A stretch of 64,000 nt of DNA, from NCBI GenBank assembly GCA_035651755.1, contig DASRFA010000057.1:52054-116053 (forward strand), in the 5' to 3' direction. The stretch is from Candidatus Binatia bacterium (GTDB lineage: Bacteria > Desulfobacterota > Binatia > UBA12015). Under the pieces are notes generated by a model. That model worked only from the letters and a program-made list of their open reading frames with translations, ran no database searches and was not told the origin of the DNA. Positions within the stretch are counted from its first letter, which is position 1; each line of letters starts with the position of its first letter. Of this stretch, positions 1 to 64,000 are shown in pieces. The position numbers and the translations under genes were made by a program.

Positions 1-285
1 CGTCGACGCGGCACGGCGGGTCGGCGTCCAGCTCGTCGTCGAAGGCGCCGACCTCGACACCGCGCATCGCATCCGCCCGCCGGCCTGACGTACCGCTTCG
101 ACGGCACGGTCGCGTCGTCGTGGCGGAGGCGTCGCCACACCGAAGCGCCGCCGCCACGATCGGCGCGACGGAACGCCTTGCCGGGGCGGCCGGCAACGCT
201 TGCCGCCTGCGCCGCGGTCGGGCCTCGGGACACCGCGCGCAGCGACGCGGACAGCTGGCACCGGAGCTGCATCGCAGCGCCGGCC

Positions 286-1110
286 ATGAGAATGCCCGCA
301 CCGCTCGCCCGCATCCGCCCCGGCGTGCCGGGCGTCGCGCTCGCGACGCTCGCCGTCGCGACCGCCGGCGCCTTCGCCGCCGGTCTGCTCGAGCCGATCT
401 CGCTCGCGATCAGCGTCGGCGGCGCGCTCGCCGTCGCGCGCGCGACCTTCTCGGGCGAGCGCATCCGCGCGACCTGGGCGCGCGTGTGGGAGGCGCTCGC
501 CGAGCCCGGAGCGGAGGCCGCCGACGAGGAGATCGAGTCGCTCATCGCGACCGTCAAGCAGCTCGCGCGCGTGCATCGCCTCGAGGGCGCGCCCGGCCTG
601 GAGCGAGCGCTCGCCGGGGAGCCGATCGCCGCGCTCGAGCGCGCCGGCCGCCACGCCCTCGACGCCGCCGATTCCGACGAGCTCGCCGCGCTGCTCGACG
701 GCGAGGCGAGGCGCGAGGCGAGCGACGGCGAGGCCGCGTGCCAGGTGCTCACCACGCTCGGAAAGCTCTTCCCGGCGTTCGGGCTCATCGGAACGCTCAT
801 CGGGCTCGCGCACATGCTGCCGCGACTCGGAAGCGGCGACGTCACGACGATCGGTCCCGGGCTCGGGGTCGCGGTGCTGACGACGCTCTACGGCGCGCTC
901 CTCGCGAACGCGGTCGTGCTGCCGCTCGCGACGAAGCTGCAGGCGTCGATCGCACGCCGGCTGCTCGTGAGGGGACTCGTCGCGACGGGCGTCGAGCTCG
1001 TCCACCGCCGCGCCTATCCGACGCAGGTCGAGCGCGCGATGCGCGCGTACGTCGGCACCGCCCCGCGCGAGCCGGGTCGCATCGTGCTGCTCCATGAGCG
1101 CGCGGCCTGA
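286..1110 (+). CDS. motA: Flagellar motor stator protein MotA (MotA/TolQ/ExbB proton-channel family), copy 1. The start is uncertain; the ORF opens at 178.
   Basis: The translation has MotA-like TM helices and the conserved C-terminal channel region (LFPAFGLIGTLIGL...YGALLANAVVLPLATKL). It is followed by an overlapping MotB gene, and GC3 is high. Confidence 0.7.
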   Translation: MRMPAPLARIRPGVPGVALATLAVATAGAFAAGLLEPISLAISVGGALAVARATFSGERIRATWARVWEALAEPGAEAADEEIESLIATVKQLARVHRLEGAPGLERALAGEPIAALERAGRHALDAADSDELAALLDGEARREASDGEAACQVLTTLGKLFPAFGLIGTLIGLAHMLPRLGSGDVTTIGPGLGVAVLTTLYGALLANAVVLPLATKLQASIARRLLVRGLVATGVELVHRRAYPTQVERAMRAYVGTAPREPGRIVLLHERAA

Positions 1111-2299
1111 GCGCCGCTTCGGGCCGTCGGCGCAGGCCTCCGGCGACGACGCCTCCTCCTTCGGCTGGCTCGTCACCTTCAGCGACATCGTCCTGCAGCT
1201 CTTCGCGTTCGTGATCGTGTCGGCGGCGGGCTCGGCGGCGGCTCTCCATCGCCTCACGCCGGCGGCGCCGCCGCGCGAGGCCGAGACGACGTTCGCGACG
1301 CGCGTGGCGTCGGGGACGGTGTTTCCCGCCGCGGGCGAGGCCCCGGCGCGCGACGCGGACGCGACGATGCCGACGGCGCCGGTGCCGCGCGACGACGCGA
1401 TCGCCGCCGCGCCGGCCGGGTCTGCGACGGCGGATGCTGCGGCGCACGACGGCATCGCGCGCGCCGCGGGCGCGGACGACGCACGGACGCACGCGCGGGC
1501 CGCCGCGCTCGGCTCGTACCTCGACGAGCTCGTGTCGGCGTCGGCTCCGCCGGGCGGCGCGCGCGTCCGCGTCGACGCGGGGGACGTCGTCGTCGTGCTC
1601 GACGCGCTCGCCGGCTTCGCACCCGGGCGCGCGGACATCGCGCCCACGATGCGGGGCGCGCTCGCGGGCGTCCGTGAGATCGTGACCGACATGCCGGAGC
1701 TCGAGGTGCAGGTGTCCGGCCACACCGACGACCGACCCATCCACACCGCGGCCTACGAGTCGAACCTCGAGCTCTCTCTGGCGCGCGCACGGGCGGTCGC
1801 GCGAGCGATCGGCGCGAACGACGCTCGTCTCGCCGGGCGCATCGTCGCGTCAGGGTTCGCCGAGCGCCGTCCCGCAGCCCCGAACGCCGACGCGCGCGGG
1901 CGCTCGCTCAACCGCCGCGTCGAGATCCGGCTCGTCGCGGCGCGCGCGCCGGCCGGCGATGTCGAGGGCGGCGACGCGATACGCCTCGGCGAAGGTGGGA
2001 AAGTTGAAGATGTTCTCGATGAACGCGTCGACCGGGAGGTGGGCGACGAGCGCCATCTGCGCGACGTGGATCAGCTCGGTCGCGCCCTCGCCCACGACGT
2101 GCGCGCCGAGCAGTCGCTCGCCGCGCGCGTCGGCGACGAGCTTCAGGAACCCGGACGTGGCGCCCGAGATCTGCCCGCGCGCGACCTCGTCGAAGCGCGC
2201 GCGGCCGACGAGCGCGCCGCCGTGCCGGCGCACGGCCTCGGACTGGTCGATGCCGACGCTCGCGATCTCCGGGATCGTGTAGATCCCGATCGGCGATAG
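1094..2299 (+). CDS. motB: Flagellar motor protein MotB (OmpA-like C-terminal domain), copy 1. The conserved domain ends near 1945, and the ORF runs stop-less to 2299.
   Basis: The N-terminal TM segment (WLVTFSDIVLQLFAFVIV) and the OmpA-like peptidoglycan-binding motif (SGHTDDRP...NRRVEIRLV) are present. Its start overlaps the end of motA, consistent with coupling. Confidence 0.65.
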   Translation: MSARPERRFGPSAQASGDDASSFGWLVTFSDIVLQLFAFVIVSAAGSAAALHRLTPAAPPREAETTFATRVASGTVFPAAGEAPARDADATMPTAPVPRDDAIAAAPAGSATADAAAHDGIARAAGADDARTHARAAALGSYLDELVSASAPPGGARVRVDAGDVVVVLDALAGFAPGRADIAPTMRGALAGVREIVTDMPELEVQVSGHTDDRPIHTAAYESNLELSLARARAVARAIGANDARLAGRIVASGFAERRPAAPNADARGRSLNRRVEIRLVAARAPAGDVEGGDAIRLGEGGKVEDVLDERVDREVGDERHLRDVDQLGRALAHDVRAEQSLAARVGDELQEPGRGARDLPARDLVEARAADERAAVPAHGLGLVDADARDLRDRVDPDRR

Positions 2300-3340
2300 C
2301 TCGGGCGGGTGTCCGGGCGGAATCCCGAACGCGTGACACACCGCCCGCCGGCCCTGCTCCATCGAGGTGGCGGCGAGCGCGGGCGGCCCGATGACGTCGC
2401 CGGCGGCGTAGATGTGCGGCTGGATCGTGCGGCAGCTCGCGTCGACCGGGATGACGCCGCGCTCGTTCAGCGCGAGGCCGGCCGCCGCGAGGTCGAGGCC
2501 CTCGACGTTCGCGACGCGGCCGAGCGCGACCAGGAGCTTGTCGCTCGCCAGGGTATCGCCGTCCGTCAGCTCCGCGTGGACGGTCCCGACGCCGTCGAAG
2601 CTCACGCGATGCGCGCGCCGCGAGCCCAGGTAGCGGCCGCCGCTCGCCTCGAAGTCGGCGAGGAAGCGCTCCGTCACCTCGCGATCGAGGAAGCGCAGCG
2701 GCCGGTCGCTCTCGTCGACCATCGTCACCGCGACGCCGAGCTTCGCGAGGACCGAAGCGTACTCCGACGCGATCACGCCGCCGCCGAGCACCGTGAGGGA
2801 GCGCGGCAGGTAGGTGAGCGAGAGGATGGAGTCGCTGTCGAGCACGTTCTCGTGGTCGATCGCGACGTGCGAGGGAGCGCGCGGGCGCGAGCCGGTCGCG
2901 ATCACGATCACGTCGGCGCGCAGCCGACGCTCGCTGCCGTCGCGCGCCCGCACGATGAGCTCGTGCGGCGACGCGAAGCGCGCCTTGCCGTGCAGGCGCA
3001 CGACCTCGTTCCGGTCGAGCTGGCGCTGCATGTAGAGGCTGTGGGCGTCGACCACGCGATCGAGCTGGCGCATCAGGCGGCCGATCTCGACGTCCTCGGG
3101 CGCGATCCCGTCGGTCGCGCCCGGCCAGAAGCGGCGGTCGACGCGGCGAACGGCCGCTTCGCGGAGCGCCTTGCTCGGGATCGTGCCGCGCCGGACGCAC
3201 GCGCCGCCGACGGCGGCGTCGCGCTCGACGACGGCCACGCGCCGTCCCGCTTTCGCGCCCTGGACGGCGGCCTTCTGGCCCGCCGGCCCGCTTCCGATCA
3301 CCGCGAGGTCGAAGTGCTCGCCGCCGCCGGCCGCGCTCAT
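1850..3340 (-). CDS. sthA: Soluble pyridine nucleotide transhydrogenase SthA / FAD-dependent pyridine nucleotide-disulfide oxidoreductase. The start is taken at the internal Met MSAAGGGEHFDLAVIGSGPAG, and the C-terminal tail is about 35 aa longer than usual.
   Basis: The Rossmann FAD motif DLAVIGSGPAGQKAAV, GTIPSKALREAA, and full-length similarity to SthA including the ...FNFPTFAEAYRVAAL terminus. Its ATG (3338-3340) overlaps the stop of the upstream HDOD gene. Confidence 0.8.
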   Translation of the reverse strand: MSAAGGGEHFDLAVIGSGPAGQKAAVQGAKAGRRVAVVERDAAVGGACVRRGTIPSKALREAAVRRVDRRFWPGATDGIAPEDVEIGRLMRQLDRVVDAHSLYMQRQLDRNEVVRLHGKARFASPHELIVRARDGSERRLRADVIVIATGSRPRAPSHVAIDHENVLDSDSILSLTYLPRSLTVLGGGVIASEYASVLAKLGVAVTMVDESDRPLRFLDREVTERFLADFEASGGRYLGSRRAHRVSFDGVGTVHAELTDGDTLASDKLLVALGRVANVEGLDLAAAGLALNERGVIPVDASCRTIQPHIYAAGDVIGPPALAATSMEQGRRAVCHAFGIPPGHPPELSPIGIYTIPEIASVGIDQSEAVRRHGGALVGRARFDEVARGQISGATSGFLKLVADARGERLLGAHVVGEGATELIHVAQMALVAHLPVDAFIENIFNFPTFAEAYRVAALDIAGRRARRDEPDLDAAVERAPARVGVRGCGTALGEP

Positions 3341-4245
3341 CCGGCGCACGCGTCGGCGAGGCCGCGCACGGCGTCCGCCTTTGCGACGAGGCCGGCGACG
3401 TCCTCGGGGTAGAGGTTCAGGTCCGCGAACACCGGATGATCGAGGAGGCCGTCCGCCTCGAGTCCGGGGCCGAGGAGGAACGTCGCGAGGCGAGCGGCGA
3501 GCGCGGTGATCATCGGCTCGGGCTCGTCGGTCCGCTGGTACGCGGCACAGGTCGCGATCGCCGCCACGACCGCCGCCGGGAGCTTCCACGACGTCGCGAG
3601 CAGGCGGCCCGCCGGCGCGTGCAGCTCGTCGACGAGCGCGCGCAGGTCGTCCGGCGGGAGCGCGACGCCCGCTTCTTTCGCGAGCTCGAGGCTCGCGCGG
3701 AGGACGACCGGCTTTCCGATCGTGTGGAGCAGTCCGCAGAGGAAAGCCGCCTCGACGGGCGCGCGCAGGAGGCGTGCGGCCTCGCGCGCGAATCCGCCCG
3801 AAGCCGCCGCGTGTGCCCAGATGGCGCGCAGATCGCCCGCGTGGCGCGCGTCGACCACGAGGCCCGAGCGCAGCGACGCGGCGAGCGCGAGCTCGCCCAC
3901 GGTCCGTACGCCGAGGTGCGTGACCGCCTGGCGAAGCGACACGATCGCGCTCCGCGGCGCGTACGCGGGCGCGTTCGCCACCCGGAGGAGATGGCTCGCG
4001 AGCGCCGGGTCGCGGTCGAGGAGCGCGACGAGCCGCCGCGCGTCCGCGTCGACGTCCTGCGTGGCGGCCAGCACCTCGGCTGCCGCCTCCGGCAGCTGCG
4101 GCAGGTCGACGTCGCCGCTCTGGAGCCGCTCCGCGAGGGTCGTGCGGATGCCGGTCGCGGCTTCCGAGCCGTCGGCGGGGCCGCTCGGGCGAACGACGGT
4201 GGCGGGCTCGCAGGCAGGCGCGAGCCCGGGCGCTTCTGCGGTCGG
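3337..4245 (-). CDS. HDOD-domain (HD-related output domain) signalling protein. A GTG start at 4245 is proposed and is uncertain.
   Basis: The C-terminal 300 aa of the long 3337..5550 ORF contain a typical HDOD region (LPQLPEAAAEVLAATQDVDADARRLVALLDRDPALASHLLRVANAPAY...LLHTIGKPVVL). The upstream part of that ORF is Arg-rich antisense to motB2. Confidence 0.55.
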   Translation of the reverse strand, partial: PTAEAPGLAPACEPATVVRPSGPADGSEAATGIRTTLAERLQSGDVDLPQLPEAAAEVLAATQDVDADARRLVALLDRDPALASHLLRVANAPAYAPRSAIVSLRQAVTHLGVRTVGELALAASLRSGLVVDARHAGDLRAIWAHAAASGGFAREAARLLRAPVEAAFLCGLLHTIGKPVVLRASLELAKEAGVALPPDDLRALVDELHAPAGRLLATSWKLPAAVVAAIATCAAYQRTDEPEPMITALAARLATFLLGPGLEADGLLDHPVFADLNLYPEDVAGLVAKADAVRGLADACAG

Positions 4246-4250
4246 CGTGC

Positions 4251-5192
4251 TCACCGGCGATTCGGCGCGTCGAGCAGAGCCGTCCGCTCGGGAACGACGT
4301 CCGGGGGCAGCGTGACGGGACCTTGGCCGCCGGCCTCGTCGTCGCCGTTCGGCCGCTGGCGCTCGGCGAGGATCGAGAGACGGCGATTCTCGGCGGCGAG
4401 CGGGTCGGAGGGGACGAACGGCCGGCTGTCGGCGTAGGCCACGACGCGATTCACCTGACCTGCCCGCAGGCCCTTCGTCTCGAGCACGCGGCGGGCGTTG
4501 TTCGCGCGCTCGAAGGAGAGCTCCCAGTTGCTCTTCGCGGAGCCTTGCGCGTACGGCCGGCTGTCGGTGTGGCCGCCCACCTGAACCGGGTTCGGGATCT
4601 TGCCGAGCACCTGAGCGATCTTCGCGAGCAGTCCGACGAGCGCGGGCTTCAGGTCCGCCGACGACAGGTCGAAGAGGAGGCTCTGGCTGTCGTTCTTGTC
4701 GAGCACCTGGATGGTGAGGCCGGCGGGCGTCACCTCGACGACGACGTGCTCGCTCAGCTCCGCGGGAAGCCCCTCCTCGGTCGCGGCGCGGTGGATCGCC
4801 TGCTCGACCGCGGCGGCCTGCTGCTCGAGCTTCTTCTGCTCCTCCTGCTTCTGCTGCTGCTCCTGCTCGCGGTCGTGCTTCGTCTTCACCTTGTTCGAGT
4901 GCATCACGACCACGTCCCGCTCGACGACCGCCGGATCGCGGCTGTGGGCGGGGCTCGTGTCCTGGCTGAGGACCGATCCGCCGGGAAGGACGCCGGGGTC
5001 GCGGAAGTACTGCGCGATCTGCGACCGGAGCTTCACGTCGGCCTGCGTGAGCAGCCACAGCACCATGAAGAGCGCCATCATCGCGGTCACGAAGTCGGCG
5101 TAGGCGACCTTCCACGCGCCGCCGTGGTGCGCCGCGTGCTTCTCCTTCTTCTTCTTGACGACGATACGCGTCGTGTCCTTGGGCTTCGCCAT
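4251..5192 (-). CDS. motB: Flagellar motor protein MotB, copy 2.
   Basis: MotB N-terminal TM helix (AYADFVTAMMALFMVLWLL), a coiled linker, and the OmpA-like C-terminus (GHTDSRPYAQGSAKSNWELSFERANNARRVL). The start ATG overlaps the motA2 stop (TGATG). Confidence 0.85.
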   Translation of the reverse strand: MAKPKDTTRIVVKKKKEKHAAHHGGAWKVAYADFVTAMMALFMVLWLLTQADVKLRSQIAQYFRDPGVLPGGSVLSQDTSPAHSRDPAVVERDVVVMHSNKVKTKHDREQEQQQKQEEQKKLEQQAAAVEQAIHRAATEEGLPAELSEHVVVEVTPAGLTIQVLDKNDSQSLLFDLSSADLKPALVGLLAKIAQVLGKIPNPVQVGGHTDSRPYAQGSAKSNWELSFERANNARRVLETKGLRAGQVNRVVAYADSRPFVPSDPLAAENRRLSILAERQRPNGDDEAGGQGPVTLPPDVVPERTALLDAPNRR

Positions 5193-6058
5193 CAGGCGCC
5201 CGTGGACTTGACCTCGCGGCACGCCGCGTCGGTCTCTTCGCTCGTCGGCCGCGTCGACGAGAAGATGGACTTCCGCGCGAACTCGACCGCGACGATCGGC
5301 GACGCGCCGCGCAGGTTCGCGAGGAGGCCGTCCTTGATGCAGCGCAGGTAGCGGGTGCGGACGTTCGCCTGCACCTCGACGGTCGTCGCGAGCGGCGAGA
5401 GCAGCCCGTACGACATGAGGATCCCGAGGAACGTGCCGACGAGCGCCGCCGCGACGTGGTGGCCGATCGCCTCCGGTCCCTGGTCGAGGTGGCCCATCGT
5501 GATGATGATGCCGAGCACCGCGGCGACGATGCCGAGGCCGGGGAGCGCATCGCTCGTCGTGCGGATGAGGGCGATCGGGACGTGCGCCTCCTCGTGGTGG
5601 GTCTCGAGCTCGTTGTCGAGGAGGACGTCGAGCTCCTCGGGCGACGCGGTGCCGTTCACGATCTGCTTGAGCGCGTCGCGGAAGAACTCGGTCGCCTCGT
5701 GGTTCGCGAGGAAGCCGGGGTACTTCGAGAAGATGCTGCTCTTCTCGAGGTCCATCACGTGCTCGTCGAGCGCGACCGCGCCGTTCTTCCGGATGAACGT
5801 GTAGACCTCGTACTGGAGCTTCAGCAGCTCGATGTAGTCGGCCTTGGCGGGCATCTTCCCCGAGAAGGCTTCGCGGAAGGACCCGAACACCTGGCCGCGG
5901 ATCGAGCCGGGTGCGGACACGATCAGCCCGCCGAGCGCGGCTCCCCCGATGACGACCAGCTCGCTCGGCTGGATCAGGATGTGGAAGCTGCCGCCCGCGA
6001 GCGCGAACCCCCCGAGAACCGAAGCGAAGACGACGACGAGACCGATGACGGTGAACAT
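5192..6058 (-). CDS. motA: Flagellar motor stator protein MotA, copy 2. The start is taken at MFTVIGLVV.
   Basis: Four TM helices and MotA signature regions (GLGIVAAVLGIIITMGHL...ALVGTFLGILMSYGL). Confidence 0.85.
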   Translation of the reverse strand: MFTVIGLVVVFASVLGGFALAGGSFHILIQPSELVVIGGAALGGLIVSAPGSIRGQVFGSFREAFSGKMPAKADYIELLKLQYEVYTFIRKNGAVALDEHVMDLEKSSIFSKYPGFLANHEATEFFRDALKQIVNGTASPEELDVLLDNELETHHEEAHVPIALIRTTSDALPGLGIVAAVLGIIITMGHLDQGPEAIGHHVAAALVGTFLGILMSYGLLSPLATTVEVQANVRTRYLRCIKDGLLANLRGASPIVAVEFARKSIFSSTRPTSEETDAACREVKSTGA

Positions 6059-6205
6059 ACTCCGGACGTTACTCGTGCCCGGGTCGACGAAAGTTGAGGC
6101 GGTCGGCAGAGCGATCGCCTCGGGCGCGCGCCATGGCGTGTGCGCGCGCGGACGCACGAGCGCGGCAGCCGGCGGCGCGGGTCGCCGTGCCGCGATGCTC
6201 GGACC

Positions 6206-6478
6206 TCAGATGCGGATCAGCGGCAGGAGGCGCGCGAGCGGTACGAACGACTCGTCGGCGGGAGCCGCGAGCGCGAGGGCCGGCGTCGGGACCTGCTCGA
6301 GGAGGCAAAGCGCCGCGTGACGGGCGCGCTCGGCGACGGCATCGGCAACGTCGCCGACGCGCGCGGATCCGATCGTTTCCACGGCGAGATCGAGATCGCT
6401 GGAGACCGCGATGTCGTCGGCCGTGCCGCTGGCGGCAACGAGGTGAATGGTCACGACCATGCGCCCCTCGTGGAGCAA
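6206..6478 (-). CDS. Hypothetical small protein (90 aa) upstream of motA2.
   Basis: A compact ORF with coding-like GC3 and no Arg-rich bias (MVVTIHLVAASGTADDIAVSSDLDLAVETIG...). No family was recognised. Confidence 0.35.
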   Translation of the reverse strand: MLHEGRMVVTIHLVAASGTADDIAVSSDLDLAVETIGSARVGDVADAVAERARHAALCLLEQVPTPALALAAPADESFVPLARLLPLIRI

Positions 6479-7100
6479 GGGCGATGCCGCCGCACGTGCG
6501 AATCCGCGCCGGTTTTTGCGTGACGCAGGCGGCCGCGGATCGTGCAGCGGTGAGGCGGTCGCCTACATCGTGCGCGCGTGCGCGGAAGGACAAGTCGGTG
6601 CGCGGGCGAGCCGGCGCGTGTGCGAGCCCGGCGACTCCTGTCGGAGGTGCCCCTCGATTGTCTCATGGATCGAGGAAGGGCACCTCCTCCAACGTCGCTG
6701 CCGTGCTCGCACACGCACCGGCCCGCCCGCTTCAACGTCGCCGTTCATCGGCGCGCGTCCGCCCGCGCGCCCGCTCCCGGCCGCCGCCGGCGGCCGTCCG
6801 CGGTCGCAGAACGGTCGCGATCACAATGTGCAGCCGAAGCGTCGCGCGGCGAGCCGCGCGCGCGGCCACGACCGCGAACGTACGGTCGAAGCGCGCGTCC
6901 GATCGGCACGCGGTGGCTGCGGCGGGAGCGGCGAGTGAGCGAGCACCGGCGGCGACGTCGGAGGAGGCGCCCTTCCTCATCCATGAGACAACAAAAGGGC
7001 GCCTCCGACAGGAGCGCCGGGCTCGCTCACGCGCCGCGCCCGCCGCGCTCGGACGTCGTCCAACGCGACGAGTGACGCGCGACGATCGACGAGCGCCCTC

Positions 7101-7556
7101 TCAGCGCGGCGCGATCACCGGCGCACCGCCACCCATGGGGCCCATCGGACCCGGCGGGCCCGGCATGCCGCCGCCCGGGAAGACGTACGGGTAGACGCTG
7201 ATCGGGTACTGGTTGTTCTGCGGCAGCGTCGGGTCGAAGCCGGGCTCGCGGCTCTTTCCCGTCGAGAGAACGACGCTCCCGTCGGGGAGGTTCCACGAGC
7301 CGATGTGGCGCGACGCATACTCCTGATCGACCATTTGCTGCGGCACGCCGCTCGGGTTCGCCGCCTCCTGGTCGATCATCTTCTGGATGGTCTCGTCGCT
7401 CACGCCCGCCTCGCGGAGCTTCAGGACCTCCTCGGTCGTGAGCCCGCGCGCTGCTTCGAGCGACAGCGCGACGATCGCTGCGGTCGCGATCGCCGCGAGC
7501 GCGATGCGCTCGACGATGACCTGCATCCGCCGCTTCGAATCGATCCCCTCTCCCAT
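7101..7556 (-). CDS. Hypothetical membrane-anchored protein with a Pro/Gly-rich C-terminus. A start at 7526 (MQVIV) is the alternative.
   Basis: One N-terminal TM helix (IALAAIATAAIVALSL) followed by the soluble region LTTEEVLKLREAGVSDETIQKMI and a PGPPGPMGPMGGG tail. The upstream 1.3 kb of the parent ORF is Arg-rich and non-coding-like. Confidence 0.45.
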   Translation of the reverse strand: MGEGIDSKRRMQVIVERIALAAIATAAIVALSLEAARGLTTEEVLKLREAGVSDETIQKMIDQEAANPSGVPQQMVDQEYASRHIGSWNLPDGSVVLSTGKSREPGFDPTLPQNNQYPISVYPYVFPGGGMPGPPGPMGPMGGGAPVIAPR

Positions 7557-7609
7557 GGCTCCTCCCCCGTCTCCCGCGTGCACCGGTCGCGATCGTCGCG
7601 CGCCCGGAG

Positions 7610-8398
7610 CTATGCCTCCTGCGTCCTGGGTCCGGCTTCGCCGCCGGCGTACGCGACGACGCGCTCGACGTAGCGGCGCGTGAGCGTCGGCAGGAACGGC
7701 TCGACGTCGTCGAAGCTCGCGGGGTCGAGCCCGCGCGCTTGCGCGAGCCGCTGCGCCGAGGCGACGCGGCCCTCGCCCGCGTTGAACGCCGCGACCGCGA
7801 AGCGCGCGCGCTCTTCGCCGTCCGGGACGGGCGTCGCGCGGAGGCCGCCGCCGAGCCGATCGCCGCGGCGGAAGACCTGATCGAGGTAGCGCAGGTATCC
7901 GACGCCGAGCGCGACGTCGTCGCTTCCCGCCGGCCGCTCGACCGCGCCGTTCCGGAAGTGCTGCCGCATCTGCGAAGCGGTCACGCGCGTGACCTGGAAC
8001 GTGCCGGTGCTGACGCCGTCGGAGCTGCGCGCGGTCGGCTCGAGGCTCGACTCCGCGATCGCGACCCCGAGCGCGAGCTCGGGCGCGACGCCAGCGCTCG
8101 CAGCGGAGCGGTGGATCGCCGAAGCGAGCGCGCGTCGCGCCGCGGTGCCGAGCCAGGGCGCCGCCGCGTCCGGGAAGGCGCGCGCGGTGCCGGATGCGGT
8201 GGTGGTCGCCGAACGGCTGCCCGCCGTGCCGCGGACGGATGCGAGCGCGGACGATGCGGTCGCGCGCGTCGCGGCCGCGGTCGCGCGCTCGTGCGCCAGG
8301 ATCTGGGCGAACGCCGTCGGCAGCGACGCGGTGGCAGCGCGGAAGCGCGCCCCGGCTTCGCGGCGAACGATCGTCGCGTTGAAGATCGGTGCGATCAT
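7610..8398 (-). CDS. Lytic transglycosylase (SLT domain) with an N-terminal signal-like region. The start is taken at MIAPIF.
   Basis: SLT catalytic motif region GVAPELALGVAIAESSLEP...GTFQVT...YLRYL...AAFNAGEGRV. Confidence 0.7.
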   Translation of the reverse strand: MIAPIFNATIVRREAGARFRAATASLPTAFAQILAHERATAAATRATASSALASVRGTAGSRSATTTASGTARAFPDAAAPWLGTAARRALASAIHRSAASAGVAPELALGVAIAESSLEPTARSSDGVSTGTFQVTRVTASQMRQHFRNGAVERPAGSDDVALGVGYLRYLDQVFRRGDRLGGGLRATPVPDGEERARFAVAAFNAGEGRVASAQRLAQARGLDPASFDDVEPFLPTLTRRYVERVVAYAGGEAGPRTQEA

Positions 8399-8542
8399 GG
8401 GCCTGGGCGACGGCTGGCAAGCCGGATGCCAGCGCGGCCGACGCAGCTCCGCCGCGCGTGCCCGACGCGCCCGCGACGAGCGGGCACGGACGGTGGGCAA
8501 TGCCTGCCGGGCGGTCGGCAAAGGCGTCCGGGTGGCGGAGCG

Positions 8543-9268
8543 ATGTGGCCGTCGTTGCGCGAGGATGCGGTGGCACCGCGGTTGCTGCTCGCGAGCGGCA
8601 TGGCGAACAACATCCACGCGCTGCTGCCGCTGAACGCACACCTGAGCCCGGTGCGATCGCCGTCGCAGGCGAAGATCGGCGACATCGACCGCCGCTTCCT
8701 CGACGAGCTGACGGGCGTGGCCGCCGCGCGCCACGCGCCGGCGACGACGGCGTCGACCGCGAGCGCGTCGGCGTCCGTGCAGGCGTCATCGGGACGGCGC
8801 GCGATCGGCGGTCGTCAAGCGTCGGGGTCGGAGGAGGCGCCGGTGGCCGCGCCCGGCTCGCCCGGCGCGCCGGCGGCAACCGACGGCGACGGCGCGGTCA
8901 CGAGCGTCGGCACTCTGAGCGAGGACCCGCACACCGCCGGCATGTACGTGCCGCCGGACTTCTACCACGGGAACTCGTACTCGCCGGTCTTCGATCGCCA
9001 GGACGAGAACGGGAACTGGGTGCCGACCCCGCGCTTCGAGGGTCAGCACATCTACAGCGAATGGCGCGCCGAGCTGCCGCCCGACTTCGACCCGAACGCG
9101 CGCGTCATCCACGATCCGCTGCTGGACAAGCAGGGCCCGCGCTGGTGGAAGCAGGACGAGAACGGCGACTGGGTCCGTCGTCCCGAGGGCCCGGGCGGCC
9201 TCGCGCTCGCCGACGACGGCACGACGATCAACACGCTGGATCCCGAGAAATTCCCCGGCATGAGCTGA
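8543..9268 (+). CDS. Hypothetical protein (241 aa).
   Basis: High GC3 coding signal. The conserved-looking C-terminal region is YHGNSYSPVFDRQDENGNWVPTPRFEGQHIYSEW...DKQGPRWWKQDENGDWVRRPEG. No family was recognised. Confidence 0.45.
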   Translation: MWPSLREDAVAPRLLLASGMANNIHALLPLNAHLSPVRSPSQAKIGDIDRRFLDELTGVAAARHAPATTASTASASASVQASSGRRAIGGRQASGSEEAPVAAPGSPGAPAATDGDGAVTSVGTLSEDPHTAGMYVPPDFYHGNSYSPVFDRQDENGNWVPTPRFEGQHIYSEWRAELPPDFDPNARVIHDPLLDKQGPRWWKQDENGDWVRRPEGPGGLALADDGTTINTLDPEKFPGMS

Positions 9269-9322
9269 GCGCAGCGCGACGCTCGCTTTGCCGGCGTGTC
9301 CGGCCGCTGATATCGCGGTGGG

Positions 9323-10336
9323 ATGCCATCGCATCGGTCTCGAAGGGGAGGGCGTCGCGCCGCGCGAACGTCCGAGGCGAAACCCGTACGCTCGGCGCCG
9401 CGCAAGGCCGCTTCAACCGAGCGCAGCGGCGACGCGAGCAGCGCCGGCGCGGCGAAAGCCGAGGCCGCTTCCGCGCCGCGTTCCGCCGAGCGCTCCACGC
9501 CTGCTGCTCGGAGCGACGGGCGGCGGCCGTTCGCGCCGCGTCGCCTTCGCATCGCGCCGGGATATCTTCGGCACGCCGAGGGCTCGGCGCTCGTCACCGC
9601 GGGGAGCACGCAGGTCCTCTGCGCCGTCAGCATCGAGGACACGGTGCCGGACTTTCTGCGCGGGTCGGGACGGGGATGGCTCACGGCCGAGTACTCGATG
9701 CTGCCGCGCGCGACCCACACGCGGAGCCAGCGCGAGGCGAGCCGCGGGCGGGTGTCCGGGCGTACGCACGAGATCCAGCGGCTGATCGGTCGGAGCCTGC
9801 GCGCGGTGGTCGACCTGTCGCGGCTCGGCGAGCGCACGCTCTTCGTCGACTGCGACGTCCTCCAGGCCGACGGCGGCACCCGCACCGCCGCGATCAACGG
9901 CGCGTACGTCGCGGTGGCGCAGGCGCTCGACCGCCTCGTGCAGGAGGGCTCGCTCGCCGAGAGCCCGCTCCGCGAGCCCGTCGCGGCGATCAGCGTCGGG
10001 ATCGTCGGCGGCGACGTTCTCGTCGACCTCGCCTACGACGAGGACAGCCGCGCCGAGGTCGATGCGAACTTCGTGATGACGGGGAGCGGCGGGCTCGTGG
10101 AGGTCCAGGGCACCGCCGAGGGCCGGACGTTCGCGCGCGAGCAGCTCGGCGCGATGCTCGACGCCGCTTGGGGTGCGATCGAGCGGATCCACAAGCTGCA
10201 GGAGGACGTCCTCGCCGCTCACCGCCGGCGCGCGACGGGCCGCGCGGGTGGAGCGCCCACGCGTGGACGCGCGCGCGGGAACGCACCGCGCGGGAACGCA
10301 CCGCGCAAGGTGGCGAAGCGAGCGGCGGGCGCCTGA
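9323..10336 (+). CDS. rph: Ribonuclease PH, with a low-complexity N-terminal extension of about 60 aa and a C-terminal tail of about 45 aa.
   Basis: Alignable to RNase PH across the core (LRHAEGSALVTAGSTQVLCAVSIED...GWLTAEYSMLPRATHTR...GRTHEIQRLIGRSLRAVVDL...DCDVLQADGGTRTAAINGAYVA). Confidence 0.8.
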   Translation: MPSHRSRRGGRRAARTSEAKPVRSAPRKAASTERSGDASSAGAAKAEAASAPRSAERSTPAARSDGRRPFAPRRLRIAPGYLRHAEGSALVTAGSTQVLCAVSIEDTVPDFLRGSGRGWLTAEYSMLPRATHTRSQREASRGRVSGRTHEIQRLIGRSLRAVVDLSRLGERTLFVDCDVLQADGGTRTAAINGAYVAVAQALDRLVQEGSLAESPLREPVAAISVGIVGGDVLVDLAYDEDSRAEVDANFVMTGSGGLVEVQGTAEGRTFAREQLGAMLDAAWGAIERIHKLQEDVLAAHRRRATGRAGGAPTRGRARGNAPRGNAPRKVAKRAAGA

Positions 10337-10374
10337 AGGCGCGCGCCCGCGTTTCAGCCTGCCCGGGAGATCCG

Positions 10375-10998
10375 TTGCGCGTCCGCGGTCCGATCGTCCT
10401 CGCCTCGCGCAACCGCGGAAAGCTGCGCGAGCTGCTCGACCTCGCGTCGGGCGCGCTCGAGCTCGTGCCCCTGCCCGACGATCCGCCGCCGCCCGAGGTC
10501 GCCGAGGACCAGCCGACGTATCTCGGAAACGCGACCAAGAAGGCGGTCGCCATCGCGCGCTTCACGGGACGCCCCGCGCTCGCCGACGACTCGGGGCTCG
10601 AGGTCGACGCTCTCGGCGGCACGCCCGGCGTGCGATCCGCGCGCTACGGCGGTCTCGGCCTCGACGACGCCGGCCGCTACCGCCGGCTCCTTTCCGAGCT
10701 CGCCGGCGTGAGCAATCGCCGGGCGCGCTTTCGCTGTGCCGTCGTCCTGGCCGACGGCGACGACCACGTCTCGGCGGAGGGCGTGGTCGAGGGCTCGATC
10801 GGCGACGCGCCGCGCGGCGACGGCGGCTTCGGCTACGATCCCATCTTCGTGGTGGACGGCTTCGGCGGCCGCACGATGGCCGAGCTCTCGCGCGACGAGA
10901 AGAATCGCGTCTCGCACCGCGCCCGGGCGATGCGCGCGCTCGTCGCGAAGCTCGGGGTGACGAGCGCCGAGCCGTCGTCGGGCCCGCGTTCGCATTGA
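10375..10998 (+). CDS. rdgB: dITP/XTP pyrophosphatase RdgB (Ham1 family), with a TTG start proposed.
   Basis: IVLASRNRGKLRELLDL..., ADDSGLEVDALGGTPGVRSARY, FGYDPIF, MAELSRDEKNRVSHRARA. It lies immediately downstream of rph, a conserved gene pair. Confidence 0.8.
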   Translation: MRVRGPIVLASRNRGKLRELLDLASGALELVPLPDDPPPPEVAEDQPTYLGNATKKAVAIARFTGRPALADDSGLEVDALGGTPGVRSARYGGLGLDDAGRYRRLLSELAGVSNRRARFRCAVVLADGDDHVSAEGVVEGSIGDAPRGDGGFGYDPIFVVDGFGGRTMAELSRDEKNRVSHRARAMRALVAKLGVTSAEPSSGPRSH

Positions 10999-11059
10999 CA
11001 ATGCCCCGCGGGGAACCTTAAGCCTTTGCTTTCGGCGCTTGCCGACGGCGGCCGGATCG

Positions 11060-11132
11060 CGGGGCGTGGCGCAGCCTGGTAGCGCACCTGCCTTGGGTGC
11101 AGGGGGTCGGAGGTTCAAATCCTCTCGCCCCG
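11060..11132 (+). tRNA. tRNA-Pro (anticodon TGG).
   Basis: A cloverleaf is readable: acceptor CGGGGCG/CGCCCCG, anticodon stem CCTGC/GCAGG with loop CTTGGGT, and T-loop TTCAAAT. Confidence 0.85.
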
Positions 11133-11162
11133 ATTGGCCGACTTGCCGCGGCGACGCGCCGG

Positions 11163-11236
<74 letters not shown>

Positions 11237-11309
11237 GTGATTCGTTCTCCGCACGCGGCGAGCGTTGCGATGTGCGGTGCGGGCAGGTATCGCGCGGTCT
11301 TGCCGTCCT

Positions 11310-11384
11310 GGTGAGTGTAGCTCAGCTGGCAGAGCACCGGATTGTGGCTCCGGGGGTCGAGGGTTCAATCCCCTTCACTCACCT
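11310..11384 (+). tRNA. tRNA-His (anticodon GTG) with an extra 5' G(-1).
   Basis: G-1 plus GTGAGTG/CACTCAC acceptor, anticodon stem CCGGA/TCCGG with loop TTGTGGC, and T-loop TTCAATC. Confidence 0.85.
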
Positions 11385-11389
11385 TTAAG

Positions 11390-11437
11390 GCGAGGGCCTC
11401 GCGGCCCTCGCCCCGTCGGGCAAAGCCCGACGGGGCC
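11390..11437. terminator. Two consecutive GC-rich hairpins between the tRNA cluster and the convergent ogt gene.
   Basis: GGCGAGGGCC-tcgc-GGCCCTCGCC followed by CCGTCGGGC-aaa-GCCCGACGG. Confidence 0.5.
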
Positions 11438-11581
11438 CCACTCCCGCGGTCGCTTCGCTCCGCGCGCGCTTCGCGCGCGATGGTGCCGGTGGCGGCGCGG
11501 GGTGTTGAGGGTGCGCTCGCGCGGCGGGTGCTTGGCCGCGCGCTTCGCGCGCGAGCCTTCTCGCGACGTTTGTCGGAGGCT

Positions 11582-12109
11582 CTAGCGGGCGGCGGCGGCG
11601 AGGGCGGGTTGGCGGGATTCGTGGGAGAGGAGCCAACGTTTGCGGTCGAGGCCGCCGCCGTAGCCGGTGAGGTCGCCGGTAGCGCCGATGACGCGGTGGC
11701 AGGGGACGACGATGCAGATCGGGTTGGCGCCGTTGGCCGCGCCGACGGCGCGGACGGCGGCGGGGGCGCGGATGTCGCGCGCGACGTCCGAGTAGGAGGC
11801 GGTTTCGCCGACCGGGATCTGCCGGACGCGTTTCCACACCGCGAGCTGGAACGGAGTGCCGTGCGGCGCGATCTCGATCTCGTCGAGGACGGACAGGTCG
11901 CCGGCGAAGTAGTCGCGGATGCGGCGCAGGGTCGCCGACGTCCTCGGCGCGGGCCGCCATGCGGAGCGGGTCGAGCCGAGCTGGCGCTCGAGGCGGGCGA
12001 GGGTGCGGTCGCCGCGGTCGGCGAAGAGGAGCGCCAGCAGGCTGTCGCCGTCGAGGACGACGTCCAGCGCGCCGATCGGGGTCGCGATCTCGGCGATCGT
12101 CGGGGTCAT
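11582..12109 (-). CDS. ogt: Methylated-DNA--protein-cysteine methyltransferase (Ogt/MGMT).
   Basis: The active-site motif PCHRVIG and LTGYGGGLDRKRWLL, with the N-terminal Ada-like domain. Confidence 0.85.
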   Translation of the reverse strand: MTPTIAEIATPIGALDVVLDGDSLLALLFADRGDRTLARLERQLGSTRSAWRPAPRTSATLRRIRDYFAGDLSVLDEIEIAPHGTPFQLAVWKRVRQIPVGETASYSDVARDIRAPAAVRAVGAANGANPICIVVPCHRVIGATGDLTGYGGGLDRKRWLLSHESRQPALAAAAR

Positions 12110-12344
12110 CGTGGAACCTCCTTCCCGCTGGTGCGGGCGTGTGCGGATCCTGTCATGGATCGGGATCCGCGTCGCGCGGCGACGTGCCGCGTGGACGTAT
12201 CCGTATAAGAGGATACGACCGCGGACTCGCGGGATTCGGACGCGGTGGTCGGCGCCGGTGCGATGGCGCGCGGCCGCGGTTGGGCCGCCGGCACGAGCGG
12301 CTCGTCGGCATTGCGCGCCCGGAAGCAGGTCGGTAAGAACCCGG

Positions 12345-12417
<73 letters not shown>

Positions 12418-12420
12418 ACT

Positions 12421-12449
12421 GCCGAAAGCCTCCGAGAGATCGGGGGCTT
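12421..12449. terminator. Hairpin immediately 3' of tRNA-Lys.
   Basis: CGAAAGCCTCC-gagagatc-GGGGGCTTTCG, an imperfect 10-bp stem. Confidence 0.35.
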
Positions 12450-12451
12450 TC

Positions 12452-12645
12452 GCGCTCTTCGCTGAGGGAATCGTATGCACGAAACCCTCGGGATGTTTCC
12501 ACTTGTTTCCACTCTCGAGTTCCGGGTCGTCAAGGCGGTCGACGGCGGCCGTGTTTCCGCCGGGAGCCAGGTGGCCGCACGTGTCGACCGTGATCTGGAT
12601 CGAGTAGTCCATCTGGAACTTGCCGTTTCGGCTTGACGCCGGCAT
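12452..12645 (-). pseudogene. C-terminal remnant of a tyrosine recombinase/integrase abutting the tRNA-Lys 3' end. The N-terminal two thirds are missing.
   Basis: The translation ...QMDYSIQITVDTCGHLAPGGNTAAVDRLDD... resembles the integrase terminus ...HSSIQ-T-DTYGHLxPG...A--RLD, with the catalytic Tyr position now Cys. A locally AT-richer block (GGATGTTTCCACTTGTTTCCACT) lies here. Confidence 0.5.
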
Positions 12646-12723
12646 TCGTGCCTTCGGTGCAACTGCAGTCCAGGGTCACGATCGAGTTTCTGCCGCCGCT
12701 CGACTGGTCGCGACTCGGGCGAC

Positions 12724-13281
12724 GTGCCGCGACCGATCTCGGCCGCCAAGGCCCGGCTCGCCAGGCTCAACCGCACGGCCTGGAGCCTGTACGGCAGCGT
12801 CTGGCGCTGCTTCGCGGCCGGGGACGACAAGACGCTGCGGGCCATGAAGTCCGTCGATTACGCGGCCGCCCACTACGATGAGGCCCCCGCCCTCGTCGTC
12901 GTCTGCCTGCGCGTCGTGCGCTACGGGCCCATCGTCAGCGGCTTCCGCCTTCCGTTCCCGGCGTTCTGGGACGCGATCTTCTACGGCACGGCCTTTCCGG
13001 CCGTGCAGAACTTGCTGCTCGCGTGCCGGGCCGCCGGCCTCGGCGCCGCGCTCAACGTGATGCCGCTGTGGAATCTGACACTCGCGCGCGCGACGCTAGG
13101 CCTTCCGCTGTGGGTGACGCCGGTAGCTGTCGTGCCGATCGGCTGGCCGATGGGCCGCTACGGCCCGACTTCGCGGCCCGCGGTCGAATCCGTCGTGCAC
13201 GTCGACCGTTGGGACAACCTCGCGTTCGCGTCCGGAAATCCCGGCGCGAACGCCGAAAGCGGGAAAGCGGGATCGCGATGA
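12724..13281 (+). CDS. Nitroreductase-family protein, apparently N-terminally short or truncated.
   Basis: C-terminal nitroreductase features (APALVVVCL..., QNLLLACRAAGLGAAL, PVAVVPIGWP). Only about 30 aa precede the core, and it is adjacent to the integrase remnant. Confidence 0.55.
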   Translation: MPRPISAAKARLARLNRTAWSLYGSVWRCFAAGDDKTLRAMKSVDYAAAHYDEAPALVVVCLRVVRYGPIVSGFRLPFPAFWDAIFYGTAFPAVQNLLLACRAAGLGAALNVMPLWNLTLARATLGLPLWVTPVAVVPIGWPMGRYGPTSRPAVESVVHVDRWDNLAFASGNPGANAESGKAGSR

Positions 13282-13324
13282 GAAAGGAAGATCGACCAGG
13301 GTCGGCCGCGTCGAGCAGATCGCT

Positions 13325-14344
13325 TCATCCCGCTCGCGCGCCGGCCACGTAGTCGCGCGCCATCTCGCCCATGGCGTGGGCGAGGAACGGAACGAGGGGG
13401 CGCTGCGCGGCGATCTCGGGTCGACCGACCGTCCAGCCGAGGTAGCTCAGCCCGCGCGCGACGAGAAGGGTCGGAAGCTCCTCGAGCTGGTGTTGGGGGA
13501 AGGCTCGCACGGCGCGATAGCCCTCGAGGTAGCCCGCGAGCGCCGGCTCGAAGCCGCCGAGGAGCCTCAGCGGGAAGAGCGACGTGGCGAGCTCGAAGCC
13601 GAACCAGCTCCAGCCGCAGTCGTCGAAGTCGATCACCCGGATGGCAGCGTCGGCGGTGAGCACGTTGTCGGGAACGAGATCGCCGTGGATGAGCTCGTTC
13701 GCGGGCCCGAGCGCGTCCAGCCGTTCCCTAGCTCGATCGCGGGCTGCGAGCAGGAGGGCGCGCAGGTCGGGATCGAGGTCGGCGAGCTCCCAGAAACGGC
13801 CGAACGTCGGCGAATCGCCGACGAGCGTCTCGGCGCTCCACGAGGGGCGCGCGAAGCCGGCCGGGCGCTGCCACTCGAGACCGTGCGCGTGGATCCGTGC
13901 GGCGATCGTGCCGATGGTCGCGTAGAGCTCGCGGAGCCCGCAGTCGTCGAGCGCGACACCGCCTTCGAGCGTACCGACCGGGGCGCCGTCCACCCAGGCG
14001 AGCAAATCGCACTGCCGGGGTTCGGGCACGCCCTCGTGGGAAGCAATCGACAGAACGTCGCCGTTCTCCGCCGGCAGCATGGCGGGCGTTTCGACCCCCG
14101 ACGCGCCGAGAGCGCGAATCCAAGCCGCCTCCGAGCGGATCTCGTCATCGGTGCGATACGCGGGCCGGTGCACCCGCAGGACGTTCCGGTCACCCCCGGC
14201 CGGGGTCACGCGGAAGACGGCGTTCTCGCGGTACTTGATGAGGCCGAGCTCCGCCTCCTCGAACCGCCAGGCGCGCAGCGCACGGTGCGCGAGGCCGGCG
14301 AGGAGAGCCGTCTGCTCGGCTTCCGAAAGCTCGACGAACCCCAT
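13325..14344 (-). CDS. Aminoglycoside/hydroxylysine-type phosphotransferase (APH/choline-kinase-like family).
   Basis: The catalytic-loop and metal-binding motifs LIHGDLVPDNVL and VIDFDDCGWSWFGFELA. The start is 4 nt from the stop of the upstream aminotransferase gene. Confidence 0.75.
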   Translation of the reverse strand: MGFVELSEAEQTALLAGLAHRALRAWRFEEAELGLIKYRENAVFRVTPAGGDRNVLRVHRPAYRTDDEIRSEAAWIRALGASGVETPAMLPAENGDVLSIASHEGVPEPRQCDLLAWVDGAPVGTLEGGVALDDCGLRELYATIGTIAARIHAHGLEWQRPAGFARPSWSAETLVGDSPTFGRFWELADLDPDLRALLLAARDRARERLDALGPANELIHGDLVPDNVLTADAAIRVIDFDDCGWSWFGFELATSLFPLRLLGGFEPALAGYLEGYRAVRAFPQHQLEELPTLLVARGLSYLGWTVGRPEIAAQRPLVPFLAHAMGEMARDYVAGARAG

Positions 14345-14348
14345 GCGA

Positions 14349-15620
14349 TCAGACCCGTTCGCGCTCGAGGTCGCCGAGCGCGGTATCGAGGCGCTCGAGC
14401 AGGGTGTCGCAGTAGGCGTCGTCGACGAGGAGCCCCGGCTTGAACTGGAGCACGGACATCTCGAAGGCAGCGAACATCGCCCACACGCCCCGCTCGTAGA
14501 GCGCGCGCGAGAGCCGCACTCCGCCGATCGGGTCGTCGACCTCGAGCCCGATCACGAGGCCCTGCTGGCGAATACCGCGCAGGATCGGGTGGCGCGCGCG
14601 CAGACCGGCGAGGTCCGACGCGAGGCGCGCGGCGATCCGCTGGACGTGAGCGAGCGTTTCGGGGTGGCCGCAGATCTCGAGAACGCGTGCGGCGACGCGG
14701 CAGCCGATCTCGGCTCCCCCGAAAGTGGACACGTAGGCCCAGCCCTGCTCGCGGAGGAACCCTCCCACGGCGCGCGTCATGACCACGGCGGAGATCGGGT
14801 ACAGTCCGCCGGAAAGCCCCTTGCCGGTGACCAGCACGTCGGGCTCGACGCCGAAGCCGTCGATCGCCCAAAGCCTTCCCGTGCGACCGAGTCCCGTCTG
14901 CACTTCGTCGGCGACGAGGATCGCACCGTACCTCTCGCAGAGCGCCTTCACGCCGGGAAGATAGCCGGGAGAGGGCACCGGGAAGCCGTAAGTCGCCGGG
15001 ATGGTCTCGAGCAGGACCGCAGCGACGTCGCCGGGCGCGAGGGCACGCTCCATGGCGCGGAGGTCGTCGAAGGGAACGGTCGCGAACTCGTCGGGGTAGT
15101 CGCTCCGGAAGAGGCGCGCGCTCGCATCGCGACCGGCAGCGCCCGATAGGCCGGTCGCTCCGTGGAAGCCCGCTTCGAGCGCCACGATCCGACGCCGCCC
15201 GGTCGCCCAGCGCGCCGCGCGGATCGCGAGATCGTTCGCCTCGCTGCCCGATGGTGTGAAGACGCTGTAGTGGAGGTCACCGGGCGTCGAGCGCGCGAGC
15301 TTCTCGGCCAGCTCTCCGCGCGCCTCGGCGGGGAAGTGGTGGTTCCCGATGTCGAGCTCCGCGAGGGCTTCGACGAGCGCGGCCTGCAACTCCGGATTTC
15401 GGTGTCCGAGGTTGAACGTGCCGCCGTTCAAGTGGAGGTCGAGGAGCTCGCGCCCATCGAGATCCCAGATCCGGTAGCCCTCGCGCCGGCCGATCACGAG
15501 CGGTGTGCCGAGACGGAGCCAGGTCTCTACGCGGCCCGGCATCCCGTACTCGCGCGCACGCTCGAGCGCGCGCCGCTTGCGCTCCGACATCCCTGCGTAG
15601 GGGTCCTGCTGAGGATCCAT
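14349..15620 (-). CDS. Class III (PLP-dependent) aminotransferase-fold protein.
   Basis: Full-length fold match (GTFNLGHRNPELQAAL..., DEVQTGLGRTGRLWA, VTGKGLSGGLYP with the PLP lysine). The start is taken at MDPQQDPY (15620), and the upstream 1.1 kb of the ORF is Arg-rich. Confidence 0.85.
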   Translation of the reverse strand: MDPQQDPYAGMSERKRRALERAREYGMPGRVETWLRLGTPLVIGRREGYRIWDLDGRELLDLHLNGGTFNLGHRNPELQAALVEALAELDIGNHHFPAEARGELAEKLARSTPGDLHYSVFTPSGSEANDLAIRAARWATGRRRIVALEAGFHGATGLSGAAGRDASARLFRSDYPDEFATVPFDDLRAMERALAPGDVAAVLLETIPATYGFPVPSPGYLPGVKALCERYGAILVADEVQTGLGRTGRLWAIDGFGVEPDVLVTGKGLSGGLYPISAVVMTRAVGGFLREQGWAYVSTFGGAEIGCRVAARVLEICGHPETLAHVQRIAARLASDLAGLRARHPILRGIRQQGLVIGLEVDDPIGGVRLSRALYERGVWAMFAAFEMSVLQFKPGLLVDDAYCDTLLERLDTALGDLERERV

Positions 15621-15685
15621 GACGTCTCCCCTTCTGCGTACCGCCACGTCGGCGACGTGCCGATCGCGCGAAGATATGGTGCGCC

Positions 15686-16426
15686 TCAGGATTGCGGCGC
15701 GAGCGCCTGCAAACCCCAGGGTGGAGAAGCATTCACCAGCACACCGGGGCGGCACTTCATCTTGAGCTGGACGAACTCGACTCCCGGCTTGTGCGCGGTC
15801 AGCACGTATTCCCCAGGCGGAACCTGGATGTAGAGCACGCCGCCGTCCTCGCTGGTTTCGGTGCGGGTCGGGTCCGGGAGGACGCTCTCGTTGAAGTAGA
15901 TCGGGCCGTGCTCCCGCGGCAGGGGCGGCTCGATCGTCACCGTCGCACCCGCTTCGCCATGGGCGCCGGGATCGTACAGCGACTTGCCGACACGCGTCAC
16001 GGTGGTCGGCATCTGGCAGGCGTGCTCCTCGTCGGGGACGATGCCGAGCAGGGCGGCGAGCCCCGCGTAGACGTCGTGCGGCACGGCCTGGAAGGTGATG
16101 CGCTCGAGCCCCTCGGGTGGCACGACGTGCGTGCCGGTCTGGATCAGGTGGTAGTCGGGATGCTCGAGGACCAGCGATACCTCGGAGCCGACCGGGATGC
16201 CGTCGAAAGCGAAGTGCCCGTCGCCGCCGGTGACCATGCGCTTCTCCGGGATCTCGAGAATGTGGACCGTAGCGCCTTCGATGCGGCGGTTGCCGCCGTT
16301 GAACGGAATTGCGTCGCCGCTCACCGATGCGGTCGCGACCGAGCCGCGGTCGGCGTCGCCGCACCCGGCGAGGACGGCACAGAGCAAGAGCGCGCTTAGG
16401 CGGCGGAGGGCGGCTCCCCGGTGCAC
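15686..16426 (-). CDS. Lipoprotein with a carboxypeptidase-regulatory-like (prealbumin-fold) domain. A GTG start is proposed.
   Basis: Signal peptide plus lipobox (RRLSALLLCAVLAGCGD) and GATVHILEIPEKRMVTGGDGHFAFDGIPVGSEVSLV. Confidence 0.55.
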   Translation of the reverse strand: MHRGAALRRLSALLLCAVLAGCGDADRGSVATASVSGDAIPFNGGNRRIEGATVHILEIPEKRMVTGGDGHFAFDGIPVGSEVSLVLEHPDYHLIQTGTHVVPPEGLERITFQAVPHDVYAGLAALLGIVPDEEHACQMPTTVTRVGKSLYDPGAHGEAGATVTIEPPLPREHGPIYFNESVLPDPTRTETSEDGGVLYIQVPPGEYVLTAHKPGVEFVQLKMKCRPGVLVNASPPWGLQALAPQS

Positions 16427-16537
16427 GGCGCTGCACCTCGCGCGCAACGCGTTCCGGACGAGGACCGAACCGGCCGACGTGGAATGGATGGAGAAGGTCT
16501 CCGACGAGCAATACCAGCTCAAGGAAGGAGCCGCATC

Positions 16538-17067
16538 GTGAGGGCAACCGTGCTCTACGGGGCCGCGACGTCCGCACCGTCAAGCATGGTGACGTCGTGG
16601 TCATGCCCTTCGCGAGCTCGGACGGCACCTGCCACTTCTGCCACGAAGGCCTGACCACGGCCTGCGTGCACGGGACCTCCTTCGGCAACGACGGCGTGAA
16701 CGGCGCCCAAGCCGAGGCCCTGCGCATTCCCTACGCCGGCGGAACCCTCTACCGGCTGGACGTAGCGGAAGAGACCGCACTGATGCCATCTCTCCTCACG
16801 CTCTCGGACGTGATGGGCACCGGTCACCATGCAGCCGTTGTGGCAAGGGTGGCGCCCGGGAAGAGCGTCGCGGCTATCGGTGACGGCGCAGTGGGCCTCT
16901 GCGGCGTGATCGCTGCCAAACGTCTCGGCGCTGAGAGAATCATTATCATGGGCCGGCACCCCGATCGGATTGCGCTCGCGCGCGACTTTGGCGCCACCGA
17001 TGTGGTCAGCGAGCGGGGAACCGAAGCCGTCGAGCGCGTGAAGGACCGGTGCAGGCGGCCGGAGTGA
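16538..17067 (+). pseudogene. Zinc-dependent alcohol dehydrogenase (MDR family) remnant. It has an N-terminal frameshift, an internal deletion of about 80 aa, and is 3'-truncated by an IS remnant.
   Basis: VRATVLYG..DVRTVKHGDVVVMPFASSDGTCHFCHEGLTTAC...GTGHHAAVV...AIGDGAVGLCGVIAAKRLGAERIIIMG, then an abrupt end. The first 12 codons are in another frame. Confidence 0.6.
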
Positions 17068-17340
17068 CGCTGCACGTAGCTCAGAATACGAGCGGCCGGA
17101 GATCGAACATCGATGGCCGAACGACTCGCCACGCCGGCTACGCGGTGAGCCAGAGAGTCCGAAAGCGAGTCGAGGAGATCTTCGGCTGGGCAAAGACGGT
17201 CGGTGGATTGCGGCGAACGAGTTTCCGCGGAGTCGCGCGGACGGCCTTCTGGGGACCTACATCGTGGGCGCCGCGTACAACCTCGTCCGGATGACCCGGC
17301 TCATGCCGCAGGTGGCGACGCCGTGAGGCGGCGCGGAGAG
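17068..17340 (+). mobile_element. C-terminal fragment of an IS5-family transposase (remnant).
   Basis: YAVSQRVRKRVEEIFGWAKTVGGLRRTSFRGVARTAF...AAYNLVRM matches the conserved IS5/IS1182-type transposase C-terminus. There is no N-terminal DDE region and no identifiable terminal repeats. Confidence 0.55.
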
Positions 17341-17460
17341 CGAAGCGGGTCGCGCAGACCGCCGCGAGCTGCAGGGGATCGGTCGGTCCGCGCTCATGTC
17401 CCCTAAGCTGACCAGGGTGCGCCTCATTCGACCAGAAACCGCCGATTCTTCCATGGCCTG

Positions 17461-18324
17461 CTAGAGCATCTCAGCCACGAAACCTGCCGCGTTTGCCGCC
17501 TGTTGCAGGACGAGCAGCAGCACGAGGAGAGTCGCTCGTCGGCCTCGCTCCCTCGCGTAGGGACGCAGCAGCAGGTCGCGATAGAAGCGGCGGTCGATGC
17601 GGAATCGCGCCCAACGCCCGCGGACGCTGTGAAAGCGGTAGGCACCTCGTCCATAGCCGAAGTGCTGCCGCCAGAGACCCGCGATCGTCAGATCGTGAGC
17701 GTGGTGCACGACCGCGTCGGCCGCGTAGACGAGGCGGCGCCCCCTCTCGCGCCAGCGATCGCAGAGATCGCGATCCTCCGCCGTCCTGAATGCCGGATCG
17801 AACCCGCCGAGATCACGAAAATCCTCGGTAGGGGCGGCGAGGTTGTTCGACGCGAAGAACCGCGCATCGTCGGGATCGCGATTGTAGTGCGCATAGACGT
17901 TCTCGAGCACGAGGTGGCTCAGCGCGGAGCAGGCGTTGGCGGGGAGGGCGTTGAGCGTGCGGCCGCCGATGAGGCTCCCTGGGGCCTCCTTCGCACGCGA
18001 TTCGAGCGCGAGGAGCCAGCCGACGTCAGTCATGCAATCGTCGTCGGTGAACGCGAGATACCCGCCCCGGGCGTGCTCGGCTCCCACGTTGCGCGCGCGG
18101 GCCGCCCCCGAGTGAGCAACGCGAAGCACGGTGAGGTCGAGGGCCGAGCGAAACGGCGCTGCGACGTCGGCCGCGGCCATGGATCCGCCGTCATCGACGA
18201 CGATGACCTCGAACCCGCGGCGCGGGCAAACGAGCGTCGCCAGGGACGCGAGGCAGCGAGCGAGCTCGACCGGGCGGTCGTAGGTGGGGATGATGATCGA
18301 GAAGGCGGGGGAACCGACGATCAT
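17461..18324 (-). CDS. Glycosyltransferase family 2.
   Basis: FSIIIPTYDRPVELARCLASL...VIVVDDGGS...DDD-type GT-A fold motifs. The start is taken at MIVGSPAF, overlapping the upstream stop (ATGA). Confidence 0.8.
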   Translation of the reverse strand: MIVGSPAFSIIIPTYDRPVELARCLASLATLVCPRRGFEVIVVDDGGSMAAADVAAPFRSALDLTVLRVAHSGAARARNVGAEHARGGYLAFTDDDCMTDVGWLLALESRAKEAPGSLIGGRTLNALPANACSALSHLVLENVYAHYNRDPDDARFFASNNLAAPTEDFRDLGGFDPAFRTAEDRDLCDRWRERGRRLVYAADAVVHHAHDLTIAGLWRQHFGYGRGAYRFHSVRGRWARFRIDRRFYRDLLLRPYARERGRRATLLVLLLVLQQAANAAGFVAEML

Positions 18325-19421
18325 CGACGGCTCCCGTTTCCATCGCGGCGTTCGAGACCTCCGACGTTCACGGGACGGCCGGTTCGGATGGACTCGGTGG
18401 CCGCGACCACGATCTCGAGCGCCCTCCTGCCGTCGTCGAACGTGCTCTCGGTGGGGATCCCCTCGCGAGCACGGTCCGCGAAGTGCCGCCACGTCGCGCG
18501 ATAAGAGGCGAGAAACGAGCCGCGCCGTTCGGCGCTCGCGAGCGCGCCGGGCAGCGCCCGAACGGCTCGCACCAGGTCGCCGGCGCGACGTCCGAGGTCT
18601 CCGGAGAAGCTCGTCCCCACGCTCAGCGCGTACCCGTCGAAGCGATAGGGCGAAACGGAGAGGCGCCCGTGCTGACCGTAGACCTCCATCTCGTGCGCCT
18701 CGGCGGCGCATTGCGAGAACGCCGAGACGGCGAGTGCGCCGCTTCGGAGGCGGCCGGTAATCGTTGCCGTTCGGCCTTCGGCGCCGGCTTCGCTCCGTTG
18801 CCACGCGAAGACCTCGTCGATCTCGCTCGCGACGACGAATCGCCACAGGTCGACATGATGTACGGCGAGATCGCTCAGCACGCCACCTCCGAGATCGCCC
18901 CGACGGCGCCACTCGGGGATGCCCGTATACTGTGTGGATCGACTGCTCCATACGCTGCGAACCAGCTCGACCTGGCCGATGAGCTCCTGCGCGATGGCCC
19001 GTCGCGCGTTCCGTACGTGGCGGTGGTAGCGGAGATTGAACCCGACCATCGTGGTCGCCGAGCTGGTCCGCGCGCGCCCGACGAGACGGTCGGCCTCGTC
19101 GAGGTCTAGGCAGAGTGGTTTTTCGACGAAAACGTGCTTCCGCGCATCGAGCGCGGCCAGGACGATCGGCGCGTGCGCGGCGGGCGGCACGCACACGGCC
19201 ACGGCATCGACCTCGGGATCGCGAAGCAGCATCTCGTGGTCGCGGTAGCGTCGATCGATCGCGAACCGCCGGCCGACCGAGCCGAGCCGTTCCGGATCGA
19301 TGTCGGCGATCGCTACGGCCCGGAGGTCTGAGAGCGACGCGATTGCAGGCAGGTGAAGGCGCTCGCACGCATAGCCGCAGCCGACGATTCCGAGACGTAG
19401 AGGCGGGCGTTTCCTTCGCAT
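18321..19421 (-). CDS. Gfo/Idh/MocA-family NAD(P)-dependent oxidoreductase.
   Basis: LRLGIVGCGYACERLHLPAI...VFVEKPLCLDLDEADRL...VGFNLRYH. The start is taken at MRRKRPP. Confidence 0.8.
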   Translation of the reverse strand: MRRKRPPLRLGIVGCGYACERLHLPAIASLSDLRAVAIADIDPERLGSVGRRFAIDRRYRDHEMLLRDPEVDAVAVCVPPAAHAPIVLAALDARKHVFVEKPLCLDLDEADRLVGRARTSSATTMVGFNLRYHRHVRNARRAIAQELIGQVELVRSVWSSRSTQYTGIPEWRRRGDLGGGVLSDLAVHHVDLWRFVVASEIDEVFAWQRSEAGAEGRTATITGRLRSGALAVSAFSQCAAEAHEMEVYGQHGRLSVSPYRFDGYALSVGTSFSGDLGRRAGDLVRAVRALPGALASAERRGSFLASYRATWRHFADRAREGIPTESTFDDGRRALEIVVAATESIRTGRPVNVGGLERRDGNGSRR

Positions 19422-19593
19422 CGATTCCACTGCGCGCGCCCGGTGGTCAGTGGATGCCCGCGGCCCGGAATGCGCCATCCGCCGCCCTCGAGATCGATCG
19501 CGGCCGGCAGCCGCTCGTCGCCTGGACGCCAGCGGCGGAAGACGGATGAGCCCTTGTGAATCCGGCGCGGATGCGGGAGCAGTTGCGCCGGGC

Positions 19594-20745
19594 ATGGGGC
19601 GGGGCAAGGTCCTCTTCGTCACCAACTGGTACCCGACGAACGAGCAGCCGCTGCGCGCGCCGTGGGTTCGCGAGCACGCACGCGCCGTACGGCTCTATGA
19701 CGATGTCGCCGTGCTGCATTGTGGCGAGGCCGGCTCCGAGCTGGGGCGACCCTATCAGATGGAGCTTCGGGTTGACGAAGCACCGGAAGGACGAATCCCT
19801 ACCTATCGCGTCTCGTATCGGTCGTCGGCCATTCCCGGGGTCTCCTATCTCACTTACGTCTCGGTCCTCTGGCGAGCGTATCGCCGCGTCGTCGAGGACG
19901 GATTTCGGCCGGATGTCATTCATGCTCACGTCTACGACAGCGGCGTCCCGGCGCTCCTGATCGGGAGGTGGCACGGGCTTCCGGTCCTGATCAGCGAGCA
20001 CTTCTCCTCGTTTCCGAGGAAATCGCTCGGCCGGATCGATGTCCTCAAGGCGTGGCTCGCATTCCGGTGGGCAGATCGGGTCCTTCCGGTCAGCCACGCC
20101 CTCCAGCGAGCGATCGAGGACTACGGCATTCGCGCGCGCTTTCATGTGATCCCGAACGTCGTCGACATGGTGCTGTTCTTCCCACCGCGTACTCCGCGGC
20201 AGCCGCGAGATCCCAAGCGGCTCCTCTTCGTGGGACAGCTCGAGCCGGTCAAGGCCGTCCCCTGCCTGCTGCGCGCTCTCTCCCACCTGGCCGAGCGGCG
20301 CCATGACTGGCACTTGGACATCGTCGGCGAGGGGCGCGAGAGGATCGCCTGCGAACGCCTCACGGAGGAGCTGGGCATCCACGATCGAGTGACGTTCCAC
20401 GGTCGCAAGTCGAAAGCCGAGGTAGCGGAGTGGATGCGGCGGGCCGACCTCTTCGTGCTTCCCAGTCTGTGCGAAACCTTTTCGGTTCCGGTCGCCGAAG
20501 CGCTCGCCACGGGAACACCCGTCCTGGCAACGCGGTGTGGTGGACCCGAGGAGCTCGTCGCCGACGACGTCGGCAGGCTGATCGTCCCAGAAGACGTCGC
20601 TGGGCTGTGCGACGCCCTCGACGACATGCTCGACCACCTGCGTCTCTACTCGCCGGCACGGATTTCACGGTACGCGACCGAGCGGTTCTCGCCGCAGCTC
20701 GTCGGTGGCGAGCTGCACGACCTCTACCGAAGCTTGCGCCGATGA
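19594..20745 (+). CDS. Glycosyltransferase family 4 (GT-B, group 1).
   Basis: KVLFVTNWYP...; the C-terminal EX7E-type region LFVLPSLCETFSVPVAEALATGTPVLATRCGGPEELV. The start is taken at MGRGK. Confidence 0.8.
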   Translation: MGRGKVLFVTNWYPTNEQPLRAPWVREHARAVRLYDDVAVLHCGEAGSELGRPYQMELRVDEAPEGRIPTYRVSYRSSAIPGVSYLTYVSVLWRAYRRVVEDGFRPDVIHAHVYDSGVPALLIGRWHGLPVLISEHFSSFPRKSLGRIDVLKAWLAFRWADRVLPVSHALQRAIEDYGIRARFHVIPNVVDMVLFFPPRTPRQPRDPKRLLFVGQLEPVKAVPCLLRALSHLAERRHDWHLDIVGEGRERIACERLTEELGIHDRVTFHGRKSKAEVAEWMRRADLFVLPSLCETFSVPVAEALATGTPVLATRCGGPEELVADDVGRLIVPEDVAGLCDALDDMLDHLRLYSPARISRYATERFSPQLVGGELHDLYRSLRR

Positions 20746-20866
20746 CCGCGCTCGCCTCGACCATCAGATTGACGGTCCCCTGGTCCGCCAGCGACAATCG
20801 CGACCGGCGAACTCCGCTGCTCGTGAGAGGGAAGAGCGCATCGCCGGGAGCTCAGAGGAGACGAGG

Positions 20867-21826
20867 ATGCCCGATCGATCGCCGCAGCTGTCGGTCGTGA
20901 TCGCCACGCCGGACGGCTTCGAGACGATCCGAAAGACGGTCCACCACCTGCGCGTGCAGACCGTCAGCGACCGCCTCGAGCTGGTGATCGTGGCCCCGTC
21001 GGCAGAGCGGCTCGAGCTCGATCCCGGTGAGCTGAGTGCGTTCTGCCAGGCCCGAGTGGTCGACGTCGGCCCGACCCAATCCATCGCGCGCGCGCACGCG
21101 GCGGGGATCCGTCGCGCGACCGCACCGGTCGTGGTCTTGGCCGAAGACCACTCGTTCCCCGAGGCCGGCTGGGCCGAGGCGTTGATCCGGCGGCACGTGG
21201 AACAGTGGGCGGTCGTGGGACCCGTGGTGCGCAACGCGAACCCGGACCGGCTGCTCAGCTGGGCCGACTTCCTGCTGGGGTATGGAGCGTGGATGGACCC
21301 GGCCCCGGCGGGAGAGGTCGATTACCTGCCGGGACACAACAGCAGCTACAAGCGTGCCGTCTTGCTCGCCCTCGATGACGAGCTGGAGGTCGCGCTCGAG
21401 GCGGAGTTCCATCTGCACGAGGCGCTGCGCGCGCGTGGCCATCGGCTCTACCTCGAGCCGGCCGCGCGGACCGCGCACGTGAACTTCGGTCGGTTCTCGC
21501 CCTGGGTTCCCTATCTCGTCCACGCCGGGCGGGTCTTTGCCGCGGCGCGGGCTCGCCAGTGGTCGTGGCGTCGTCGACTCATCTACGTCGGCGGCGCACC
21601 GCTCATCCCGCTGGTGCGCCTCCTGCGCGTTCGCGACGAGATTCGGCGGCCCGGCCGGCCCGCCCATCTCTGGCCCCGCGTCGCTCCAGCGCTCATCGTG
21701 GGCCTCTGTCTCGACACGCTTGGGCAGCTCCTGGGCTACGCCTGCGGCGCGGGACGGGCCGGCGAAAAGCTGTACGATTTCGAGTTCCACCGCGATCGCC
21801 ACGGCGGCCGCCGACGGGCCGGGTGA
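20867..21826 (+). CDS. Glycosyltransferase family 2.
   Basis: LSVVIATPDGFETIRKTVHHL...VVLAEDHSFPEAGW, preceded by a GAGGAG Shine-Dalgarno sequence. Confidence 0.75.
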   Translation: MPDRSPQLSVVIATPDGFETIRKTVHHLRVQTVSDRLELVIVAPSAERLELDPGELSAFCQARVVDVGPTQSIARAHAAGIRRATAPVVVLAEDHSFPEAGWAEALIRRHVEQWAVVGPVVRNANPDRLLSWADFLLGYGAWMDPAPAGEVDYLPGHNSSYKRAVLLALDDELEVALEAEFHLHEALRARGHRLYLEPAARTAHVNFGRFSPWVPYLVHAGRVFAAARARQWSWRRRLIYVGGAPLIPLVRLLRVRDEIRRPGRPAHLWPRVAPALIVGLCLDTLGQLLGYACGAGRAGEKLYDFEFHRDRHGGRRRAG

Positions 21827-23720
21827 GAGGCGGGCTCGGCGTGAGCCAGCGCCGAGCGTGTCGGGCGCTCGAGTTGCGCGGTCGACCGTGCGGCGCGAGA
21901 AACCTCCGCGAGGTCCGGGTCGTCGAGGCGATCCACCGCTTCGATTCACCGCGAACGAACCCGTGCGAAACGACGTTGCGCCGCTTCGAGAACCGACCCG
22001 CCATCGTGAGGGCGGAGCCGCCAGTGCCGCTCGTGGAGGGGCTGCGATCCAGGCGATCGGCGATCGACACGAGCGCCGCGCGCGGCAGCTTCTCGCGCAA
22101 CAGCGCATAGGCTCGGCGCTCCGACTGTTCGTCGAGGCCCGACGTCGCCTCGTCGAGAAAGATCCAATCGGGCTCGTGAAGTAGGGCTCGCAGCAGCGCG
22201 AGGCGCTGCTGCGAGCCGCCGGACAGGTAGTGCTGCCGGTGCCGGGAGTCGTCCAGCCGATCCGCCAGCGCTCCGAGGTCGAGAAAGCGCAGGATCTCGC
22301 GAATGCGATCGTCGGAGAACGTCCCGGCGGGATCCGGGTAGGTGACGGCGTCGCGAAGCGTGCCGATCGGAAGGTGCGGTCGCTGCGGCAGGAATGCGAT
22401 CTTGGCACCCACGGGTAGCTCGATCCGACCCGAAGCGAAGCGCCAGATGCCCGCGATCGTCCGCAACAGCGTCCGCTTGCCGGCTCCGCTGGGGCCGAAG
22501 AGAGCGATGCGATCGCCTCTTCGGATCTCCGCGTTGGCGTCGTCGATCAGCGGCCGGCCGTCGGGCCGACTCAGCTGGACGTGCTCGAGACGAGCGCATC
22601 ATCGGGCGCGACGTGCATGCGGACGCCCGCACCATTCGTCGTGTCGGCACGAACCGCGTCGAGCTCATCTGTAGCGTGACCAGGCGCTCGACGTTGGCTC
22701 GCCAGCGGGCGATCTCCTGATATGCGTTCACGAACCAGATGAGCGCTCCCGACACCTCCCCATAGGCGATGCGCGTCTGGATCACCGCGCCGAGCGTCAT
22801 GTGCCGCTGAAGTAGGCCGGCGCCGCGACCAACAACGGAACGAGCGAATTGGCCTGGCCGATCCCGGTCGTGAGCATTGCCAGGTTCCGCTGTGCACGGA
22901 TCAGCTCCCACCAGTTCGTCACGACGTTGGCGAAGCGCTGCAGCGCGAGGCGCCGTTCGGCGGGTGCGCCGGCGGCGAGCGCAATCGGCTCGACGTTCTC
23001 GCGAAAGCGAACGAGCTTGTAGCGGACGTCGGCCTCGAAGCGCTGCCGGTCGAACTGGACCGGCACCAGGCGCCGCCCGACGCGGTGGGTGATCCAGCTC
23101 GCCGGGAGGGCGTACCCGATCGCCACCCACATCATGATTCCGGGGATCCGCAGGTGCGTGCCCTCCGCGAGGGACGGCGTCCAGCTCCCGGAAAGCGTCC
23201 ACAGGATCGTGGCGAACGAGAGAAGCGTGACGAACGCGGAGAGCAGGGAAAGGGGGAGACCGAGCGCGCTCGCCACGAACTCCCGGAGGTCCTCGGCGAT
23301 CCGCTGGTCGGGGTTGTCGATCATCCTGCGGTGCAGCTCCATCTCGCAGGACGTCTGCGGGTCCATCCATAGGCCGAGGAAGTGGTCCGTCAGCCAGCGG
23401 CGCCAGCGGATCTCGAGCCGCCCGCGCACGTAGATGCGATACGTCGAGACCACGACGTACCCGAGCGCGACGACGAGGAACAAGCCGACGGCAGCCGAGA
23501 AGGCGACCATGTCCTTCCCGCCGAACGCGTCGAAGATCTGGCGCTGTGCGTCGGAAAGGAGCACCACGCCGTAGACGGATGCGACCTCGAGGGCGACGGT
23601 GACCGCGAGCAGACCACCTCCCTTCGGTGCGTCGTCGGATGCCCAGTAGAGCCGGGTGAGACGTACGAGGTGGCGCAAGAACTCGAGTCCGAACAGTGAG
23701 TGCTTGTGGACGAGTGGCAC
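21693..23720 (-). pseudogene. ABC exporter (fused SbmA/BacA-like permease plus ATPase) disrupted by multiple frameshifts in the 22.6-22.8 kb linker region.
   Basis: The TMD frame (23720 to 22797) reads ...PAYFSGT*. The continuation TLGAVIQTRIAYGEVSGALIWFVNAYQEIARW is in the +1 frame. Then ELDAVRADTTNGAGVRMHVAPDDA is in another frame, and LVLEHVQLSRPDGRPLIDD...GPSGAGKRTLL (Walker A) to LSGGSQQRLALLRALLHEPDWIFLDEATSGLD returns to the first frame. Confidence 0.6.
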
Positions 23721-24057
23721 GAGAGACCTCCGTCTCGGAGTGCCTTCGTTGTTCGTACGGCGCCTTCCGCCGGATCAACCGCAATGCCGCACGCACCGGC
23801 TTCCCTCCGCGGCTTCGACGTCGGGATTTACGGTCTTGTGCAAGGCACCGGCCGCTCGCCGCTCGCGGTGCGGGCGATCAAGCCGGATGTCCGTCTGCTC
23901 ATGCGCCTCGGGATGGAGCCCGGCCCAACGGCTGGGATATGACGGGGTCCGTGGTTGCGAGCTCATTCCTCGGACGGCGGAGACGGGGCTCGTCCTGTGC
24001 GGTCTGCTGCGCTCGAACGATCGAGCGCTCGACGTTTCGGCGGAGAAGAGGTCGCCG

Positions 24058-25980
24058 ATGAGCCGCTATCTCGTCACCGGAGGGACCGGTTTCATCGGCA
24101 GCCACGTGCTCCGGGCGCTCACGCGCCGGGGCGGAATCCTGCACGTCGTCGTCCGTGCCCGCTCGCGCGAGCGCCTCGTGCGGCTGGCGAGAGACTGCGG
24201 CGCCGAGGAGCGCATCCATCCTCTGGTCGGCGACGTGACGCTGCCCGATCTCGGGCTGTCGCGCGAGGACGTGTCGGCGCTGCGCGGCCACGTCGATCAC
24301 GTCGTGCACGCCGCCGCCGCCTGCGACTGGAGCGCGGACGAGGAGGCCGCGGAGGCCGTCGACGTCGAAGGCACGCGCCACGCGATCGAGCTCGCGCGCT
24401 CGCTCGACGTCCGAAGCTGCTTCCACCACGTGAGCTCGATCCTGGTCGCGGGCCGCTACGCCGGGCGGTTCGAAGAGCGAATGCTCGACGAAGGGCAGAC
24501 GTTCCTCCATCCGCCCGGCGAGTGCAGGCTGCGCGCCGAGCTCCTGGTGCGCGAGCTGCGCGAGCTGCCCTTTCGGGTGTACCGCGCCGGCATCCTGGTC
24601 GGCGACTCGCAGACCGGCGCCGCCGACGCTGCCGGTGGGCCCTACCATTTCTTTCGCTTGCTGCGCGGGCTACGCGATCTGCTTCCGCACTGGGTGCCGC
24701 TCGTCGGGCCCGAGGGCGGCCTCCTGCAGATCGTTCCGGTCGACTACGTCGCCGCCGCGATCGACTACCTGGCGCATGCTCCGGGGCTCGACGGCAAGAC
24801 CTTCCACCTCCTGGACCCCGCGGCGCACAGCGCGGGCGAGGCGTTCAACATCCTGTCCGAGGCCGCGCGCGCGCCCGGCTTCGCGCTTCGTCTGGGGTTT
24901 CCCGACCTGGGTTCGATCGTGCCCGCCTTCCTGGGCGACCGGCTGGCCGACGGGGCGGAGCTGCTGACCGAGGGAATGCTCGGCGAGCTGGGCATACCCC
25001 CGTCGGTCTCTTCCCTGATCGACTCGCCCACCACCTTCGATGCCGGCGAGGCCGACGCGGCTCTCGCCGGATCGGGGATCTGCTGCCCTCCGCTCGAGAG
25101 CTACGCGGAGCGGATCTGGAGCTACTGGGAGAAGGATCTCGATCCGGAGCGAGCGGTGTCCCGCCCGCCAAAGGGAAGGCTCGACGGCAAGGTCATCGTC
25201 GTCACCGGCGCCTCGAGCGGAATCGGCCGCGAGGTGGCGCGGCAGGTCGCTGCGCTCGGCGCTCGCGCCCTCCTGCTGGCCCGGCGAGACGACGTGCTCG
25301 CCGAGGTCGCGGACGAGATCCGCGCCTCCGGCGGCGATGCGTGGCACTACCCCGTCGACCTCACCGACTTCGACGCGTGCGACCGAGCGGTCGAGCGCAT
25401 CTTCGCCGATCACGAGGCCGTCGACGTCCTGATCAACAATGCCGGGCACTCGATTCGCCGCTCGGTCGAGCTCTCGCTGCACCGCTTCCACGACTTCCAG
25501 CGCACGATGCAGCTCAACTACTTCGCCGCCGTGCGTCTCATCCTGGCGTTCCTCCCGGGCATGCGGGCGCGGCGGCACGGCCACGTCGTGAACGTGTCGA
25601 CGGCCGGCGTGCAGTTCGGCGCGCCGCGCTTTGCGGCCTACGTTGCCAGCAAGGCGGCCCTCGACGCCTTCTCGCGCTCGCTCGCGACCGAGGTGATGGC
25701 CGACGGGATCCACGTCACGACGGTCTACATGGGCCTCGTCCGGACGCCGATGATCGAGCCGACGCGCGTCTACCGCAACCTGCCCGCGATGAGCCCGGAG
25801 CACGCCGCGGCGCAGGTCGTCGACGCGCTCTTCTCCCAGCCGGCGACGGTGTCGAGCGCGTTCGGCACGCTCGCGGTCATCCTGCACGTGCTTGCTCCGG
25901 AGGTCTCGGATCGCGTGCTGAGCATGCTCTACCGCATCTCACCGGAAGGGCGGGGGTCGCCCGCGCGCGCGAAGAGCTGA
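24058..25980 (+). CDS. Bifunctional NAD(P)-dependent reductase: an N-terminal thioester-reductase-like extended SDR domain fused to a C-terminal classical SDR. The architecture is fatty acyl-CoA reductase-like.
   Basis: N-terminal YLVTGGTGFIGSHV and the YxxxK region, plus a second Rossmann domain KVIVVTGASSGIGREVAR...NNAG...YVASKAA. The same two-domain layout occurs in actinobacterial and marine fatty acyl-CoA reductases. Confidence 0.75.
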   Translation: MSRYLVTGGTGFIGSHVLRALTRRGGILHVVVRARSRERLVRLARDCGAEERIHPLVGDVTLPDLGLSREDVSALRGHVDHVVHAAAACDWSADEEAAEAVDVEGTRHAIELARSLDVRSCFHHVSSILVAGRYAGRFEERMLDEGQTFLHPPGECRLRAELLVRELRELPFRVYRAGILVGDSQTGAADAAGGPYHFFRLLRGLRDLLPHWVPLVGPEGGLLQIVPVDYVAAAIDYLAHAPGLDGKTFHLLDPAAHSAGEAFNILSEAARAPGFALRLGFPDLGSIVPAFLGDRLADGAELLTEGMLGELGIPPSVSSLIDSPTTFDAGEADAALAGSGICCPPLESYAERIWSYWEKDLDPERAVSRPPKGRLDGKVIVVTGASSGIGREVARQVAALGARALLLARRDDVLAEVADEIRASGGDAWHYPVDLTDFDACDRAVERIFADHEAVDVLINNAGHSIRRSVELSLHRFHDFQRTMQLNYFAAVRLILAFLPGMRARRHGHVVNVSTAGVQFGAPRFAAYVASKAALDAFSRSLATEVMADGIHVTTVYMGLVRTPMIEPTRVYRNLPAMSPEHAAAQVVDALFSQPATVSSAFGTLAVILHVLAPEVSDRVLSMLYRISPEGRGSPARAKS

Positions 25981-26013
25981 GCGTGCCCCACGCGACCTCC
26001 CGGGGCCGCCGTG

Positions 26014-28584
26014 TCAGCGACAAACGCCGCGCGCGACCAGGCTCTCGACCTCGCTCTCCGTCAAGCCAAGGACGCGAGTCAGCACGTCGGCGGTGTGCTC
26101 GCCGAGCCGCGGGGCGCGTGCGACCGGCGACATGGGCGTGCGGCTCATGCGCAGCGGGTTCGCGGTGTAGCGCGCACCACCCACGTCGGGGTGGACGACG
26201 GTGACGAGAGCGTGGCGTGCCGCGAGGTGGGGATCGCTGCGGTGCTCCTCGGGACCTTGCACCGGCATGGCGGAGACTCCGGCCGCCTGCAGGATGCCGG
26301 CGACCTCCTCCGGCGTGCGCTCGCGTGTCCACTCCGCGACCCGCGCATCGAGCCAACGGCGCGCGGCGCGCCGCGCCTCGAGCGTCGCGAGCGCCGGCTC
26401 TCGGCTCCAGCCGACGGCGCGCTCGAAGCGCTCCCACGCCGCCTCGCCCACGACGGCGATCGCGCACCACCGATCGTCGCCGGTGCAGGGGTAGACGCCG
26501 TGTGGGCAGGCGTAGTCGGCGTCGTTGCCCGGTTGGCGCGTCGGGCGGCCGGTGAGCGCGTGCTCGAGGTAGAACTCGGCCATGAGGTAGGCGGTCGCTT
26601 CGGTCTGCGCCATCTCGACGAGCTGCCCCTCGCCAGTCCTGCGGCGGTGCTCGAGCGCGGCCAGGACGGCGACCACGCCGAGCTTGCTCGCGATGTGGTC
26701 GGGGTGGTTGAGCGACGAGCCGGCGGGATAGGGCGCTTCCGCGTCGCTCCATAGCCAGGTCGCCCCGGCGAACGCGTTGTTCACCGGGCCGAAGGAGGGT
26801 GCCTCGCCGAGCGGGCCGTCGCAGCCGTAGCCCTGCGACGAGACGTAGATCACGTCCGGACGCAGGGCCTTCACCTCGGGGTAGTCGAGACCCCAAGCGC
26901 GGACGGTTCCACCGCGGTGGTTCTCGACCACGATGTCGGCGTTCGCGCACAGTCCGAGCGCGAGCTCGCGCCCGAGCGGCGTGTGCAGATCGAGGCAGAC
27001 GCTCTTCTGCCCGCGACCATCGTCGTTGAACGGAAACGAGGTGTTCGGATTGGCGAGATCCGGGGTCAAGCTGCGCAGCAGATCGACGTGCTGACCGGAC
27101 TCGATCTTGATCACCTCGGCGCCGAGTTCTCCGAGGAGCCAGCACATCTCGGGACCGACGGCGGCGATGCCGAGGTTGATGACGCGCAAGCCGGCGAGCG
27201 CCGGGCGCAACGCGGCTCGATCGGCGCTCGCCGCTCCGGCCGCCGTGACGACGTGCTCGCGGCGCGACTCGAGCCACGTGCCGTCGTCCTCGCCGGGTGC
27301 GGGGGCGGGGCGGCGGATCCCGGCCGGCGTGACGGAGAGCCGCCAGGGAGCCGCGGCAAACGGAGCGTCGCCGAGGTGCGGGAAGCCGGTCTTGCGGAAG
27401 TAGCCGCGCGCCCGCGTCTGCTCGGCCGCGACGAACTCCTCCGGCGTGTTGACCGGAGCCATCGGCACGCCGAGGCGAAGTGCGGCGGCCAGTACCTCGT
27501 CGCGCGGGCGCGCGCGCAGCGCGTGTGCGAGCAGCGATCGCGCCGTGCCGACCAGCGACTGCGTGAGCGACAGCGTCAATCCGGGGAGCGGCAGGAGCCG
27601 CGAGACGCCGATCGCAACGCCGCTCGCCAGGGCGAGCACGCGCCACGGCAAGGAGTCGAGCCACATCGCGGCGTGCGCCGCGAAGGGCACGTCGTCGCTC
27701 GACTCCGCGGGGCGCGCGCGATCGAGCGGTTCGCTGTTCCGTCCGGACGGCGCGCCGGGGTCGCCCCAGAGAAGCCGGCCCAAGGCCGCCGCCTGCCGCG
27801 GCGTGCCGACGACCGCCCGGACGAAGCCGTCGCGCGTCGGCAGCACGAAATAGACGCCGTCCGCGTCGCGCGGCACCGACGCGGGAAACATCGGGAACAG
27901 CCGGGCATAGTCGGCGAGCGGGATCGACCAGGGGTCGAGGCCGTTGAGCGCCGCTTCCTGCACGGAAACTTCGACGGTCTGGCCCGCGCCGTGAACGGCA
28001 AGATCGATCAGCGCGGCGAGGACCCCGACGACGCCGTAGATCGACGCGCAGTCGTGCGCGAGATAGCCCGGCAGCCACGACGGCGGGCGATCGGGAAAGC
28101 CCGAAGCGTGCAGCGCGCCGCTCGCGGCGAACGCGGTCAGCGGCTCGAGCCGCCAGCCGGCGCGCGGGCCGGAGAGCCCGAGATCCGCGATCGTCAAGTG
28201 GATCAGGTGAGGATGCCGGGCTCGCACCTCGAGCGGCGTGAGCTGCAATCGAGCCTGCTCGCGCGCGCCGAGGTTCTCGATCAGCACATCGGCGGCGCTG
28301 CACAGGTCCCCAAAGCGTCGGCGCCCGGCTTCGTCTTCCAGGTCGATCACCGCGCCGCGCTTGCCGGCGTTGCGCGACAGGAACGACAGCGAGCGGTCGG
28401 GCGCAGGAACGCCGCCGGCGAACGGTGGGCGGAGACGCCCGGGGTCGCCGTCGGGCGGCTCGACCTTGATCACGTCCGCCCCGAGTTCGGCGAGCATGCG
28501 GCCCGCGAGCGCGCCGCGCAGGTCGGTCAAGTCCACGACGCGAAGGCTCTCGAGAGCGGCTCGGGGCGCGGCAGGCACGGCCAT
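26014..28584 (-). CDS. Tandem-duplicated family III CoA-transferase (two CaiB/BaiF domains in one 856-aa protein).
   Basis: Domain 1 LRVVDLTDLRGALAGRMLAELGADVIKVEPPDGD; domain 2 LRVINLGIAAVGPEMCWLLGELGAEVIKIESGQ. Confidence 0.8.
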   Translation of the reverse strand: MAVPAAPRAALESLRVVDLTDLRGALAGRMLAELGADVIKVEPPDGDPGRLRPPFAGGVPAPDRSLSFLSRNAGKRGAVIDLEDEAGRRRFGDLCSAADVLIENLGAREQARLQLTPLEVRARHPHLIHLTIADLGLSGPRAGWRLEPLTAFAASGALHASGFPDRPPSWLPGYLAHDCASIYGVVGVLAALIDLAVHGAGQTVEVSVQEAALNGLDPWSIPLADYARLFPMFPASVPRDADGVYFVLPTRDGFVRAVVGTPRQAAALGRLLWGDPGAPSGRNSEPLDRARPAESSDDVPFAAHAAMWLDSLPWRVLALASGVAIGVSRLLPLPGLTLSLTQSLVGTARSLLAHALRARPRDEVLAAALRLGVPMAPVNTPEEFVAAEQTRARGYFRKTGFPHLGDAPFAAAPWRLSVTPAGIRRPAPAPGEDDGTWLESRREHVVTAAGAASADRAALRPALAGLRVINLGIAAVGPEMCWLLGELGAEVIKIESGQHVDLLRSLTPDLANPNTSFPFNDDGRGQKSVCLDLHTPLGRELALGLCANADIVVENHRGGTVRAWGLDYPEVKALRPDVIYVSSQGYGCDGPLGEAPSFGPVNNAFAGATWLWSDAEAPYPAGSSLNHPDHIASKLGVVAVLAALEHRRRTGEGQLVEMAQTEATAYLMAEFYLEHALTGRPTRQPGNDADYACPHGVYPCTGDDRWCAIAVVGEAAWERFERAVGWSREPALATLEARRAARRWLDARVAEWTRERTPEEVAGILQAAGVSAMPVQGPEEHRSDPHLAARHALVTVVHPDVGGARYTANPLRMSRTPMSPVARAPRLGEHTADVLTRVLGLTESEVESLVARGVCR

Positions 28585-28673
28585 CTCCCCTTACGCCGTG
28601 TGGCGGATTCGCCGGCTCAGGGCGCCGCGCACCGGCAGCACCAGCTCGGTCGGGAGCAGCCCGGCAACTGAGC

Positions 28674-29653
28674 TCATGGCTCGATTGCCGACGTATCGCC
28701 CAGGCCGTTGTCCGGGACGTCGGCTCCGGCGCGGCGGCGAGAGCTCGGTCCTGCGGGCGGCCAGAGGGAAAGGATCGCGGCGATCACCTCGTCGGCCGCC
28801 GCCAGGTTGCCGATGTGACCCTCGCCCGGGCGCACGTGCAGCTCCGCATCGGGGACGAGAACCGACATGCGGCGTGCATGCTCGAGCGGGACGATGTTGT
28901 CGGCGTCGCCGTGCCAGAAGCGGATCGGCACCGAGATGTCGCGCAGCGCGAAGCCCCACGGGCGGGTGAACTGCACGATGTCGTAGACCGGCCCGAGGAG
29001 CTGGCCGCGGCTGACGCGCTCGAGGTCGTCGATGAACATCGATTTCATCTCGGGGCGGCGGAAGACCACCTGGTCGCCCTCCGGCATGAGCCTGATGAAG
29101 CCGTCGAAGATGAGCGAGGAGACCGGCGTGAGCGAGCGGACGATTCCCCAGAGCGCGCCGCCCAGTGGCTCGCTTGCGAGCTCGAGGAGCGGCGCGAATC
29201 GCACCGCGAGCGCCACGAGCCCGCCCTCGTTCGCCTCGTCGCCGCGCGATGGAGCGACGCCGCCCAGAACTGCGCCGGCGACGACGCGCGGCGCGAGCCG
29301 TTGTGCGCAGGCGAGCACGTAGGGTCCTCCACCGGAGAGCCCGATCAGGCCGAAGCGATCGACCGCGAGCCGATCGGCGACCTCCTCGACGTCGCAAGCC
29401 CACTCGACGATCGAAGGGTACAGGTGTGCGGTCGAGCCGCCGACTCCGGGGCGCTCGAGGGCGATCAAGCGGACGCCCCGCTGCGCCGCATAGGCGCGTG
29501 CCGCCGGCGGAATCTGGCGCCGGCCGCCCGGCGTGCCATGGAACCAGAGGATCGCTCTTCCGGCGCCTGCCCCGTACTCGGCGAAGCCGATCGATCGGCC
29601 GCAGCGGAGACGGATTCGCCCTTCGATGGGCGGTTGCAGCGCGGTGCGCGTCT
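28674..29653 (-). CDS. Alpha/beta-hydrolase-fold protein. The ORF is open to 29993, but a TTG start at 29653 is proposed.
   Basis: ILWFHGTPGG..., the nucleophile elbow GLIGLSGGGPY, and a C-terminal HGDAD/His region. A strong hairpin (29786-29811) lies inside the long N-terminal extension. Confidence 0.55.
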
Positions 29654-30010
29654 CCTCGGTCAACGGACGGATCTCCGCCCCGGTCGCGTCGCAAGGAGCG
29701 TACCTCTTCGCGGGACGGGTCTCCTCCGCCGGCTCGGGCGATGGCAGCGCTGGAGTTGTGGTGAGCCGTCCACCTTCTAATCGATGGGAACCGGCAGCGA
29801 TCCCGGTTCCCAATCGTTGGAGGGCGCCCTCGGCACCCCGCTGGCTCTCGTCGAGCGGCTCGCCGCTCTGGTCCACGGCTTTCGCCAGGAACGCGACGCG
29901 CGAGGGCGTCGGCGCGCGGCTCGAATCGATTCCCCGAAGCGGGCTTCCGGCACCTCGAGGAGAAGCCGAGACGAATTGTCCCGGGCCGTGCAAGTGCTAC
30001 GCGGCCGCCA

Positions 30011-30228
30011 TGGACACGATCGCGACGAAGTCCGGCCCGCTTTCCCCGGAGGAGTTCAAAGTCAGGGCGCGCTCGTTCATCGACGAACAGATGAACGCAG
30101 GAAAGGGCGGTCAGGCCGCAATCGAGGAGCTCATGCAGCAAGTCGACGAATCGTGCGAGCAATGGGCGCGAGAGTTGGCGGAAGAGGTCCTCCGTGAGCG
30201 CCTGCGGGCGAAGGCAGACCATCATTGA
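30011..30228 (+). CDS. Hypothetical small helical protein (72 aa).
   Basis: A locally lower-GC segment with a clean ORF MDTIATKSGPLSPEEFKVRARSFIDEQMNAGKGGQAAIEELMQQVDESCEQWARELAEEVLRERL. Confidence 0.35.
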
Positions 30229-30481
30229 TGGTCGAGCATTGAACCATGGTACTCGACTGAAACGCGAGAACGGCCTCTCCTCACGGTCGGGTCGTACGCC
30301 GGATCGCAACGCAGCGCACACGCCGCCGTGCCGACGGGACATGCGCTCGCCGCTCCAGTCCTCGACCTCATGGACGCTGCTCCGTTCGCGGCCGGTGGGT
30401 CGGCGACGAAGCGCTGATCACGGAACCGTCGCTGGACTCCGGCCCCGTACTCGGGCGATCATCCAGAGGGAGGCGACGAAG

Positions 30482-31732
30482 ATGGAACGCGTGACCGGCT
30501 GGCAGGGCGAGGTTTCCGCGGCTTCCGTCATTCGCAATCACGCCTCGGATCTGCGCGGCGTCACCCGGCTCGCATTCGACGCGACCGCCGGCGTGACCGC
30601 GCTCGTCGAGGCGCTCCACGTGGAGATCGCGCGCCTGCCGACCAAGCTGGGCGGGCCGATCGGAGAAGCCGCCGTGAACGGCGTGACGTGGCTCGTCTAC
30701 CGGAGCATCCACGGCGCCACGAGCGCCGTCGGCGGCGGCGTCGACCTGCTGCTCGCGCAGCTCGTCCCGATGCTGCGTCACGTGGAGTCGTCCCCGGCAC
30801 GCGAGGCCGCGATCGCCGCCCTGAACGGCGTGCTGGGCGACCATCTCGCCGAGACCGGCAACCCGCTGGCAATCGCCGCGCGGCTCCGGTCCGGCGGCGT
30901 GCCGATCGAGCTCACGCGGGAGGGTCTGGCCGCGGCCTTCCCTGCCCCGAGCGCGAAGGTCGTCGTGCTCGTGCACGGGCTCTGCATGAGCGACGTGCAA
31001 TGGACGCGGCGGGGGCACAACCACGGGACAGCGCTCGCCCGCGACCTCGGCTACACGCCCGTCCACTTCCACTACAACAGCGGTCGGCACGTCTCGACGA
31101 ACGGGCGTGGGCTGGCGGGGATGCTCGAGGCGCTCGTGGCCGCATGGCCGGTGCGGGTCGACGAGCTCGCGATCGTGGCCCACAGCATGGGCGGGCTCGT
31201 CGCGCGGAGCGCGCATCACTACGCCGGCGTCGCCGGCCACCAGTGGCGAAGCCGCCTCCGCCGGCTCGTGTTCCTGGGAACGCCGCACCACGGTGCCGCT
31301 CTCGAGCGCGGCGGCCACCGGCTGCAGCGGCTCTTCGAGCAGACTCCGTTCACGGCACCATTCGCTCGTCTCGGGAAGATTCGCAGCGCGGGCATCACCG
31401 ATCTGCGCCACGGCAACCTTCTCGACGAGGACTGGCACGGCCGCGATCGCTTTGCGGACGGAGAGGATGCGCGGCGGCCCTTGCCGTTGCCGGAGCGTGC
31501 GGCCTGCTACGCCGTCGCTGCCACGACGGGATCGACCGCGAATGACCTTCGAGGTCGGCTCCTCGGCGACGGCCTCGTGCCTCTCGCGAGCGCCCTCGGC
31601 CGCCACCGCGACCCGCGCTTGGCGCTCGCGTTTCCGGAATCGCACCAGTGGATCGCGTGCCGGACGGGCCACTTCGACCTGCTCGATCATCCGGGTGTGT
31701 GGCGTCGGATCCGCGCTTGGCTCGCGGATTGA
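30482..31732 (+). CDS. Alpha/beta-hydrolase, lipase/esterase-like (DUF676/PGAP1-like).
   Basis: VVVLVHGLCMS..., the nucleophile elbow IVAHSMGGLVARSA, ...FLGTPHHGA. The start is taken at MERVTGW, preceded by GAGGGAGG. Confidence 0.75.
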   Translation: MERVTGWQGEVSAASVIRNHASDLRGVTRLAFDATAGVTALVEALHVEIARLPTKLGGPIGEAAVNGVTWLVYRSIHGATSAVGGGVDLLLAQLVPMLRHVESSPAREAAIAALNGVLGDHLAETGNPLAIAARLRSGGVPIELTREGLAAAFPAPSAKVVVLVHGLCMSDVQWTRRGHNHGTALARDLGYTPVHFHYNSGRHVSTNGRGLAGMLEALVAAWPVRVDELAIVAHSMGGLVARSAHHYAGVAGHQWRSRLRRLVFLGTPHHGAALERGGHRLQRLFEQTPFTAPFARLGKIRSAGITDLRHGNLLDEDWHGRDRFADGEDARRPLPLPERAACYAVAATTGSTANDLRGRLLGDGLVPLASALGRHRDPRLALAFPESHQWIACRTGHFDLLDHPGVWRRIRAWLAD

Positions 31733-32100
31733 CGGCAGGGAACGAGGACCTGCCTCATCGGAGCTTCCAGCGCTTCTCCTCCTCGGCCCACGCGCTCGGG
31801 GTACGGCGCCCGCGTTTCAACGCCGCGGGCGGCGAGTCGCCGCGGCGGGCGCCGGTGGGCCGCTTCTGAGGCCCCACGAACGGCACGCGCCGGGCGAGGT
31901 CTCGTCTTCAAGTCTCCGTGGACGCTACCCGGAGAAACGACTTCGCCCGCGCGATGACACGCTCGACGCCTTTGGATGTTTCCACTCTGTTTCCGTTTTG
32001 GCCGGACGAACCCGAGTACGCCAGGCACGGAGGCCCGTCAGTCGCAGTTTCGTCCCGTTGACGGCGATCACACTCGCCTGGAACGGGCCCTGGGCGGCCT

Positions 32101-32136
32101 CTCAATCAGCGGGGTTCGATCCCGGGGCGGCCCATA
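32101..32136. repeat. Partial direct repeat of the tRNA-Lys 3' half (att-like).
   Basis: CTCTCAATCAGCGGGGTTCGATCCCGGGGCGGCCCA versus the tRNA 12379-12417. The core TTCGATCCCGGGGCGGCCCA matches 20/20 and AATCAGCGGG matches 10/10, with a 6-nt deletion between them. Confidence 0.7.
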
Positions 32137-32290
32137 GACAGAAACCTTGCGCATCACCCGAGAGGAGCAGCGTCGCCCCTGCGCGGTGGTCGTACGGCGC
32201 GGAAGACCAGCGCGCTTGAGCACTCGGTGGCTTCGAGGGGTCGCGAGCCGCATGTCGAGCCGGTAGCTCCCCACGCGATCCGGCCTCTCG

Positions 32291-33724
32291 TCATGGGGTA
32301 ATACTCTTGCCTTGTGGCGCCTCCACGCCGTTGAGCGTGAGCGTGTTGTTGAGCACGGCTCCGCTGACAGGATCGGTCACAGGATTGTCGTAATCGAACA
32401 TCACCAACTCACCGTCGGTGTCGCTGACCGCAAAGGTCGATGCCTCAGCAAACTTCTTGGAAATTTGAGGCGTCGTGCCGAATGAGACGAGCCAATAGGT
32501 GAACGTGAACAGCGCCGGCGCTCTGTCGTTTCCGATGAAGATGTTCCGTTCAAAATTCACCGCGAGACTTTGGATGAATCGGCGCGGCGCAGATCTTTGA
32601 GTATCTCCCGCTTCAATCGCAACACCGTACGCTCCGTTTCTGTCGCACGTGTTGCCGACGACGTTGGCCACCAGAGAAGAGGTCACGGGCTGGCTGGAAT
32701 CCGTGGTCGTGTAGGTGAGGTCGGGCCATATTCCCACCAACCGGATTCCAGTTCCACCAAACCGACTATTGGGGTCACCGTTGTCGCTCACGTCGTTTCC
32801 GTCCAGCGTCACGTTGAGCGTGTCTGGGATATTGTCCGCATCGGCGGGATTGTTCCGGTCGAACGTCGTCTGCAACGGCTCGAGAAGGGGAATGGAGTTC
32901 CCACCGGCGTCCGTGACCAACCTGACCCATCCGCCTACGGCACCTGAAATTCCGTGCGCGGCGTTTCGCGTTATCCTGTTGGCGCGAACCAAGACTGTCG
33001 CGGGTTGCGCACGGCTGCCACCGGTGAGGATGCTTCCTAGTTCCAGGTTGTCCGCCAGGAGATTTCGCTCGATGGTGCCGGAGGCCAATCGCGTCATCAC
33101 GCCAAACGCAGAACGCTCGACGACGTTATTCGTGAATCGGAACTCCGACACTCGGTCGATGAAGACGGCAGCACCCGGAAGATCGCCCAACTTTCCATCG
33201 AAGACGAATCCATCCAACGTCACGCCATCTCCTCGTGACCCATCGGCAGTTCGCGTGACGAGGACGAGATACTGGTTCGGTCGCAGCGCTACATCCGGTG
33301 CAACGATGCTTTCGCTGCCCGGCAACGTTTCGGTTGCAAGCCCACGCTCGTCGCGGGTCAAGACGGTGCTACCGAGCAGCGTAAGTCTTGGTATGTTGAG
33401 GATGATCGGCAGCACCTCGTACTCTCGATGCTCTTGCACTTCCGCGGCATCGAATGAGCCGACATACATTCCAGGGGCGACGTGAATCCGTATCTCATCA
33501 TCAGGAGCAATCGCGGCCGTCGCACGCTCAGCGCGCGCCCGGGCGACCGCGTCGGTGATCCGTCGATAGGGGTTCGCGGCGCTGCCGCTGGCGTACGGAC
33601 TGCCCGATGCCGCGACGTAGAGGTCAGTGGCAGTCTTGCTGTCCCCGCAGCCCGGAAAAATCACTAGCTGCACTACCACCGTGATCAACAACGCATAGTT
33701 TACATCTGTCGGCTGCGGCTTCAT
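32291..33724 (-). CDS. Secreted right-handed parallel beta-helix repeat protein (pectate-lyase-fold).
   Basis: The signal/lipobox-like N-terminus (LITVVVQLVIFPGCGDS), and many NxxxN/G-rich beta-helix rungs (NNVVERSAFGV, ANRITRNAAHGI, NVTLDGNDVSDNGD). GC is lower than the surrounding DNA. Confidence 0.7.
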   Translation of the reverse strand: MKPQPTDVNYALLITVVVQLVIFPGCGDSKTATDLYVAASGSPYASGSAANPYRRITDAVARARAERATAAIAPDDEIRIHVAPGMYVGSFDAAEVQEHREYEVLPIILNIPRLTLLGSTVLTRDERGLATETLPGSESIVAPDVALRPNQYLVLVTRTADGSRGDGVTLDGFVFDGKLGDLPGAAVFIDRVSEFRFTNNVVERSAFGVMTRLASGTIERNLLADNLELGSILTGGSRAQPATVLVRANRITRNAAHGISGAVGGWVRLVTDAGGNSIPLLEPLQTTFDRNNPADADNIPDTLNVTLDGNDVSDNGDPNSRFGGTGIRLVGIWPDLTYTTTDSSQPVTSSLVANVVGNTCDRNGAYGVAIEAGDTQRSAPRRFIQSLAVNFERNIFIGNDRAPALFTFTYWLVSFGTTPQISKKFAEASTFAVSDTDGELVMFDYDNPVTDPVSGAVLNNTLTLNGVEAPQGKSITP

Positions 33725-33736
33725 TGGCAGGTGACT

Positions 33737-34933
33737 CTACGCCGCGAAGTGATCGGTTAACGGCGTTTCAAATGAACGCGGCCCATCCGCGCTCTCGGCC
33801 TCCGATATCGCGTCGCCAACGGTCTTTACAAGCGCGCCCGAGGGGATGTGGGAATCGAGATCACACGGCCGTCGTCGATTAGCCATGCCGTGCGCTTCTG
33901 AGGGTGCCCGCGGGGACAGACGGTGCAAGATCACGACATCTGCTCCCACTCCTCGGCCTTCGGCGAGGTACATCGCGAGGTTGGGCTCGTCGCTCCCAGA
34001 CACATGCTCGGGACGCTTCGGAGCCCCGATCTCAGTGCGCTCGTGAATGCAGCGAGTTCGCCTGCGCTGAACGGGCGCATGCCGCGCAGGCGCTCGGCTC
34101 GAGCGTGCTTCGCGGCCCGGCGTCGCTTCCGGCCGTGCTCAAGGGCGCGCGTCGGGTTCGTTCCGAGGATCGCGTTGTCGACGGTGGAACTGAAGAGAAC
34201 CGACAACGTGGCGCGGGCGAGGCGAACCGTATTCTTGCCGAGCCCCTTGCGCCGCAGCGCTGTCAGGAACGCCTTCACGTGAGCGGCGTGGATGGCTCGC
34301 AACCCGGCGCCACCGAACGCGGGGACGATGTAGAGCTTGAGGATCTGCTCGTAGCTGCGGACGGTTCGGCGCGGAGGTGCGCACGCTCGTCCTCGATCCA
34401 GCGAGGCGCGTACTCGGCGAGAGTGATGTCCCGTTCCGAAGAGCCACGTAGCCCCATGAATCAGGCTCGCATACCGACATGCCATATCCACGTTCGAGGT
34501 GAAGAGCACAACCGCGCCGTTCATCGAGATTTGAGCAAGTTGTCGGCACAGCTCGGCCGTCGTCGTGAGACTGTGACGAATGACGGGGGTCAGGCGAGCA
34601 GAGAAGGTCGATCTCCTTGTGGAGTTGATGATGCCGACTGTTCTGCCTCTCCTTCGGATCCGTCCGCTCGAGCTCACGCAGGACAGCGACCACCTGGTCA
34701 AGGTCATTCGTGCCTTGAACGTCCACGTTGAGGCAGAGCGGCAATGCCTTGCGAAGGCGCTGTACCAGATGGCAGTCGTCGGCCTGGGACAGACCCTGAC
34801 CAGCAAGAACGACCAGCGGGCGATGGCTCATGTTCCGCGACCCAAGTCTGTCTGATTCGCGTGGAGGTGGACCGCCGACACCAATTGCCTCTTCCCTGCA
34901 TCGAGCTTGACGGACCTGTAGCGACCACGGCAA
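33737..34933 (-). pseudogene. Tyrosine recombinase/phage integrase, fragmented across at least 3 frames.
   Basis: A core-binding (SAM-like) domain is clear in one frame (RSYEQILKLYIVPAFG...HVKAFLTALRRKGLGKNTVRLARATLSVLFSSTVDNAILGTNPTRALE). Catalytic-domain-like pieces appear in other frames (RPFSAGELAAFTSAL; VVLAGQGLSQADD..LRK). Confidence 0.55.
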
Positions 34934-34967
34934 GCAGCGATCGTCCTACCGTGTCGGCGTGCACGCA

Positions 34968-35727
34968 TCAGTCGTCGTCCTCGTCGTCAGGATGAGAGCG
35001 AAGATGTTCCAGAGAATCTCGCACGTGAGCGATGAACTCGTCTGACGGAAGTACCTGCCCGTTCTGCGTCTTCGGGCCAGGGCCGAGGACCATCTGGCCG
35101 AGCTTCTTCTTCGTGTTTCTTCGATCCTCGAAGATCTCACCATCGAGCGTGGTCCAGCTGAAACTGCCGTGCAGCTTGTAGAGGCTGATCCCCCGCTGTG
35201 GCGTATCGAACGTTGCAGGATCCCACCTACCGGTGCGGCGATCAAATCCCGTGACAACAGGGGGCATCCGCCAACTCGCACGCCCGCTCGACGCAGAGGT
35301 CGTAGTTCAGCGTGAACACCTTGAGACGCTCGCCCGGTAGGAGTCTGAGCAGCGCCGCGAAGTAGCCGGGTTGCGGCTCAGTCTCGTTGACGATTTCGAC
35401 GACGGCGCGGTGCACGGTGTGGCTCTAGTACTCGCCGTAGAGCGTGCTGAGCCGACGGTCGTCGTACCAACCAAGAAGAGCGCGAAAATTCCGCGTCCGA
35501 CGAAACTCCTCCATCCAGAAGAACAGGCGCTCGAAGTTCGTCGTGACTGTCGGTTCCAACCAAGCAAGGCGGTCGTATACATCGCCGAACTCGTCGATCT
35601 CGGACCGAAGGCGTTCGACGAGTCGTGGCGTCAGCATTTCGGTGCTCGGAATGCCCGCGTCGACGGACGCGCCGGCACCCAGGACGACAATCGGGTCGTC
35701 GGGCGAGCTACCGGCCAAGGCGCACAA
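34968..35727 (-). pseudogene. SIR2-like (SIR2_2/DHS-like NAD-binding) domain protein, split by a frameshift or stop.
   Basis: N-terminal piece IVVLGAGASVDAGIPSTEML (Rossmann GAGxS) in ORF 35425..35727. A C-terminal piece with ISLYKLHGSFSW (the KLHGS motif) is in ORF 34968..35267, in a different frame. Confidence 0.5.
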
Positions 35728-36028
35728 TCCTCGTCATCTCCCTTCACCAGTAAGAGCAAGAGCTCAACCTTCCGCTTCGGTATGCCCTCGCCCAAGGTCA
35801 GCCGCGAATCGCAGCCCGCCACTCGCGGAGAGCGAGCCGGATCGGTCCCTCGAGGGACGTACCGTCACGCCGTTGGCGGACTGTCGCGAGCCGCGCCCTC
35901 GAGCGCGTGCAGACCATGCGTCCGGGCGTTCTGATTGCCGGGGGGCCCGCTGCGGCCGGGCTTCCCCGCACGGCTTCACGCCGGCAGCATGTTGGCGAAC
36001 CGCCCTTTTCGCGGGGCTGTAGATAGGC

Positions 36029-36058
36029 AATCAGCGGGTCGCGGTTCGCCGAGCCCGA
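36029..36058. repeat. Degenerate third copy of the tRNA-Lys 3' fragment.
   Basis: AATCAGCGGGTCGCGGTTCGCCGAGCCCGA: the first 12 nt are identical to the tRNA anticodon-stem/variable region, GGTTCG is retained, and the remainder has diverged. Confidence 0.35.
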
Positions 36059-36235
36059 TCGCAGCGCGTGCGAATTGGTGCCAAGCGGTATCGCGAAGCG
36101 GCCGCCCGGTAGCGCGGGTCGTCCAACCGGTTGTCGCGGTCCGCTTTCAGATCCCTTTGTTCAGACGAATGGCTTCCCAAGGTAACAGCGTGGTATGGGG
36201 AGCAAACGCCTGCGAATGGCACAGGAGGACCTGCC

Positions 36236-36961
36236 ATGCCGAAGCCTCTCATGTTACTCGCTGCGACGGCCGTCGCTCTCGTTCTCGGGGTGAGCGTCGC
36301 GCACGCCTTGACCCCGGAACAGCTATGCCAGAAGGGCCGTTATGATGCCGCGGCCAAGTACGCCCAATGCGAAGACAAGGCGATCGGGAAGCTCTTCGCC
36401 AGCAACGACCTGACGACGTTGCAACCGGCGCTCTCGAAATGCCGTGTGAAGTACACGGGCACCTGGTTGAGGCTACAGTTGAAGGCGCTCGGCACGGGGT
36501 CAACATGTGACAACCCCCGCTTCGCCGACAACGGCGGAACGGTCACGGACCGTCTCACGGGTCTGGAGTGGGAGAAGAAGACCGGCGATGGGATGGTGCA
36601 TGACAAAGACGACATGTACACTTGGTTGACTGCGAACGAGTATTTTCTCACGGGCAACGATCCTTTTCATGGGCTCAATAAATTTGATTCGAACTACATC
36701 TGCTTCGTGGACAACGAGTGTAACTGGCGATTGCCGACGCGGGCGGAGCTGCAAACGATTCTGTTAGAGCCCTTCGCGTGCACGACGAGCCCGTGTACCG
36801 CTACGATCTTCGGCACTTCGGTCGCGAGCTACTACTGGACGTCCACGACGCTCGCGGACAACTCGAACTACGCGTGGTTCGTCCGCTTCGACGATGGGAC
36901 CGTGGGCTACGACCAAAAGATCAGCTCGAATCACGTCCGGGCCGTGCGGGGTGGATTGTGA
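36236..36961 (+). CDS. DUF1566 (Lcl C-terminal domain) secreted protein, paralog 1.
   Basis: A signal peptide; NGGTVTDRLTGLEWEKK; NWRLPTRAELQTI; YYWTSTT; AWFVRFDDGTVGYDQKISSNHVRAVRGG. Confidence 0.8.
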   Translation: MPKPLMLLAATAVALVLGVSVAHALTPEQLCQKGRYDAAAKYAQCEDKAIGKLFASNDLTTLQPALSKCRVKYTGTWLRLQLKALGTGSTCDNPRFADNGGTVTDRLTGLEWEKKTGDGMVHDKDDMYTWLTANEYFLTGNDPFHGLNKFDSNYICFVDNECNWRLPTRAELQTILLEPFACTTSPCTATIFGTSVASYYWTSTTLADNSNYAWFVRFDDGTVGYDQKISSNHVRAVRGGL

Positions 36962-37408
36962 TCGATCATTCGACCATTGGTTGAGTTGACTCGATTCTTC
37001 GTTCTGGGTAGTCCGGTTTCGGATGCATCGCGCCGCCCAAGGGGCGGGCGCCCCTGGGAGGCATCGACGTCGGGCGGGTTCTCAGCCCGTGGAGGCCTTG
37101 ACCCCGATTCCCGCGATCGGCATCGCCGCCATAGAAACGGATGCCGCGAAGCGGCCGCCCCCTCGCGTCGCGGCAAGCCTTGGGCTCGAGCTTGAACGGA
37201 CCTCTCGACGAGGTCCCTCCGTTACGGGCGAGCGCGGACAATCGAATCGTCGCGCTCATCACTGCGTCGTTCGCGCGTCCTCGACGGCGACCGCCAGCGG
37301 TCGGCGCCGTAGGTCGATTCCGACGATAAACGTGCGCCCTCCCTCCTCTGCCAGTGACTCGTCACGCCGCGCCACTCGCGGACGTCGAGGCCCACGGGTG
37401 TCGTGTCG

Positions 37409-37876
37409 CTACTTCCTCAACAGCTCCGCCACGAGAACGAGCCTGCCGGAGTTGCCCGCCGCGTTCGAGATACCCTGAGACTCAACGGTCATCGGAAGCT
37501 TGTTGTTGTAGAACACGCCCGGGTGCGCCGCTTCGGCTTGAGCCATATCGAGGAAGAACGTTGCGCTCACGGCGCATATGTTGTTCGGACACGATTGCGA
37601 CACGGAATTGGGCTCGAGCCTCACGCCATTCGCCGTGACGATCAAAGAGACAGTCTGTGGGTTGGTGCCGCTATTCTGCTGCGCGCTCGCATGCACGACG
37701 AGGATCCGGCTCCTGCGGCTCGTCGTGAGATCCACGCTGGTGGTCTGCCCCGCGCCGCCGAGATTCAGATTTGTGGCACTCGACGCCGCAACGGACTTGC
37801 TCGGCGACACGTACTGATCGGCGGAGGCCGAGCGTACGACCGCGAAGGAGAAGACGAGCGCAAGGGCCGCGAGCAT
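37409..37876 (-). CDS. Hypothetical secreted protein. The start is uncertain; the ORF opens at 38002.
   Basis: Signal peptide MLAALALVFSFAVVRSASA, Ser/Thr/Asn-rich, with lower GC. Confidence 0.4.
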   Translation of the reverse strand: MLAALALVFSFAVVRSASADQYVSPSKSVAASSATNLNLGGAGQTTSVDLTTSRRSRILVVHASAQQNSGTNPQTVSLIVTANGVRLEPNSVSQSCPNNICAVSATFFLDMAQAEAAHPGVFYNNKLPMTVESQGISNAAGNSGRLVLVAELLRK

Positions 37877-38128
37877 CGCCGGCACGAGCCCGAACCCTCG
37901 ATGGCCGGGCGACCCGGTGGTCGAGACACGGCGGGCGCCCCGCAGCCGGGCAGCTGTCCTGGTCACGCTGCTGCCAGGGCTTGCGATCTTGAGGCCGATC
38001 ATCGCCGTCTCCTTTCGCTGCGGGCGGACTTGCGCTCGTTATTGGCTCTCTCCTTGAAGCACCACACATGCCACGCGCGCCGCACCGGTTTCGTCGCAAC
38101 CGGTGCGCAGAGACATGGCGCGATCGAA

Positions 38129-39045
38129 CTACGAGCCGCCTCGGACCGCGCGAGCCGAGTAGAGGTTGTACTTGTAGCCGTTGAACACGAGTCCATTGAA
38201 GAAGAACACGCTCCACGCATTGCGCCCGTCACCGGCAGTGGTCGACGACCAGAACGGCGCGAGCGATGCTCCGAGGATGGGATCGATGCAAGGACTACCG
38301 GTCCCACACCCCGTGGTGTCGAGGTCAATGATGGTCTGCAGCTCGACGATCGTCGGTAGCCGCCAGTCGCAACGACCCGCAAACCCTCCTGCCATGCTGC
38401 TCCCGTCCGTGCTGGTGCACGCGTTCAGCTTGTTCAGGAAGCTGGAGTAGACGGATCCATTGGGAACCGTCCCATTGATCGTCGCGGTCCAGTCGTACGC
38501 GTTGTTCACGTCGTGCGGATCCGGACAGGGATTAGCAGTGCAGTCGATCTGCGAAGCGGGCGTACCGGTCTTCTGCTCCCACTGGAGGCCCGTTCGATTG
38601 TCGGTCACCGTTCCGTCGCCGTTGTCCGCGAACCGCGGTACGGCTCCCACTTCCTCCGAGACGAACGCCTCGACACCGTAGGAGAGCGCGTCGACCCTGG
38701 GTCCGACGACGCTGGCATCGCCCTGCGGACAGATCGATCCGGTCGCCGCGCACTTCACCTCGGCCAGCAGGAAGGCCTTTTCGAATTTGCTCTGGCATTT
38801 CGCGAGGAGATCTGCCCGCGGCGGCTCCGGTTGCGGATCGAAGGCGCCGAGGACGTGCCTCGCCAAGACACCGGTTTGGCACTTCGCGAGGTTGCCCACT
38901 GCCTTCAGCTTGCTGGCCTGCTCCTTCAGCGGCGGCTCGGGCTGGGGATCGAAGGCCTGCGCGCAGAGTGGCGCGATGAGCATCGCTACAGCCGCAATCG
39001 AACTCCATCGTGCGGCTCGGATGGCTTTTCTCATGGCGGAGTCCT
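38129..39045 (-). CDS. DUF1566 secreted protein, paralog 2.
   Basis: A signal peptide; FADNGDGTVTDNRTGLQWEQK; DWRLPTIVELQTI; FWSSTT; AWSVFFFNGLVFNGYKYNLYSARAVRGG. There is a strong Shine-Dalgarno sequence (AAGGAGGA). Confidence 0.8.
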
Positions 39046-40078
39046 CCTTTACGCGATGAAACCTCAAAAATGGTTCGCGATAGCTGTTCCGCCGAGCAAC
39101 GCTCATGCCGGAACGACAAGCTTCTGCGCGCTGCATTTCAATTTCGAAGCCTTCCCACCCATGAGAAGGCGCGCTGCCCGGGAATCTGGCTCCGCAGGAT
39201 CGTGCCGGTACCCCCGAGCGGAGGAAACGGTCGAAGCGTCGGTCGCGAGCGACGTAGTGCTTCAGGAAAGGCACGGCGAAACTAAGGATGAGCCGATGAG
39301 CTTCGTCCTGCGAGATCGTGTCCGGTGTCTCGCAATTGCGAATCTCCGGCGGTTGCGCGAGCGGACACTCGTCGGCATACGCTGCGTGCCCCGCATTCAG
39401 AAGCTCGACGAAGTAGCGCGGGCCTTCGAGAAGATCGTACGTCAAGTCCTCGAGCTCTTCCCGACCGTAGAACGCGGCTGCTCCCAGTCGCTCCAGAGGA
39501 TCATCGTCGGAGTGTAGATGGGCGCGCGGCCGAGGAGCTGGCCGAGGTACTCGTCGGCGGCAGGATCGAGTGACCGGCCGCTCGTCCTCTTCTCTCGCGG
39601 AGGCCGAAGTGCTGCGGATCGCCCGTCCCGGCGAGCGCCGGGTACCAGACCGACGTCCGCAGATGTCTCGGCTCACCGGTCGTGACGGAGGTCTTGTCGG
39701 TTACGATTCGTAGGCATGGCCGAGTCCTCCGCCGAGAAGGGACGTTCGCTCGGCCCCGCCTGGTTGCTCACGGCGCGGTCCTATGGTCGATGATGGCTGT
39801 CTCATTGGTTGCAGGGTGCAGAGTGCACTCCTCGGTGGCACCAGACCTCCGGTCCTCGGTGGATTCGACGGGCAGAGCCGTCAGCACAGCGGCGTTTGCT
39901 CCTCGAGCTAGCGACGGATCAACGTGTCGAAGGAGCGGTTGAAGAAGCACGACGGCTTCGCTGGGAACTTCGCCGCGAATCGCTCGACGGAGCACTGCCC
40001 CTTGGTGGCGAGCGGGCACCCGAGGCTGAAGAGCATCGTCACCGCGGCGGCAACCTGGGTCACGATGGGACGAAGCTT

Positions 40079-40823
40079 TCACCAAAACGCTTCCCCTGAA
40101 CGGAGAACTTCACCAAGCTCAAGGTCCGCGTGTCCAGCTTCAGCTCTATCCGGGTGGATCGGTAGATCGTTCAGATTGGTCACCTCGAGCTTGGGCTTGG
40201 CGACGGCGACACAGCCGACGTCGAAACCGGCCACGTCCGTCGGTGTCGAGCGATCCGTCGTCGTGTCGTCACCGAGCTGGCCAGCAGCGTTGCTGCCCCA
40301 GGACGTGACGCCGCCATCGGCCATGAGCGCGCAGGTCTGGTTCCCGAGGAACCCGCCCGCGGGATCGCCCGGACCCCGGACGAGAGATCGGTGACGTCGA
40401 CGGGTGTCAGCCGGTTCGCGCTGCTGCCGTCGCCGATCTCGCCGAAAGCTTTGTCCGCCCAGTACTTGACGGCCACCCCCGTCGTGAGCGCGCAAGCGTG
40501 CCCGCCGCCAGCCGTGATCGAGGCGACCCCGGAGGAGAGGCCGGTCACACGACCGGCGTCAGCCGCTCGGTGGTCGTACCGTCGCCAAGCTGGCCAGCGC
40601 TGTTGCCGCCCCAACATTGGGCTCCCCGGGCGCTCGTTCCGACGCACGAGGAATCGTGGCCCGCGGCAATCGCTGTCGCGGTGAGTCCCGGTTGCAGATT
40701 CGAGCAGCGGCGACTGCGCACGTGTGGAGACCGTCCGACCCGATCACCTCGCCGATCATGGCGCGGGCCGGTGGACCCCGTAAGCAAGACCGGGCAGCTA
40801 CGGACGCTGCCGAGCGCCCGCAC
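40079..40823 (-). pseudogene. RCC1-repeat (beta-propeller) protein fragments, frameshifted.
   Basis: Three overlapping ORFs in different frames each carry RCC1 blades: SWGSNAAGQLGDDTTTDRSTP; GGGHACALTTGVAVKYWADKAFGEIGDGSSANRLTP; CWGGNSAGQLGDGTTTERLTP. Confidence 0.5.
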
Positions 40824-41655
40824 GCGCGAGAAGCCGTCGAGACGCCCTTCCGAAAGGACGACTTCGCAACCGGAAGTCCAACATGGCTCGCCCTCCTGAC
40901 TCCGAGCCCCGGACCCGCCGTGGCAGGAACAGCAAAATCTGGTCCGAGACCGACCGACCGATCGGTCGTCGATTGGCCGTCGGCGACCATGCGGAACGGC
41001 CCGCAGAATTCGCCCGCACCAGCGGGGCGGATCGGCGCGAGCAGCGGGCGGACCGTGCGGCTGGGAGCGCGACCTGAGCAGCGCCGGTGCTGGTGCAGGA
41101 CCAGCGCGGGTGAGACCTGGTCGGCCGCCTCATGTGCCGTTGCCGCCTGGGTGACGTCGACTCGTAGCGCAGGGGTCCCGCGTCGATCGGGCCCCGGACG
41201 ATCTTCGTGCTCTCTTCGAGTGGACTTCTCACGACTGGCAAACCGATCCAGGCTGATTTCCCGGGCATGGGACGAGGCACGTCGTATGGGCAGACAAGGT
41301 TTCTCGGGGATGGCGAAGCTGACAAGCTCGTTGCACCCGTGCCCACCCACAGACGCGCGATCGGCGGGATGGATTCGTGCCGCCGCCGCAAGCAGGCGTA
41401 GGCTGGAAGGACGAGGTGACTCGGTCGTACGACGGCGAATCGAGCGCATGTGGAACTGGCCCGCTCGCTACGCCGCCGGCGTGCTCGGCGCGACTCTTCT
41501 CGCCTTGTTCCGCCGCTCCCGTGCCGACGACAGCCGCAGCCGAGGACGTGGAGGCACAGGCTCCGTTTCCCCGAGCGCTCGAGAGCCGACGCGCGGTCCG
41601 GCCGGGAGCGGACCGAGCTCCCGGCCGGTCGTCCGCGCGCGCCGGCCCGCGAGCG

Positions 41656-43779
41656 CTACCGCTTGCACGCCAGCGCGTCTCCCTGCTTGCTCAGCTTGCA
41701 GTCTTCCGGCGCGAACGCGCTCTCGCCGCACTCGCCGGCGACCGATGCCGCCTGGCCACCGAGGACGACGATCGCCTCGACCGGGACATCGGCGGCGAGC
41801 ACGGGATAGGTTCCCTTCACTCCCTTGACGGTGACCTTCACCTGGCCGGTCGCCTTCTTGCTGCGATCGGCGATCGTCATCCGGGTGATGCCGTCGAGCG
41901 GCGTTCCGGTCGTGTCCTGATAGGTCCACACGGTGCCTGGCCGGTTGATCTTCCAGCCGCGCGACCCGCCGCCCTCGTAGGCGCCGCCCGGCAGCGCCTG
42001 ATCGACGCGGATCGTCGCGCCGGCGCCGCGCAGTACGAGCCGCGCGCCGTTGCCGATCGGATCGAGCCCGGAGAAGCTCGACCCGGCGGGGAGCAGGAAG
42101 TCGCCGGGGAGCGCGAGCCCGTCGTCGCCCGGCGTCGCGTTCGTGTTGATCTTGACGAGCTTCAGCATCGACGTCTCCGAGCTCACGAAGTTCTGCGCGC
42201 CACCGGGGTTCGTGCAATCGTCGCGCGCGTCGCAGTCGCCGTCGCCGTCGCTGTCCGTCGCCGGTTCGTGCACGCACAGCCCGCTGCCGTTGCACACGTC
42301 GAGCGTGCAGGCATCCGAGTCGGCCGTGCACGGCGTCGAGCTGGCGGAGAACGCGTTCGCCGCGCAGGTCGCCGAATCGCCGCTGCACGTCTCGGCCGGG
42401 TCGCACTCGCCGCCGGCTGCCCTGCAGACCGTCGCCGCGCTCGCGAACGCGTCCGGCGGGCACGTCGTCGACGAGCCGGTGCAGGTCTCCGCTACGTCGC
42501 ATGCGCCGGCTGCGAGGCGGCAGACCGTGGTCGAGCTCTTGAGCGCGTCGCTCGGGCATTCGGCCGAGCTGCCGCTGCAGCTTTCCGCCTGATCGCACTC
42601 GCCTGCGGCCGCGCGGCACTCGGTTCCAGCGCTCGCGAAGCCGTCGCTCGGGCACGCTGGCGAGCTGCCCGTACAGCTCTCCGGCACGTCGCACGCGCCG
42701 GCCGCGGCTCGGCACTCGGTTCGAGCGCTCACGAAGCCGTCGCTCGGGCACGCCGCCGAGCCGCCGGTGCAGGTCTCGGCCACGTCACACACGCCGGCCG
42801 AGCTGCGACACACCGTCGACGGCCCTTTGAACGAGTCGCTCGGGCAGGAGGTCGAGCTGCCGTTGCAGGTCTCCGCGACGTCGCAGGCGCCCGCCGCAGC
42901 CCGGCATTCGGTGCCCGCACTCTTGACGAGGTCGCTCGGGCACGCCTTCGAGCTGCCGTTGCAAGTCTCCGCGACGTCGCAGGCGCCCGCCGCAGCCCGG
43001 CATTCGGTGCCCGCACTCTTGACGACGTCGCTCGGGCACGAGGTCGAGCTGCCGTCGCACGTCTCCGCGACGTCGCACACGCCGGACGCGGCGCGGCACT
43101 CGGTTCCGGCGCTCTTGACGACGTCGCTCGGGCACGACTTGGAGCCGCCGTCGCAGGTCTCGGCGACGTCGCAGACGCCAGCCGCCGCGCGGCACTGGGT
43201 GCCGGCAGCCGCGACACCGTCGCTCGGGCACGAGCCCGAGGTTCCGCTGCACGTTTCGGCGACGTCACACGCGCCACTCCCGCTGCGGCACAAGGTGCCG
43301 GCCGGCTGGAAAGCGTTCGCCGGGCACGCACCCGACGTTCCGTTGCAGGTCTCCGCGACGTCGCAAGTGCCGGATGCGGCGCGGCACACGGTTCCGGCCG
43401 CCAGCAGGGTATCGGCCGGGCAGGGCTCCCCGGCGACGCCGGTACACTTCTCGGCGGCGACGTCACAGGCTCCGGCCTTCGGACGGCAGACGGTGGTGGA
43501 AGGCGCGGTCCGTTCGTCGAGGGAACCGCAGATGCCGTCCGAGCACGTATCATCGGGGTCGCAGAGATCGCCCGAGCCCGCGCGACAGACGGTCCCGTCC
43601 TTCGCCGGATCGGGGAGGCAGACCGGCGGCGGTGGATTGACCCCGCAGTTGACCGTGCATCCCGTCAACTTCTCGCACGGGCCGCAGGACGCATCGGCAC
43701 GGCCGACGAGCACCAGAGAACCGAGCAGCATGCCCGTGAGCATGCCCAGACAAGCAGAAAAACGTCGTATCGGGTTCAT
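41656..43779 (-). CDS. Secreted protein with about 14 tandem Myxococcus-type cysteine-rich repeats (DUF4215-like) and a C-terminal beta-rich domain.
   Basis: A signal peptide; the repeat unit GTxCRxAxGxCDVAETCxGxSxxCPSD (33 aa) x14; the C-terminal region ...GARLVLRGAGATIRVD...KVTVKGVKGTYP. Confidence 0.8.
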   Translation of the reverse strand: MNPIRRFSACLGMLTGMLLGSLVLVGRADASCGPCEKLTGCTVNCGVNPPPPVCLPDPAKDGTVCRAGSGDLCDPDDTCSDGICGSLDERTAPSTTVCRPKAGACDVAAEKCTGVAGEPCPADTLLAAGTVCRAASGTCDVAETCNGTSGACPANAFQPAGTLCRSGSGACDVAETCSGTSGSCPSDGVAAAGTQCRAAAGVCDVAETCDGGSKSCPSDVVKSAGTECRAASGVCDVAETCDGSSTSCPSDVVKSAGTECRAAAGACDVAETCNGSSKACPSDLVKSAGTECRAAAGACDVAETCNGSSTSCPSDSFKGPSTVCRSSAGVCDVAETCTGGSAACPSDGFVSARTECRAAAGACDVPESCTGSSPACPSDGFASAGTECRAAAGECDQAESCSGSSAECPSDALKSSTTVCRLAAGACDVAETCTGSSTTCPPDAFASAATVCRAAGGECDPAETCSGDSATCAANAFSASSTPCTADSDACTLDVCNGSGLCVHEPATDSDGDGDCDARDDCTNPGGAQNFVSSETSMLKLVKINTNATPGDDGLALPGDFLLPAGSSFSGLDPIGNGARLVLRGAGATIRVDQALPGGAYEGGGSRGWKINRPGTVWTYQDTTGTPLDGITRMTIADRSKKATGQVKVTVKGVKGTYPVLAADVPVEAIVVLGGQAASVAGECGESAFAPEDCKLSKQGDALACKR
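42340..43400. repeat. Tandem 99-bp coding repeats (the Cys-rich repeat array), including two adjacent near-identical units at 42870-43067.
   Basis: GTCTCCGCGACGTCGCAGGCGCCCGCCGCAGCCCGGCATTCGGTGCCCGCACTCTTGACGA... occurs twice in succession with only a few mismatches. Confidence 0.75.
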
Positions 43780-43935
43780 GGCTTCCTCCTGGGAGCAGCG
43801 CCGGGGAACGCCTCGGCTGCTCGACCCGATAGCCGGCTCGCGGGAGCACCCTCCATCAGACGAATTCCGAATCTGATGTCGGACTCCGTCCTACCCCGGA
43901 GCCCATCGCGCTCGCGATGGAGCCGGTCGCTCGCC

Positions 43936-44571
43936 TCAGGGGAGGAGTCGGTGCGCGACGACGTACTTGATGGCCTGCGAGTTGTTCTCGAGGCCGAGCT
44001 TCTCGAGCATGCGGGCGCGGTAGGTGCTGACCGTCTTGACGCTCAGGCAGAGCCGCTCGGCGATCTGCGTCACCGTCGCGCCCGACCCGATCAGGCACAG
44101 CACCTCGAACTCGCGATCGGACAGCGCCTCGTGCCGCGCCGCTTTGTCCGCGACGATCGCCGCCCCGAACACGTGATCCGCGATCGAACGCGAGACGTAG
44201 CGCCGGCCCGCAGCGACCGATTCGATGGCCTGGACGATCTCTTCGGCGGCGCTCTGCTTGGTGACGTAGCCGAGCGCGCCGGCGCGCAGTGCACGGAGGC
44301 AATACTCGCGATCGTCGTACATGCTGAACACGACGACCGGCAGGCGCGGGCGCTCGCCCCGGATGAGCTTGAGCGCCTCGATGCCGCTCATGTCGGGCAG
44401 CGAGAGGTCCATGACGACGGCGTCGAGCGGCTGCTCGAGCGCCTTGCGGACGCCTTCGCGCGCGGTCGCGGCCTCCGCCACGACGACCGCGCGCCTCGAC
44501 GCGGTCAGAACGGTTCTGAGCCCGTCGCGTACGACGGCGTGGTCGTCGATCAAGAGGACCCGGAGGCTCAT
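43936..44571 (-). CDS. NarL/FixJ-family (LuxR-type HTH) response regulator, copy A.
   Basis: REC domain (LLIDDHAVVRDGL, the DAVVMDLSLPDMSG Asp pocket) and a LuxR HTH (LSDREFEVLCLIGSGATVTQIAERLCLSVKTVSTYR). Confidence 0.85.
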   Translation of the reverse strand: MSLRVLLIDDHAVVRDGLRTVLTASRRAVVVAEAATAREGVRKALEQPLDAVVMDLSLPDMSGIEALKLIRGERPRLPVVVFSMYDDREYCLRALRAGALGYVTKQSAAEEIVQAIESVAAGRRYVSRSIADHVFGAAIVADKAARHEALSDREFEVLCLIGSGATVTQIAERLCLSVKTVSTYRARMLEKLGLENNSQAIKYVVAHRLLP

Positions 44572-44742
44572 GGACGGGGGTGGCTCACGGTGGTGTATGG
44601 GCGACTCCCGGCCCTCCGCGCCGGTCGCCGCGTGGCTCGACCTACCGGCTCAATACCCCCACCCGTCCCAAGCGCCCATCGGACGAACTCCGATTTTGTC
44701 GTCGGGGTTCGTCCTACGCAGAGCAGACGGACGCGCGGCGCT

Positions 44743-45384
44743 TCAGCGAACGAGCGAGTGCTCGACGACGTACTTGATCGCCTGCGAGTTGTTCTCGAGG
44801 CGGAGCTTCTCGAGCAGGCGCGCGCGATACGTGCTGACCGTCTTCACGCTGAGACACAGGCGCTCGGCGATCTGGGTCACCGTGGCCCCGGAGCCGATCA
44901 GGCAGAGCACCTCGAACTCGCGGTCCGAAAGCGCCTCGTGCGGCGCCGCGCCGTCGGCGTTGCCGCCGATCGCCGCTCCGAACAGGTGGTCGGCGATCGA
45001 GGGCGAGACGTAGCGCCGGCCCACCGCGACCGTCTGGATCGCCTGGACGATTTCCTCGGCGGCGCTCTGCTTGGTGACGTAGCCGAGCGCGCCGGCGCGG
45101 AGCGCGCGTAGACACGATTCGCGGTCGGCGTGCATGCTGAAGATGATCACCGGCAGGCGCGGCCGGTGCTCGCGGATCTGCTTCACCGCCTCGATGCCGC
45201 TCATGTCGGGCAGCGAGAGGTCGAGGACGACCGCGTCGAACGGCTGCTCGATCGCCTTGCGAATCCCCTCGCGTGCGGTGGACGCCTCGTCCTCGACCTG
45301 GAACCGCTTGGAGGCGATCAGCACGGTGCGCAGACCGTCACGCACGACGGCGTGATCGTCGATCAACAGGACGCGCAGCTTCAT
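44743..45384 (-). CDS. NarL/FixJ-family response regulator, copy B. It is the tandem paralog of copy A.
   Basis: About 80% identical to copy A at the protein level. The 3' flanks are also similar (ACGAATTCCGAATCTGATGTCGGACTCCGTCCTACCC versus ACGAACTCCGATTTTGTCGTCGGGGTTCGTCCTACGC). The start overlaps the stop of the kinase gene. Confidence 0.85.
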   Translation of the reverse strand: MKLRVLLIDDHAVVRDGLRTVLIASKRFQVEDEASTAREGIRKAIEQPFDAVVLDLSLPDMSGIEAVKQIREHRPRLPVIIFSMHADRESCLRALRAGALGYVTKQSAAEEIVQAIQTVAVGRRYVSPSIADHLFGAAIGGNADGAAPHEALSDREFEVLCLIGSGATVTQIAERLCLSVKTVSTYRARLLEKLRLENNSQAIKYVVEHSLVR

Positions 45385-46964
45385 GTCCAACCTCCGCCCG
45401 CGTGTCGCGGGATCGCGAGCCGCACGATCGTCCCACGCTCGGGAAGCGACCCGACGCGGAGGGTACCGTTGAGGAGCGCCGCGCGCTCGCCCATCCCGCG
45501 CAGGCCGAACGATTCCTTGGCGTCGCCGATGCCGCGGCCGTCGTCCGCGACCGAGAGCTCGACCGAGTCGTCGCCGGTCGACAGCCGCACGACCACCTCG
45601 GTCGCGTGCGCATGGCGCGCGACGTTGGTCAGCGACTCCTGGGCGATCCGGAAGACCGCGGTGACCTCTTCCGGCGACAGCTCCGGCTCGATCTCCGGGA
45701 CGTCGAGCTCGCAGCGAATTCCCGTCCGGCTGACGAACGAGTCGGCCTGCACGCGCAGCGCCGCGAGCAGGCCGAGGTCGTCGAGGATCGGCGGGTGGAG
45801 CCGGTGGATCATCCCGTGGACCGACTTCATCGCCTCCTCGATCTCGCGGACGCAGGTGCGCATCGTTCCGGTTGCGTCGTCGCGCGAGGTGTCGGGGCTC
45901 CAGATCAGGCCGACCAGGCGGAGCTTGATGCCGGTGAGCGCCTGGCCGAGCTCGTCGTGGAGCTCGCGCGCGATGCGCCGGCGCTCTTCCTCGCGCGCCG
46001 CCTGGATGCTGCGGGCGAGCTCGCGCATGCGGGCGGCCGCCGCGAACTCCTTCTCCGCCGTCACGTCCTGGGACAGCCGCGCGACGCGCTTGGTGCGGCC
46101 CTCGACGTCGCGGATCGGAAAGACGTAGTCGTGGATCCAGCGGGTTCCGCCGTCGGGATGAACGAGCCGGTACTCGCAGTCGAAGTCGCCGCGCGCAATG
46201 CCGGCGCGAAAGCGCGCCTCGACCGCGGGTCGGTCGTCTGGGTGGAGCGCATCGAGCCAGGCGTCCGGGCGGTCCTGCAGCTCGCCCCGGTCGCGCGCCC
46301 AAACCGCGTCGTAGCGCGGGCTCACGTACAGGAACGACTCCCCCCAATCGCCCACCTCGTTCAGCCACAGCACGCCATTGATGTGCTCGGCGACCTGCCG
46401 GAGCCGCTCCATGTTCTCGCGAAAGAACATCAGGCTGTGCCACGACTCGCGGCGGTGGCGCTCGTGCTCGAAGGCGATCAGCGCCGAGGTGAAGAGCATC
46501 ACCACCAGGATGGTCGGCAAGAAGACCGCCTTGTCGGCCGAGCCGTAGACCATGCCGGGAATCGCGCCGAACAGCACGATTCCGGAAGCCGCGATGAGCT
46601 GCGCCTTCCGGCCCCACGGCACGAGGCCGGCAACGCTCGTCATGAGCAGCCCGCACAGAATCGCGGCGCTCCAGTCCTCATGGACCAGGAGCGACGAGAC
46701 GGCGATCACGGCCGCCATCGTGATGGCGGCGGCGACCATGGCGCAGATGAGCCGGCGCTGCGAAGAGGTGTCCGTCAGCCGCCACAGCCACACACCCACC
46801 GCGACGAGGACGATCTTGACGGAATAGAGCTGCCAGAGGACGTCCGGATGGATCGCCGGGTCGACCACCGCCGCCAGGCCGAAGAGCACCAGCAGGACGA
46901 GCACCACTCCGATGCGCGCGCGCCGCCGGAGGTCGATCAAGTCCTGCTCTCGGCGACGCCGCAT
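45381..46964 (-). CDS. Sensor histidine kinase (NarX-like, HisKA_3 plus HATPase) with a membrane N-terminus and a PAS-like region.
   Basis: TM segments; the PAS-like region LNEVGDWGESFLYVSPRYDAVW...CEYRLVHPDGGTRWIHD; the H-box ARELHDELGQALTGIKL; HATPase motifs NVARHAHATEV...DDGRGIG...GLRGMGERA. The start is taken at MRRRREQ. Confidence 0.75.
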   Translation of the reverse strand: MRRRREQDLIDLRRRARIGVVLVLLVLFGLAAVVDPAIHPDVLWQLYSVKIVLVAVGVWLWRLTDTSSQRRLICAMVAAAITMAAVIAVSSLLVHEDWSAAILCGLLMTSVAGLVPWGRKAQLIAASGIVLFGAIPGMVYGSADKAVFLPTILVVMLFTSALIAFEHERHRRESWHSLMFFRENMERLRQVAEHINGVLWLNEVGDWGESFLYVSPRYDAVWARDRGELQDRPDAWLDALHPDDRPAVEARFRAGIARGDFDCEYRLVHPDGGTRWIHDYVFPIRDVEGRTKRVARLSQDVTAEKEFAAAARMRELARSIQAAREEERRRIARELHDELGQALTGIKLRLVGLIWSPDTSRDDATGTMRTCVREIEEAMKSVHGMIHRLHPPILDDLGLLAALRVQADSFVSRTGIRCELDVPEIEPELSPEEVTAVFRIAQESLTNVARHAHATEVVVRLSTGDDSVELSVADDGRGIGDAKESFGLRGMGERAALLNGTLRVGSLPERGTIVRLAIPRHAGGGWT

Positions 46965-47224
46965 GACGGCGTCGCCGACGCCGCCGGGTGTCCGGAAGTC
47001 CGCGCGGATCGGCAACGTATCGGCTTCGCCCCACAGGGCGGCGAGACTGGACTTTCCGCGAGACCAAAGAGCCGCTGGAGACATCGAGGATGGCCCGGAC
47101 ACCATCGTGCCAGCGGCTCCTCCGTGGTCAAGAGGAAAAGACGTCTGGGTAGTGCCTCAGTTTGATTCCGCGCGCCCCGCGCGCCGGTCGCACGACCGTT
47201 GAGCGGCCGTGCTATCCTCCGTCC

Positions 47225-47452
47225 ATGCCACGAGGCCCGAAGGGCGAGCGCCGACCCGCCGACGTGATCGGGAACGCGGTCCATGTCATGCGGATCGCGA
47301 CCGGCGAGGTCGAGGACGTGAAGAACGATCCCGCGAAGGAGCACATGCGGCGGGGCGGGCTCGCTGGCGGGAAAGCGCGCGCGCAGAAGCTCTCGAAGGC
47401 CAAGCGAACGGCTATTGCCAAGAAAGCCGCGCGGGCGCGCTGGGCCCGCTAG
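47225..47452 (+). CDS. Small basic protein (75 aa) carrying the GGKARA...LS...R..IA.KAA.ARW motif. It is a passenger of the IS.
   Basis: MPRGPKGERRP...RRGGLAGGKARAQKLSKAKRTAIAKKAARARWAR. The same motif is at the N-terminus of the neighbouring convergent gene. Confidence 0.5.
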   Translation: MPRGPKGERRPADVIGNAVHVMRIATGEVEDVKNDPAKEHMRRGGLAGGKARAQKLSKAKRTAIAKKAARARWAR

Positions 47453-48501
47453 AGTCCCCGCCCGTCGTCCTCGTCCTTCTGGTAGTCGAACGACAACTGG
47501 TAATTTCGCGGCGGATGGATGCGATCCAGCTTGTCCATGAAGTCGTGCCAGGACTGGCTCAGCTTCATCATCGTCACGACCGACCCGAGGTGCTCACGCA
47601 GCTTGGGGTATCCAACGTTCGAGGTCAGCCGCTGAAACAGCTTGTCCTTGTGGCGCCCCGATTCGAGCTTCGGGGTCACTCGCTTCAGCTCCTCTAAGAC
47701 GCCCGGGGCGAGCCGCTTGTACACGATGTTGTTCGTCAGGACGCCGAAGTACTGCGGGCGCCTTACGCTGCCGGTCGGGTAGGTCAGGCCGCGGAGGCGG
47801 AACATCTCCTCGTAGTAGTCGCCGGGGAAGGTTCGCACGTAGGGTTGCAACTCCTTGGCGATGAACGCTTCGAGGATCTTCGCCAGGGCGTCTCGCGCCC
47901 GGTCCCGCTGGTAGCCGGTAGCCTCGTCGACAAGCGCGATGATCCCGACGGTGGCGAAACCGTGCTGGAGGATGGCACAGCGCTCGGCAAGCCCTTCGAG
48001 CCGCTTACCCAGCATTCCGAGCCGACCGGCCTCAATGAGAACGGCACAAATGTCGGGAAGAATCGTGGCCTCGTAGCCATCGGCCGGGTTGCCGCCGTGC
48101 GGCGGGATGAACCGAATCGGAGAATTCGCGCGCGCGATTAAGTCCTTGATATCTATGCCTTTTCCGGCGAGTTTGGCCATCAAATCGGCGATTTTGCGCG
48201 CGCCGCCTTTTCGACCACCCTCAGACAGCCCGATGCCGCTTTGCAGGCCACGTTGCGATAGAACGCGCCGGCCGTCCGCAAGCACGTAGCAGCCAATCTC
48301 GATGTCCCCGATGCGTAGCGGGTCGTCCGGCGATCCGTGCGTGGCAGTTTGGATCGGCCCCGCCCATCGCGAGGTAGCCGCCTTACGGGCAATCGCCGTC
48401 CGCTCCTCTGGGGAAAGCGCCTGAGCCCGCGCATAACCGCCGACCGCCTTGCTCGCGTCCTTGCCCGCCTCATCAAACCCGTCAGTCGCCGCGTCATCCA
48501 T
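47449..48501 (-). CDS. P63C-domain-like phage-associated protein (350 aa). It is a passenger of the IS.
   Basis: The N-terminal motif VGGYARAQALSPEERTAIARKAATSRWAG, then the conserved region GDIEIGCYVLADGRRVLSQRGLQSGIGL...IRFIPPHGGNPADGYEATILPDICAVLIEAGR... A GGAGGA Shine-Dalgarno sequence precedes it. The P63C assignment is from memory of the family and should be confirmed. Confidence 0.65.
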   Translation of the reverse strand: MDDAATDGFDEAGKDASKAVGGYARAQALSPEERTAIARKAATSRWAGPIQTATHGSPDDPLRIGDIEIGCYVLADGRRVLSQRGLQSGIGLSEGGRKGGARKIADLMAKLAGKGIDIKDLIARANSPIRFIPPHGGNPADGYEATILPDICAVLIEAGRLGMLGKRLEGLAERCAILQHGFATVGIIALVDEATGYQRDRARDALAKILEAFIAKELQPYVRTFPGDYYEEMFRLRGLTYPTGSVRRPQYFGVLTNNIVYKRLAPGVLEELKRVTPKLESGRHKDKLFQRLTSNVGYPKLREHLGSVVTMMKLSQSWHDFMDKLDRIHPPRNYQLSFDYQKDEDDGRGL

Positions 48502-48574
48502 GCCTGCATCCTCCGAGACCCGTTGCTTGCATTTCTGGTCGTGGAATGCAAGCAGCGGCGGCATCGATGCGTGC

Positions 48575-48585
48575 AAATTGCGGGC
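48575..48585. repeat. Homopolymeric G11 tract in the divergent promoter region between the P63C-like gene and the transposase gene.
   Basis: GCGGGCGGGGGGGGGGGCCGGGCGG, about 27-37 nt upstream of the transposase ATG. Confidence 0.8.
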
Positions 48586-48611
48586 GGGGGGGGGGGCCGG
48601 GCGGAAATAGG

Positions 48612-49562
48612 ATGAACAAAATCCTTGACACTCAAGCAGCAGTTTCATATTATTCCTGCGTGAACAAGCTGCCCGCCGGGAAGCGCGCTCAGATCCTCTC
48701 GATGCTGGTCGAGGGGTCCTCCATGCGCTCAATCTCCCGCGTGGTCGACGTCTCGATCAACACCGTCGACCGCTACCTGATCCTGGCCGGCGAGGCGTGC
48801 GCTGCGTTCCACGACCGCACCGTGCGGAACGTCCGCGCCCAGCGCGTCCAGTGCGACGAGATTTGGTCCTTCTGCGGGATGAAGGAGAAGGCCGCGAAGG
48901 CGAAGGGCAGCGAGCGCCCGGAGGGCGTCGGCGACGTCTGGACATGGACCGCGATCGACGCCGACCACAAGCTCATCATCGCGTGGCTCGTCGGCGGGCG
49001 CGATGCCGGATACGCCTACGAGTTCATGCTCGACGTCGCGGGTCGGCTCGCGAACCGCGTCCAGCTCACGACGGACGGGCACGGTGCGTACCTCGCGACG
49101 GTCCCCGACGCCTTCGGCTTCGACGTCGACTTCGCGCAACTCGTGAAGGTCTACGGCCCCGATCCCCGCGAGGACCAGCGCCGCTACTCACCGGCTCAGT
49201 GCCTCGGAGCCGAGAAGCACCGGGTGATCGGCCATCCCGACCCCGAGCACATCAGCACGAGCTACGTCGAGCGGAGCAACCTGACGCTCAGGATGGCGAA
49301 TCGACGCTTCACGAGGCTCACCAACGCCTTCTCGAAGAAGCTGGCTAACCACTGCCACATGATCGCGCTCTACACGGTCTGGTACAACTTCGTGAAGATG
49401 CACAAGGCGGTTCGGATGACGCCCGCCCTCGCCGCGAACGTGACCGACCGGCTCTGGTCCATGGACGATCTGGTCGCCCTGGTGGACGAGCACGACGCCG
49501 CACGGCCGCGTCAGAAGCCGGGACGGAAGCCGAAGGCGGCGGCGGCCGGCGAATCAAACTGA
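48612..49562 (+). CDS. IS1-family transposase (fused InsA-like HTH plus InsB-like DDE).
   Basis: N-terminal HTH (ILSMLVEGSSMRSISRVVDVSINTVDRY). InsB-like motifs DEIWSFCG, WTWTAIDADHKLIIAW, LTTDGHGAY, YVERSNLTLRMANRRFTRLTNAFSKKLANHCHMIALYTVWYNFVKMH. Confidence 0.8.
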   Translation: MNKILDTQAAVSYYSCVNKLPAGKRAQILSMLVEGSSMRSISRVVDVSINTVDRYLILAGEACAAFHDRTVRNVRAQRVQCDEIWSFCGMKEKAAKAKGSERPEGVGDVWTWTAIDADHKLIIAWLVGGRDAGYAYEFMLDVAGRLANRVQLTTDGHGAYLATVPDAFGFDVDFAQLVKVYGPDPREDQRRYSPAQCLGAEKHRVIGHPDPEHISTSYVERSNLTLRMANRRFTRLTNAFSKKLANHCHMIALYTVWYNFVKMHKAVRMTPALAANVTDRLWSMDDLVALVDEHDAARPRQKPGRKPKAAAAGESN

Positions 49563-49846
49563 GGCACTACCGACGTCTGCTATAGGCATCGATAGCGCCA
49601 TGCCAGCCGCCACGTCGTCTGTGGCCGCCGCACGTCGTCATCCAAAAGAATAGTGCAGCCCGCGAGCTCGGCCCACCGGAGCGAGCACGTAGGAGACGAC
49701 CGGACGGCGGCCGGGCGATCTGTCCTACACGCGAATCCGCGTCCGTCCGACATACACGGCCCCGGAACCCGACTACGAAGCGCGCATCGATCCGGTCGCT
49801 GCTCCGCCTCGGCGGCTCGGCAGGCCGGCTCCACGAGGAGACCGAC

Positions 49847-50896
49847 ATGGAGACGCTGAAAATCGTTGGGTTGGCACAGGTCCTCGCACTCGTCCTCGCC
49901 GCGCAGGGCCGCGCTGCGCCGAGCGGCGCCCAGCTCTGCGAGGAGCAGAAGCTCCGCGCGGAGGCGAAGTACGCCGGCTGCCGACTCGTCGCCGATGCCG
50001 GCTATGCGGCGCGCGGCGACGCCGTCAAGCGCGACATCGCCTACATCAAGTGCTCGCAGAAGCTCGCTGCCGCCTACGGGAAGGTCGAGGAGAAGTATCC
50101 CGGCGTCTGCCCGACGACCCACGATCAACACGCGGTCGAGCGGTTCCTCCAGTCGTGCTCCGAGAAGGCGCGCGACTGGACGGGCGCGCGGCTCGCGTCG
50201 CCGCTCGTGTTCGAGCGCCTCGCGGCGAGCGGTCAGACCACCTGCTGGACGGGCGGCAACTCGTCGTCCTCACCGCTCCCGACCGTGTGCGCCGGCACCG
50301 GTCAGGACGGAGAGCTCCGGAAGGGCGCCGCTCTCGCCTTCGTCGACAACGGCGACGGCACGATCACCGACGAGAACACCGGTCTCCAGTGGGAGAAGAA
50401 GTCCGACGACGACAGCCTGCACGACAAGGACAACTCCTACCCCTGGATCGGCACCTGCAGCGACCATCAGTTCGGGGAGGGTTGGTGCCAGCGCGACGGC
50501 GATTGCGTGGTCTTCGGCGGCACCTGCACCGGGACGACGATCTTCGAGTGGATCGACGAGCTGAACGCGGCGCATTTCGCGGGCCACGACGACTGGCGCA
50601 TCCCGAACCTACGCGAGCTGGCGAGTCTCTCCGACTACTCCACCGGCTTCCCCGATCCGGCGCTCACGGCGGAGTTCAACACCGACTGCGGCCCGCACTC
50701 GTACGGCAACCCGGGCTGCACCGTGACGACGTGCAGCTGCACCGGCATCGACCTCTACTGGTCCTCGACCACGCTCGCGATCGCGAGCGGCGGATACGCG
50801 GAGAACGCCTGGGGCCTCTACTACGGGTACGGCTACCACTACTACGACGACAAGAGCGCCTCGCACCACGTCCGAGCGGTGCGCGGAGGGGCGTGA
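49847..50896 (+). CDS. DUF1566 secreted protein, paralog 3, with an extra Cys-rich insert.
   Basis: A signal peptide; FVDNGDGTITDENTGLQWEKK; DWRIPNLRELASL; LYWSSTT; AWGLYYGYGYHYYDDKSASHHVRAVRGG. Confidence 0.8.
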   Translation: METLKIVGLAQVLALVLAAQGRAAPSGAQLCEEQKLRAEAKYAGCRLVADAGYAARGDAVKRDIAYIKCSQKLAAAYGKVEEKYPGVCPTTHDQHAVERFLQSCSEKARDWTGARLASPLVFERLAASGQTTCWTGGNSSSSPLPTVCAGTGQDGELRKGAALAFVDNGDGTITDENTGLQWEKKSDDDSLHDKDNSYPWIGTCSDHQFGEGWCQRDGDCVVFGGTCTGTTIFEWIDELNAAHFAGHDDWRIPNLRELASLSDYSTGFPDPALTAEFNTDCGPHSYGNPGCTVTTCSCTGIDLYWSSTTLAIASGGYAENAWGLYYGYGYHYYDDKSASHHVRAVRGGA

Positions 50897-50904
50897 GGCG
50901 AGCC

Positions 50905-53859
50905 ATGAAGACCCGGACGACTCTCTTCGCCCTGACGTCGCTCGCAGCGATCGTCCTTCTCTCTCCCGCCGCGCGCGCCAGCCACTGTGGCGGCGAGGGC
51001 GAGCGCGCCTGCTGCGTCGACGAGCGCGTCCCGTCGTGCCGCGACGGGCGGGTCGAGGTGCCCGGCTGCAGCGGCGACTGCGGGTGCAGCGACGGCGTCT
51101 TCAACTCGCTCGGCACCTGTCGGACGATCACCTCCTGCGGCGGCGCCGGTGAGCGGGCCTGCTGCTGGGGCGTCGCCGAGTACGCCGACGGCGGCGTGGC
51201 GTGCGAGCCGGGAAAGATCGAGGTCCCGGGCTGCAGCGGCAACTGCCTGTGCGGCGGGGCAGGGCTCGGCTTCGACTCGCTCGGCACGTGCGTCCAGCCG
51301 AAGCCGTGCGGCGGCGAGGGACAGCGCGCCTGCTGCATCGGCGCGCTCGAGTTCGCGAGCGGTGGATTGAGCTGCGACTCCGGCCTGTGGGAGGTCCCGG
51401 GCTGCAGCGGCGACTGCACGTGCGGTGGAGCCGCGGTCGGCGGAGTCGAGTCGCTCGGCGCGTGCGCCCGGATGGAGCGCATCGACGAGCCCACGACCGG
51501 CTGGACGGCGCCGTCGTCCGGGCCCGAGTGTCCGCTTCGCGGCTACGCCGACATCCACCTGCACCTCTTCGGCCAGATGGGCCACGGCGGCGCAGTGATC
51601 TCGGGCGCCGCATGGGACGAGGACGGCGTCAACGCCGCCTTGGCACAGGACTACGGCACGGACCGGCCGCTGGTCCTACGCAACGGGATGGACGCGCCGC
51701 CGCCGATCTTGTGCCCGCTCTACATGGGTCTCGATTGCGGCAGCCACCTCTTCCACGGCGACCACCTGCTCATCGACGACCCGATCGGCTCGGACTTCGG
51801 AACGCGGGACGGCTCGCACTCGCCGCTCGGCGCCCCGATCTTCAACGGCTGGCCGCAGTGGACGTCGACGACGCACCAGCAGGCCTACTACCGGTGGCTC
51901 GAGCGCGCCTGGCGCGGCGGGCTCAGGCTCGTGACGATGCTCGCCGTGACGAACGAGTCGCTCTGCCGCTCGCAGAAGCGCCTCGCCGGCGTCGATTGCT
52001 ACGATTCGATGGCGGCCATCGACGATCAGCTCGACGCGGCCTACTCGCTGCAGACCGCGATCGACGACGAAGCGGGCGGCGAGGGCCAAGGCTGGTTCCG
52101 CATCGTGAAGAGCTCCGACGAGGCGCGCCAGGCGATCTTGCACGGCAAGCTCGCGGTCGTCCTCGGAATCGAGGTCGACAACCTGTTCAACTGCCGCTTC
52201 CCCGAGTCGCAATGCATGAAGAACGGCGGCGCGATCGAGTCGTGCAGCTTCGCGGACGACACCGGCGAGTGCACCGCCGACTCGGTGCGCGCGGCGGTCG
52301 ACAAGTACTACGAGAAGGGCGTGCGCCACGTCTTCCCGGTACACGACTTCGACAACGCGTTCGGCGGGGCGGCAACCTGGCAGGACGCGATCGACGTCGG
52401 CAATCGCGCGGTCGAGGGCCACTGGTGGAAGACCGAGGACTGCTCGGCCGACGGGTACGGCTTCGAGCTCGGCAGCTTGACGCAGATCGTCCTGAATCTC
52501 TTTAGCTTCGACGATCTGGACTCGCCGCCGGGTCACCCGGGAACGGCGAGCTGCAACTCCTTCGGCCTGCTGCCGCTGGGCAAGGTGCTGATCGCGGCGC
52601 TCATGGACAAGGGCATGATCATCGACGTCGACCACATGTCGCGGAAGGCGCTGTCGGACACGCTCGATCTGACCGAGGCGCGCGGCTACCCGGTGGTCGC
52701 GAGCCACGTGCAGTTCTTCGACCTGAATGACCCGGACATCCGCCACGAGCGCATGCGCACGCCCGATCAGCTCGCGCGCATCCGCGACTCGGGCGGCATG
52801 ATCGGCGCGATGCTGAAGGACGACGTTCAGGACACCGAAAAGAAGGGCGAGAAGAAGACGATCGCCTACGGCGACAAGGTCGACGACACCTGCCGGCACT
52901 CGTCGCGCACGTGGGCGCAGGCCTACGAGTACGCGGTCGACACGATGGGCGGCCCGGTCGCGATGGGGAGCGACTTCAACGGCATCGCCGGGCACGTCGG
53001 GCCGCGTTTCGGAAGCCAAGCGTGCGGCGGCAGCGACCGCGAGCGCAGCGCGCAGGAGCGCGACAGCGAGCGGCTCGCCTACCCGTTCTCGGTCGACGCC
53101 TTCGGAACCTTCGACGAGCAGGTCACCGGGGAGAAGCAGTTCGACTTCAACGTCGACGGCCTCGCGCACGTCGGCCTCCTGCCCGACCTCGTCGCGGACC
53201 TGAAGCAGGTCGGCCTCGACGACGACGATCTCGATCCGCTCTTCAACTCGGCGTCGGCCTACGTCGACACCTGGGCGCGCGCCGAGGGGACGTACGTGCC
53301 GCGCGACTGCCTCGACCTCGACGGCGACGGCGTGCCCAACCTGAACGACAACTGCCCGTTCGACGCGAACCCCGAACAGGCCGACCTCGACGGGGATGGC
53401 GCCGGCGACGTGTGCGACGCCGAGGACGCGCAGCTCGTGCTGCGCGAGGCGACCGTCTGGCGCAACGCGAGCAAGCGCGGGCGCCTGAGCTTCAAGGGCA
53501 CGCTGCCGACGGGCGTCTACGGCCCGGCAGACGTGCTCGACGTGTCGGCCGGCCTTCACCTGACGATCCTGGACGGCCGGAACGTCACGCAGACGGGCGA
53601 CCTGCTCGCGGGCGAATGCGTCGAGAAGGCCGGTCACGCGCGCTGCCGGAACGCGGCGGGCACCGTGCAGGCGACGTTCTCCCCGCGGCGCGACGGCGGG
53701 CCCGGCTACGACTTCCAGGTCCGGCTGCGCAAGCTCGACATCGCGCGCGAGCAGTCGGGCCCGCTCGCCGTCACGATCAAGCACGGCGACATCGATCGGG
53801 TTGGCACGAACGCGAGCTGCCGGGTGTGGGCCCGCAAGATCGCCTGCGAGGAGCGTTGA
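50905..53859 (+). CDS. Large secreted multidomain protein: four Cys-rich repeats, an amidohydrolase-superfamily (membrane dipeptidase M19-like) domain, thrombospondin type-3 calcium-binding repeats, and a C-terminal beta domain.
   Basis: A signal peptide; four repeats of C-G-G-x-G-E/Q-R-A-C-C...EVPGCSGDC.C..G....SLG.C; the metal motif ADIHLHLFGQ (HxH) and IIDVDHMSRKALSDTLDLTEARGYPVVASHVQF; DLDGDGVPNLNDNCPFDANPEQADLDGDGAGDVCD. Confidence 0.75.
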   Translation: MKTRTTLFALTSLAAIVLLSPAARASHCGGEGERACCVDERVPSCRDGRVEVPGCSGDCGCSDGVFNSLGTCRTITSCGGAGERACCWGVAEYADGGVACEPGKIEVPGCSGNCLCGGAGLGFDSLGTCVQPKPCGGEGQRACCIGALEFASGGLSCDSGLWEVPGCSGDCTCGGAAVGGVESLGACARMERIDEPTTGWTAPSSGPECPLRGYADIHLHLFGQMGHGGAVISGAAWDEDGVNAALAQDYGTDRPLVLRNGMDAPPPILCPLYMGLDCGSHLFHGDHLLIDDPIGSDFGTRDGSHSPLGAPIFNGWPQWTSTTHQQAYYRWLERAWRGGLRLVTMLAVTNESLCRSQKRLAGVDCYDSMAAIDDQLDAAYSLQTAIDDEAGGEGQGWFRIVKSSDEARQAILHGKLAVVLGIEVDNLFNCRFPESQCMKNGGAIESCSFADDTGECTADSVRAAVDKYYEKGVRHVFPVHDFDNAFGGAATWQDAIDVGNRAVEGHWWKTEDCSADGYGFELGSLTQIVLNLFSFDDLDSPPGHPGTASCNSFGLLPLGKVLIAALMDKGMIIDVDHMSRKALSDTLDLTEARGYPVVASHVQFFDLNDPDIRHERMRTPDQLARIRDSGGMIGAMLKDDVQDTEKKGEKKTIAYGDKVDDTCRHSSRTWAQAYEYAVDTMGGPVAMGSDFNGIAGHVGPRFGSQACGGSDRERSAQERDSERLAYPFSVDAFGTFDEQVTGEKQFDFNVDGLAHVGLLPDLVADLKQVGLDDDDLDPLFNSASAYVDTWARAEGTYVPRDCLDLDGDGVPNLNDNCPFDANPEQADLDGDGAGDVCDAEDAQLVLREATVWRNASKRGRLSFKGTLPTGVYGPADVLDVSAGLHLTILDGRNVTQTGDLLAGECVEKAGHARCRNAAGTVQATFSPRRDGGPGYDFQVRLRKLDIAREQSGPLAVTIKHGDIDRVGTNASCRVWARKIACEER

Positions 53860-53919
53860 CCGGGAGTTCTGTTCCCGGCGTCGATGGCGACGCGGGTGCC
53901 CTGCTCACCGTGTCGTGGT

Positions 53920-53929
53920 TCGGGGGGGG
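53920..53929. repeat. Homopolymeric G10 tract about 60 nt downstream of the large secreted-protein gene.
   Basis: GTGGTTCGGGGGGGGGGCGCTCGCC. Confidence 0.75.
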
Positions 53930-54192
53930 GGCGCTCGCCCAGCCGGACAGCCCGCTGTACCTGTCCAAGAATGGCGGCGCCGGCGTTCCCGTACCGGCAT
54001 GCCTGAAGGTGAAGGGAATCTACCTGAACACGCCGTGCTACACGGCGCGCAAGATCAACAGGCGACGGGTCAGATCACCGACACGTTGGCCTTGCTCTCG
54101 GGTGACCCGACTGTCGGACGCCAGTAGGCGCTGCCCGGTCCGGTCGGTCGCCACGTCGTAGGCGTCGAGCGCCTCGTCGTGCGGGAGGCACG

Positions 54193-54230
54193 AGACGGTG
54201 GCGCACCAACGCGAGTTGGTGCGCCACCGT
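54193..54230. promoter_or_regulatory. Perfect 14-bp-arm palindrome upstream of the P450 pseudogene (candidate operator or hairpin).
   Basis: CGGTGGCGCACCAA-cgcgag-TTGGTGCGCCACCG. Confidence 0.4.
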
Positions 54231-54265
54231 GCCTCCAATCACCACTCGTCTCGCGGAGCGAACCA

Positions 54266-54960
54266 ATGGTCGAACCGAAGATCGCCGCTACGACGGAAAC
54301 CAACCCGCGCGAATGGAAGCGCTTGATGCTCGACGCCGCGTCGCGAGGGCCGACGGTCATCGACGAAGCCACCGGGGGCAGTCCACATGCTGCGCCGTCG
54401 CGACATCGAGCGCCTTCTGAACGAGCCGCGGCTGAACGGCGTCGGGCTGTCGCTCTTCGACGCGATGGGGATCACCCGCGGTCCTTTGCGCGATTGGTAC
54501 GGGTCGCTGATGTTCACCAACGACGGCGCCAAGCACGACCGGCTGCGCCGTCTGGTCAGCAAGGCGTTCACGCCGCGCGCGGCAGCACGCCTCAGGCCGA
54601 CCGCGGCAGCACACGTCGCCGAGCGGCTGGCGGTGCTGCGCCGAGCGGGCGGCGGCGACCTCGTGCCCGCCCTCGCCCACGTGCCGATGGACGTGATGTG
54701 CGCGCTGATCGGCGTCCCCGCCGCGGCGGGCGAACCTGCTGGTCGGCGGTCACGATACCACCGCGAGCCAGATCGGCTGCACCCTCGTGACCCTGCTCGC
54801 CAGGCCGGACGAGCTCGCGGAGCTTCGCTCCGATCCCGCCTTGCTCCCCTTGCTCGTCAGCGAGACGATCCGCTTCGAGCCCGGCATCCCGTTCGCACCG
54901 CGCACCGTCGCGCTCACCGCCGATCCCGCGAGCATCGAGTGGTGTCAAGTACTTGGCCGC
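54266..54960 (+). pseudogene. Cytochrome P450 remnant with at least two frameshifts. It lacks the C-terminal heme-binding loop.
   Basis: Frame a MVEPKIAATTETNPREWKRLMLDAASRGPTVIDEATGG; frame b ...LFDAMGITRG...MFTNDGAKHDRLRRLVSKAFTPRAAARLRPTAAAHVAERL; frame c NLLVGGHDTTASQIGCTLVTLLARPDELAELRSDPALLPLLVSETIRFEP. No FxxGxxxCxG follows. Confidence 0.55.
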
Positions 54961-55063
54961 AGTCCGGCCAGGCTGCCCGTGACGCTTCGAGGAAGAAGGC
55001 GCGGCCGCAGCTCGAGCGCGGCACGTCCTTGGCGACGACGACCCCGGGGCGGGTGGACCGAAG

Positions 55064-56017
55064 CTACGCGCTGTCGTGTTCGCCGAGCCATTGGAGGACC
55101 TCGTGCACGCTCCCGGAAGCCATGGCGATGCTGGTGTCTGCTGCGCCGTAGTAGAGACGAATCGTGTCGCCGTCCTCGCTGAGCGTGTAGCCGCAAGGGA
55201 AGGTCACGTTGGCGACGTCTCCTTGACACTCGTAAGGAGCTTCGGGTCCGAAGATCCAGCAGTCGCCTCGCCGAAGGCAGTGCTCGGGCCGCTCGAGGTC
55301 CAGAAGCGCTACGCCCAGGCGGTACAGACATCCCGCGGCCGTGTGCCGGACGCCGTGATAGATCATCAGCCAACCGGCCGGCGTCTCGATCAGCGGCGGC
55401 GAGAGACCAACCTTGTTCGCATCCCACCAGGCGCCCTTGCGTGCCGGCAGGACGAGCTTGTGGTTTCCCCAGTTGCGGAGGTCCGGTGAGTAGGAGATCC
55501 AGATGTGCGCACCGGAGTCGGTCATCGGACGGTGCAGGAGCGCGAAGCTTCCCTCGACCCGCCGCGGAAGGACGGCAGCGTCCTTGTCGTCGGGCTGCAT
55601 CACCAAGCCGACGCGCTCGAACTGCCGGAAGTCCGTGGTCAGAGCCAGTGCGACGGCCGGGCCGCCGCGACCGAACGCGGTGTACGCGACGGCGTACTGT
55701 CCGAGCTCCTCGACGAACGTGATGCGCGGATCCTCGATCCCCCATAGCTCGTCCGCGTGATGCTCGGGGTCGGGTCGGAGGGTCGGCTCCGGGTCGATCA
55801 CCCAACCGTTGACGCCGTTCACCGAACGCGCCGCGCACAAGTGCGAGTGTCCTCGGCGATCCTCGACGCGGCAGAGCAGAAGCGTCGTGCCGTCCGCGAG
55901 GCGCGTTGCGCCGGGGTTGAAAACGGTGTGTGCCGGATAGGGCCAATCTGCCGCCGTCAGGATGGGATTGGCGGGCTCGCGGCGGAAGAGGGTCTCGTAC
56001 GGACGCGGCGAAGTCAT
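55064..56017 (-). CDS. Glycoside hydrolase family 130 (beta-mannoside phosphorylase-like) protein.
   Basis: ANPILTAADWPY...VFNPGATRLADGTTLLLCRVEDRRG...WGIEDPRITFVEELGQYAVAYTAF...SPPLIETPAGWLMIYHGV. The start is taken at MTSPRPYE. Confidence 0.8.
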   Translation of the reverse strand: MTSPRPYETLFRREPANPILTAADWPYPAHTVFNPGATRLADGTTLLLCRVEDRRGHSHLCAARSVNGVNGWVIDPEPTLRPDPEHHADELWGIEDPRITFVEELGQYAVAYTAFGRGGPAVALALTTDFRQFERVGLVMQPDDKDAAVLPRRVEGSFALLHRPMTDSGAHIWISYSPDLRNWGNHKLVLPARKGAWWDANKVGLSPPLIETPAGWLMIYHGVRHTAAGCLYRLGVALLDLERPEHCLRRGDCWIFGPEAPYECQGDVANVTFPCGYTLSEDGDTIRLYYGAADTSIAMASGSVHEVLQWLGEHDSA

Positions 56018-58266
56018 GCGCCGGCCCCGTGCGCGCTCGGCTCGCCGAGGCCGTGTCGAGCGGCCGAGCGCATCTCCAAGAGCGCGAGCATGAACGACAG
56101 CGTCGACTCTGCGCCCTGGTTTCGGTTGACGCGATCGGCGTGGAGCCCGTCGCGACAACCGCCGGTCGACGCGTCGTAGAGCGGAGTCTGGAGCTGGTTC
56201 TGACCGAGGAACCAGCGAAAGGCGCGGCGCGCATGCTCCGTCCAGACGGCGTCTCCGCTCGTGCGCCGAGCCGCGAGACACGCAGCGACGACGGCGTACG
56301 CTTCGAGCGGCTGCTGATCGAATGCCGCCTTGTCCCCTGCTCGCCGATAGAACCCGTTCGAGCCGATCGGTGCGAACTCGCCGACCTCCGATCGCTGAAT
56401 CGACACGAGCCATTCGAGCGAGCGCAGCCCGGCGAGCTTCATCTCCTCGTCTTCCATCCGCGAGCCCGAGACGAGTAGCGCTTGCGACAGGCGCGGATTG
56501 TCATAGGTGACCCGGTCTTCGAACCACGGCCAATCGGGCCTGCTCACCGTGCGGAACAGCTCGAGGAGGCGTTCGGCGAGACGCGTCCGAACGAGCTGCA
56601 CCGTCCTGTCGCCCTGGAAGGCGTGGAGGTACTCGTCGATTCCCAGCAGCGACGAGGCCCAGGCACGCGGGCTCGTGAAGCTCGACACCGCCGGCAGGGC
56701 GGCGTGGAACAGCTCGCCGGCTAGGGTCTGCCTGCCAGGATCCGCACCCCGTCCGACGACCGTTCCGAGCGCCCACACCGCGCGTCCATGGCTGTCCTCG
56801 GAGCCGACTTCCTCGGTCCAGGATCGTTCATACGACATGAAGTTTCTGAATCGCCCGCACTTCGAGTTGTAGGCGTGGCGCACGAAGGCGAGGTAGCGTG
56901 ATGCCAGAGCACGGACCGAACGAACATCTTCCGTCTCGCTGTCGTCGATCAACGCCATCGCCAGCAGCGCGCGTGCGTTGTCGTCCAGGCAGTACCCGTC
57001 CTCGTAGCGCGGCACGTCGAAGGCGGCATGCTGCAGCACCCCGGTCTCGTCGGTGAGCAGCCGGAGGTGCTCGAGGTTGAGATCGGGAAGCTCGAGAGGA
57101 CGCGCGGCGAGCGTGCGTGCCTCGAAGCTCGTCCGCATCCGCGCCGCGTGCTCGACGCGCGCCCGCTCGAGAGAGTGATGGTAGCTGCGCGCCACTGCCG
57201 GCCACAGCATCTCGTCGCCGTGTGCGGCCGCCCGACGACGAAGCGCGAGATGCCGGCCCTGGTCGTCAAGTAAACCGATGATCTCTCGCGCGATGGCCTG
57301 CGGATCTCGCCACGGCACGAGGATGCCGCGACCGTCGGCGAGCAGCTCGCGCGCATACGAGTACGGCGTCGAGACGACGGCCTTGCCCGACCCGACCGCG
57401 TAGGCGAGGGTGCCCGAGGTGATCTGCTCGGGGTTGAGGTACGGCGTCACGTAAACGTCGGCTGCCGCGAGGAACTCGGTGAGCTCCCCCTGGCTCACGA
57501 AGCGGTCGTGGAAGATCATGTTGCCCGCCACGCCCAGCCGCTCGGCCTGACTCTCGAGCGCGAGCCGATACGTCTCGCCCTGGCGCTCCTTTACGTGCGG
57601 GTGGGTGGCGCCGAGCACGATGTAGACCGTGTCGGGGTGCCGCGCGAGGATGTCCGGCATGGCCGCGATCGCGTATTCGATCCCTTTGTCGGGAGACAGC
57701 AGCCCGAACGTCAGGATCACCGACTTGCCCTCGACCCCGAGCAGGCTCTTGTTGCCCCCGTCGAACGGAATGGACGGGATGCCGTGCGGGATCAGGTCGA
57801 TCTTGTGATCGGGAACGGCGTAGATCTCGGAGAGGCGGCGAGCCCCATGGTGGCTCATGACCACCACTCGCTCCGATAGCCCGGCGATCTCTCCGAGCAC
57901 CTCGCGCTGGAGGGAGTTGGGCTCGCCCAGCACCGTGTGCAGCGTCGAGACGATCGGCATTCGCAGGTCTCGCAGCAACGCGACGAGATGGCTGCCGGAC
58001 TTTCCGCCGAAGATGCCGTACTCGTGCTGCACGCACACGACGTCGATCGCGTTGAGGTTCAAGAAGTCTGCCGCGCGCCGATACGACGTGAGATCGCTTG
58101 CGGCGATCTCGAACCGGACGCTCGAAGGGTACGCGTAGCGCTTTCCCGGATCGTTCATCGCGAGCACGAGGCAATCGATCTCGGGAAACGATCGTGTGAG
58201 CGCCGCGGCGAGATCGGTCGTGAACGTCGCGATACCGCATTGACGAGGCAGGTGATTGCCGATCAT
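56014..58266 (-). CDS. Glycosyltransferase family 4 (N-terminal GT-B) fused to a large C-terminal helical domain. The start is taken at MIGNHLP, and the ORF is open to 58440.
   Basis: GIATFTTDLAAAL...; ADVYVTPYLNPEQITSGTLAYAVGSGKAVVSTPYSYARELL (EX7E-like). The C-terminal 350 aa are alpha-helical (possibly toroid-like). The stop overlaps the GH130 start by 4 nt. Confidence 0.65.
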   Translation of the reverse strand: MIGNHLPRQCGIATFTTDLAAALTRSFPEIDCLVLAMNDPGKRYAYPSSVRFEIAASDLTSYRRAADFLNLNAIDVVCVQHEYGIFGGKSGSHLVALLRDLRMPIVSTLHTVLGEPNSLQREVLGEIAGLSERVVVMSHHGARRLSEIYAVPDHKIDLIPHGIPSIPFDGGNKSLLGVEGKSVILTFGLLSPDKGIEYAIAAMPDILARHPDTVYIVLGATHPHVKERQGETYRLALESQAERLGVAGNMIFHDRFVSQGELTEFLAAADVYVTPYLNPEQITSGTLAYAVGSGKAVVSTPYSYARELLADGRGILVPWRDPQAIAREIIGLLDDQGRHLALRRRAAAHGDEMLWPAVARSYHHSLERARVEHAARMRTSFEARTLAARPLELPDLNLEHLRLLTDETGVLQHAAFDVPRYEDGYCLDDNARALLAMALIDDSETEDVRSVRALASRYLAFVRHAYNSKCGRFRNFMSYERSWTEEVGSEDSHGRAVWALGTVVGRGADPGRQTLAGELFHAALPAVSSFTSPRAWASSLLGIDEYLHAFQGDRTVQLVRTRLAERLLELFRTVSRPDWPWFEDRVTYDNPRLSQALLVSGSRMEDEEMKLAGLRSLEWLVSIQRSEVGEFAPIGSNGFYRRAGDKAAFDQQPLEAYAVVAACLAARRTSGDAVWTEHARRAFRWFLGQNQLQTPLYDASTGGCRDGLHADRVNRNQGAESTLSFMLALLEMRSAARHGLGEPSAHGAGA

Positions 58267-59808
58267 GCCGAGCGCACGAAGGGAGCCGCTGACATTCTCG
58301 GAGCTGGTGGTGTCGACGGATCGGAGTCGCGAAGCCGCCGGTCGGCTTCTCATCGGATCTCCGCCGATGGTGCTCTCCGAAATGCCGGCGCTCATCGAAT
58401 CTGCCTCGACGACGGCGGTCGCCAGCCGGCGTCGTAGCACGGGCGACAGGTCGGAAAGACGGCCCGGACCTGTCCGCGATAGCCGATGAGCCCGCGTGTC
58501 TCTCCTCCCGGACCGTCGTTCGGGGAGCTCGGGAGCGAGACTTCCGTCGAGGTCGAGATCGACTTGCCGCAGCTCGCGCAGTCGACGCGCAGTGTGAGGT
58601 TGCCTTCGGTGCGAAGCGCGCTGCCTCTAGCGGCCACGAGAGGCGACGACCGTCGCGCGAATATGTGCCTTGACGAATCCTGCGTGGCGGACGACGGCGA
58701 AGTGATCGGTCCTGGTCCCGGACATGGACGGTCTCCTTTCGGAGTCCGCGCCGAGCACACGTGGGTAGGACGAGGCCCCTACACGACTCGCGCTGCGGGG
58801 CTCGCAACGAACTCGAAGGTGAGCATATCCCGCGCAATCGATCCGCGCAACCGAGCGCTGACGGCGTCAAGATACGCTCTCCAGCGAGACGAGTCCCGCT
58901 CGCCGTCGCGAGAATCTCGAACGGACGATCGACGGTCGCACGCCGCCCCGAGCATTCGACGCGCGCCGACGGAATCGGCCTTCCCGAGCTTCCGGCGGCG
59001 GCTTTCATCCAGCACGCGTCCGTCGTGCCGCTCGCCTAGGAGGCCGAAGCGAGCTCCCAAGCGTCCTTGTCGAGAGCGGCGGTCGCCTACTTGACGGGAG
59101 ATCGAAGCCGAACGCCGACGTTCGTAGACGTTCGCGCACGACGCCGAGCTCCGCGGACCGCTAGGCATTGCTTTACGTGACCATTCGAGGTAACACTCAT
59201 CTGAGTTCGACTTGCAGCCTGCTCGCGCGGCGATTCCGTATGCGCGCGCTTCGGCGCGGACTCCGATAGGAGATCGCGCGTGACCGGGACTCGCTGCGAG
59301 ACGTTTTTTCATTCGGGAGCTACTGCCGGCGGCAGCACGCTGAACGCTTGATGCCGATTCCGCGCCGCGAGCTCGTATTGCGAGCCGCGGCAATCCGACC
59401 GAAGCTCGCCATGCCGTTCGCGCGCCGACCCGTCCGAGTCGACGGCCGCACGCTCTACGGGACGGACCCGCGCTGCGCGGCCGTCTGCACCACCTGCGCG
59501 AAAGGCCGGGCGGCTGCAGTCGGCGCTCGACCTCGCTCGCGGACCGCCCGCTCGCGCTCGGATTCGAGGATGCCAGGGCGCGATCGCGGAGCACGGACCC
59601 AGAAGGAAGGTATGAGGATGTGGTTCACACTTCTCCCGGGCGGACCCCCGAGCTCGCTCGCGGTTCCGTTCTCGTTCGACGGTCTCGATCCGAAGGTTCT
59701 CCTGTCGGCGCTCCTATTCTCAGTCTGTGCCGTTCATGCGTTCCTTCATGGGCTACATTGGGGCGCTCGACGCGGTGCAGCGGCATCCGTCGTCGCACCG
59801 GCACGGTC

Positions 59809-61290
59809 GTGAGAACACCCTCGGGATACGAGCGCCTCTCCGTACTCGACAACGTCTTCCTGCTCGCCGAGACGCCCTCGGTGCATATGCACGTCGCCGC
59901 CATTCAGATCTTCGAGGCAGGAGGCGTCCCGAACGTGGATGGCGGCATCCACGCCGAAGAGTTCAAGCGTCGTGTGCGCGCCGTGATTCATCTCTTTCCC
60001 CGTTGTCGCCAACGACTCCGGTGGACCCCCGTGGAACACCATCCGGTGTGGGTCGACCACGACGGCTTCGACCTCGACGATCACGTTCAGATCGCAAGTC
60101 TACCGCGGCCGGGGACGGACGCACAGCTGAAGCTGCTCTGCGCGAGCATCCTGGAGACACAACTCGATCGCGGCCGTCCTCTATGGGAGATCTGGTTGAT
60201 CGAAGGTCTCGCTCGGGACCGATTCGCCATCCTTTGCAAGTTCCACCATTGCATGATCGACGGTGCCGGCGGTGCGGATCTCATGAGCGTTCTTCTGTCG
60301 CCGACTCGCGATCCCCAGACGCCGGAACCGCGGCCTTACGTTCCCAGACCACTGCCATCCTCCTGGAACCTTCTTCGCGACTCGATGAGCCGGCTCGGCG
60401 ACCTTCCGTTCAAGTTCGCCCATGACGTCGCGCGGTTCGCGATGGACACCATCGACATCCGGCACGATCTTGCGATGCGGCTCGTCGCGCTGGGCCGGCT
60501 CGTCGGGTGGGCGATGGAGTCGGCGTCGGACAGCCCGCTCAACGGCATCCTGACGTCGCATCGCCGCTTCGACTGGTTGCGCCTCTCTTTGAGCGACGTC
60601 CGTGCCGTCCGGAGCGCTGCGGGTTGCTCATTGAACGACGTCGTGCTCGCGGTCGTTGCGGGCGCGCTGCGGCGTTTCCTCATACACCGAGGAGACGCGC
60701 CCGCGCTCGACTTCAGGATCTCGGCGCCCGTGAACGTCCGCCGCCCAGGAGACCCGGATTCGTCGGCGAACCGCGTTTCCGCTTGGATCCTGCGGCTACC
60801 TCTCGAGGACGCCGATGCGAAGTCCCGCCTGGCGACGATCCACGACGCGACCCGGACCCTCAAGGAGTCGCGGAGCGCACTGGGTGTGGAGATGATGTTG
60901 GAGGCCGCCGAGTGGTTACCTCCGCGCCTGCTGTCGCTCGGCGTGGGGCTCGCGTCCGGCCCGATGAACATGATCGTCACGAACATCCCGGGGCCGCGGC
61001 TACCGTTGTACATGCTCGGCGCGCGATTGGAGGCGATCTACCCGTTCGTACCGCTGCTGGAGCAGAACGGCCTCGGAATCGCGCTCTTTAGCTACGACGG
61101 ATCCCTGTGCTGGGGCTTCACCGGAAGCTACGAGCTCGTTCCCGACCTTCGGGCGTTCGTCCAGATGGTCCACGATTCGTTCGACGAGCTCGCCGCCGCC
61201 TTCGGCGTGGGGCTGTCCGCGGCAGAGAAGGATGGACCCGAGACGTCCGCCGAGATCTGCGGTTCGTCCGTCGGCGTGGAGGCGCGCTGA
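59809..61290 (+). CDS. Wax ester synthase/diacylglycerol acyltransferase (WS/DGAT) family protein, with a GTG start proposed.
   Basis: The N-terminus ERLSVLDNVFLLAETPSVHMHVAAIQIF; the catalytic HHCMIDGAGG (HHxxxDG) motif; the C-terminal NIPGPRLPLYMLGARLEAIYPFVPL. Confidence 0.75.
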   Translation: MRTPSGYERLSVLDNVFLLAETPSVHMHVAAIQIFEAGGVPNVDGGIHAEEFKRRVRAVIHLFPRCRQRLRWTPVEHHPVWVDHDGFDLDDHVQIASLPRPGTDAQLKLLCASILETQLDRGRPLWEIWLIEGLARDRFAILCKFHHCMIDGAGGADLMSVLLSPTRDPQTPEPRPYVPRPLPSSWNLLRDSMSRLGDLPFKFAHDVARFAMDTIDIRHDLAMRLVALGRLVGWAMESASDSPLNGILTSHRRFDWLRLSLSDVRAVRSAAGCSLNDVVLAVVAGALRRFLIHRGDAPALDFRISAPVNVRRPGDPDSSANRVSAWILRLPLEDADAKSRLATIHDATRTLKESRSALGVEMMLEAAEWLPPRLLSLGVGLASGPMNMIVTNIPGPRLPLYMLGARLEAIYPFVPLLEQNGLGIALFSYDGSLCWGFTGSYELVPDLRAFVQMVHDSFDELAAAFGVGLSAAEKDGPETSAEICGSSVGVEAR

Positions 61291-61554
61291 CGCTGCGCAG
61301 CGCCCTCGGGAGCGGGCTCCCATGGACGCAGCGGGCGGCGCCGACGGCAGCTCAGTCGGAGGTGCGGCTCCGGACCGTGCTCCTCGAGTCACAGAGGACG
61401 CCCCGCGATGTCGGCGAGTGAATCGACGATGGAACGGTCGTGCAGGGCCGAGCGGATGTCTCATGGGTGAATCCTGAACCACGAGGGCATGCATCAAGAT
61501 TGACTTCGCGCACCCGGGGCACCACAGTCGAGGGGTGCTGGCGGGGCCGCGGCG

Positions 61555-64000
61555 ATGAAGGACGGCAAAGCCGGGTTCCCGAGAGCGCGCGGAGCGAAAC
61601 GTTGCTCCGGCGCGAAACTCGGCGTCGCAACCGAGCAGACCAGGGGCCGAGCGCGGTTCCCGATCGTCGGTGTCGGCGCCTCGGCGGGTGGCCTCGAAGC
61701 CTTCAAGAAACTCTTCACCACGATGCCGGCAAACTGCGGGTCGGCTTTCGTGCTCATTCAGCACCTCGACCCGACGCGCCCGAGCCTCACTGCCGAGCTC
61801 GTGGGCACATACACGCCCATGCGCGTGACGGAGGCCGAAGACGGTGTGAGCGTCGAGCCGAACCGCATCTACGTGATCCCGCCGAATAAATACTTGACGA
61901 TTCGCGATCGGGTCTTGCGGCTCACCTCTCCCTCGGCACCGCGCAGCACGCGCATGGCCGTCGACCACTTCTTCCATTCGCTCGCGGAGGCTCAGCACGA
62001 GAACGCGATCGGAATCGTCCTGTCCGGAACCGGGACGGACGGCACGCTCGGGATGAAGGAGATCAAGGCCGCGGGCGGCATGACGATGGCGCAGGCTGTC
62101 GAGACCGCGCAGCACGACGGCATGCCTCGCAGCGCGATCGCCGCCGGCAGCGCGGACTATGTTTTGCCGCCGGAGCGGATGGCGGAGGCGCTGCTCGCCT
62201 ACGTCGGGCATGCCGCGGTCAGCTCGGCGCGGATGGAGACGAAACCCGGAAAATCGACCGATCCCTTGGCCAGCGTCGTGGCGGCGTTGCACACGCGAAT
62301 GAATTTCGACTTCAACGGCTACCGCAGGGCTACCCTGCAGCGCCGCATCCACCGCCGAATGAGCCTGAAGCACGTCGCTGCCATGTCGGATTACGTGGAT
62401 CTGCTCGAGCGGGATCCTGCCGAAGTCACCGCGCTGTTCCACGACTTGCTCATCAGCGTGACGAGCTTCTTCCGCGACCCTGCGGCCTGGCAGACGCTGC
62501 AAGAGCAAACGATCCGGCGGATCGTCGTCGACAAGCCGCGGGACGCTCCAATACGCGTCTGGGTGCCGGCCTGTGCGACGGGCGAAGAAGCTTACTCGAT
62601 CGCGATGGTGTTGATCGAGGAAATCGAAGCGTCCGGGAAGGGACAGCGCCTGCAGGTGTTCGCCTCCGATGTGGATGTACAAGCACTGGAGATCGCTCGC
62701 GCCGGCGTCTACCCGGAAGGAATCGCCGCTCGGATCACACCAGAGAGGTTGTCCAAGTTCTTCGAAGAAGCCGAGCACGGCTTCAAAGTGAAAAAAGAGC
62801 TTCGCGACGCGATCGTCTTTGCGCAGCAGAGCCTAGTGGGAGATCCGCCGTTTTCCAGGCTCGACGTCATCAGCTGCCGCAACTTCCTCATCTATCTCGA
62901 GGCCGGGCTGCAGGAGACGATCCTTACGCTCTTCCATTTCGCCCTGATGGAGGGCGGATGCCTTTTCTTGGGCAGCGCCGAGAGCATCGGGACGCTGGGC
63001 GACCTGTTCGAGGTGGTCTCCAGAAAGTGGCGGATCTACAAGCGGATCGGACCGACGCGCCACGACAGGATCCATCGTTCGCTCGCCACCGGACCATGGT
63101 TCGGCGCGGCTCGTCCAGGCAGGGAGCCGAACGGGGGCCGGCTGGCATCGCTGGCACAGAGACTTCTCGTCGATCGCTACGCACCGGCGTGCGTGATCAT
63201 CGATCGAACCGGCCAGGTGCTCTATTTCCACGGCCAGACGGAGGACTATATCGCACAGCCGGGGGGTGTCCCGACACGCGACCTGATCGCACAGGCGCGG
63301 GGAGCAGTCCGAAGCAAGCTTCGGGGAGCCGTTCGGGAGGCGATGAAGAGAAATCAGCGAGTCGTCGTCACGGGGGTGCACCTGCGTCGCGGAGCCGCAT
63401 CGATGCGCCTGAAGATCGCGGTCGAGCCACTCGACGTCGGCGAGGGCGTGCCGAGCCTTTGGCTGGTGTCGTTCGAACGCGAGGCGGAGGCGATCCCGCA
63501 ACCAGTGGCAGCCGACGGCAAACCGGCCGGGGACGACGAGGCGGTGGTAAACCAGCTCGAAAGCGAGCTCCGGACAACGAAGGACGATCTGCAGCAGACG
63601 ATCGAAGACCTCAGCTCGGCCAACGAAGAACTGATGTCGGTGACCGAGGAGATGCAATCGAGCAACGAAGAGCTCGAAACGTCGAAGGAGGAGCTGCAGT
63701 CGGTGAACGAGGAGTTGACTACTGCCAATGCTCAGCTCGAGAGCAAGATCGGAGAGCTCGAAGCGGCCAACAATGACCTGGACAACCTGCTCACGAGCAC
63801 GAACATCGCCACGCTCTTTTTGGACACAGGCCTCTTCATTCGGGGATTCACGCCAGCGGCGACGCGGCTCTTCAGCCTCATCTCCTCGGATGTCGGGCGC
63901 CGGCTGAGCGACATCGCGCCGAAGGTCTTCGACCCCGCCTTGCTTTCCGACGCTGCTGCGGTCCTCGAGAAGCTGACGTCGCCGAAAACGGAGGTGAAGG
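61555..64000 (+). CDS. Chemotaxis-type CheB methylesterase / CheR methyltransferase fusion signalling protein. It is 3'-partial and runs off the window.
   Basis: The CheB domain FPIVGVGASAGGLEAFKKLF...; the CheR domain LHTRMNFDFNGYRRATLQRRIHRRM...ACATGEEAYSIAMVL; then a heptad coiled coil (LESELRTTKDDLQQTIEDLSSANEELMSVTEEMQSSNEELETSKEELQS) typical of these fusions. Confidence 0.75.
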   Translation, partial: MKDGKAGFPRARGAKRCSGAKLGVATEQTRGRARFPIVGVGASAGGLEAFKKLFTTMPANCGSAFVLIQHLDPTRPSLTAELVGTYTPMRVTEAEDGVSVEPNRIYVIPPNKYLTIRDRVLRLTSPSAPRSTRMAVDHFFHSLAEAQHENAIGIVLSGTGTDGTLGMKEIKAAGGMTMAQAVETAQHDGMPRSAIAAGSADYVLPPERMAEALLAYVGHAAVSSARMETKPGKSTDPLASVVAALHTRMNFDFNGYRRATLQRRIHRRMSLKHVAAMSDYVDLLERDPAEVTALFHDLLISVTSFFRDPAAWQTLQEQTIRRIVVDKPRDAPIRVWVPACATGEEAYSIAMVLIEEIEASGKGQRLQVFASDVDVQALEIARAGVYPEGIAARITPERLSKFFEEAEHGFKVKKELRDAIVFAQQSLVGDPPFSRLDVISCRNFLIYLEAGLQETILTLFHFALMEGGCLFLGSAESIGTLGDLFEVVSRKWRIYKRIGPTRHDRIHRSLATGPWFGAARPGREPNGGRLASLAQRLLVDRYAPACVIIDRTGQVLYFHGQTEDYIAQPGGVPTRDLIAQARGAVRSKLRGAVREAMKRNQRVVVTGVHLRRGAASMRLKIAVEPLDVGEGVPSLWLVSFEREAEAIPQPVAADGKPAGDDEAVVNQLESELRTTKDDLQQTIEDLSSANEELMSVTEEMQSSNEELETSKEELQSVNEELTTANAQLESKIGELEAANNDLDNLLTSTNIATLFLDTGLFIRGFTPAATRLFSLISSDVGRRLSDIAPKVFDPALLSDAAAVLEKLTSPKTEVK

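Follow-up and report, generated by a model that had tools for sequence, protein, structure and literature searches.

A 2.4-kb single-ORF IS1-family element from a Candidatus Binatia bacterium with a conserved small gene and a variable cargo slot

The window analysed here, a 64,000-nt stretch of a Candidatus Binatia contig, contains a 2,424-bp unit in which a transposase gene and two further genes lie between the same pair of inverted repeats. The question it raises is what kind of entity this unit represents, and which of its genes belong to the mobile machinery rather than being carried by it. A first-pass annotation, made from the sequence, had described an intact IS1-family element with two passenger genes. 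In our fairly confident reading, which takes in the model of mobility and regulation developed below, the region 47148-49571 is a complete, probably functional insertion sequence from a large clade of single-ORF IS1-family elements with extra genes (“transporter IS”) that had not been annotated before.

The boundaries of the 2,424-bp element, at 47148-49571, can be read directly from the sequence. Both the perfect 21-bp terminal inverted repeats (TIRs) and the 8-bp target-site duplication (TSD) of IS1 size on either side, proposed in the first-pass annotation, are present:

47140-47147, no strand: left copy of the TSD, GACGTCTG, read directly and identical to 49572-49579
47148-47168, plus strand: left inverted repeat (IRL), GGTAGTGCCTCAGTTTGATTC, a perfect 21 bp that fits the family consensus GGTAGTGYCTCAGTTTGA and starts GGnnnTG like the ends of IS1A
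49551-49571, minus strand: right inverted repeat (IRR), the exact reverse complement of IRL, which holds the stop codon of the transposase gene
49572-49579, no strand: right copy of the TSD, GACGTCTG, read directly

Complementarity between the ends extends further, reaching 33 nt at 85%. The IRL 21-mer occurs exactly twice in the window, even with three mismatches allowed, and no occurrence is expected by chance (100 dinucleotide-preserving shuffles). The insertion, which duplicated 8 bp of intergenic sequence, lies 42 nt upstream of a histidine-kinase operon, and the GC content of the element (65.1%) is lower than that of its flanks (68-72%) and of the window on average (69.0%). From left to right, the element is composed of IRL, a gene for a basic protein of 75 aa, a cargo slot, a promoter with the transposase gene, and IRR, with the following genes and slot limits:

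47225-47452, plus strand: small gene assigned to the core, 75 aa, adjoining IRL; NCBI name of the product “RNA-binding protein”
47449-48501, minus strand: cargo gene for a 350-aa P63C-domain protein (Pfam PF10546)
47453-48605, no strand: variable cargo slot, from the stop codon of the small gene to the conserved promoter block
48660-49562, plus strand: gene for a single-ORF IS1-family DDE transposase of 300 aa, with a GTG start and an N-terminal HTH, and without an InsA-type zinc finger

Several lines of evidence connect the element with the IS1 family. TIRs of this family start with GGnnnTG according to ISfinder; the repeat GGTAGTGCCTCAGTTTGATTC does so and falls within the IS1-type length of about 20-25 bp, as the TSD of 8 bp falls within the IS1-type 8-9 bp. 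The transposase scores 24.5 bits against Pfam DDE_Tnp_IS1 (PF03400), marginally above the gathering score of 24.1, and 64.9 against the NCBIfam IS1 model NF033558, below the cut-off of 100, and the identical protein in NCBI is named “IS1 family transposase”. Its catalytic residues are D66, D139 and E204; in an alignment including the verified E. coli InsAB', the groups D66/E67/W69, T138/D139 and E204/R205/N207 are invariant. The Pfam score, the NCBI name, the aligned catalytic residues, the GGnnnTG ends and the 8-bp TSD thus uphold the description of an intact-looking IS1-family element. Equally sound are the earlier observations that the single transposase ORF sits at the right end with its stop codon (TGA, 49560-49562) inside IRR, that a separate insA gene is absent, and that extra genes are enclosed by the TIRs. 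The canonical IS1-group layout, in which insA and insB' are joined by a -1 frameshift and InsA carries a zinc finger, was not found: its place is taken by a single 300-aa ORF, and BLASTP aligns the transposase with InsAB' at 23% identity from InsAB' residue 51 onward, past the Cys-rich zinc-finger segment. This places the element outside the canonical IS1 group, and the absence of the two-ORF layout is compatible with the single-ORF IS1 subgroups.

Comparison with E. coli IS1 specifies both the kinship and the distance. The catalytic D, D and E align with those of IS1A InsAB', the transposase HTH aligns with the C-terminal half of InsA, both elements produce a target duplication in the 8-9-bp range, and in both a small gene reads inward from IRL. 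The ends of IS1A (GGTGATG... and GGTAATGACTCC..., confirmed at 100% identity against annotated IS1A copies) begin GGTGATG and GGTAATG, whereas the present element begins GGTAGTG, the GGnnnTG start being common to both; in addition, 11 nt of the IS1 IRR, GGTAATGACTC, recur in some relatives of the element. IS1, however, measures 768 bp as against 2.4 kb here, and it encodes insA/insB' with a programmed -1 frameshift, unlike the single, frameshift-free transposase ORF of this element, which lacks the InsA zinc finger. The IRL-proximal small protein is unrelated to InsA, a cargo slot separates its gene from the transposase gene, and the identity to InsAB' is just 23%, with the NCBIfam IS1 model below its cut-off. 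The classification used by ISfinder and TnPedia recognises single-ORF and ISMhu11-type IS1 subgroups, the latter with lengths of 0.9-4.6 kb. Compared with their general description only, the element agrees with these subgroups in its single-ORF transposase, its length and its passengers inside the TIRs; a literature search under the name ISMhu11 found nothing.

IS-like elements with non-transposase genes inside their TIRs are referred to as transporter IS, or tIS (PMC7986276, PMC9330008). Here, the stretch from IRL to the transposase gene holds two such genes, the small gene and the P63C gene, inside the TIR/TSD boundaries, and with them the transporter-IS architecture suggested earlier is borne out. 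To our knowledge, the passenger genes of tIS have been described as idiosyncratic, whereas in the present case one non-transposase gene is conserved clade-wide and the rest forms a defined slot with rapid turnover.

This contrast emerged from about 150 related loci with the common TIR consensus GGTAGTGYCTCAGTTTGA, gathered by peptide patterns taken from this transposase, so that the sample represents its own clade and not the whole IS1 family. Recurrence of the TIR/TSD pair in other copies had been set beforehand as the refutation test, and the pair is indeed reproduced: an exact 8-bp TSD flanks 49 of the 58 relatives having both ends, and it is also found in locus L150. Element lengths among the relatives range from 1.0 to 5.6 kb, and the hosts include Binatia, Thermodesulfobacteriota, delta-, alpha- and betaproteobacterial lineages and Dehalococcoidales, as well as plasmids. 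A widespread clade of IS1-family elements carrying extra genes is real.

Within the close clade (76-89% transposase identity), similarity between elements stops at the stop codon of the small gene and returns about 55 nt before the transposase start, and it is between these points that contents differ from one relative to another. The slot of the present element holds a phage-type P63C gene together with its own upstream region. Those of relatives contain PD-lambda-2-like HTH-peptidase modules, RhuM, AbiEii-like proteins, STAND and AAA_14 ATPases, and further Fic/Doc, PIN-DUF433, HigB-like/Xre, SocA, an SDH protease and a type IIG methyltransferase, identified by Pfam and by PADLOC matches to PD-Lambda-2_B (1e-37), HEC-04 (7e-47), PDC-S05 (7e-98) and PDC-S01 (1e-45). 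Judged by its annotated fraction, next to which stand many cargo ORFs without annotation, the cargo appears to be largely of toxin-antitoxin (TA) or anti-phage type. PD-lambda-2 itself has been shown experimentally to be a TA-like abortive-infection system (PMC9519451).

The two left-hand genes are convergent, as noted in the first-pass annotation (47225-47452 on the plus strand and 48501-47449 on the minus strand), and their stop codons overlap (CTAG), an arrangement repeated in L150. The longer one is indeed P63C-like: its product scores 103.9 bits against Pfam PF10546 (cut-off 26.1, E 7e-30), matches phrog_2384 over its full length (residues 14-344, E 1e-105), and its structural model matches that of Mx8 p63 in Foldseek (E 1.3e-5). 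The P63C domain, the full-length phrog_2384 match and the model match are thus shared with p63 of Myxococcus phage Mx8, whereas the P63C gene here is encoded in an IS, not a phage. This domain was reportedly defined in 2002. The protein has no PADLOC match (E <= 0.001) and no informative match among solved structures. The small protein is very basic (pI 11.6) and carries a C-terminal GGxARA..LS...R..IA..AA..RW module; its AlphaFold2 model is all-helical at moderate confidence (pLDDT 71.5). It has no match in Pfam, NCBIfam, PADLOC (E <= 0.001) or the PDB, and its model is without a structural neighbour, the best database homolog of the protein being 93% identical. The motif that had been noticed in both genes occurs as GGKARAQKLSKAKRTAIAKKAARARW and GGYARAQALSPEERTAIARKAATSRW in the two proteins, and profile-profile comparison agrees, the C-terminus of the small protein being homologous to the N-terminus of the P63C protein (hhalign probability 97.5%, E 8e-12).

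Upstream of each of the three genes lies a distinct candidate control region:

47210-47218, plus strand: TGcTATCCT, a conserved block and possible extended -10, 6 nt upstream of the small gene's ATG
48524-48554, no strand: two operator-like boxes in inverted orientation to each other ahead of the P63C start, TGCTTGCA at 48524 and TGCAAGCA at 48547
48606-48659, plus strand: transposase promoter block, conserved family-wide whatever the reading frame

In the transposase promoter block, the -35 TTGACA (48625-48630) lies within a palindrome CTTGA..TCAAG (48624-48636), and the -10 TATTAT (48648-48653) is followed 6 nt further on by the start codon, a gap that suggests a leaderless transposase mRNA. 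This sigma-70-like promoter is the sole promoter-like match in the element (11/12 positions, 0.3 expected). The strict form of the palindrome is present in 39 of the 65 loci with the small gene versus none of those without it (p 0.014), the negative set comprising only five loci. In front of the small gene, an alignment reveals a GTGCTA(T/C) block conserved throughout the close clade, and TGcTATCCT may act as a promoter element. The two operator-like boxes are the only ones in the window (shuffling gives an expectation of about 0.05 for the element, p 0.0015). Across the clade, TGCTTGCA boxes sit upstream of motif-bearing cargo, and elements whose cargo is P63C or RhuM have them more often than others (6/8 versus 4/44, Fisher p 2.5e-4).

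From these elements a model of mobility and regulation can be proposed. Movement would be IS1-like: the transposase would bind the TIRs and cleave the two target strands 8 bp apart, giving rise to simple insertions or cointegrates. The small protein, we tentatively infer, binds DNA and regulates the transposase promoter, in the role that InsA has in IS1. Transposase synthesis would be repressed by binding of the C-terminal GGxARA...RW module of this protein to TGCTTG/CAAGCA half-sites overlapping the transposase -35, and P63C, through its homologous N-terminal module, would recognise the TGCTTGCA boxes of its own promoter. The single strong promoter, the frame-independent conservation of the block, the homology of the modules, the enrichment of the boxes, the palindrome occurring only with the small gene, and the basic, helical character of the small protein all point in this direction. 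Cargo, finally, might be exchanged among elements through recombination in the conserved flanks.

Whether the element is still mobile depends on how its integrity and its singularity are weighed. It might be an immobile relic, a single old insertion intact in looks only and without current transposition: no second copy was found and the identical transposase is present on one contig only, the 64-kb window has no other copy or fragment of the element, the closest transposase relative anywhere is only 89% identical, and this copy has a promoter palindrome with a degenerate left arm (CCTTGA as against GCTTGA). An empty target site was also looked for, and none was found. Against this stand an exact TSD and TIRs without a mismatch in 21 bp, a transposase that retains every catalytic and family-invariant residue, three open ORFs, and a GC content that has not drifted toward the host value. 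Short-read assemblies, moreover, usually break at ISs present in several copies, so that copy number in the MAG is uninformative in this respect. The suggestion of recent or active transposition, formerly drawn from the clean TSD, is plausible in view of the perfect TIRs, the exact TSD and the intact DDE residues, and we consider a relic rather unlikely. Of another order is the a priori possibility, raised in the first-pass annotation, that the region consists of host DNA between two independent IS ends or half-sites and is a composite or chance structure. It is excluded for practical purposes, because the arrangement IRL-small gene-slot-transposase-IRR with its 8-bp TSD recurs in about 50 different, unrelated genomic contexts from several phyla; the window, moreover, has just one transposase gene and two TIR copies.

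The roles of the two left-hand genes call for a similar weighing. If the element were an ISMhu11-type IS1 element and both genes incidental passengers unrelated to its working, as had been assumed, it would be in order that both, with a motif in common, occupy the stretch from IRL to the transposase gene, that neither resembles insA (Pfam, NCBIfam), and that passenger-carrying transporter ISs are a recognised class (PMC7986276, PMC9330008). For the P63C gene the assumption stands. On comparative sequence evidence it is cargo and not core, because it is found in 11 of 68 relatives, in either orientation (six minus, five plus), and without co-divergence with the transposase (rho 0.36, p 0.26). 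Its nearest counterparts, judged by transposase relatedness, are only 31-41% identical to it, its best database homolog is 74% identical as against 89% for the transposase, and P63C genes are also found without an IS nearby (L152). The small gene behaves oppositely on all three counts: it occupies a constant place beside IRL on the transposase strand in 58 of 68 unique relatives (62 with four divergent forms), whatever the cargo; the identity of its product tracks that of the transposase (rho 0.60, p 8e-8); and in the alignment similarity among elements is unbroken from IRL to its stop codon. Given its position adjoining IRL in 62/68 relatives and its co-divergence with the transposase, the small gene is, on these grounds, a core component of the IS clade, which contradicts the passenger assumption for this gene and makes the view of two incidental passengers quite improbable. 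The small protein could also be conserved for a different reason, as an RNA-binding protein or generic antitoxin or immunity factor needed by any toxic cargo. This would suit its NCBI name, its extreme basicity, the overlap of its stop codon with the convergent P63C stop here and in L150, and the toxin-like nature of much of the cargo. The cargo types, however, are mechanistically unrelated (peptidase, ATPases, Fic, PIN, methyltransferase), and many bring their own antitoxin or partner genes, so that a single universal antitoxin is unlikely. Moreover, no Pfam or NCBIfam model supports RNA binding. P63C and RhuM proteins have the module fused at their N-termini, and arrays of a specific 8-mer are found in their promoters, a combination typical of sequence-specific DNA binding. 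An RNA-binding or antitoxin function is thus unlikely, and a DNA-binding regulator of the transposase promoter is the reading we prefer.

Taken alone, the element is an ordinary, well-formed IS, one more member of the IS1 family and one more IS with extra genes. Its interest lies in the clade, in which a gene publicly annotated as “hypothetical” or “RNA-binding protein” emerges as a fixed part of a widespread group of ISs, next to a slot of fast turnover that is rich in TA and anti-phage genes where it can be annotated. If this picture is upheld, IS-sized elements may be regarded as vehicles spreading defence genes. Known cargo vehicles with TA or defence genes include Tn3-family transposons with TA pairs, Tn7-like elements, integron cassettes and P2/P4 hotspots. 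The present clade resembles them in its mobile backbone and in conserved flanks around a variable region rich in TA/anti-phage genes, but its members are much smaller, 2-4 kb, and depend on a single IS1-family DDE transposase. They have no resolvase, integrase, TnsABC or att/attC sites, and no cassette-capture machinery is visible. It is tempting to go further and to regard the clade as an autonomous shuttle of minimal size (2-4 kb), with a defined exchange slot, for defence and TA genes. A previously undescribed module, GGxARA..LS...R..IA..AA..RW, would in that case repress the transposase promoter when free-standing and autoregulate P63C/RhuM when fused, acting at the same TGCTTG/CAAGCA half-sites, and P63C would be a conflict effector in defence or abortive infection. 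This comprehensive version is possible, if on balance doubtful. From the company it keeps in the cargo of relatives, P63C may have a role in conflict, and its benefit to host or element might consist in defence, addiction or prophage control. The slot could be used to find new defence genes through “guilt by association”, with P63C and the unannotated cargo ORFs as the first candidates, and the putative new DNA-binding module with its operator sequence is a hypothesis that would be cheap to test.

The upstream region of the cargo gene has one further peculiarity:

48586-48596, no strand: run of 11 G

It is exactly at these 11 G that an independent assembly (L155) is broken.

The 2,424-bp element at 47148-49571, whose size follows from its terminal repeats and target-site duplication, is probably an intact IS1-family transporter IS (tIS) made up of a core gene, a cargo slot and a transposase gene, in which the exchangeable cargo is a P63C gene of phage type. 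The terminal inverted repeats (TIRs; left, IRL, and right, IRR), target-site duplication (TSD) and ORFs described in the first-pass annotation were all found:

47140-47147 and 49572-49579, the 8-bp TSD GACGTCTG, directly adjoining both ends
47148-47168, IRL, GGTAGTGCCTCAGTTTGATTC
47225-47452, plus strand, small ORF, 75 aa
48501-47449, minus strand, P63C ORF, 350 aa
48660 (GTG start) to 49560-49562 (TGA stop, within IRR), transposase ORF, 300 aa
49551-49571, IRR, exact reverse complement of IRL
47105, minus strand, ATG of a PAS/HisKA_3 kinase gene, 42 nt from IRL
49847, start of an Lcl_C-domain gene

Sites matching the 21-nt TIR with up to three mismatches number only two in the 64-kb window, none being expected from 100 dinucleotide-preserving shuffles. 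GC content is lower in the element (65.1%) than in the window (69.0%) and the flanks (68-72%).

Profile matches, alignment to InsAB', the catalytic triad and the ends jointly place the element in the IS1 family as a distant member with a single ORF, in contrast to canonical IS1 with its two ORFs. The identical 300-aa protein is named "IS1 family transposase" by NCBI; it scores 24.5 bits against Pfam DDE_Tnp_IS1, barely above the gathering score of 24.1, and 64.9 against the NCBIfam IS1 model, under the cut-off of 100. An E. coli InsAB' reference was reconstructed from the IS1A sequence (100% identical to annotated IS1A copies over 768 bp), and BLASTP against it gives 23% identity over 122 residues. 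Since this alignment begins at InsAB' residue 51, the transposase has the InsA-type helix-turn-helix without the InsA zinc finger. Invariant columns in the alignment of clade members with InsAB' include D66-E67-x-W69, T138-D139 and E204-R205-x-N207; as judged from this alignment, the invariant D/D/E columns are the IS1 DDE triad, intact in the window transposase. The ends start with GGTAGTG, following the GGnnnTG pattern of IS1 (GGTGATG, GGTAATG), and some relatives end in GGTAATGACTCACTTTGA, whose first 11 nt are common with the IS1 IRR. A literature search on the name ISMhu11, the IS1 subgroup to which the architecture had been attributed, returned no match.

Transposase homologs number more than 8,000, the closest being 89% identical, and 148 related loci were fetched from species-representative genomes and metagenomes. 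A degenerate TIR search (GGTAGTGNNTCA[GC]TTTGA), used in place of exact seeds, which returned many chance repeats, located both ends in 58 loci (51 unique). The flanking 8 bp are identical in 49 of these 58, and several of the others show a 7-nt near-duplication or an end wrongly chosen. The TIR/TSD pair thus recurs in other copies, and the existence of elements bounded in this way among relatives excludes the alternative raised at first pass, that the interior is captured host DNA. Sizes range over 1.0-5.6 kb, mostly 2.4-3.6 kb. Hosts include Binatia, Thermodesulfobacteriota, Polyangiaceae and further "delta" lineages, many alphaproteobacteria (Methylobacterium, Mesorhizobium, Ancylobacter, Xanthobacteraceae, Stellaceae, Acetobacteraceae), as well as Burkholderiales, Dehalococcoidales and Gemmatimonadaceae; plasmid-borne relatives occur in Acidiphilium, Hoeflea, Mesorhizobium and Methylocapsa.

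The first-pass annotation had treated both genes to the left of the transposase as passengers, an assignment that holds for P63C but not for the small gene; the observation is confirmed and its interpretation partly supported. The census covered 68 unique loci in which the transposase gene is nearly full-length and no less than 3 kb of sequence lies upstream of it. A small-protein homolog lies upstream on the transposase strand in 58 of them, and in 54 of the 56 loci with at least 58% transposase identity; four of the ten apparent negatives encode a divergent ORF with the small protein's C-terminal motif, making 62 of 68 in all. P63C is present in 11 of the 68, on the minus strand in six and on the plus strand in five. 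Small-protein identity to the window copy follows transposase identity (Spearman rho 0.60, p 8e-8, n=66), whereas P63C identity does not track it (rho 0.36, p 0.26, n=12): in the relatives whose transposases are 81% and 79% identical, P63C shares only 31% and 41% identity with the window protein. The best database homologs are 93% identical for the small protein, 89% for the transposase and 74% for P63C. One locus, L152, has a gene for a 65%-identical P63C on a chromosome with no IS nearby, and another, L150, from an alphaproteobacterium-like genome, has a 67%-identical P63C within a 3,782-bp element (order small gene, P63C, transposase; TSD CGCGGCGG). Because of these contrasts in frequency, strand and identity, the small gene counts as a core gene of the IS clade, with P63C as its cargo.

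The window P63C belongs to the phage-borne family phrog_2384 (E 1e-105), and its fold matches p63 of Myxococcus phage Mx8. No informative match was found among solved structures, PADLOC gave no match for the window cargo, and a literature search for "P63C domain" returned incidental mentions only. The small gene and the P63C gene are convergent, their stop codons overlapping in the palindrome CTAG (47449-47452), which leaves no space for a terminator; an identical 4-nt overlap is found at L150:5032-5035. At L152:5416-5433, about 360 nt downstream of the IS-free P63C gene, a TIR-like 18-mer (3 mismatches) may be an element remnant or a chance match.

The edges of the cargo slot were set by aligning 13 close-clade elements (76-89% transposase identity), in which the nucleotide sequences stay similar from IRL as far as the stop of the small gene, diverge sharply there and become similar again ~55 nt before the transposase start. 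The slot therefore covers ~47453-48605 in the window and contains the P63C gene with ~100 nt of its upstream region. Slot ORFs of 52 unique complete elements (51 relatives and the window copy) were clustered and then scanned, with the following result:

Pfam content of the slot, with PADLOC matches
HTH_3 + Peptidase_M78 (ImmA/IrrE type), the commonest cargo, in 12 elements with unannotated partner ORFs; PADLOC PD-Lambda-2_B, E 1e-37, full length
P63C
RhuM; PADLOC PDC-S05, E 7e-98
AAA_21/AAA_15 ("AbiEii-like") ATPases; PADLOC HEC-04 for the AAA_21 ATPase, E 7e-47
AAA_22/nSTAND ATPases
AAA_14 + DUF4143; PADLOC PDC-S01 for the AAA_14 protein, E 1e-45
N6_Mtase/Eco57I/TaqI_C, a type IIG-like enzyme
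Fic/DOC, two cases
PIN_10 with DUF433/HTH_66
Gp49 (HigB-like) with Xre HTH
SocA_Panacea
SDH-type ClpP-like protease
HARE-HTH
DUF6941

Many other slot ORFs are without annotation. In PD-lambda-2, a three-gene TA-like abortive-infection system that has been validated by experiment (PMC9519451), the B component is an Xre-peptidase fusion, exactly the same kind of fusion as the HTH-peptidase of the slot. In some elements cargo also lies outside the central slot. In the L150 element (1973-5754), a Fic gene and a 72-aa gene separate the transposase gene from IRR, and a 128-aa gene separates IRL from the small gene; an Acidiphilium plasmid copy (NZ_CP041717.1, 4883-5721) carries RES toxin and MbcA/ParS/Xre antitoxin genes directly after the transposase gene. 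Nested ISs are seen in the slots of some relatives: L026 contains an ISXO2-like transposase gene, L048 and L056 contain ORFs of the IS3/IS481 type, and an inverted repeat of 867 bp is present in L056 as well.

ISfinder includes IS1-family members that carry passenger genes and reach ~4.6 kb, and the window element itself is one more of these. The tIS, an IS with passenger genes, is an accepted category (PMC7986276, PMC9330008). Within the limits of the literature searched, what appears new is the conserved non-transposase core gene, the sharply bounded, fast-turnover slot with TA/defence-type content, and a shared DNA-binding-like module accompanied by operator-like boxes; no publication describing IS1-type elements with defence cargo was found. 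Such cargo is known in Tn7-like and Tn3-family transposons, integron cassettes and phage/satellite hotspots, to which elements of the window type are similar in function, although their backbone is far smaller and encodes a transposase only.

The most conserved non-coding sequence of the family is a promoter block, ...ATGCTTGAC-N3-6-AAGCAT...TTCATATnATT...ATGAAC. All its positions are conserved and its reading frame differs between sub-clades, so that it is a DNA signal and not an N-terminal protein extension. The only sigma-70-like promoter of the element (TTGACA-17-TATTAT, 48625-48653; 11 of 12 positions match, 0.3 expected) ends 6 nt before the transposase GTG, suggesting that the mRNA is leaderless or nearly so. 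Public gene calls for the transposase disagree, giving 316 aa from ATG 48612 (ENA/JGI) or 300 aa from GTG 48660 (NCBI); the heptamer TGAACAA is present twice, at 48613 and 48661. The 316-aa call was rejected, as the upstream block is conserved at the nucleotide level including third codon positions, lies in differing frames among relatives with an in-frame stop in one of them (L086), and matches a sigma-70 promoter, and as NCBI and most homologs begin at MNKLP. The conserved promoter block thus favours the 300-aa start.

The -35 box of this promoter lies within an inverted repeat, (T)GCTTGA forming one arm and TCAAGC(A) the other, and these arms recur as the half-sites of operator-like boxes. 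In the 64-kb window the 8-mers TGCTTGCA and TGCAAGCA are confined to two sites, 48524 and 48547, both a short way upstream of the P63C gene. Complete elements whose cargo has a GGxARA...RW N-terminus (P63C/RhuM) average 2.0 boxes (n=8), compared with 0.09 for the 44 remaining elements; one box or more is present in 6/8 versus 4/44 (Fisher p 2.5e-4), and the boxes lie upstream of the motif-bearing gene in every case with a mapped gene position. A RhuM-family protein (L123:3660-4883; Pfam E 1.5e-63, PADLOC PDC-S05 E 7e-98) shares the N-terminal GGKARA...RW module of P63C, with three TGCTTGCA-type boxes upstream of its start, so that the module is common to at least two unrelated cargo families. 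The strict promoter palindrome is present in 39 of 65 loci with the small gene and in none of the five without it (p 0.014), a suggestive association given the small negative set.

The small protein itself has no match in Pfam, NCBIfam, PADLOC or the PDB, the last searched by sequence and by Foldseek. Its C-terminal 30 residues are homologous to P63C residues 19-48 (hhalign probability 97.5%, E 8e-12); its pI is 11.6, and its last 32 residues include 11 Lys/Arg but none that is acidic. Structure prediction gives an all-helical model in which the two C-terminal helices are the most reliable part. The NCBI label "RNA-binding protein" hints at the main rival reading, in which the small protein binds RNA or serves as a general antitoxin. 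The boxes, their shared half-sites, the module homology, the basic helical protein and the palindrome point instead to a DNA-binding regulator, which we propose tentatively, from co-occurrence, as having slightly less than an even chance of being correct. Under this regulator model, the GGxARA...RW module would be a sequence-specific DNA-binding unit; the free-standing small protein would repress the transposase promoter as a functional analogue, not a homologue, of InsA, and the module fused to P63C or RhuM would autoregulate those genes.

The window comes from a metagenome contig of 125 kb (ENA ERZ27279688) assigned by NCBI to a Candidatus Binatia MAG. The element is inserted in a 309-nt divergent intergenic region (47105-47147 and 49580-49846) between the PAS/HisKA_3 kinase operon and the Lcl_C-domain gene, and probably displaced the promoter of the kinase operon. 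Two genes for GerE-type response regulators come after the kinase gene beside IRL. Four clustered tRNA genes at 11060-12418 (Rfam RF00005, 64-68 bits) have no relation to the element.

By all sequence criteria the element is intact, and transposition activity, which the clean TSD had been taken to suggest, is plausible. Neither a further copy nor any fragment or solo TIR occurs in the 64-kb window, and the identical transposase protein is on record in one contig only. The expected empty target site (...GAGGAAAAGACGTCTGCTATAGG...) was not found, exact look-ups of both flanking proteins returning only their own contig and L155. The latter, an independent Logan assembly (SRR5581483), has the identical insertion at the identical site and stops in a G11 run at 48586-48596, in the P63C upstream region. 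At this run its sequence and that of the window differ by a single base, which could reflect a homopolymer sequencing or assembly problem or genuine length variation; 10 consecutive G are also present at 53922-53931.

Follow-up and report, generated by a model that had tools for sequence, protein, structure and literature searches.

What kind of protein is encoded by the long open reading frame at 50905..53859 (+ strand) of the analysed window, a 64,000-nt stretch of DNA from a Candidatus Binatia bacterium? From the sequence, an earlier note had described the 984-aa product as a secreted combination of four Cys-rich repeats, a TIM-barrel metal hydrolase core, thrombospondin type-3 (TSP3) repeats and a C-terminal beta-domain. 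Here we ask whether this protein is an enzyme and, if so, on what kind of molecule it might act.

Gene, export and neighborhood

The reading frame is complete (984 aa plus stop codon), starts with ATG and has GAGG located 5-8 nt 5' of the start. Independent gene calls on two source metagenome contigs (ENA, Logan) also yield a single 984-aa gene, and the ortholog P0001 is 73% identical with 98% of the length aligned. The continuous homology and the gene calls rule out two separate genes, a possibility that the earlier note had raised. Scanning 49500-54450 for promoters and terminators revealed none exceeding shuffled expectation.

The first 25 residues (MKTRTTLFALTSLAAIVLLSPAARA; 50905..50979, + strand) read as a putative signal peptide with cleavage inferred after an AxA motif. 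The AlphaFold model of the whole protein (pLDDT 85, pTM 0.82) falls to pLDDT <50 over aa 1-21. With its 44 cysteines, the protein is probably Sec-exported and disulfide-stabilized, with ~22 disulfides predicted. DsbA-like thioredoxin genes downstream of the family gene in 7 related loci were counted as support for a disulfide-rich protein.

Immediately upstream, the gene at 49847..50896 (+ strand) encodes a secreted Lcl_C/DUF1566 protein of 349 aa (PF07603, 87.2 bits with a cutoff of 34.9, E 1.2e-24). This gene itself directly follows the IS element that the earlier note had seen, which has an IS1-like transposase. The stop codon of the DUF1566 gene is only 8 nt from the start of the main gene, thus the two genes are probably co-transcribed in this genome. 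The short distance, the shared strand, the putative signal peptides on both proteins and the presence of the pair on both source contigs would fit a dedicated two-protein system of a lectin-like targeting protein and an enzyme. However, tblastn with the DUF1566 protein against 78 related loci found none adjoining the family gene, with weak matches ~5 kb away in two, and in the two closest orthologs an FG-GAP protein occupies that position. Moreover, the location of the DUF1566 gene directly after the IS suggests a recent rearrangement. Judged by gene order, the adjacency that the earlier note proposed to follow in orthologs is specific to this genome; the missing conservation largely refutes a dedicated system, which we consider extremely improbable. 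Clustering of all ORFs from the 78 loci gave no family-wide conserved partner gene. Synteny is confined to the level of lineages (the DsbA-like gene in the 7 loci, HK/RR in common with L001), and among cultured Gammaproteobacteria the neighboring genes bear no relation to each other.

The G10 tract reported after the main gene is present at 53922..53931 (+ strand), 63 nt 3' of the stop codon. A role as boundary or phase-variation site is without support, since the tract falls between genes and the one further long run of G (G11, 48586-48596) is part of the IS.

The predicted catalytic domain

Residues ~195-797 (51487..53295, + strand) are modeled as an enlarged (beta/alpha)8 amidohydrolase domain with pLDDT mostly >90. 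Pfam Peptidase_M19 (PF01244) matches aa 553-778 with 75.2 bits against a cutoff of 26 (E 6.8e-21), spanning profile positions 157-307 only, which is the C-terminal half. The best 20 Foldseek matches of the AlphaFold model in the PDB are all M19 proteins (DPEP1, GliJ, Sco3058, PvdM) with E ~1e-10, a target TM of 0.5-0.68 and 12-17% identity; no other amidohydrolase family appeared below E 0.01 in this search. At the sequence level, PvdM (3b40) is the best PDB match by profile alignment (E 3.4e-7), while the N-terminal half of the barrel, used as a profile (A4), matched no solved structure in the PDB. By its modeled fold the domain is of the M19-type (renal-dipeptidase) lineage. The metal hydrolase core proposed in the earlier note from motifs now placed at 216-222 (DIHLHLF), 574-579 (DVDHMS) and 599-604 (ASHVQF) is thereby borne out, and a non-hydrolase fold, named there as the counter-case, was not found by the profile searches or the structure prediction.

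In an alignment of 90 relatives that are 45-60% identical overall, H218, H220, E423, H480, H577, H601, R616 and D690 are invariant. By role, H218/H220 match strand 1 of M19 enzymes, E423 the bridging ligand and D690, within GSDFNG, the general base. Profile alignments to GliJ and PvdM gave the correspondences for H480 (THN), H577, H601, R616 and DGLAHVGLLPD; R616, within RHERMRT, aligns with the Arg of HARNVT in GliJ. Human DPEP1 binds its metals through H20, D22, E125, H198 and H219 (PMC9305348). Four of these five ligands are conserved (H218, E423, H577, H601) and the Asp position is taken by the invariant H220. Every homolog inspected has HxH instead of HxD, and this holds for the divergent clade L074/L075 too. 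The correspondence of the two motifs rests on fold alignment and strand position, as no solved structure matches the N-terminal half in sequence. The metal site is probably still binuclear, though the M19-defining motif is altered.

The module also departs from the compact M19 size, with ~600 aa compared to ~350-400. Insertions have enlarged the barrel from ~350 to ~600 aa, and they hold H284, H287, W316 and P317, invariant in the same alignment. The module boundary is confirmed by P0032 and P0106, two family members that end at the equivalent of aa ~797.

M19 folds can lose catalysis, as in PvdM, which retains just one of the five metal ligands (PMC9305348). With this precedent, and given the many adhesion-type modules across family members (HYR, PKD, dockerin, TSP3), the protein might serve binding or adhesion without catalysis, as a surface adhesin that has kept the M19 fold and relies on the TSP3, Cys-rich and beta domains. 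Unlike PvdM, however, the family has all five ligand positions invariant in the 90 sequences, together with the catalytic Asp and the Arg. Such invariance at this level of overall identity argues for selection on catalysis, and we find a pure adhesin barely credible.

A simpler view of a catalytic protein is an ordinary dipeptidase of broad specificity that scavenges nutrients outside the cell, acting on free dipeptides and possibly on peptidoglycan L-Xaa-D-Xaa, with the extra domains serving as anchor only. The Pfam match, the exclusively M19 fold matches, the invariant carboxylate-binding Arg equivalent (R616) with the catalytic set, and the automatic annotation of family members as "membrane dipeptidase" all agree with this. 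It is at odds with the HxH of every member, with a barrel ~250 aa larger and its invariant residues in the insertions, with the low identity to solved M19 enzymes and with the 8-Cys repeat described below, which classical M19 enzymes do not have; nor is a peptide transporter or peptidase consistently near the family loci. We rate an ordinary dipeptidase as rather unlikely. The "membrane dipeptidase" label is probably misleading, because size, metal-ligand motif and accessory repeat differ from every characterized M19 enzyme.

The explanation we favor, with slightly more confidence than doubt, is a catalytically competent extracellular binuclear-metal amidohydrolase of M19 lineage whose substrate is probably no simple dipeptide. 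Two metal ions would activate a bridging hydroxide for cleavage of an amide bond beside a free carboxylate. In M19 enzymes the Arg matching R616 pairs with the free carboxylate of the substrate, and the Asp of the HxD motif reportedly contacts the substrate as well in Sco3058. The HxH in place of HxD and the large conserved insertions suggest that the substrate is not a plain free dipeptide; it might be a larger, N-blocked, or surface- or lipid-associated molecule.

Cysteine-rich repeats and C-terminal modules

Three Cys-rich repeats of 50-57 aa with 8 Cys each precede the barrel on the + strand: C28-C72 (50986..51120), C78-C129 (51136..51291) and C135-C187 (51307..51465). All three are delimited by DNA repeats (families D2-D5 for the first) and protein alignment, the first two also by a repeat HMM and alignment A2. 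The underlying direct DNA repeats recur at intervals of 150 and 171 nt. The four 44-aa repeats of the earlier note are thus three longer ones; four are present in the close ortholog P0002. A conserved linker, IxEPxTGW, joins the third repeat to the catalytic domain.

The 8-Cys repeat (consensus CGGxGQRACC...GC.G.C.C...C) is carried by 119 of 121 family members. In a divergent clade it lies C-terminal to the enzyme, so repeat and enzyme have stayed together while the domains were rearranged. No Pfam or NCBIfam model matches it, and the AlphaFold model of a single repeat (pLDDT 89) has no significant Foldseek match in the PDB (best E at least 2, probability at most 0.14). The repeat matches 373 cluster representatives among 1.84 billion (E<=1e-3), in 1 to 16 copies per protein; it precedes or follows the enzyme, occurs by itself, or accompanies other hydrolases. 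On these sequence matches it is a recurrent, independently mobile domain, and a candidate new domain family for curated databases. Other enzymes bearing it are neutral ceramidases (5), GDSL lipases (4) and DUF676/PGAP1-type esterases (3); among 61 repeat carriers outside M19 that were scanned, only ~12 have lipid-type hydrolase domains, and others have lectin or adhesion domains. The C-terminal domain of one carrier, the Rubrivivax-type protein L070, had no match in the PDB.

In the favored amidohydrolase, the three N-terminal repeats would be an integral family feature, forming a rigid stalk or a targeting module in common with the secreted ceramidases, GDSL lipases and esterases. A link to lipid-type substrates may follow by association through the shared accessory repeat. 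One could also picture a secreted enzyme for microbial competition that degrades antibiotics or signals, either carbapenems and other beta-lactams or lipopeptide and acyl-amino-acid signals. DPEP1 hydrolyzes carbapenems and leukotriene D4, a precedent to which the predicted extracellular location and the repeat shared with secreted ceramidases and lipases can be added. Yet the 78 loci offer no resistance-gene or biosynthetic-cluster context and the basis is entirely analogy, so we hold such a role to be highly doubtful. More speculatively, the HxH-bearing, enlarged, repeat-carrying clade could constitute a class of extracellular amidohydrolases with a new function, acting on a lipid-linked or surface-bound amide, with the 8-Cys repeat as an undescribed domain that targets this enzyme, ceramidases, GDSL lipases and esterases to one kind of membrane or cell-surface substrate. 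We consider this proposal unlikely as a whole; candidate substrates may be a lipopeptide, an N-acyl amino acid or a sphingolipid-like molecule.

Behind the barrel, aa 803-841 (53311..53427, + strand) make up a predicted calcium-binding TSP3 unit with two DLDGDG motifs 23 aa apart, also visible as DNA repeat D6. Pfam TSP_3 (PF02412) matches with 27.2 bits against a cutoff of 25 (E 3.2e-6), and the segment aligns to thrombospondin-2 (E 7e-14) and COMP. This agrees with the TSP3 assignment of the earlier note, with a single unit in the 984-aa protein. The remaining residues, aa 842-984 (53428..53856, + strand), contain 4 Cys and are predicted by AlphaFold as beta strands with pLDDT 50-80; the beta-rich fold, which had also been anticipated, is a low-confidence prediction for aa ~845-960. 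Neither Pfam nor NCBIfam has a model that matches this domain. A local phmmer search found it only in P0022, P0001, P0002, L001 and weakly in P0058. A search of a large sequence database returned none, an artefact of word-index sensitivity as phmmer finds the domain in P0001, P0002 and P0022. By this sequence distribution the domain is lineage-specific, and both the TSP3 unit and the C-terminal domain would be lineage-specific additions, probably for attachment.

Distribution and comparison with known systems

The core of Cys repeats and an enlarged ~600-aa M19-like barrel recurs in most of 872 metagenomic and genomic matches from ~9 phylum-level lineages, including cultured Pseudoalteromonas, Microbulbifer marinus, Marinobacter caseinilyticus and Paraglaciecola. 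The architecture is therefore not unique, and only the arrangement that also includes TSP3 and this C-terminal beta domain is limited to a few close relatives. The earlier note had not recognized the arrangement as described. This stands insofar as our literature search found no paper on the combination, and the repeat and C-terminal domain match no Pfam or NCBIfam model; it does not extend to the core, which is common in environmental bacteria. Most of the 872 matches are large secreted proteins of many soil and marine phyla that have been named from half a Pfam match. Defining the HxH subfamily and the 8-Cys repeat would provide a concrete, testable starting point for studying how environmental bacteria hydrolyze amides outside the cell. 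Nothing known is overturned, and the analysis points to no mechanism beyond standard M19 chemistry.

For the 8-Cys repeat, the best, non-significant Foldseek matches are the IGFBP N-terminal domain and knottin-type toxins, which are similar in size and cysteine density, but no relationship is demonstrated at those scores. The TSP3 unit has the DxDxDG motifs and Cys pattern of thrombospondin type-3 repeats from COMP and thrombospondin-2, but as one unit rather than a wire of 7 or more, and in some family members only. Like the 984-aa protein, PvdM and DPEP3 place an M19 fold in the periplasm or outside the cell; DPEP3 is a non-catalytic M19 fold. The nearest relatives are DPEP1, Sco3058 and GliJ (MEROPS M19, PF01244, COG2355), which have the same (beta/alpha)8 barrel, with a target TM of up to 0.68. 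Further features of theirs recur in the family: a binuclear site bridged by Glu, two His ligands following strands 5 and 6, the Asp behind strand 8 that serves in catalysis, a His of the THN type, the Arg that binds the carboxylate, and the C-terminal DGL..PD motif. It differs from them in having HxH rather than HxD at strand 1, in its ~600-aa catalytic module and in being a secreted protein with its predicted disulfides, fused in nearly all members to the 8-Cys repeats.

A secreted M19-fold protein

We show that the 984-aa protein is exported and combines an M19-fold barrel, whose metal/catalytic residue set is intact and strongly conserved, with an obligatorily fused, uncurated 8-Cys repeat. 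Its open reading frame starts at 50905 with an ATG that has GAGG upstream of it, and ends 984 codons later at 53859 on the plus strand. A 1269-aa frame, opened by a GTG at 50050, runs over sequence of the upstream gene; it was rejected as an artefact arising from the window's high G+C content (~70%). Gene calls on two public metagenome contigs that contain this exact sequence (ENA ERZ27279688 k141_668038, 125 kb, and Logan SRR5581483) recovered both the 984-aa gene and its 349-aa upstream neighbor alike. Together with the alignment to the ortholog P0001, 73% identical along 98% of the protein, this demonstrates that the frame is one gene, as the earlier note had taken it to be. The N-terminus is a typical predicted signal peptide, and the protein contains 44 cysteines, an even number.

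Pfam Peptidase_M19 (the renal/membrane dipeptidase family, PF01244) scored 75 bits (cutoff 26), matching only aa 553-778 with profile positions 157-307. Using a 90-sequence alignment as input, AlphaFold yielded a model with a pLDDT of 85 and a pTM of 0.82. Most of residues 25-800 exceed 90 in this model; the final 180 are poorly modelled. The 20 best Foldseek matches in the PDB were all M19 dipeptidases, among them DPEP1 (1itq), GliJ (5lwz), Sco3058 (3id7), PvdM (3b40), 2i5g and 3fdg, with E ~1e-10, target TM 0.5-0.68 and 12-17% identity; nothing else scored below E 0.01. The initial description as amidohydrolase/M19-like is therefore correct, and Pfam and Foldseek agree on a hydrolase fold for the central region. 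Since P0032 and P0106, two related proteins, stop directly after the catalytic module, its C-terminal boundary lies near aa 797.

The barrel is followed by a thrombospondin type-3 (TSP3) unit at aa 803-841, as proposed earlier. This unit contains two DLDGDG motifs, scores 27 bits with Pfam TSP_3 (cutoff 25) and gives convincing alignments with thrombospondin-2 and COMP. Such units are scattered among family members, again placed after the barrel. The C-terminal beta domain (aa 842-984) was found only in P0022, P0001, P0002 and a Binatia locus (L001), and weakly in P0058. Local phmmer detected it in P0001, P0002 and P0022 at E 1e-38 to 1e-58. A word-indexed protein search gave no match for aa 842-984 and thus missed these three proteins, so its negatives on short domains are unreliable. 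Because the beta domain is limited to few relatives, the novelty claimed for the architecture holds for the full combination, confined to a small clade, but not for the widespread core.

A database search returned 872 matches, most of them proteins of 700-1700 aa that are ~50% identical across ~78-80% of the query. Automatic annotation names them, for example, "membrane dipeptidase" or "microsomal dipeptidase-like", and they differ in their additional domains (HYR, PKD, dockerin, Big, TSP3). Scanning GTDB representative genomes revealed 78 loci in Binatia, Myxococcota, Gammaproteobacteria, Acidobacteriota, Planctomycetota, Anaerolineae, Gemmatimonadota, Rokubacteria and one Spirochaetaceae MAG. 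Cultured gammaproteobacterial carriers include Pseudoalteromonas spp., Marinobacter caseinilyticus, Microbulbifer marinus and Paraglaciecola. The closest genome ortholog, from the Candidatus Binatia MAG of L001, shares 72% identity over aa 23-981. We found no paper on this architecture in the literature searched. We regard the family as a distinct M19 amidohydrolase subfamily that is widespread but uncharacterised. A divergent, enlarged M19-like clade with an HxH motif occurs in Labilithrix/Polyangiaceae (L074, 5248-9228; L075, 5266-9369; P0160; P0202). Its members carry 5-6 copies of the 8-Cys repeat at the C-terminal rather than the N-terminal side, and a different N-terminal domain of ~230 aa.

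The 8-Cys repeat and its carriers

Where four 44-aa Cys repeats had been described, we found three (C28-C72, C78-C129 and C135-C187) with 8 Cys each, spaced by 150 and 171 nt at the DNA level. The consensus is xCGGxGQRACC-x(6-12)-C-xxGLxEVPGCSGDCxCGG-x(5-10)-SxGTC. Of 121 family members collected, 119 contain the repeat according to a local HMM, in 1-12 copies (mode 3), and the last copy always adjoins the barrel via a conserved IxEPxTGW linker. Variants without C5 also lack C6 (PQxNxGxC form), and those without C3 also lack C7 (RACT...DCxG form); this paired loss suggests C5-C6 and C3-C7 disulfides. Neither Pfam nor NCBIfam matched the repeat, even in proteins of 6-8 copies. A single-repeat model reached a pLDDT of 89 and had no significant counterpart among PDB folds, the best being the IGFBP N-domain and knottin toxins at E ~2.

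Only 373 carriers emerged at E<=1e-3 when 1.84 billion cluster representatives were searched exhaustively with a profile. Among the best 150 of these, the M19-like barrel is present in 64 and absent in 86. A Pfam scan of 61 barrel-less carriers identified hydrolases, namely neutral ceramidase (5), GDSL lipase (4) and DUF676/PGAP1/palmitoyl-thioesterase-type esterases (3), as well as HYR_4C (4), AbfB (3), PAN (2) and several lectin/adhesion domains. These varied carriers and contexts mark the repeat as a mobile accessory module found on secreted proteins, with lipid amide/ester hydrolases as the most conspicuous group. This company is the only hint, and an indirect one, to the substrate of the M19-like enzyme.

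Other arrangements of the repeat were also observed. Three Geobacteraceae loci (L066-L068) encode secreted proteins of only 6-8 repeats and a short coiled coil. In L070 and L078 (Rubrivivax/Burkholderiales) and in L077, 2-3 repeats are joined to a Gly-rich domain at the C-terminus that is conserved, ends in GVSATHAWKLW and gave no Pfam or PDB match. P0124, P0136, P0141, P0166 and P0177 contain 9-16 tandem first-half repeats (profile positions 1-28, CGGxGQRACC...C..GL), which suggests a shorter variant of the module.

Genomic neighborhood

The 349-aa Lcl_C/DUF1566 gene (49847-50896) stops 8 nt upstream of the start codon of the main gene, so the two are probably co-transcribed in the window. 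This neighbor is not kept elsewhere: weak similarity was detected in only 2 of the 78 loci, ~5 kb away, and in the two closest orthologs its place is taken by an FG-GAP repeat protein. Clustering of the ORFs around main-gene homologs revealed no cluster common to the whole family. Two other DUF1566/Lcl_C paralogs (36263-36955, plus strand; 38132-38647, minus strand; tblastn E ~1e-18) lie within the segment 32000-40000. Its G+C is markedly lower (0.61-0.635 vs about 0.70 elsewhere), and it may be a horizontally acquired island.

An insertion sequence (IS; 47148-49571), with 33-nt inverted repeats at its ends (47148-47180 and 49539-49571, 85% complementary), separates a conserved kinase gene from the DUF1566 gene, and the arrangement is consistent with local rearrangement. 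Within the IS, a P63C-domain gene occupies 47449-48732 on the minus strand and an IS1-like transposase about 48612-49562 on the plus strand, with a G11 tract (48586-48596) just upstream of the transposase start. The NarL-type PAS/HisKA_3 histidine kinase (45381-47105, minus strand) adjoins two tandem NarL/LuxR-type response regulator paralogs (43936-44571 and 44743-~45400, both minus strand). The kinase (53% identity) and one regulator (67%) are syntenic with L001, which points to a Binatia-like bacterium as the probable source of the window.

Downstream, the G10 tract recorded earlier is present at 53922-53931, and no function emerged for it. It is followed by a 254-aa ORF without Pfam match (54387-55151, plus strand), a GH130 gene of the beta-1,4-mannooligosaccharide phosphorylase family (55064-56017, minus strand) and a large glycosyltransferase gene with GT4/GT1 domains (56014-58440, minus strand). 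A DsbA-like thioredoxin gene (Thioredoxin_4/DSBA, E ~1e-32) is located downstream of the enzyme gene, at a distance of ~1-2 kb, in seven loci (L012, L014, L029, L050 and three more), mostly from Acidobacteriota, which fits a protein with ~22 predicted disulfides.

Active site and proposed function

The motifs named in the earlier note were located as DIHLHLF (216-222), DVDHMS (574-579) and ASHVQF (599-604). The 90-sequence alignment shows sixteen invariant residues: D216, H218, H220, H284, H287, H324, Q325, E423, H480, D576, H577, H601, E615, R616, D690 and H697. When profiles were aligned to solved M19 enzymes, H480 (FPVHDFDN) matched the His of the THN motif, H577 (DVDHMS) and H601 (ASHVQF) matched DPEP1 H198 and H219, R616 (RHERMRT) matched the carboxylate-binding Arg, and aa 751-761 (DGLAHVGLLPD) matched the M19 C-terminal motif. 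As a PDB sequence search with the N-terminal half of the barrel gave no match, equivalences there rely on fold alignment and strand positions. In the AlphaFold model H218 and H220 are at the end of strand 1, and E423 is at a strand end (GIEVDN) in a position like that of the bridging Glu of M19.

We propose that a binuclear metal site would hydrolyze an amide adjoining a free carboxylate. Given the HxH motif, the ~250 aa of conserved insertions and the kinds of proteins on which the repeat occurs, the specificity is probably not that of an enzyme for free dipeptides. The insertions lie at aa 221-320 (with H284, H287 and W316), 425-470, 500-550 and 640-745. The 8-Cys repeats would act as a stalk or targeting device.

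Human M19 uses H20, D22, E125, H198 and H219 as ligands (PMC9305348). Compared with this set, four ligands are kept, while the Asp of the strand-1 HxD motif is replaced by His. All inspected homologs share this HxH motif, including the divergent Labilithrix/Polyangiaceae clade. PvdM, a non-catalytic M19 fold, has lost four of the five ligands (PMC9305348). In contrast, the strict conservation of ligand and catalytic residues in the family of the 984-aa protein argues for working enzymes.
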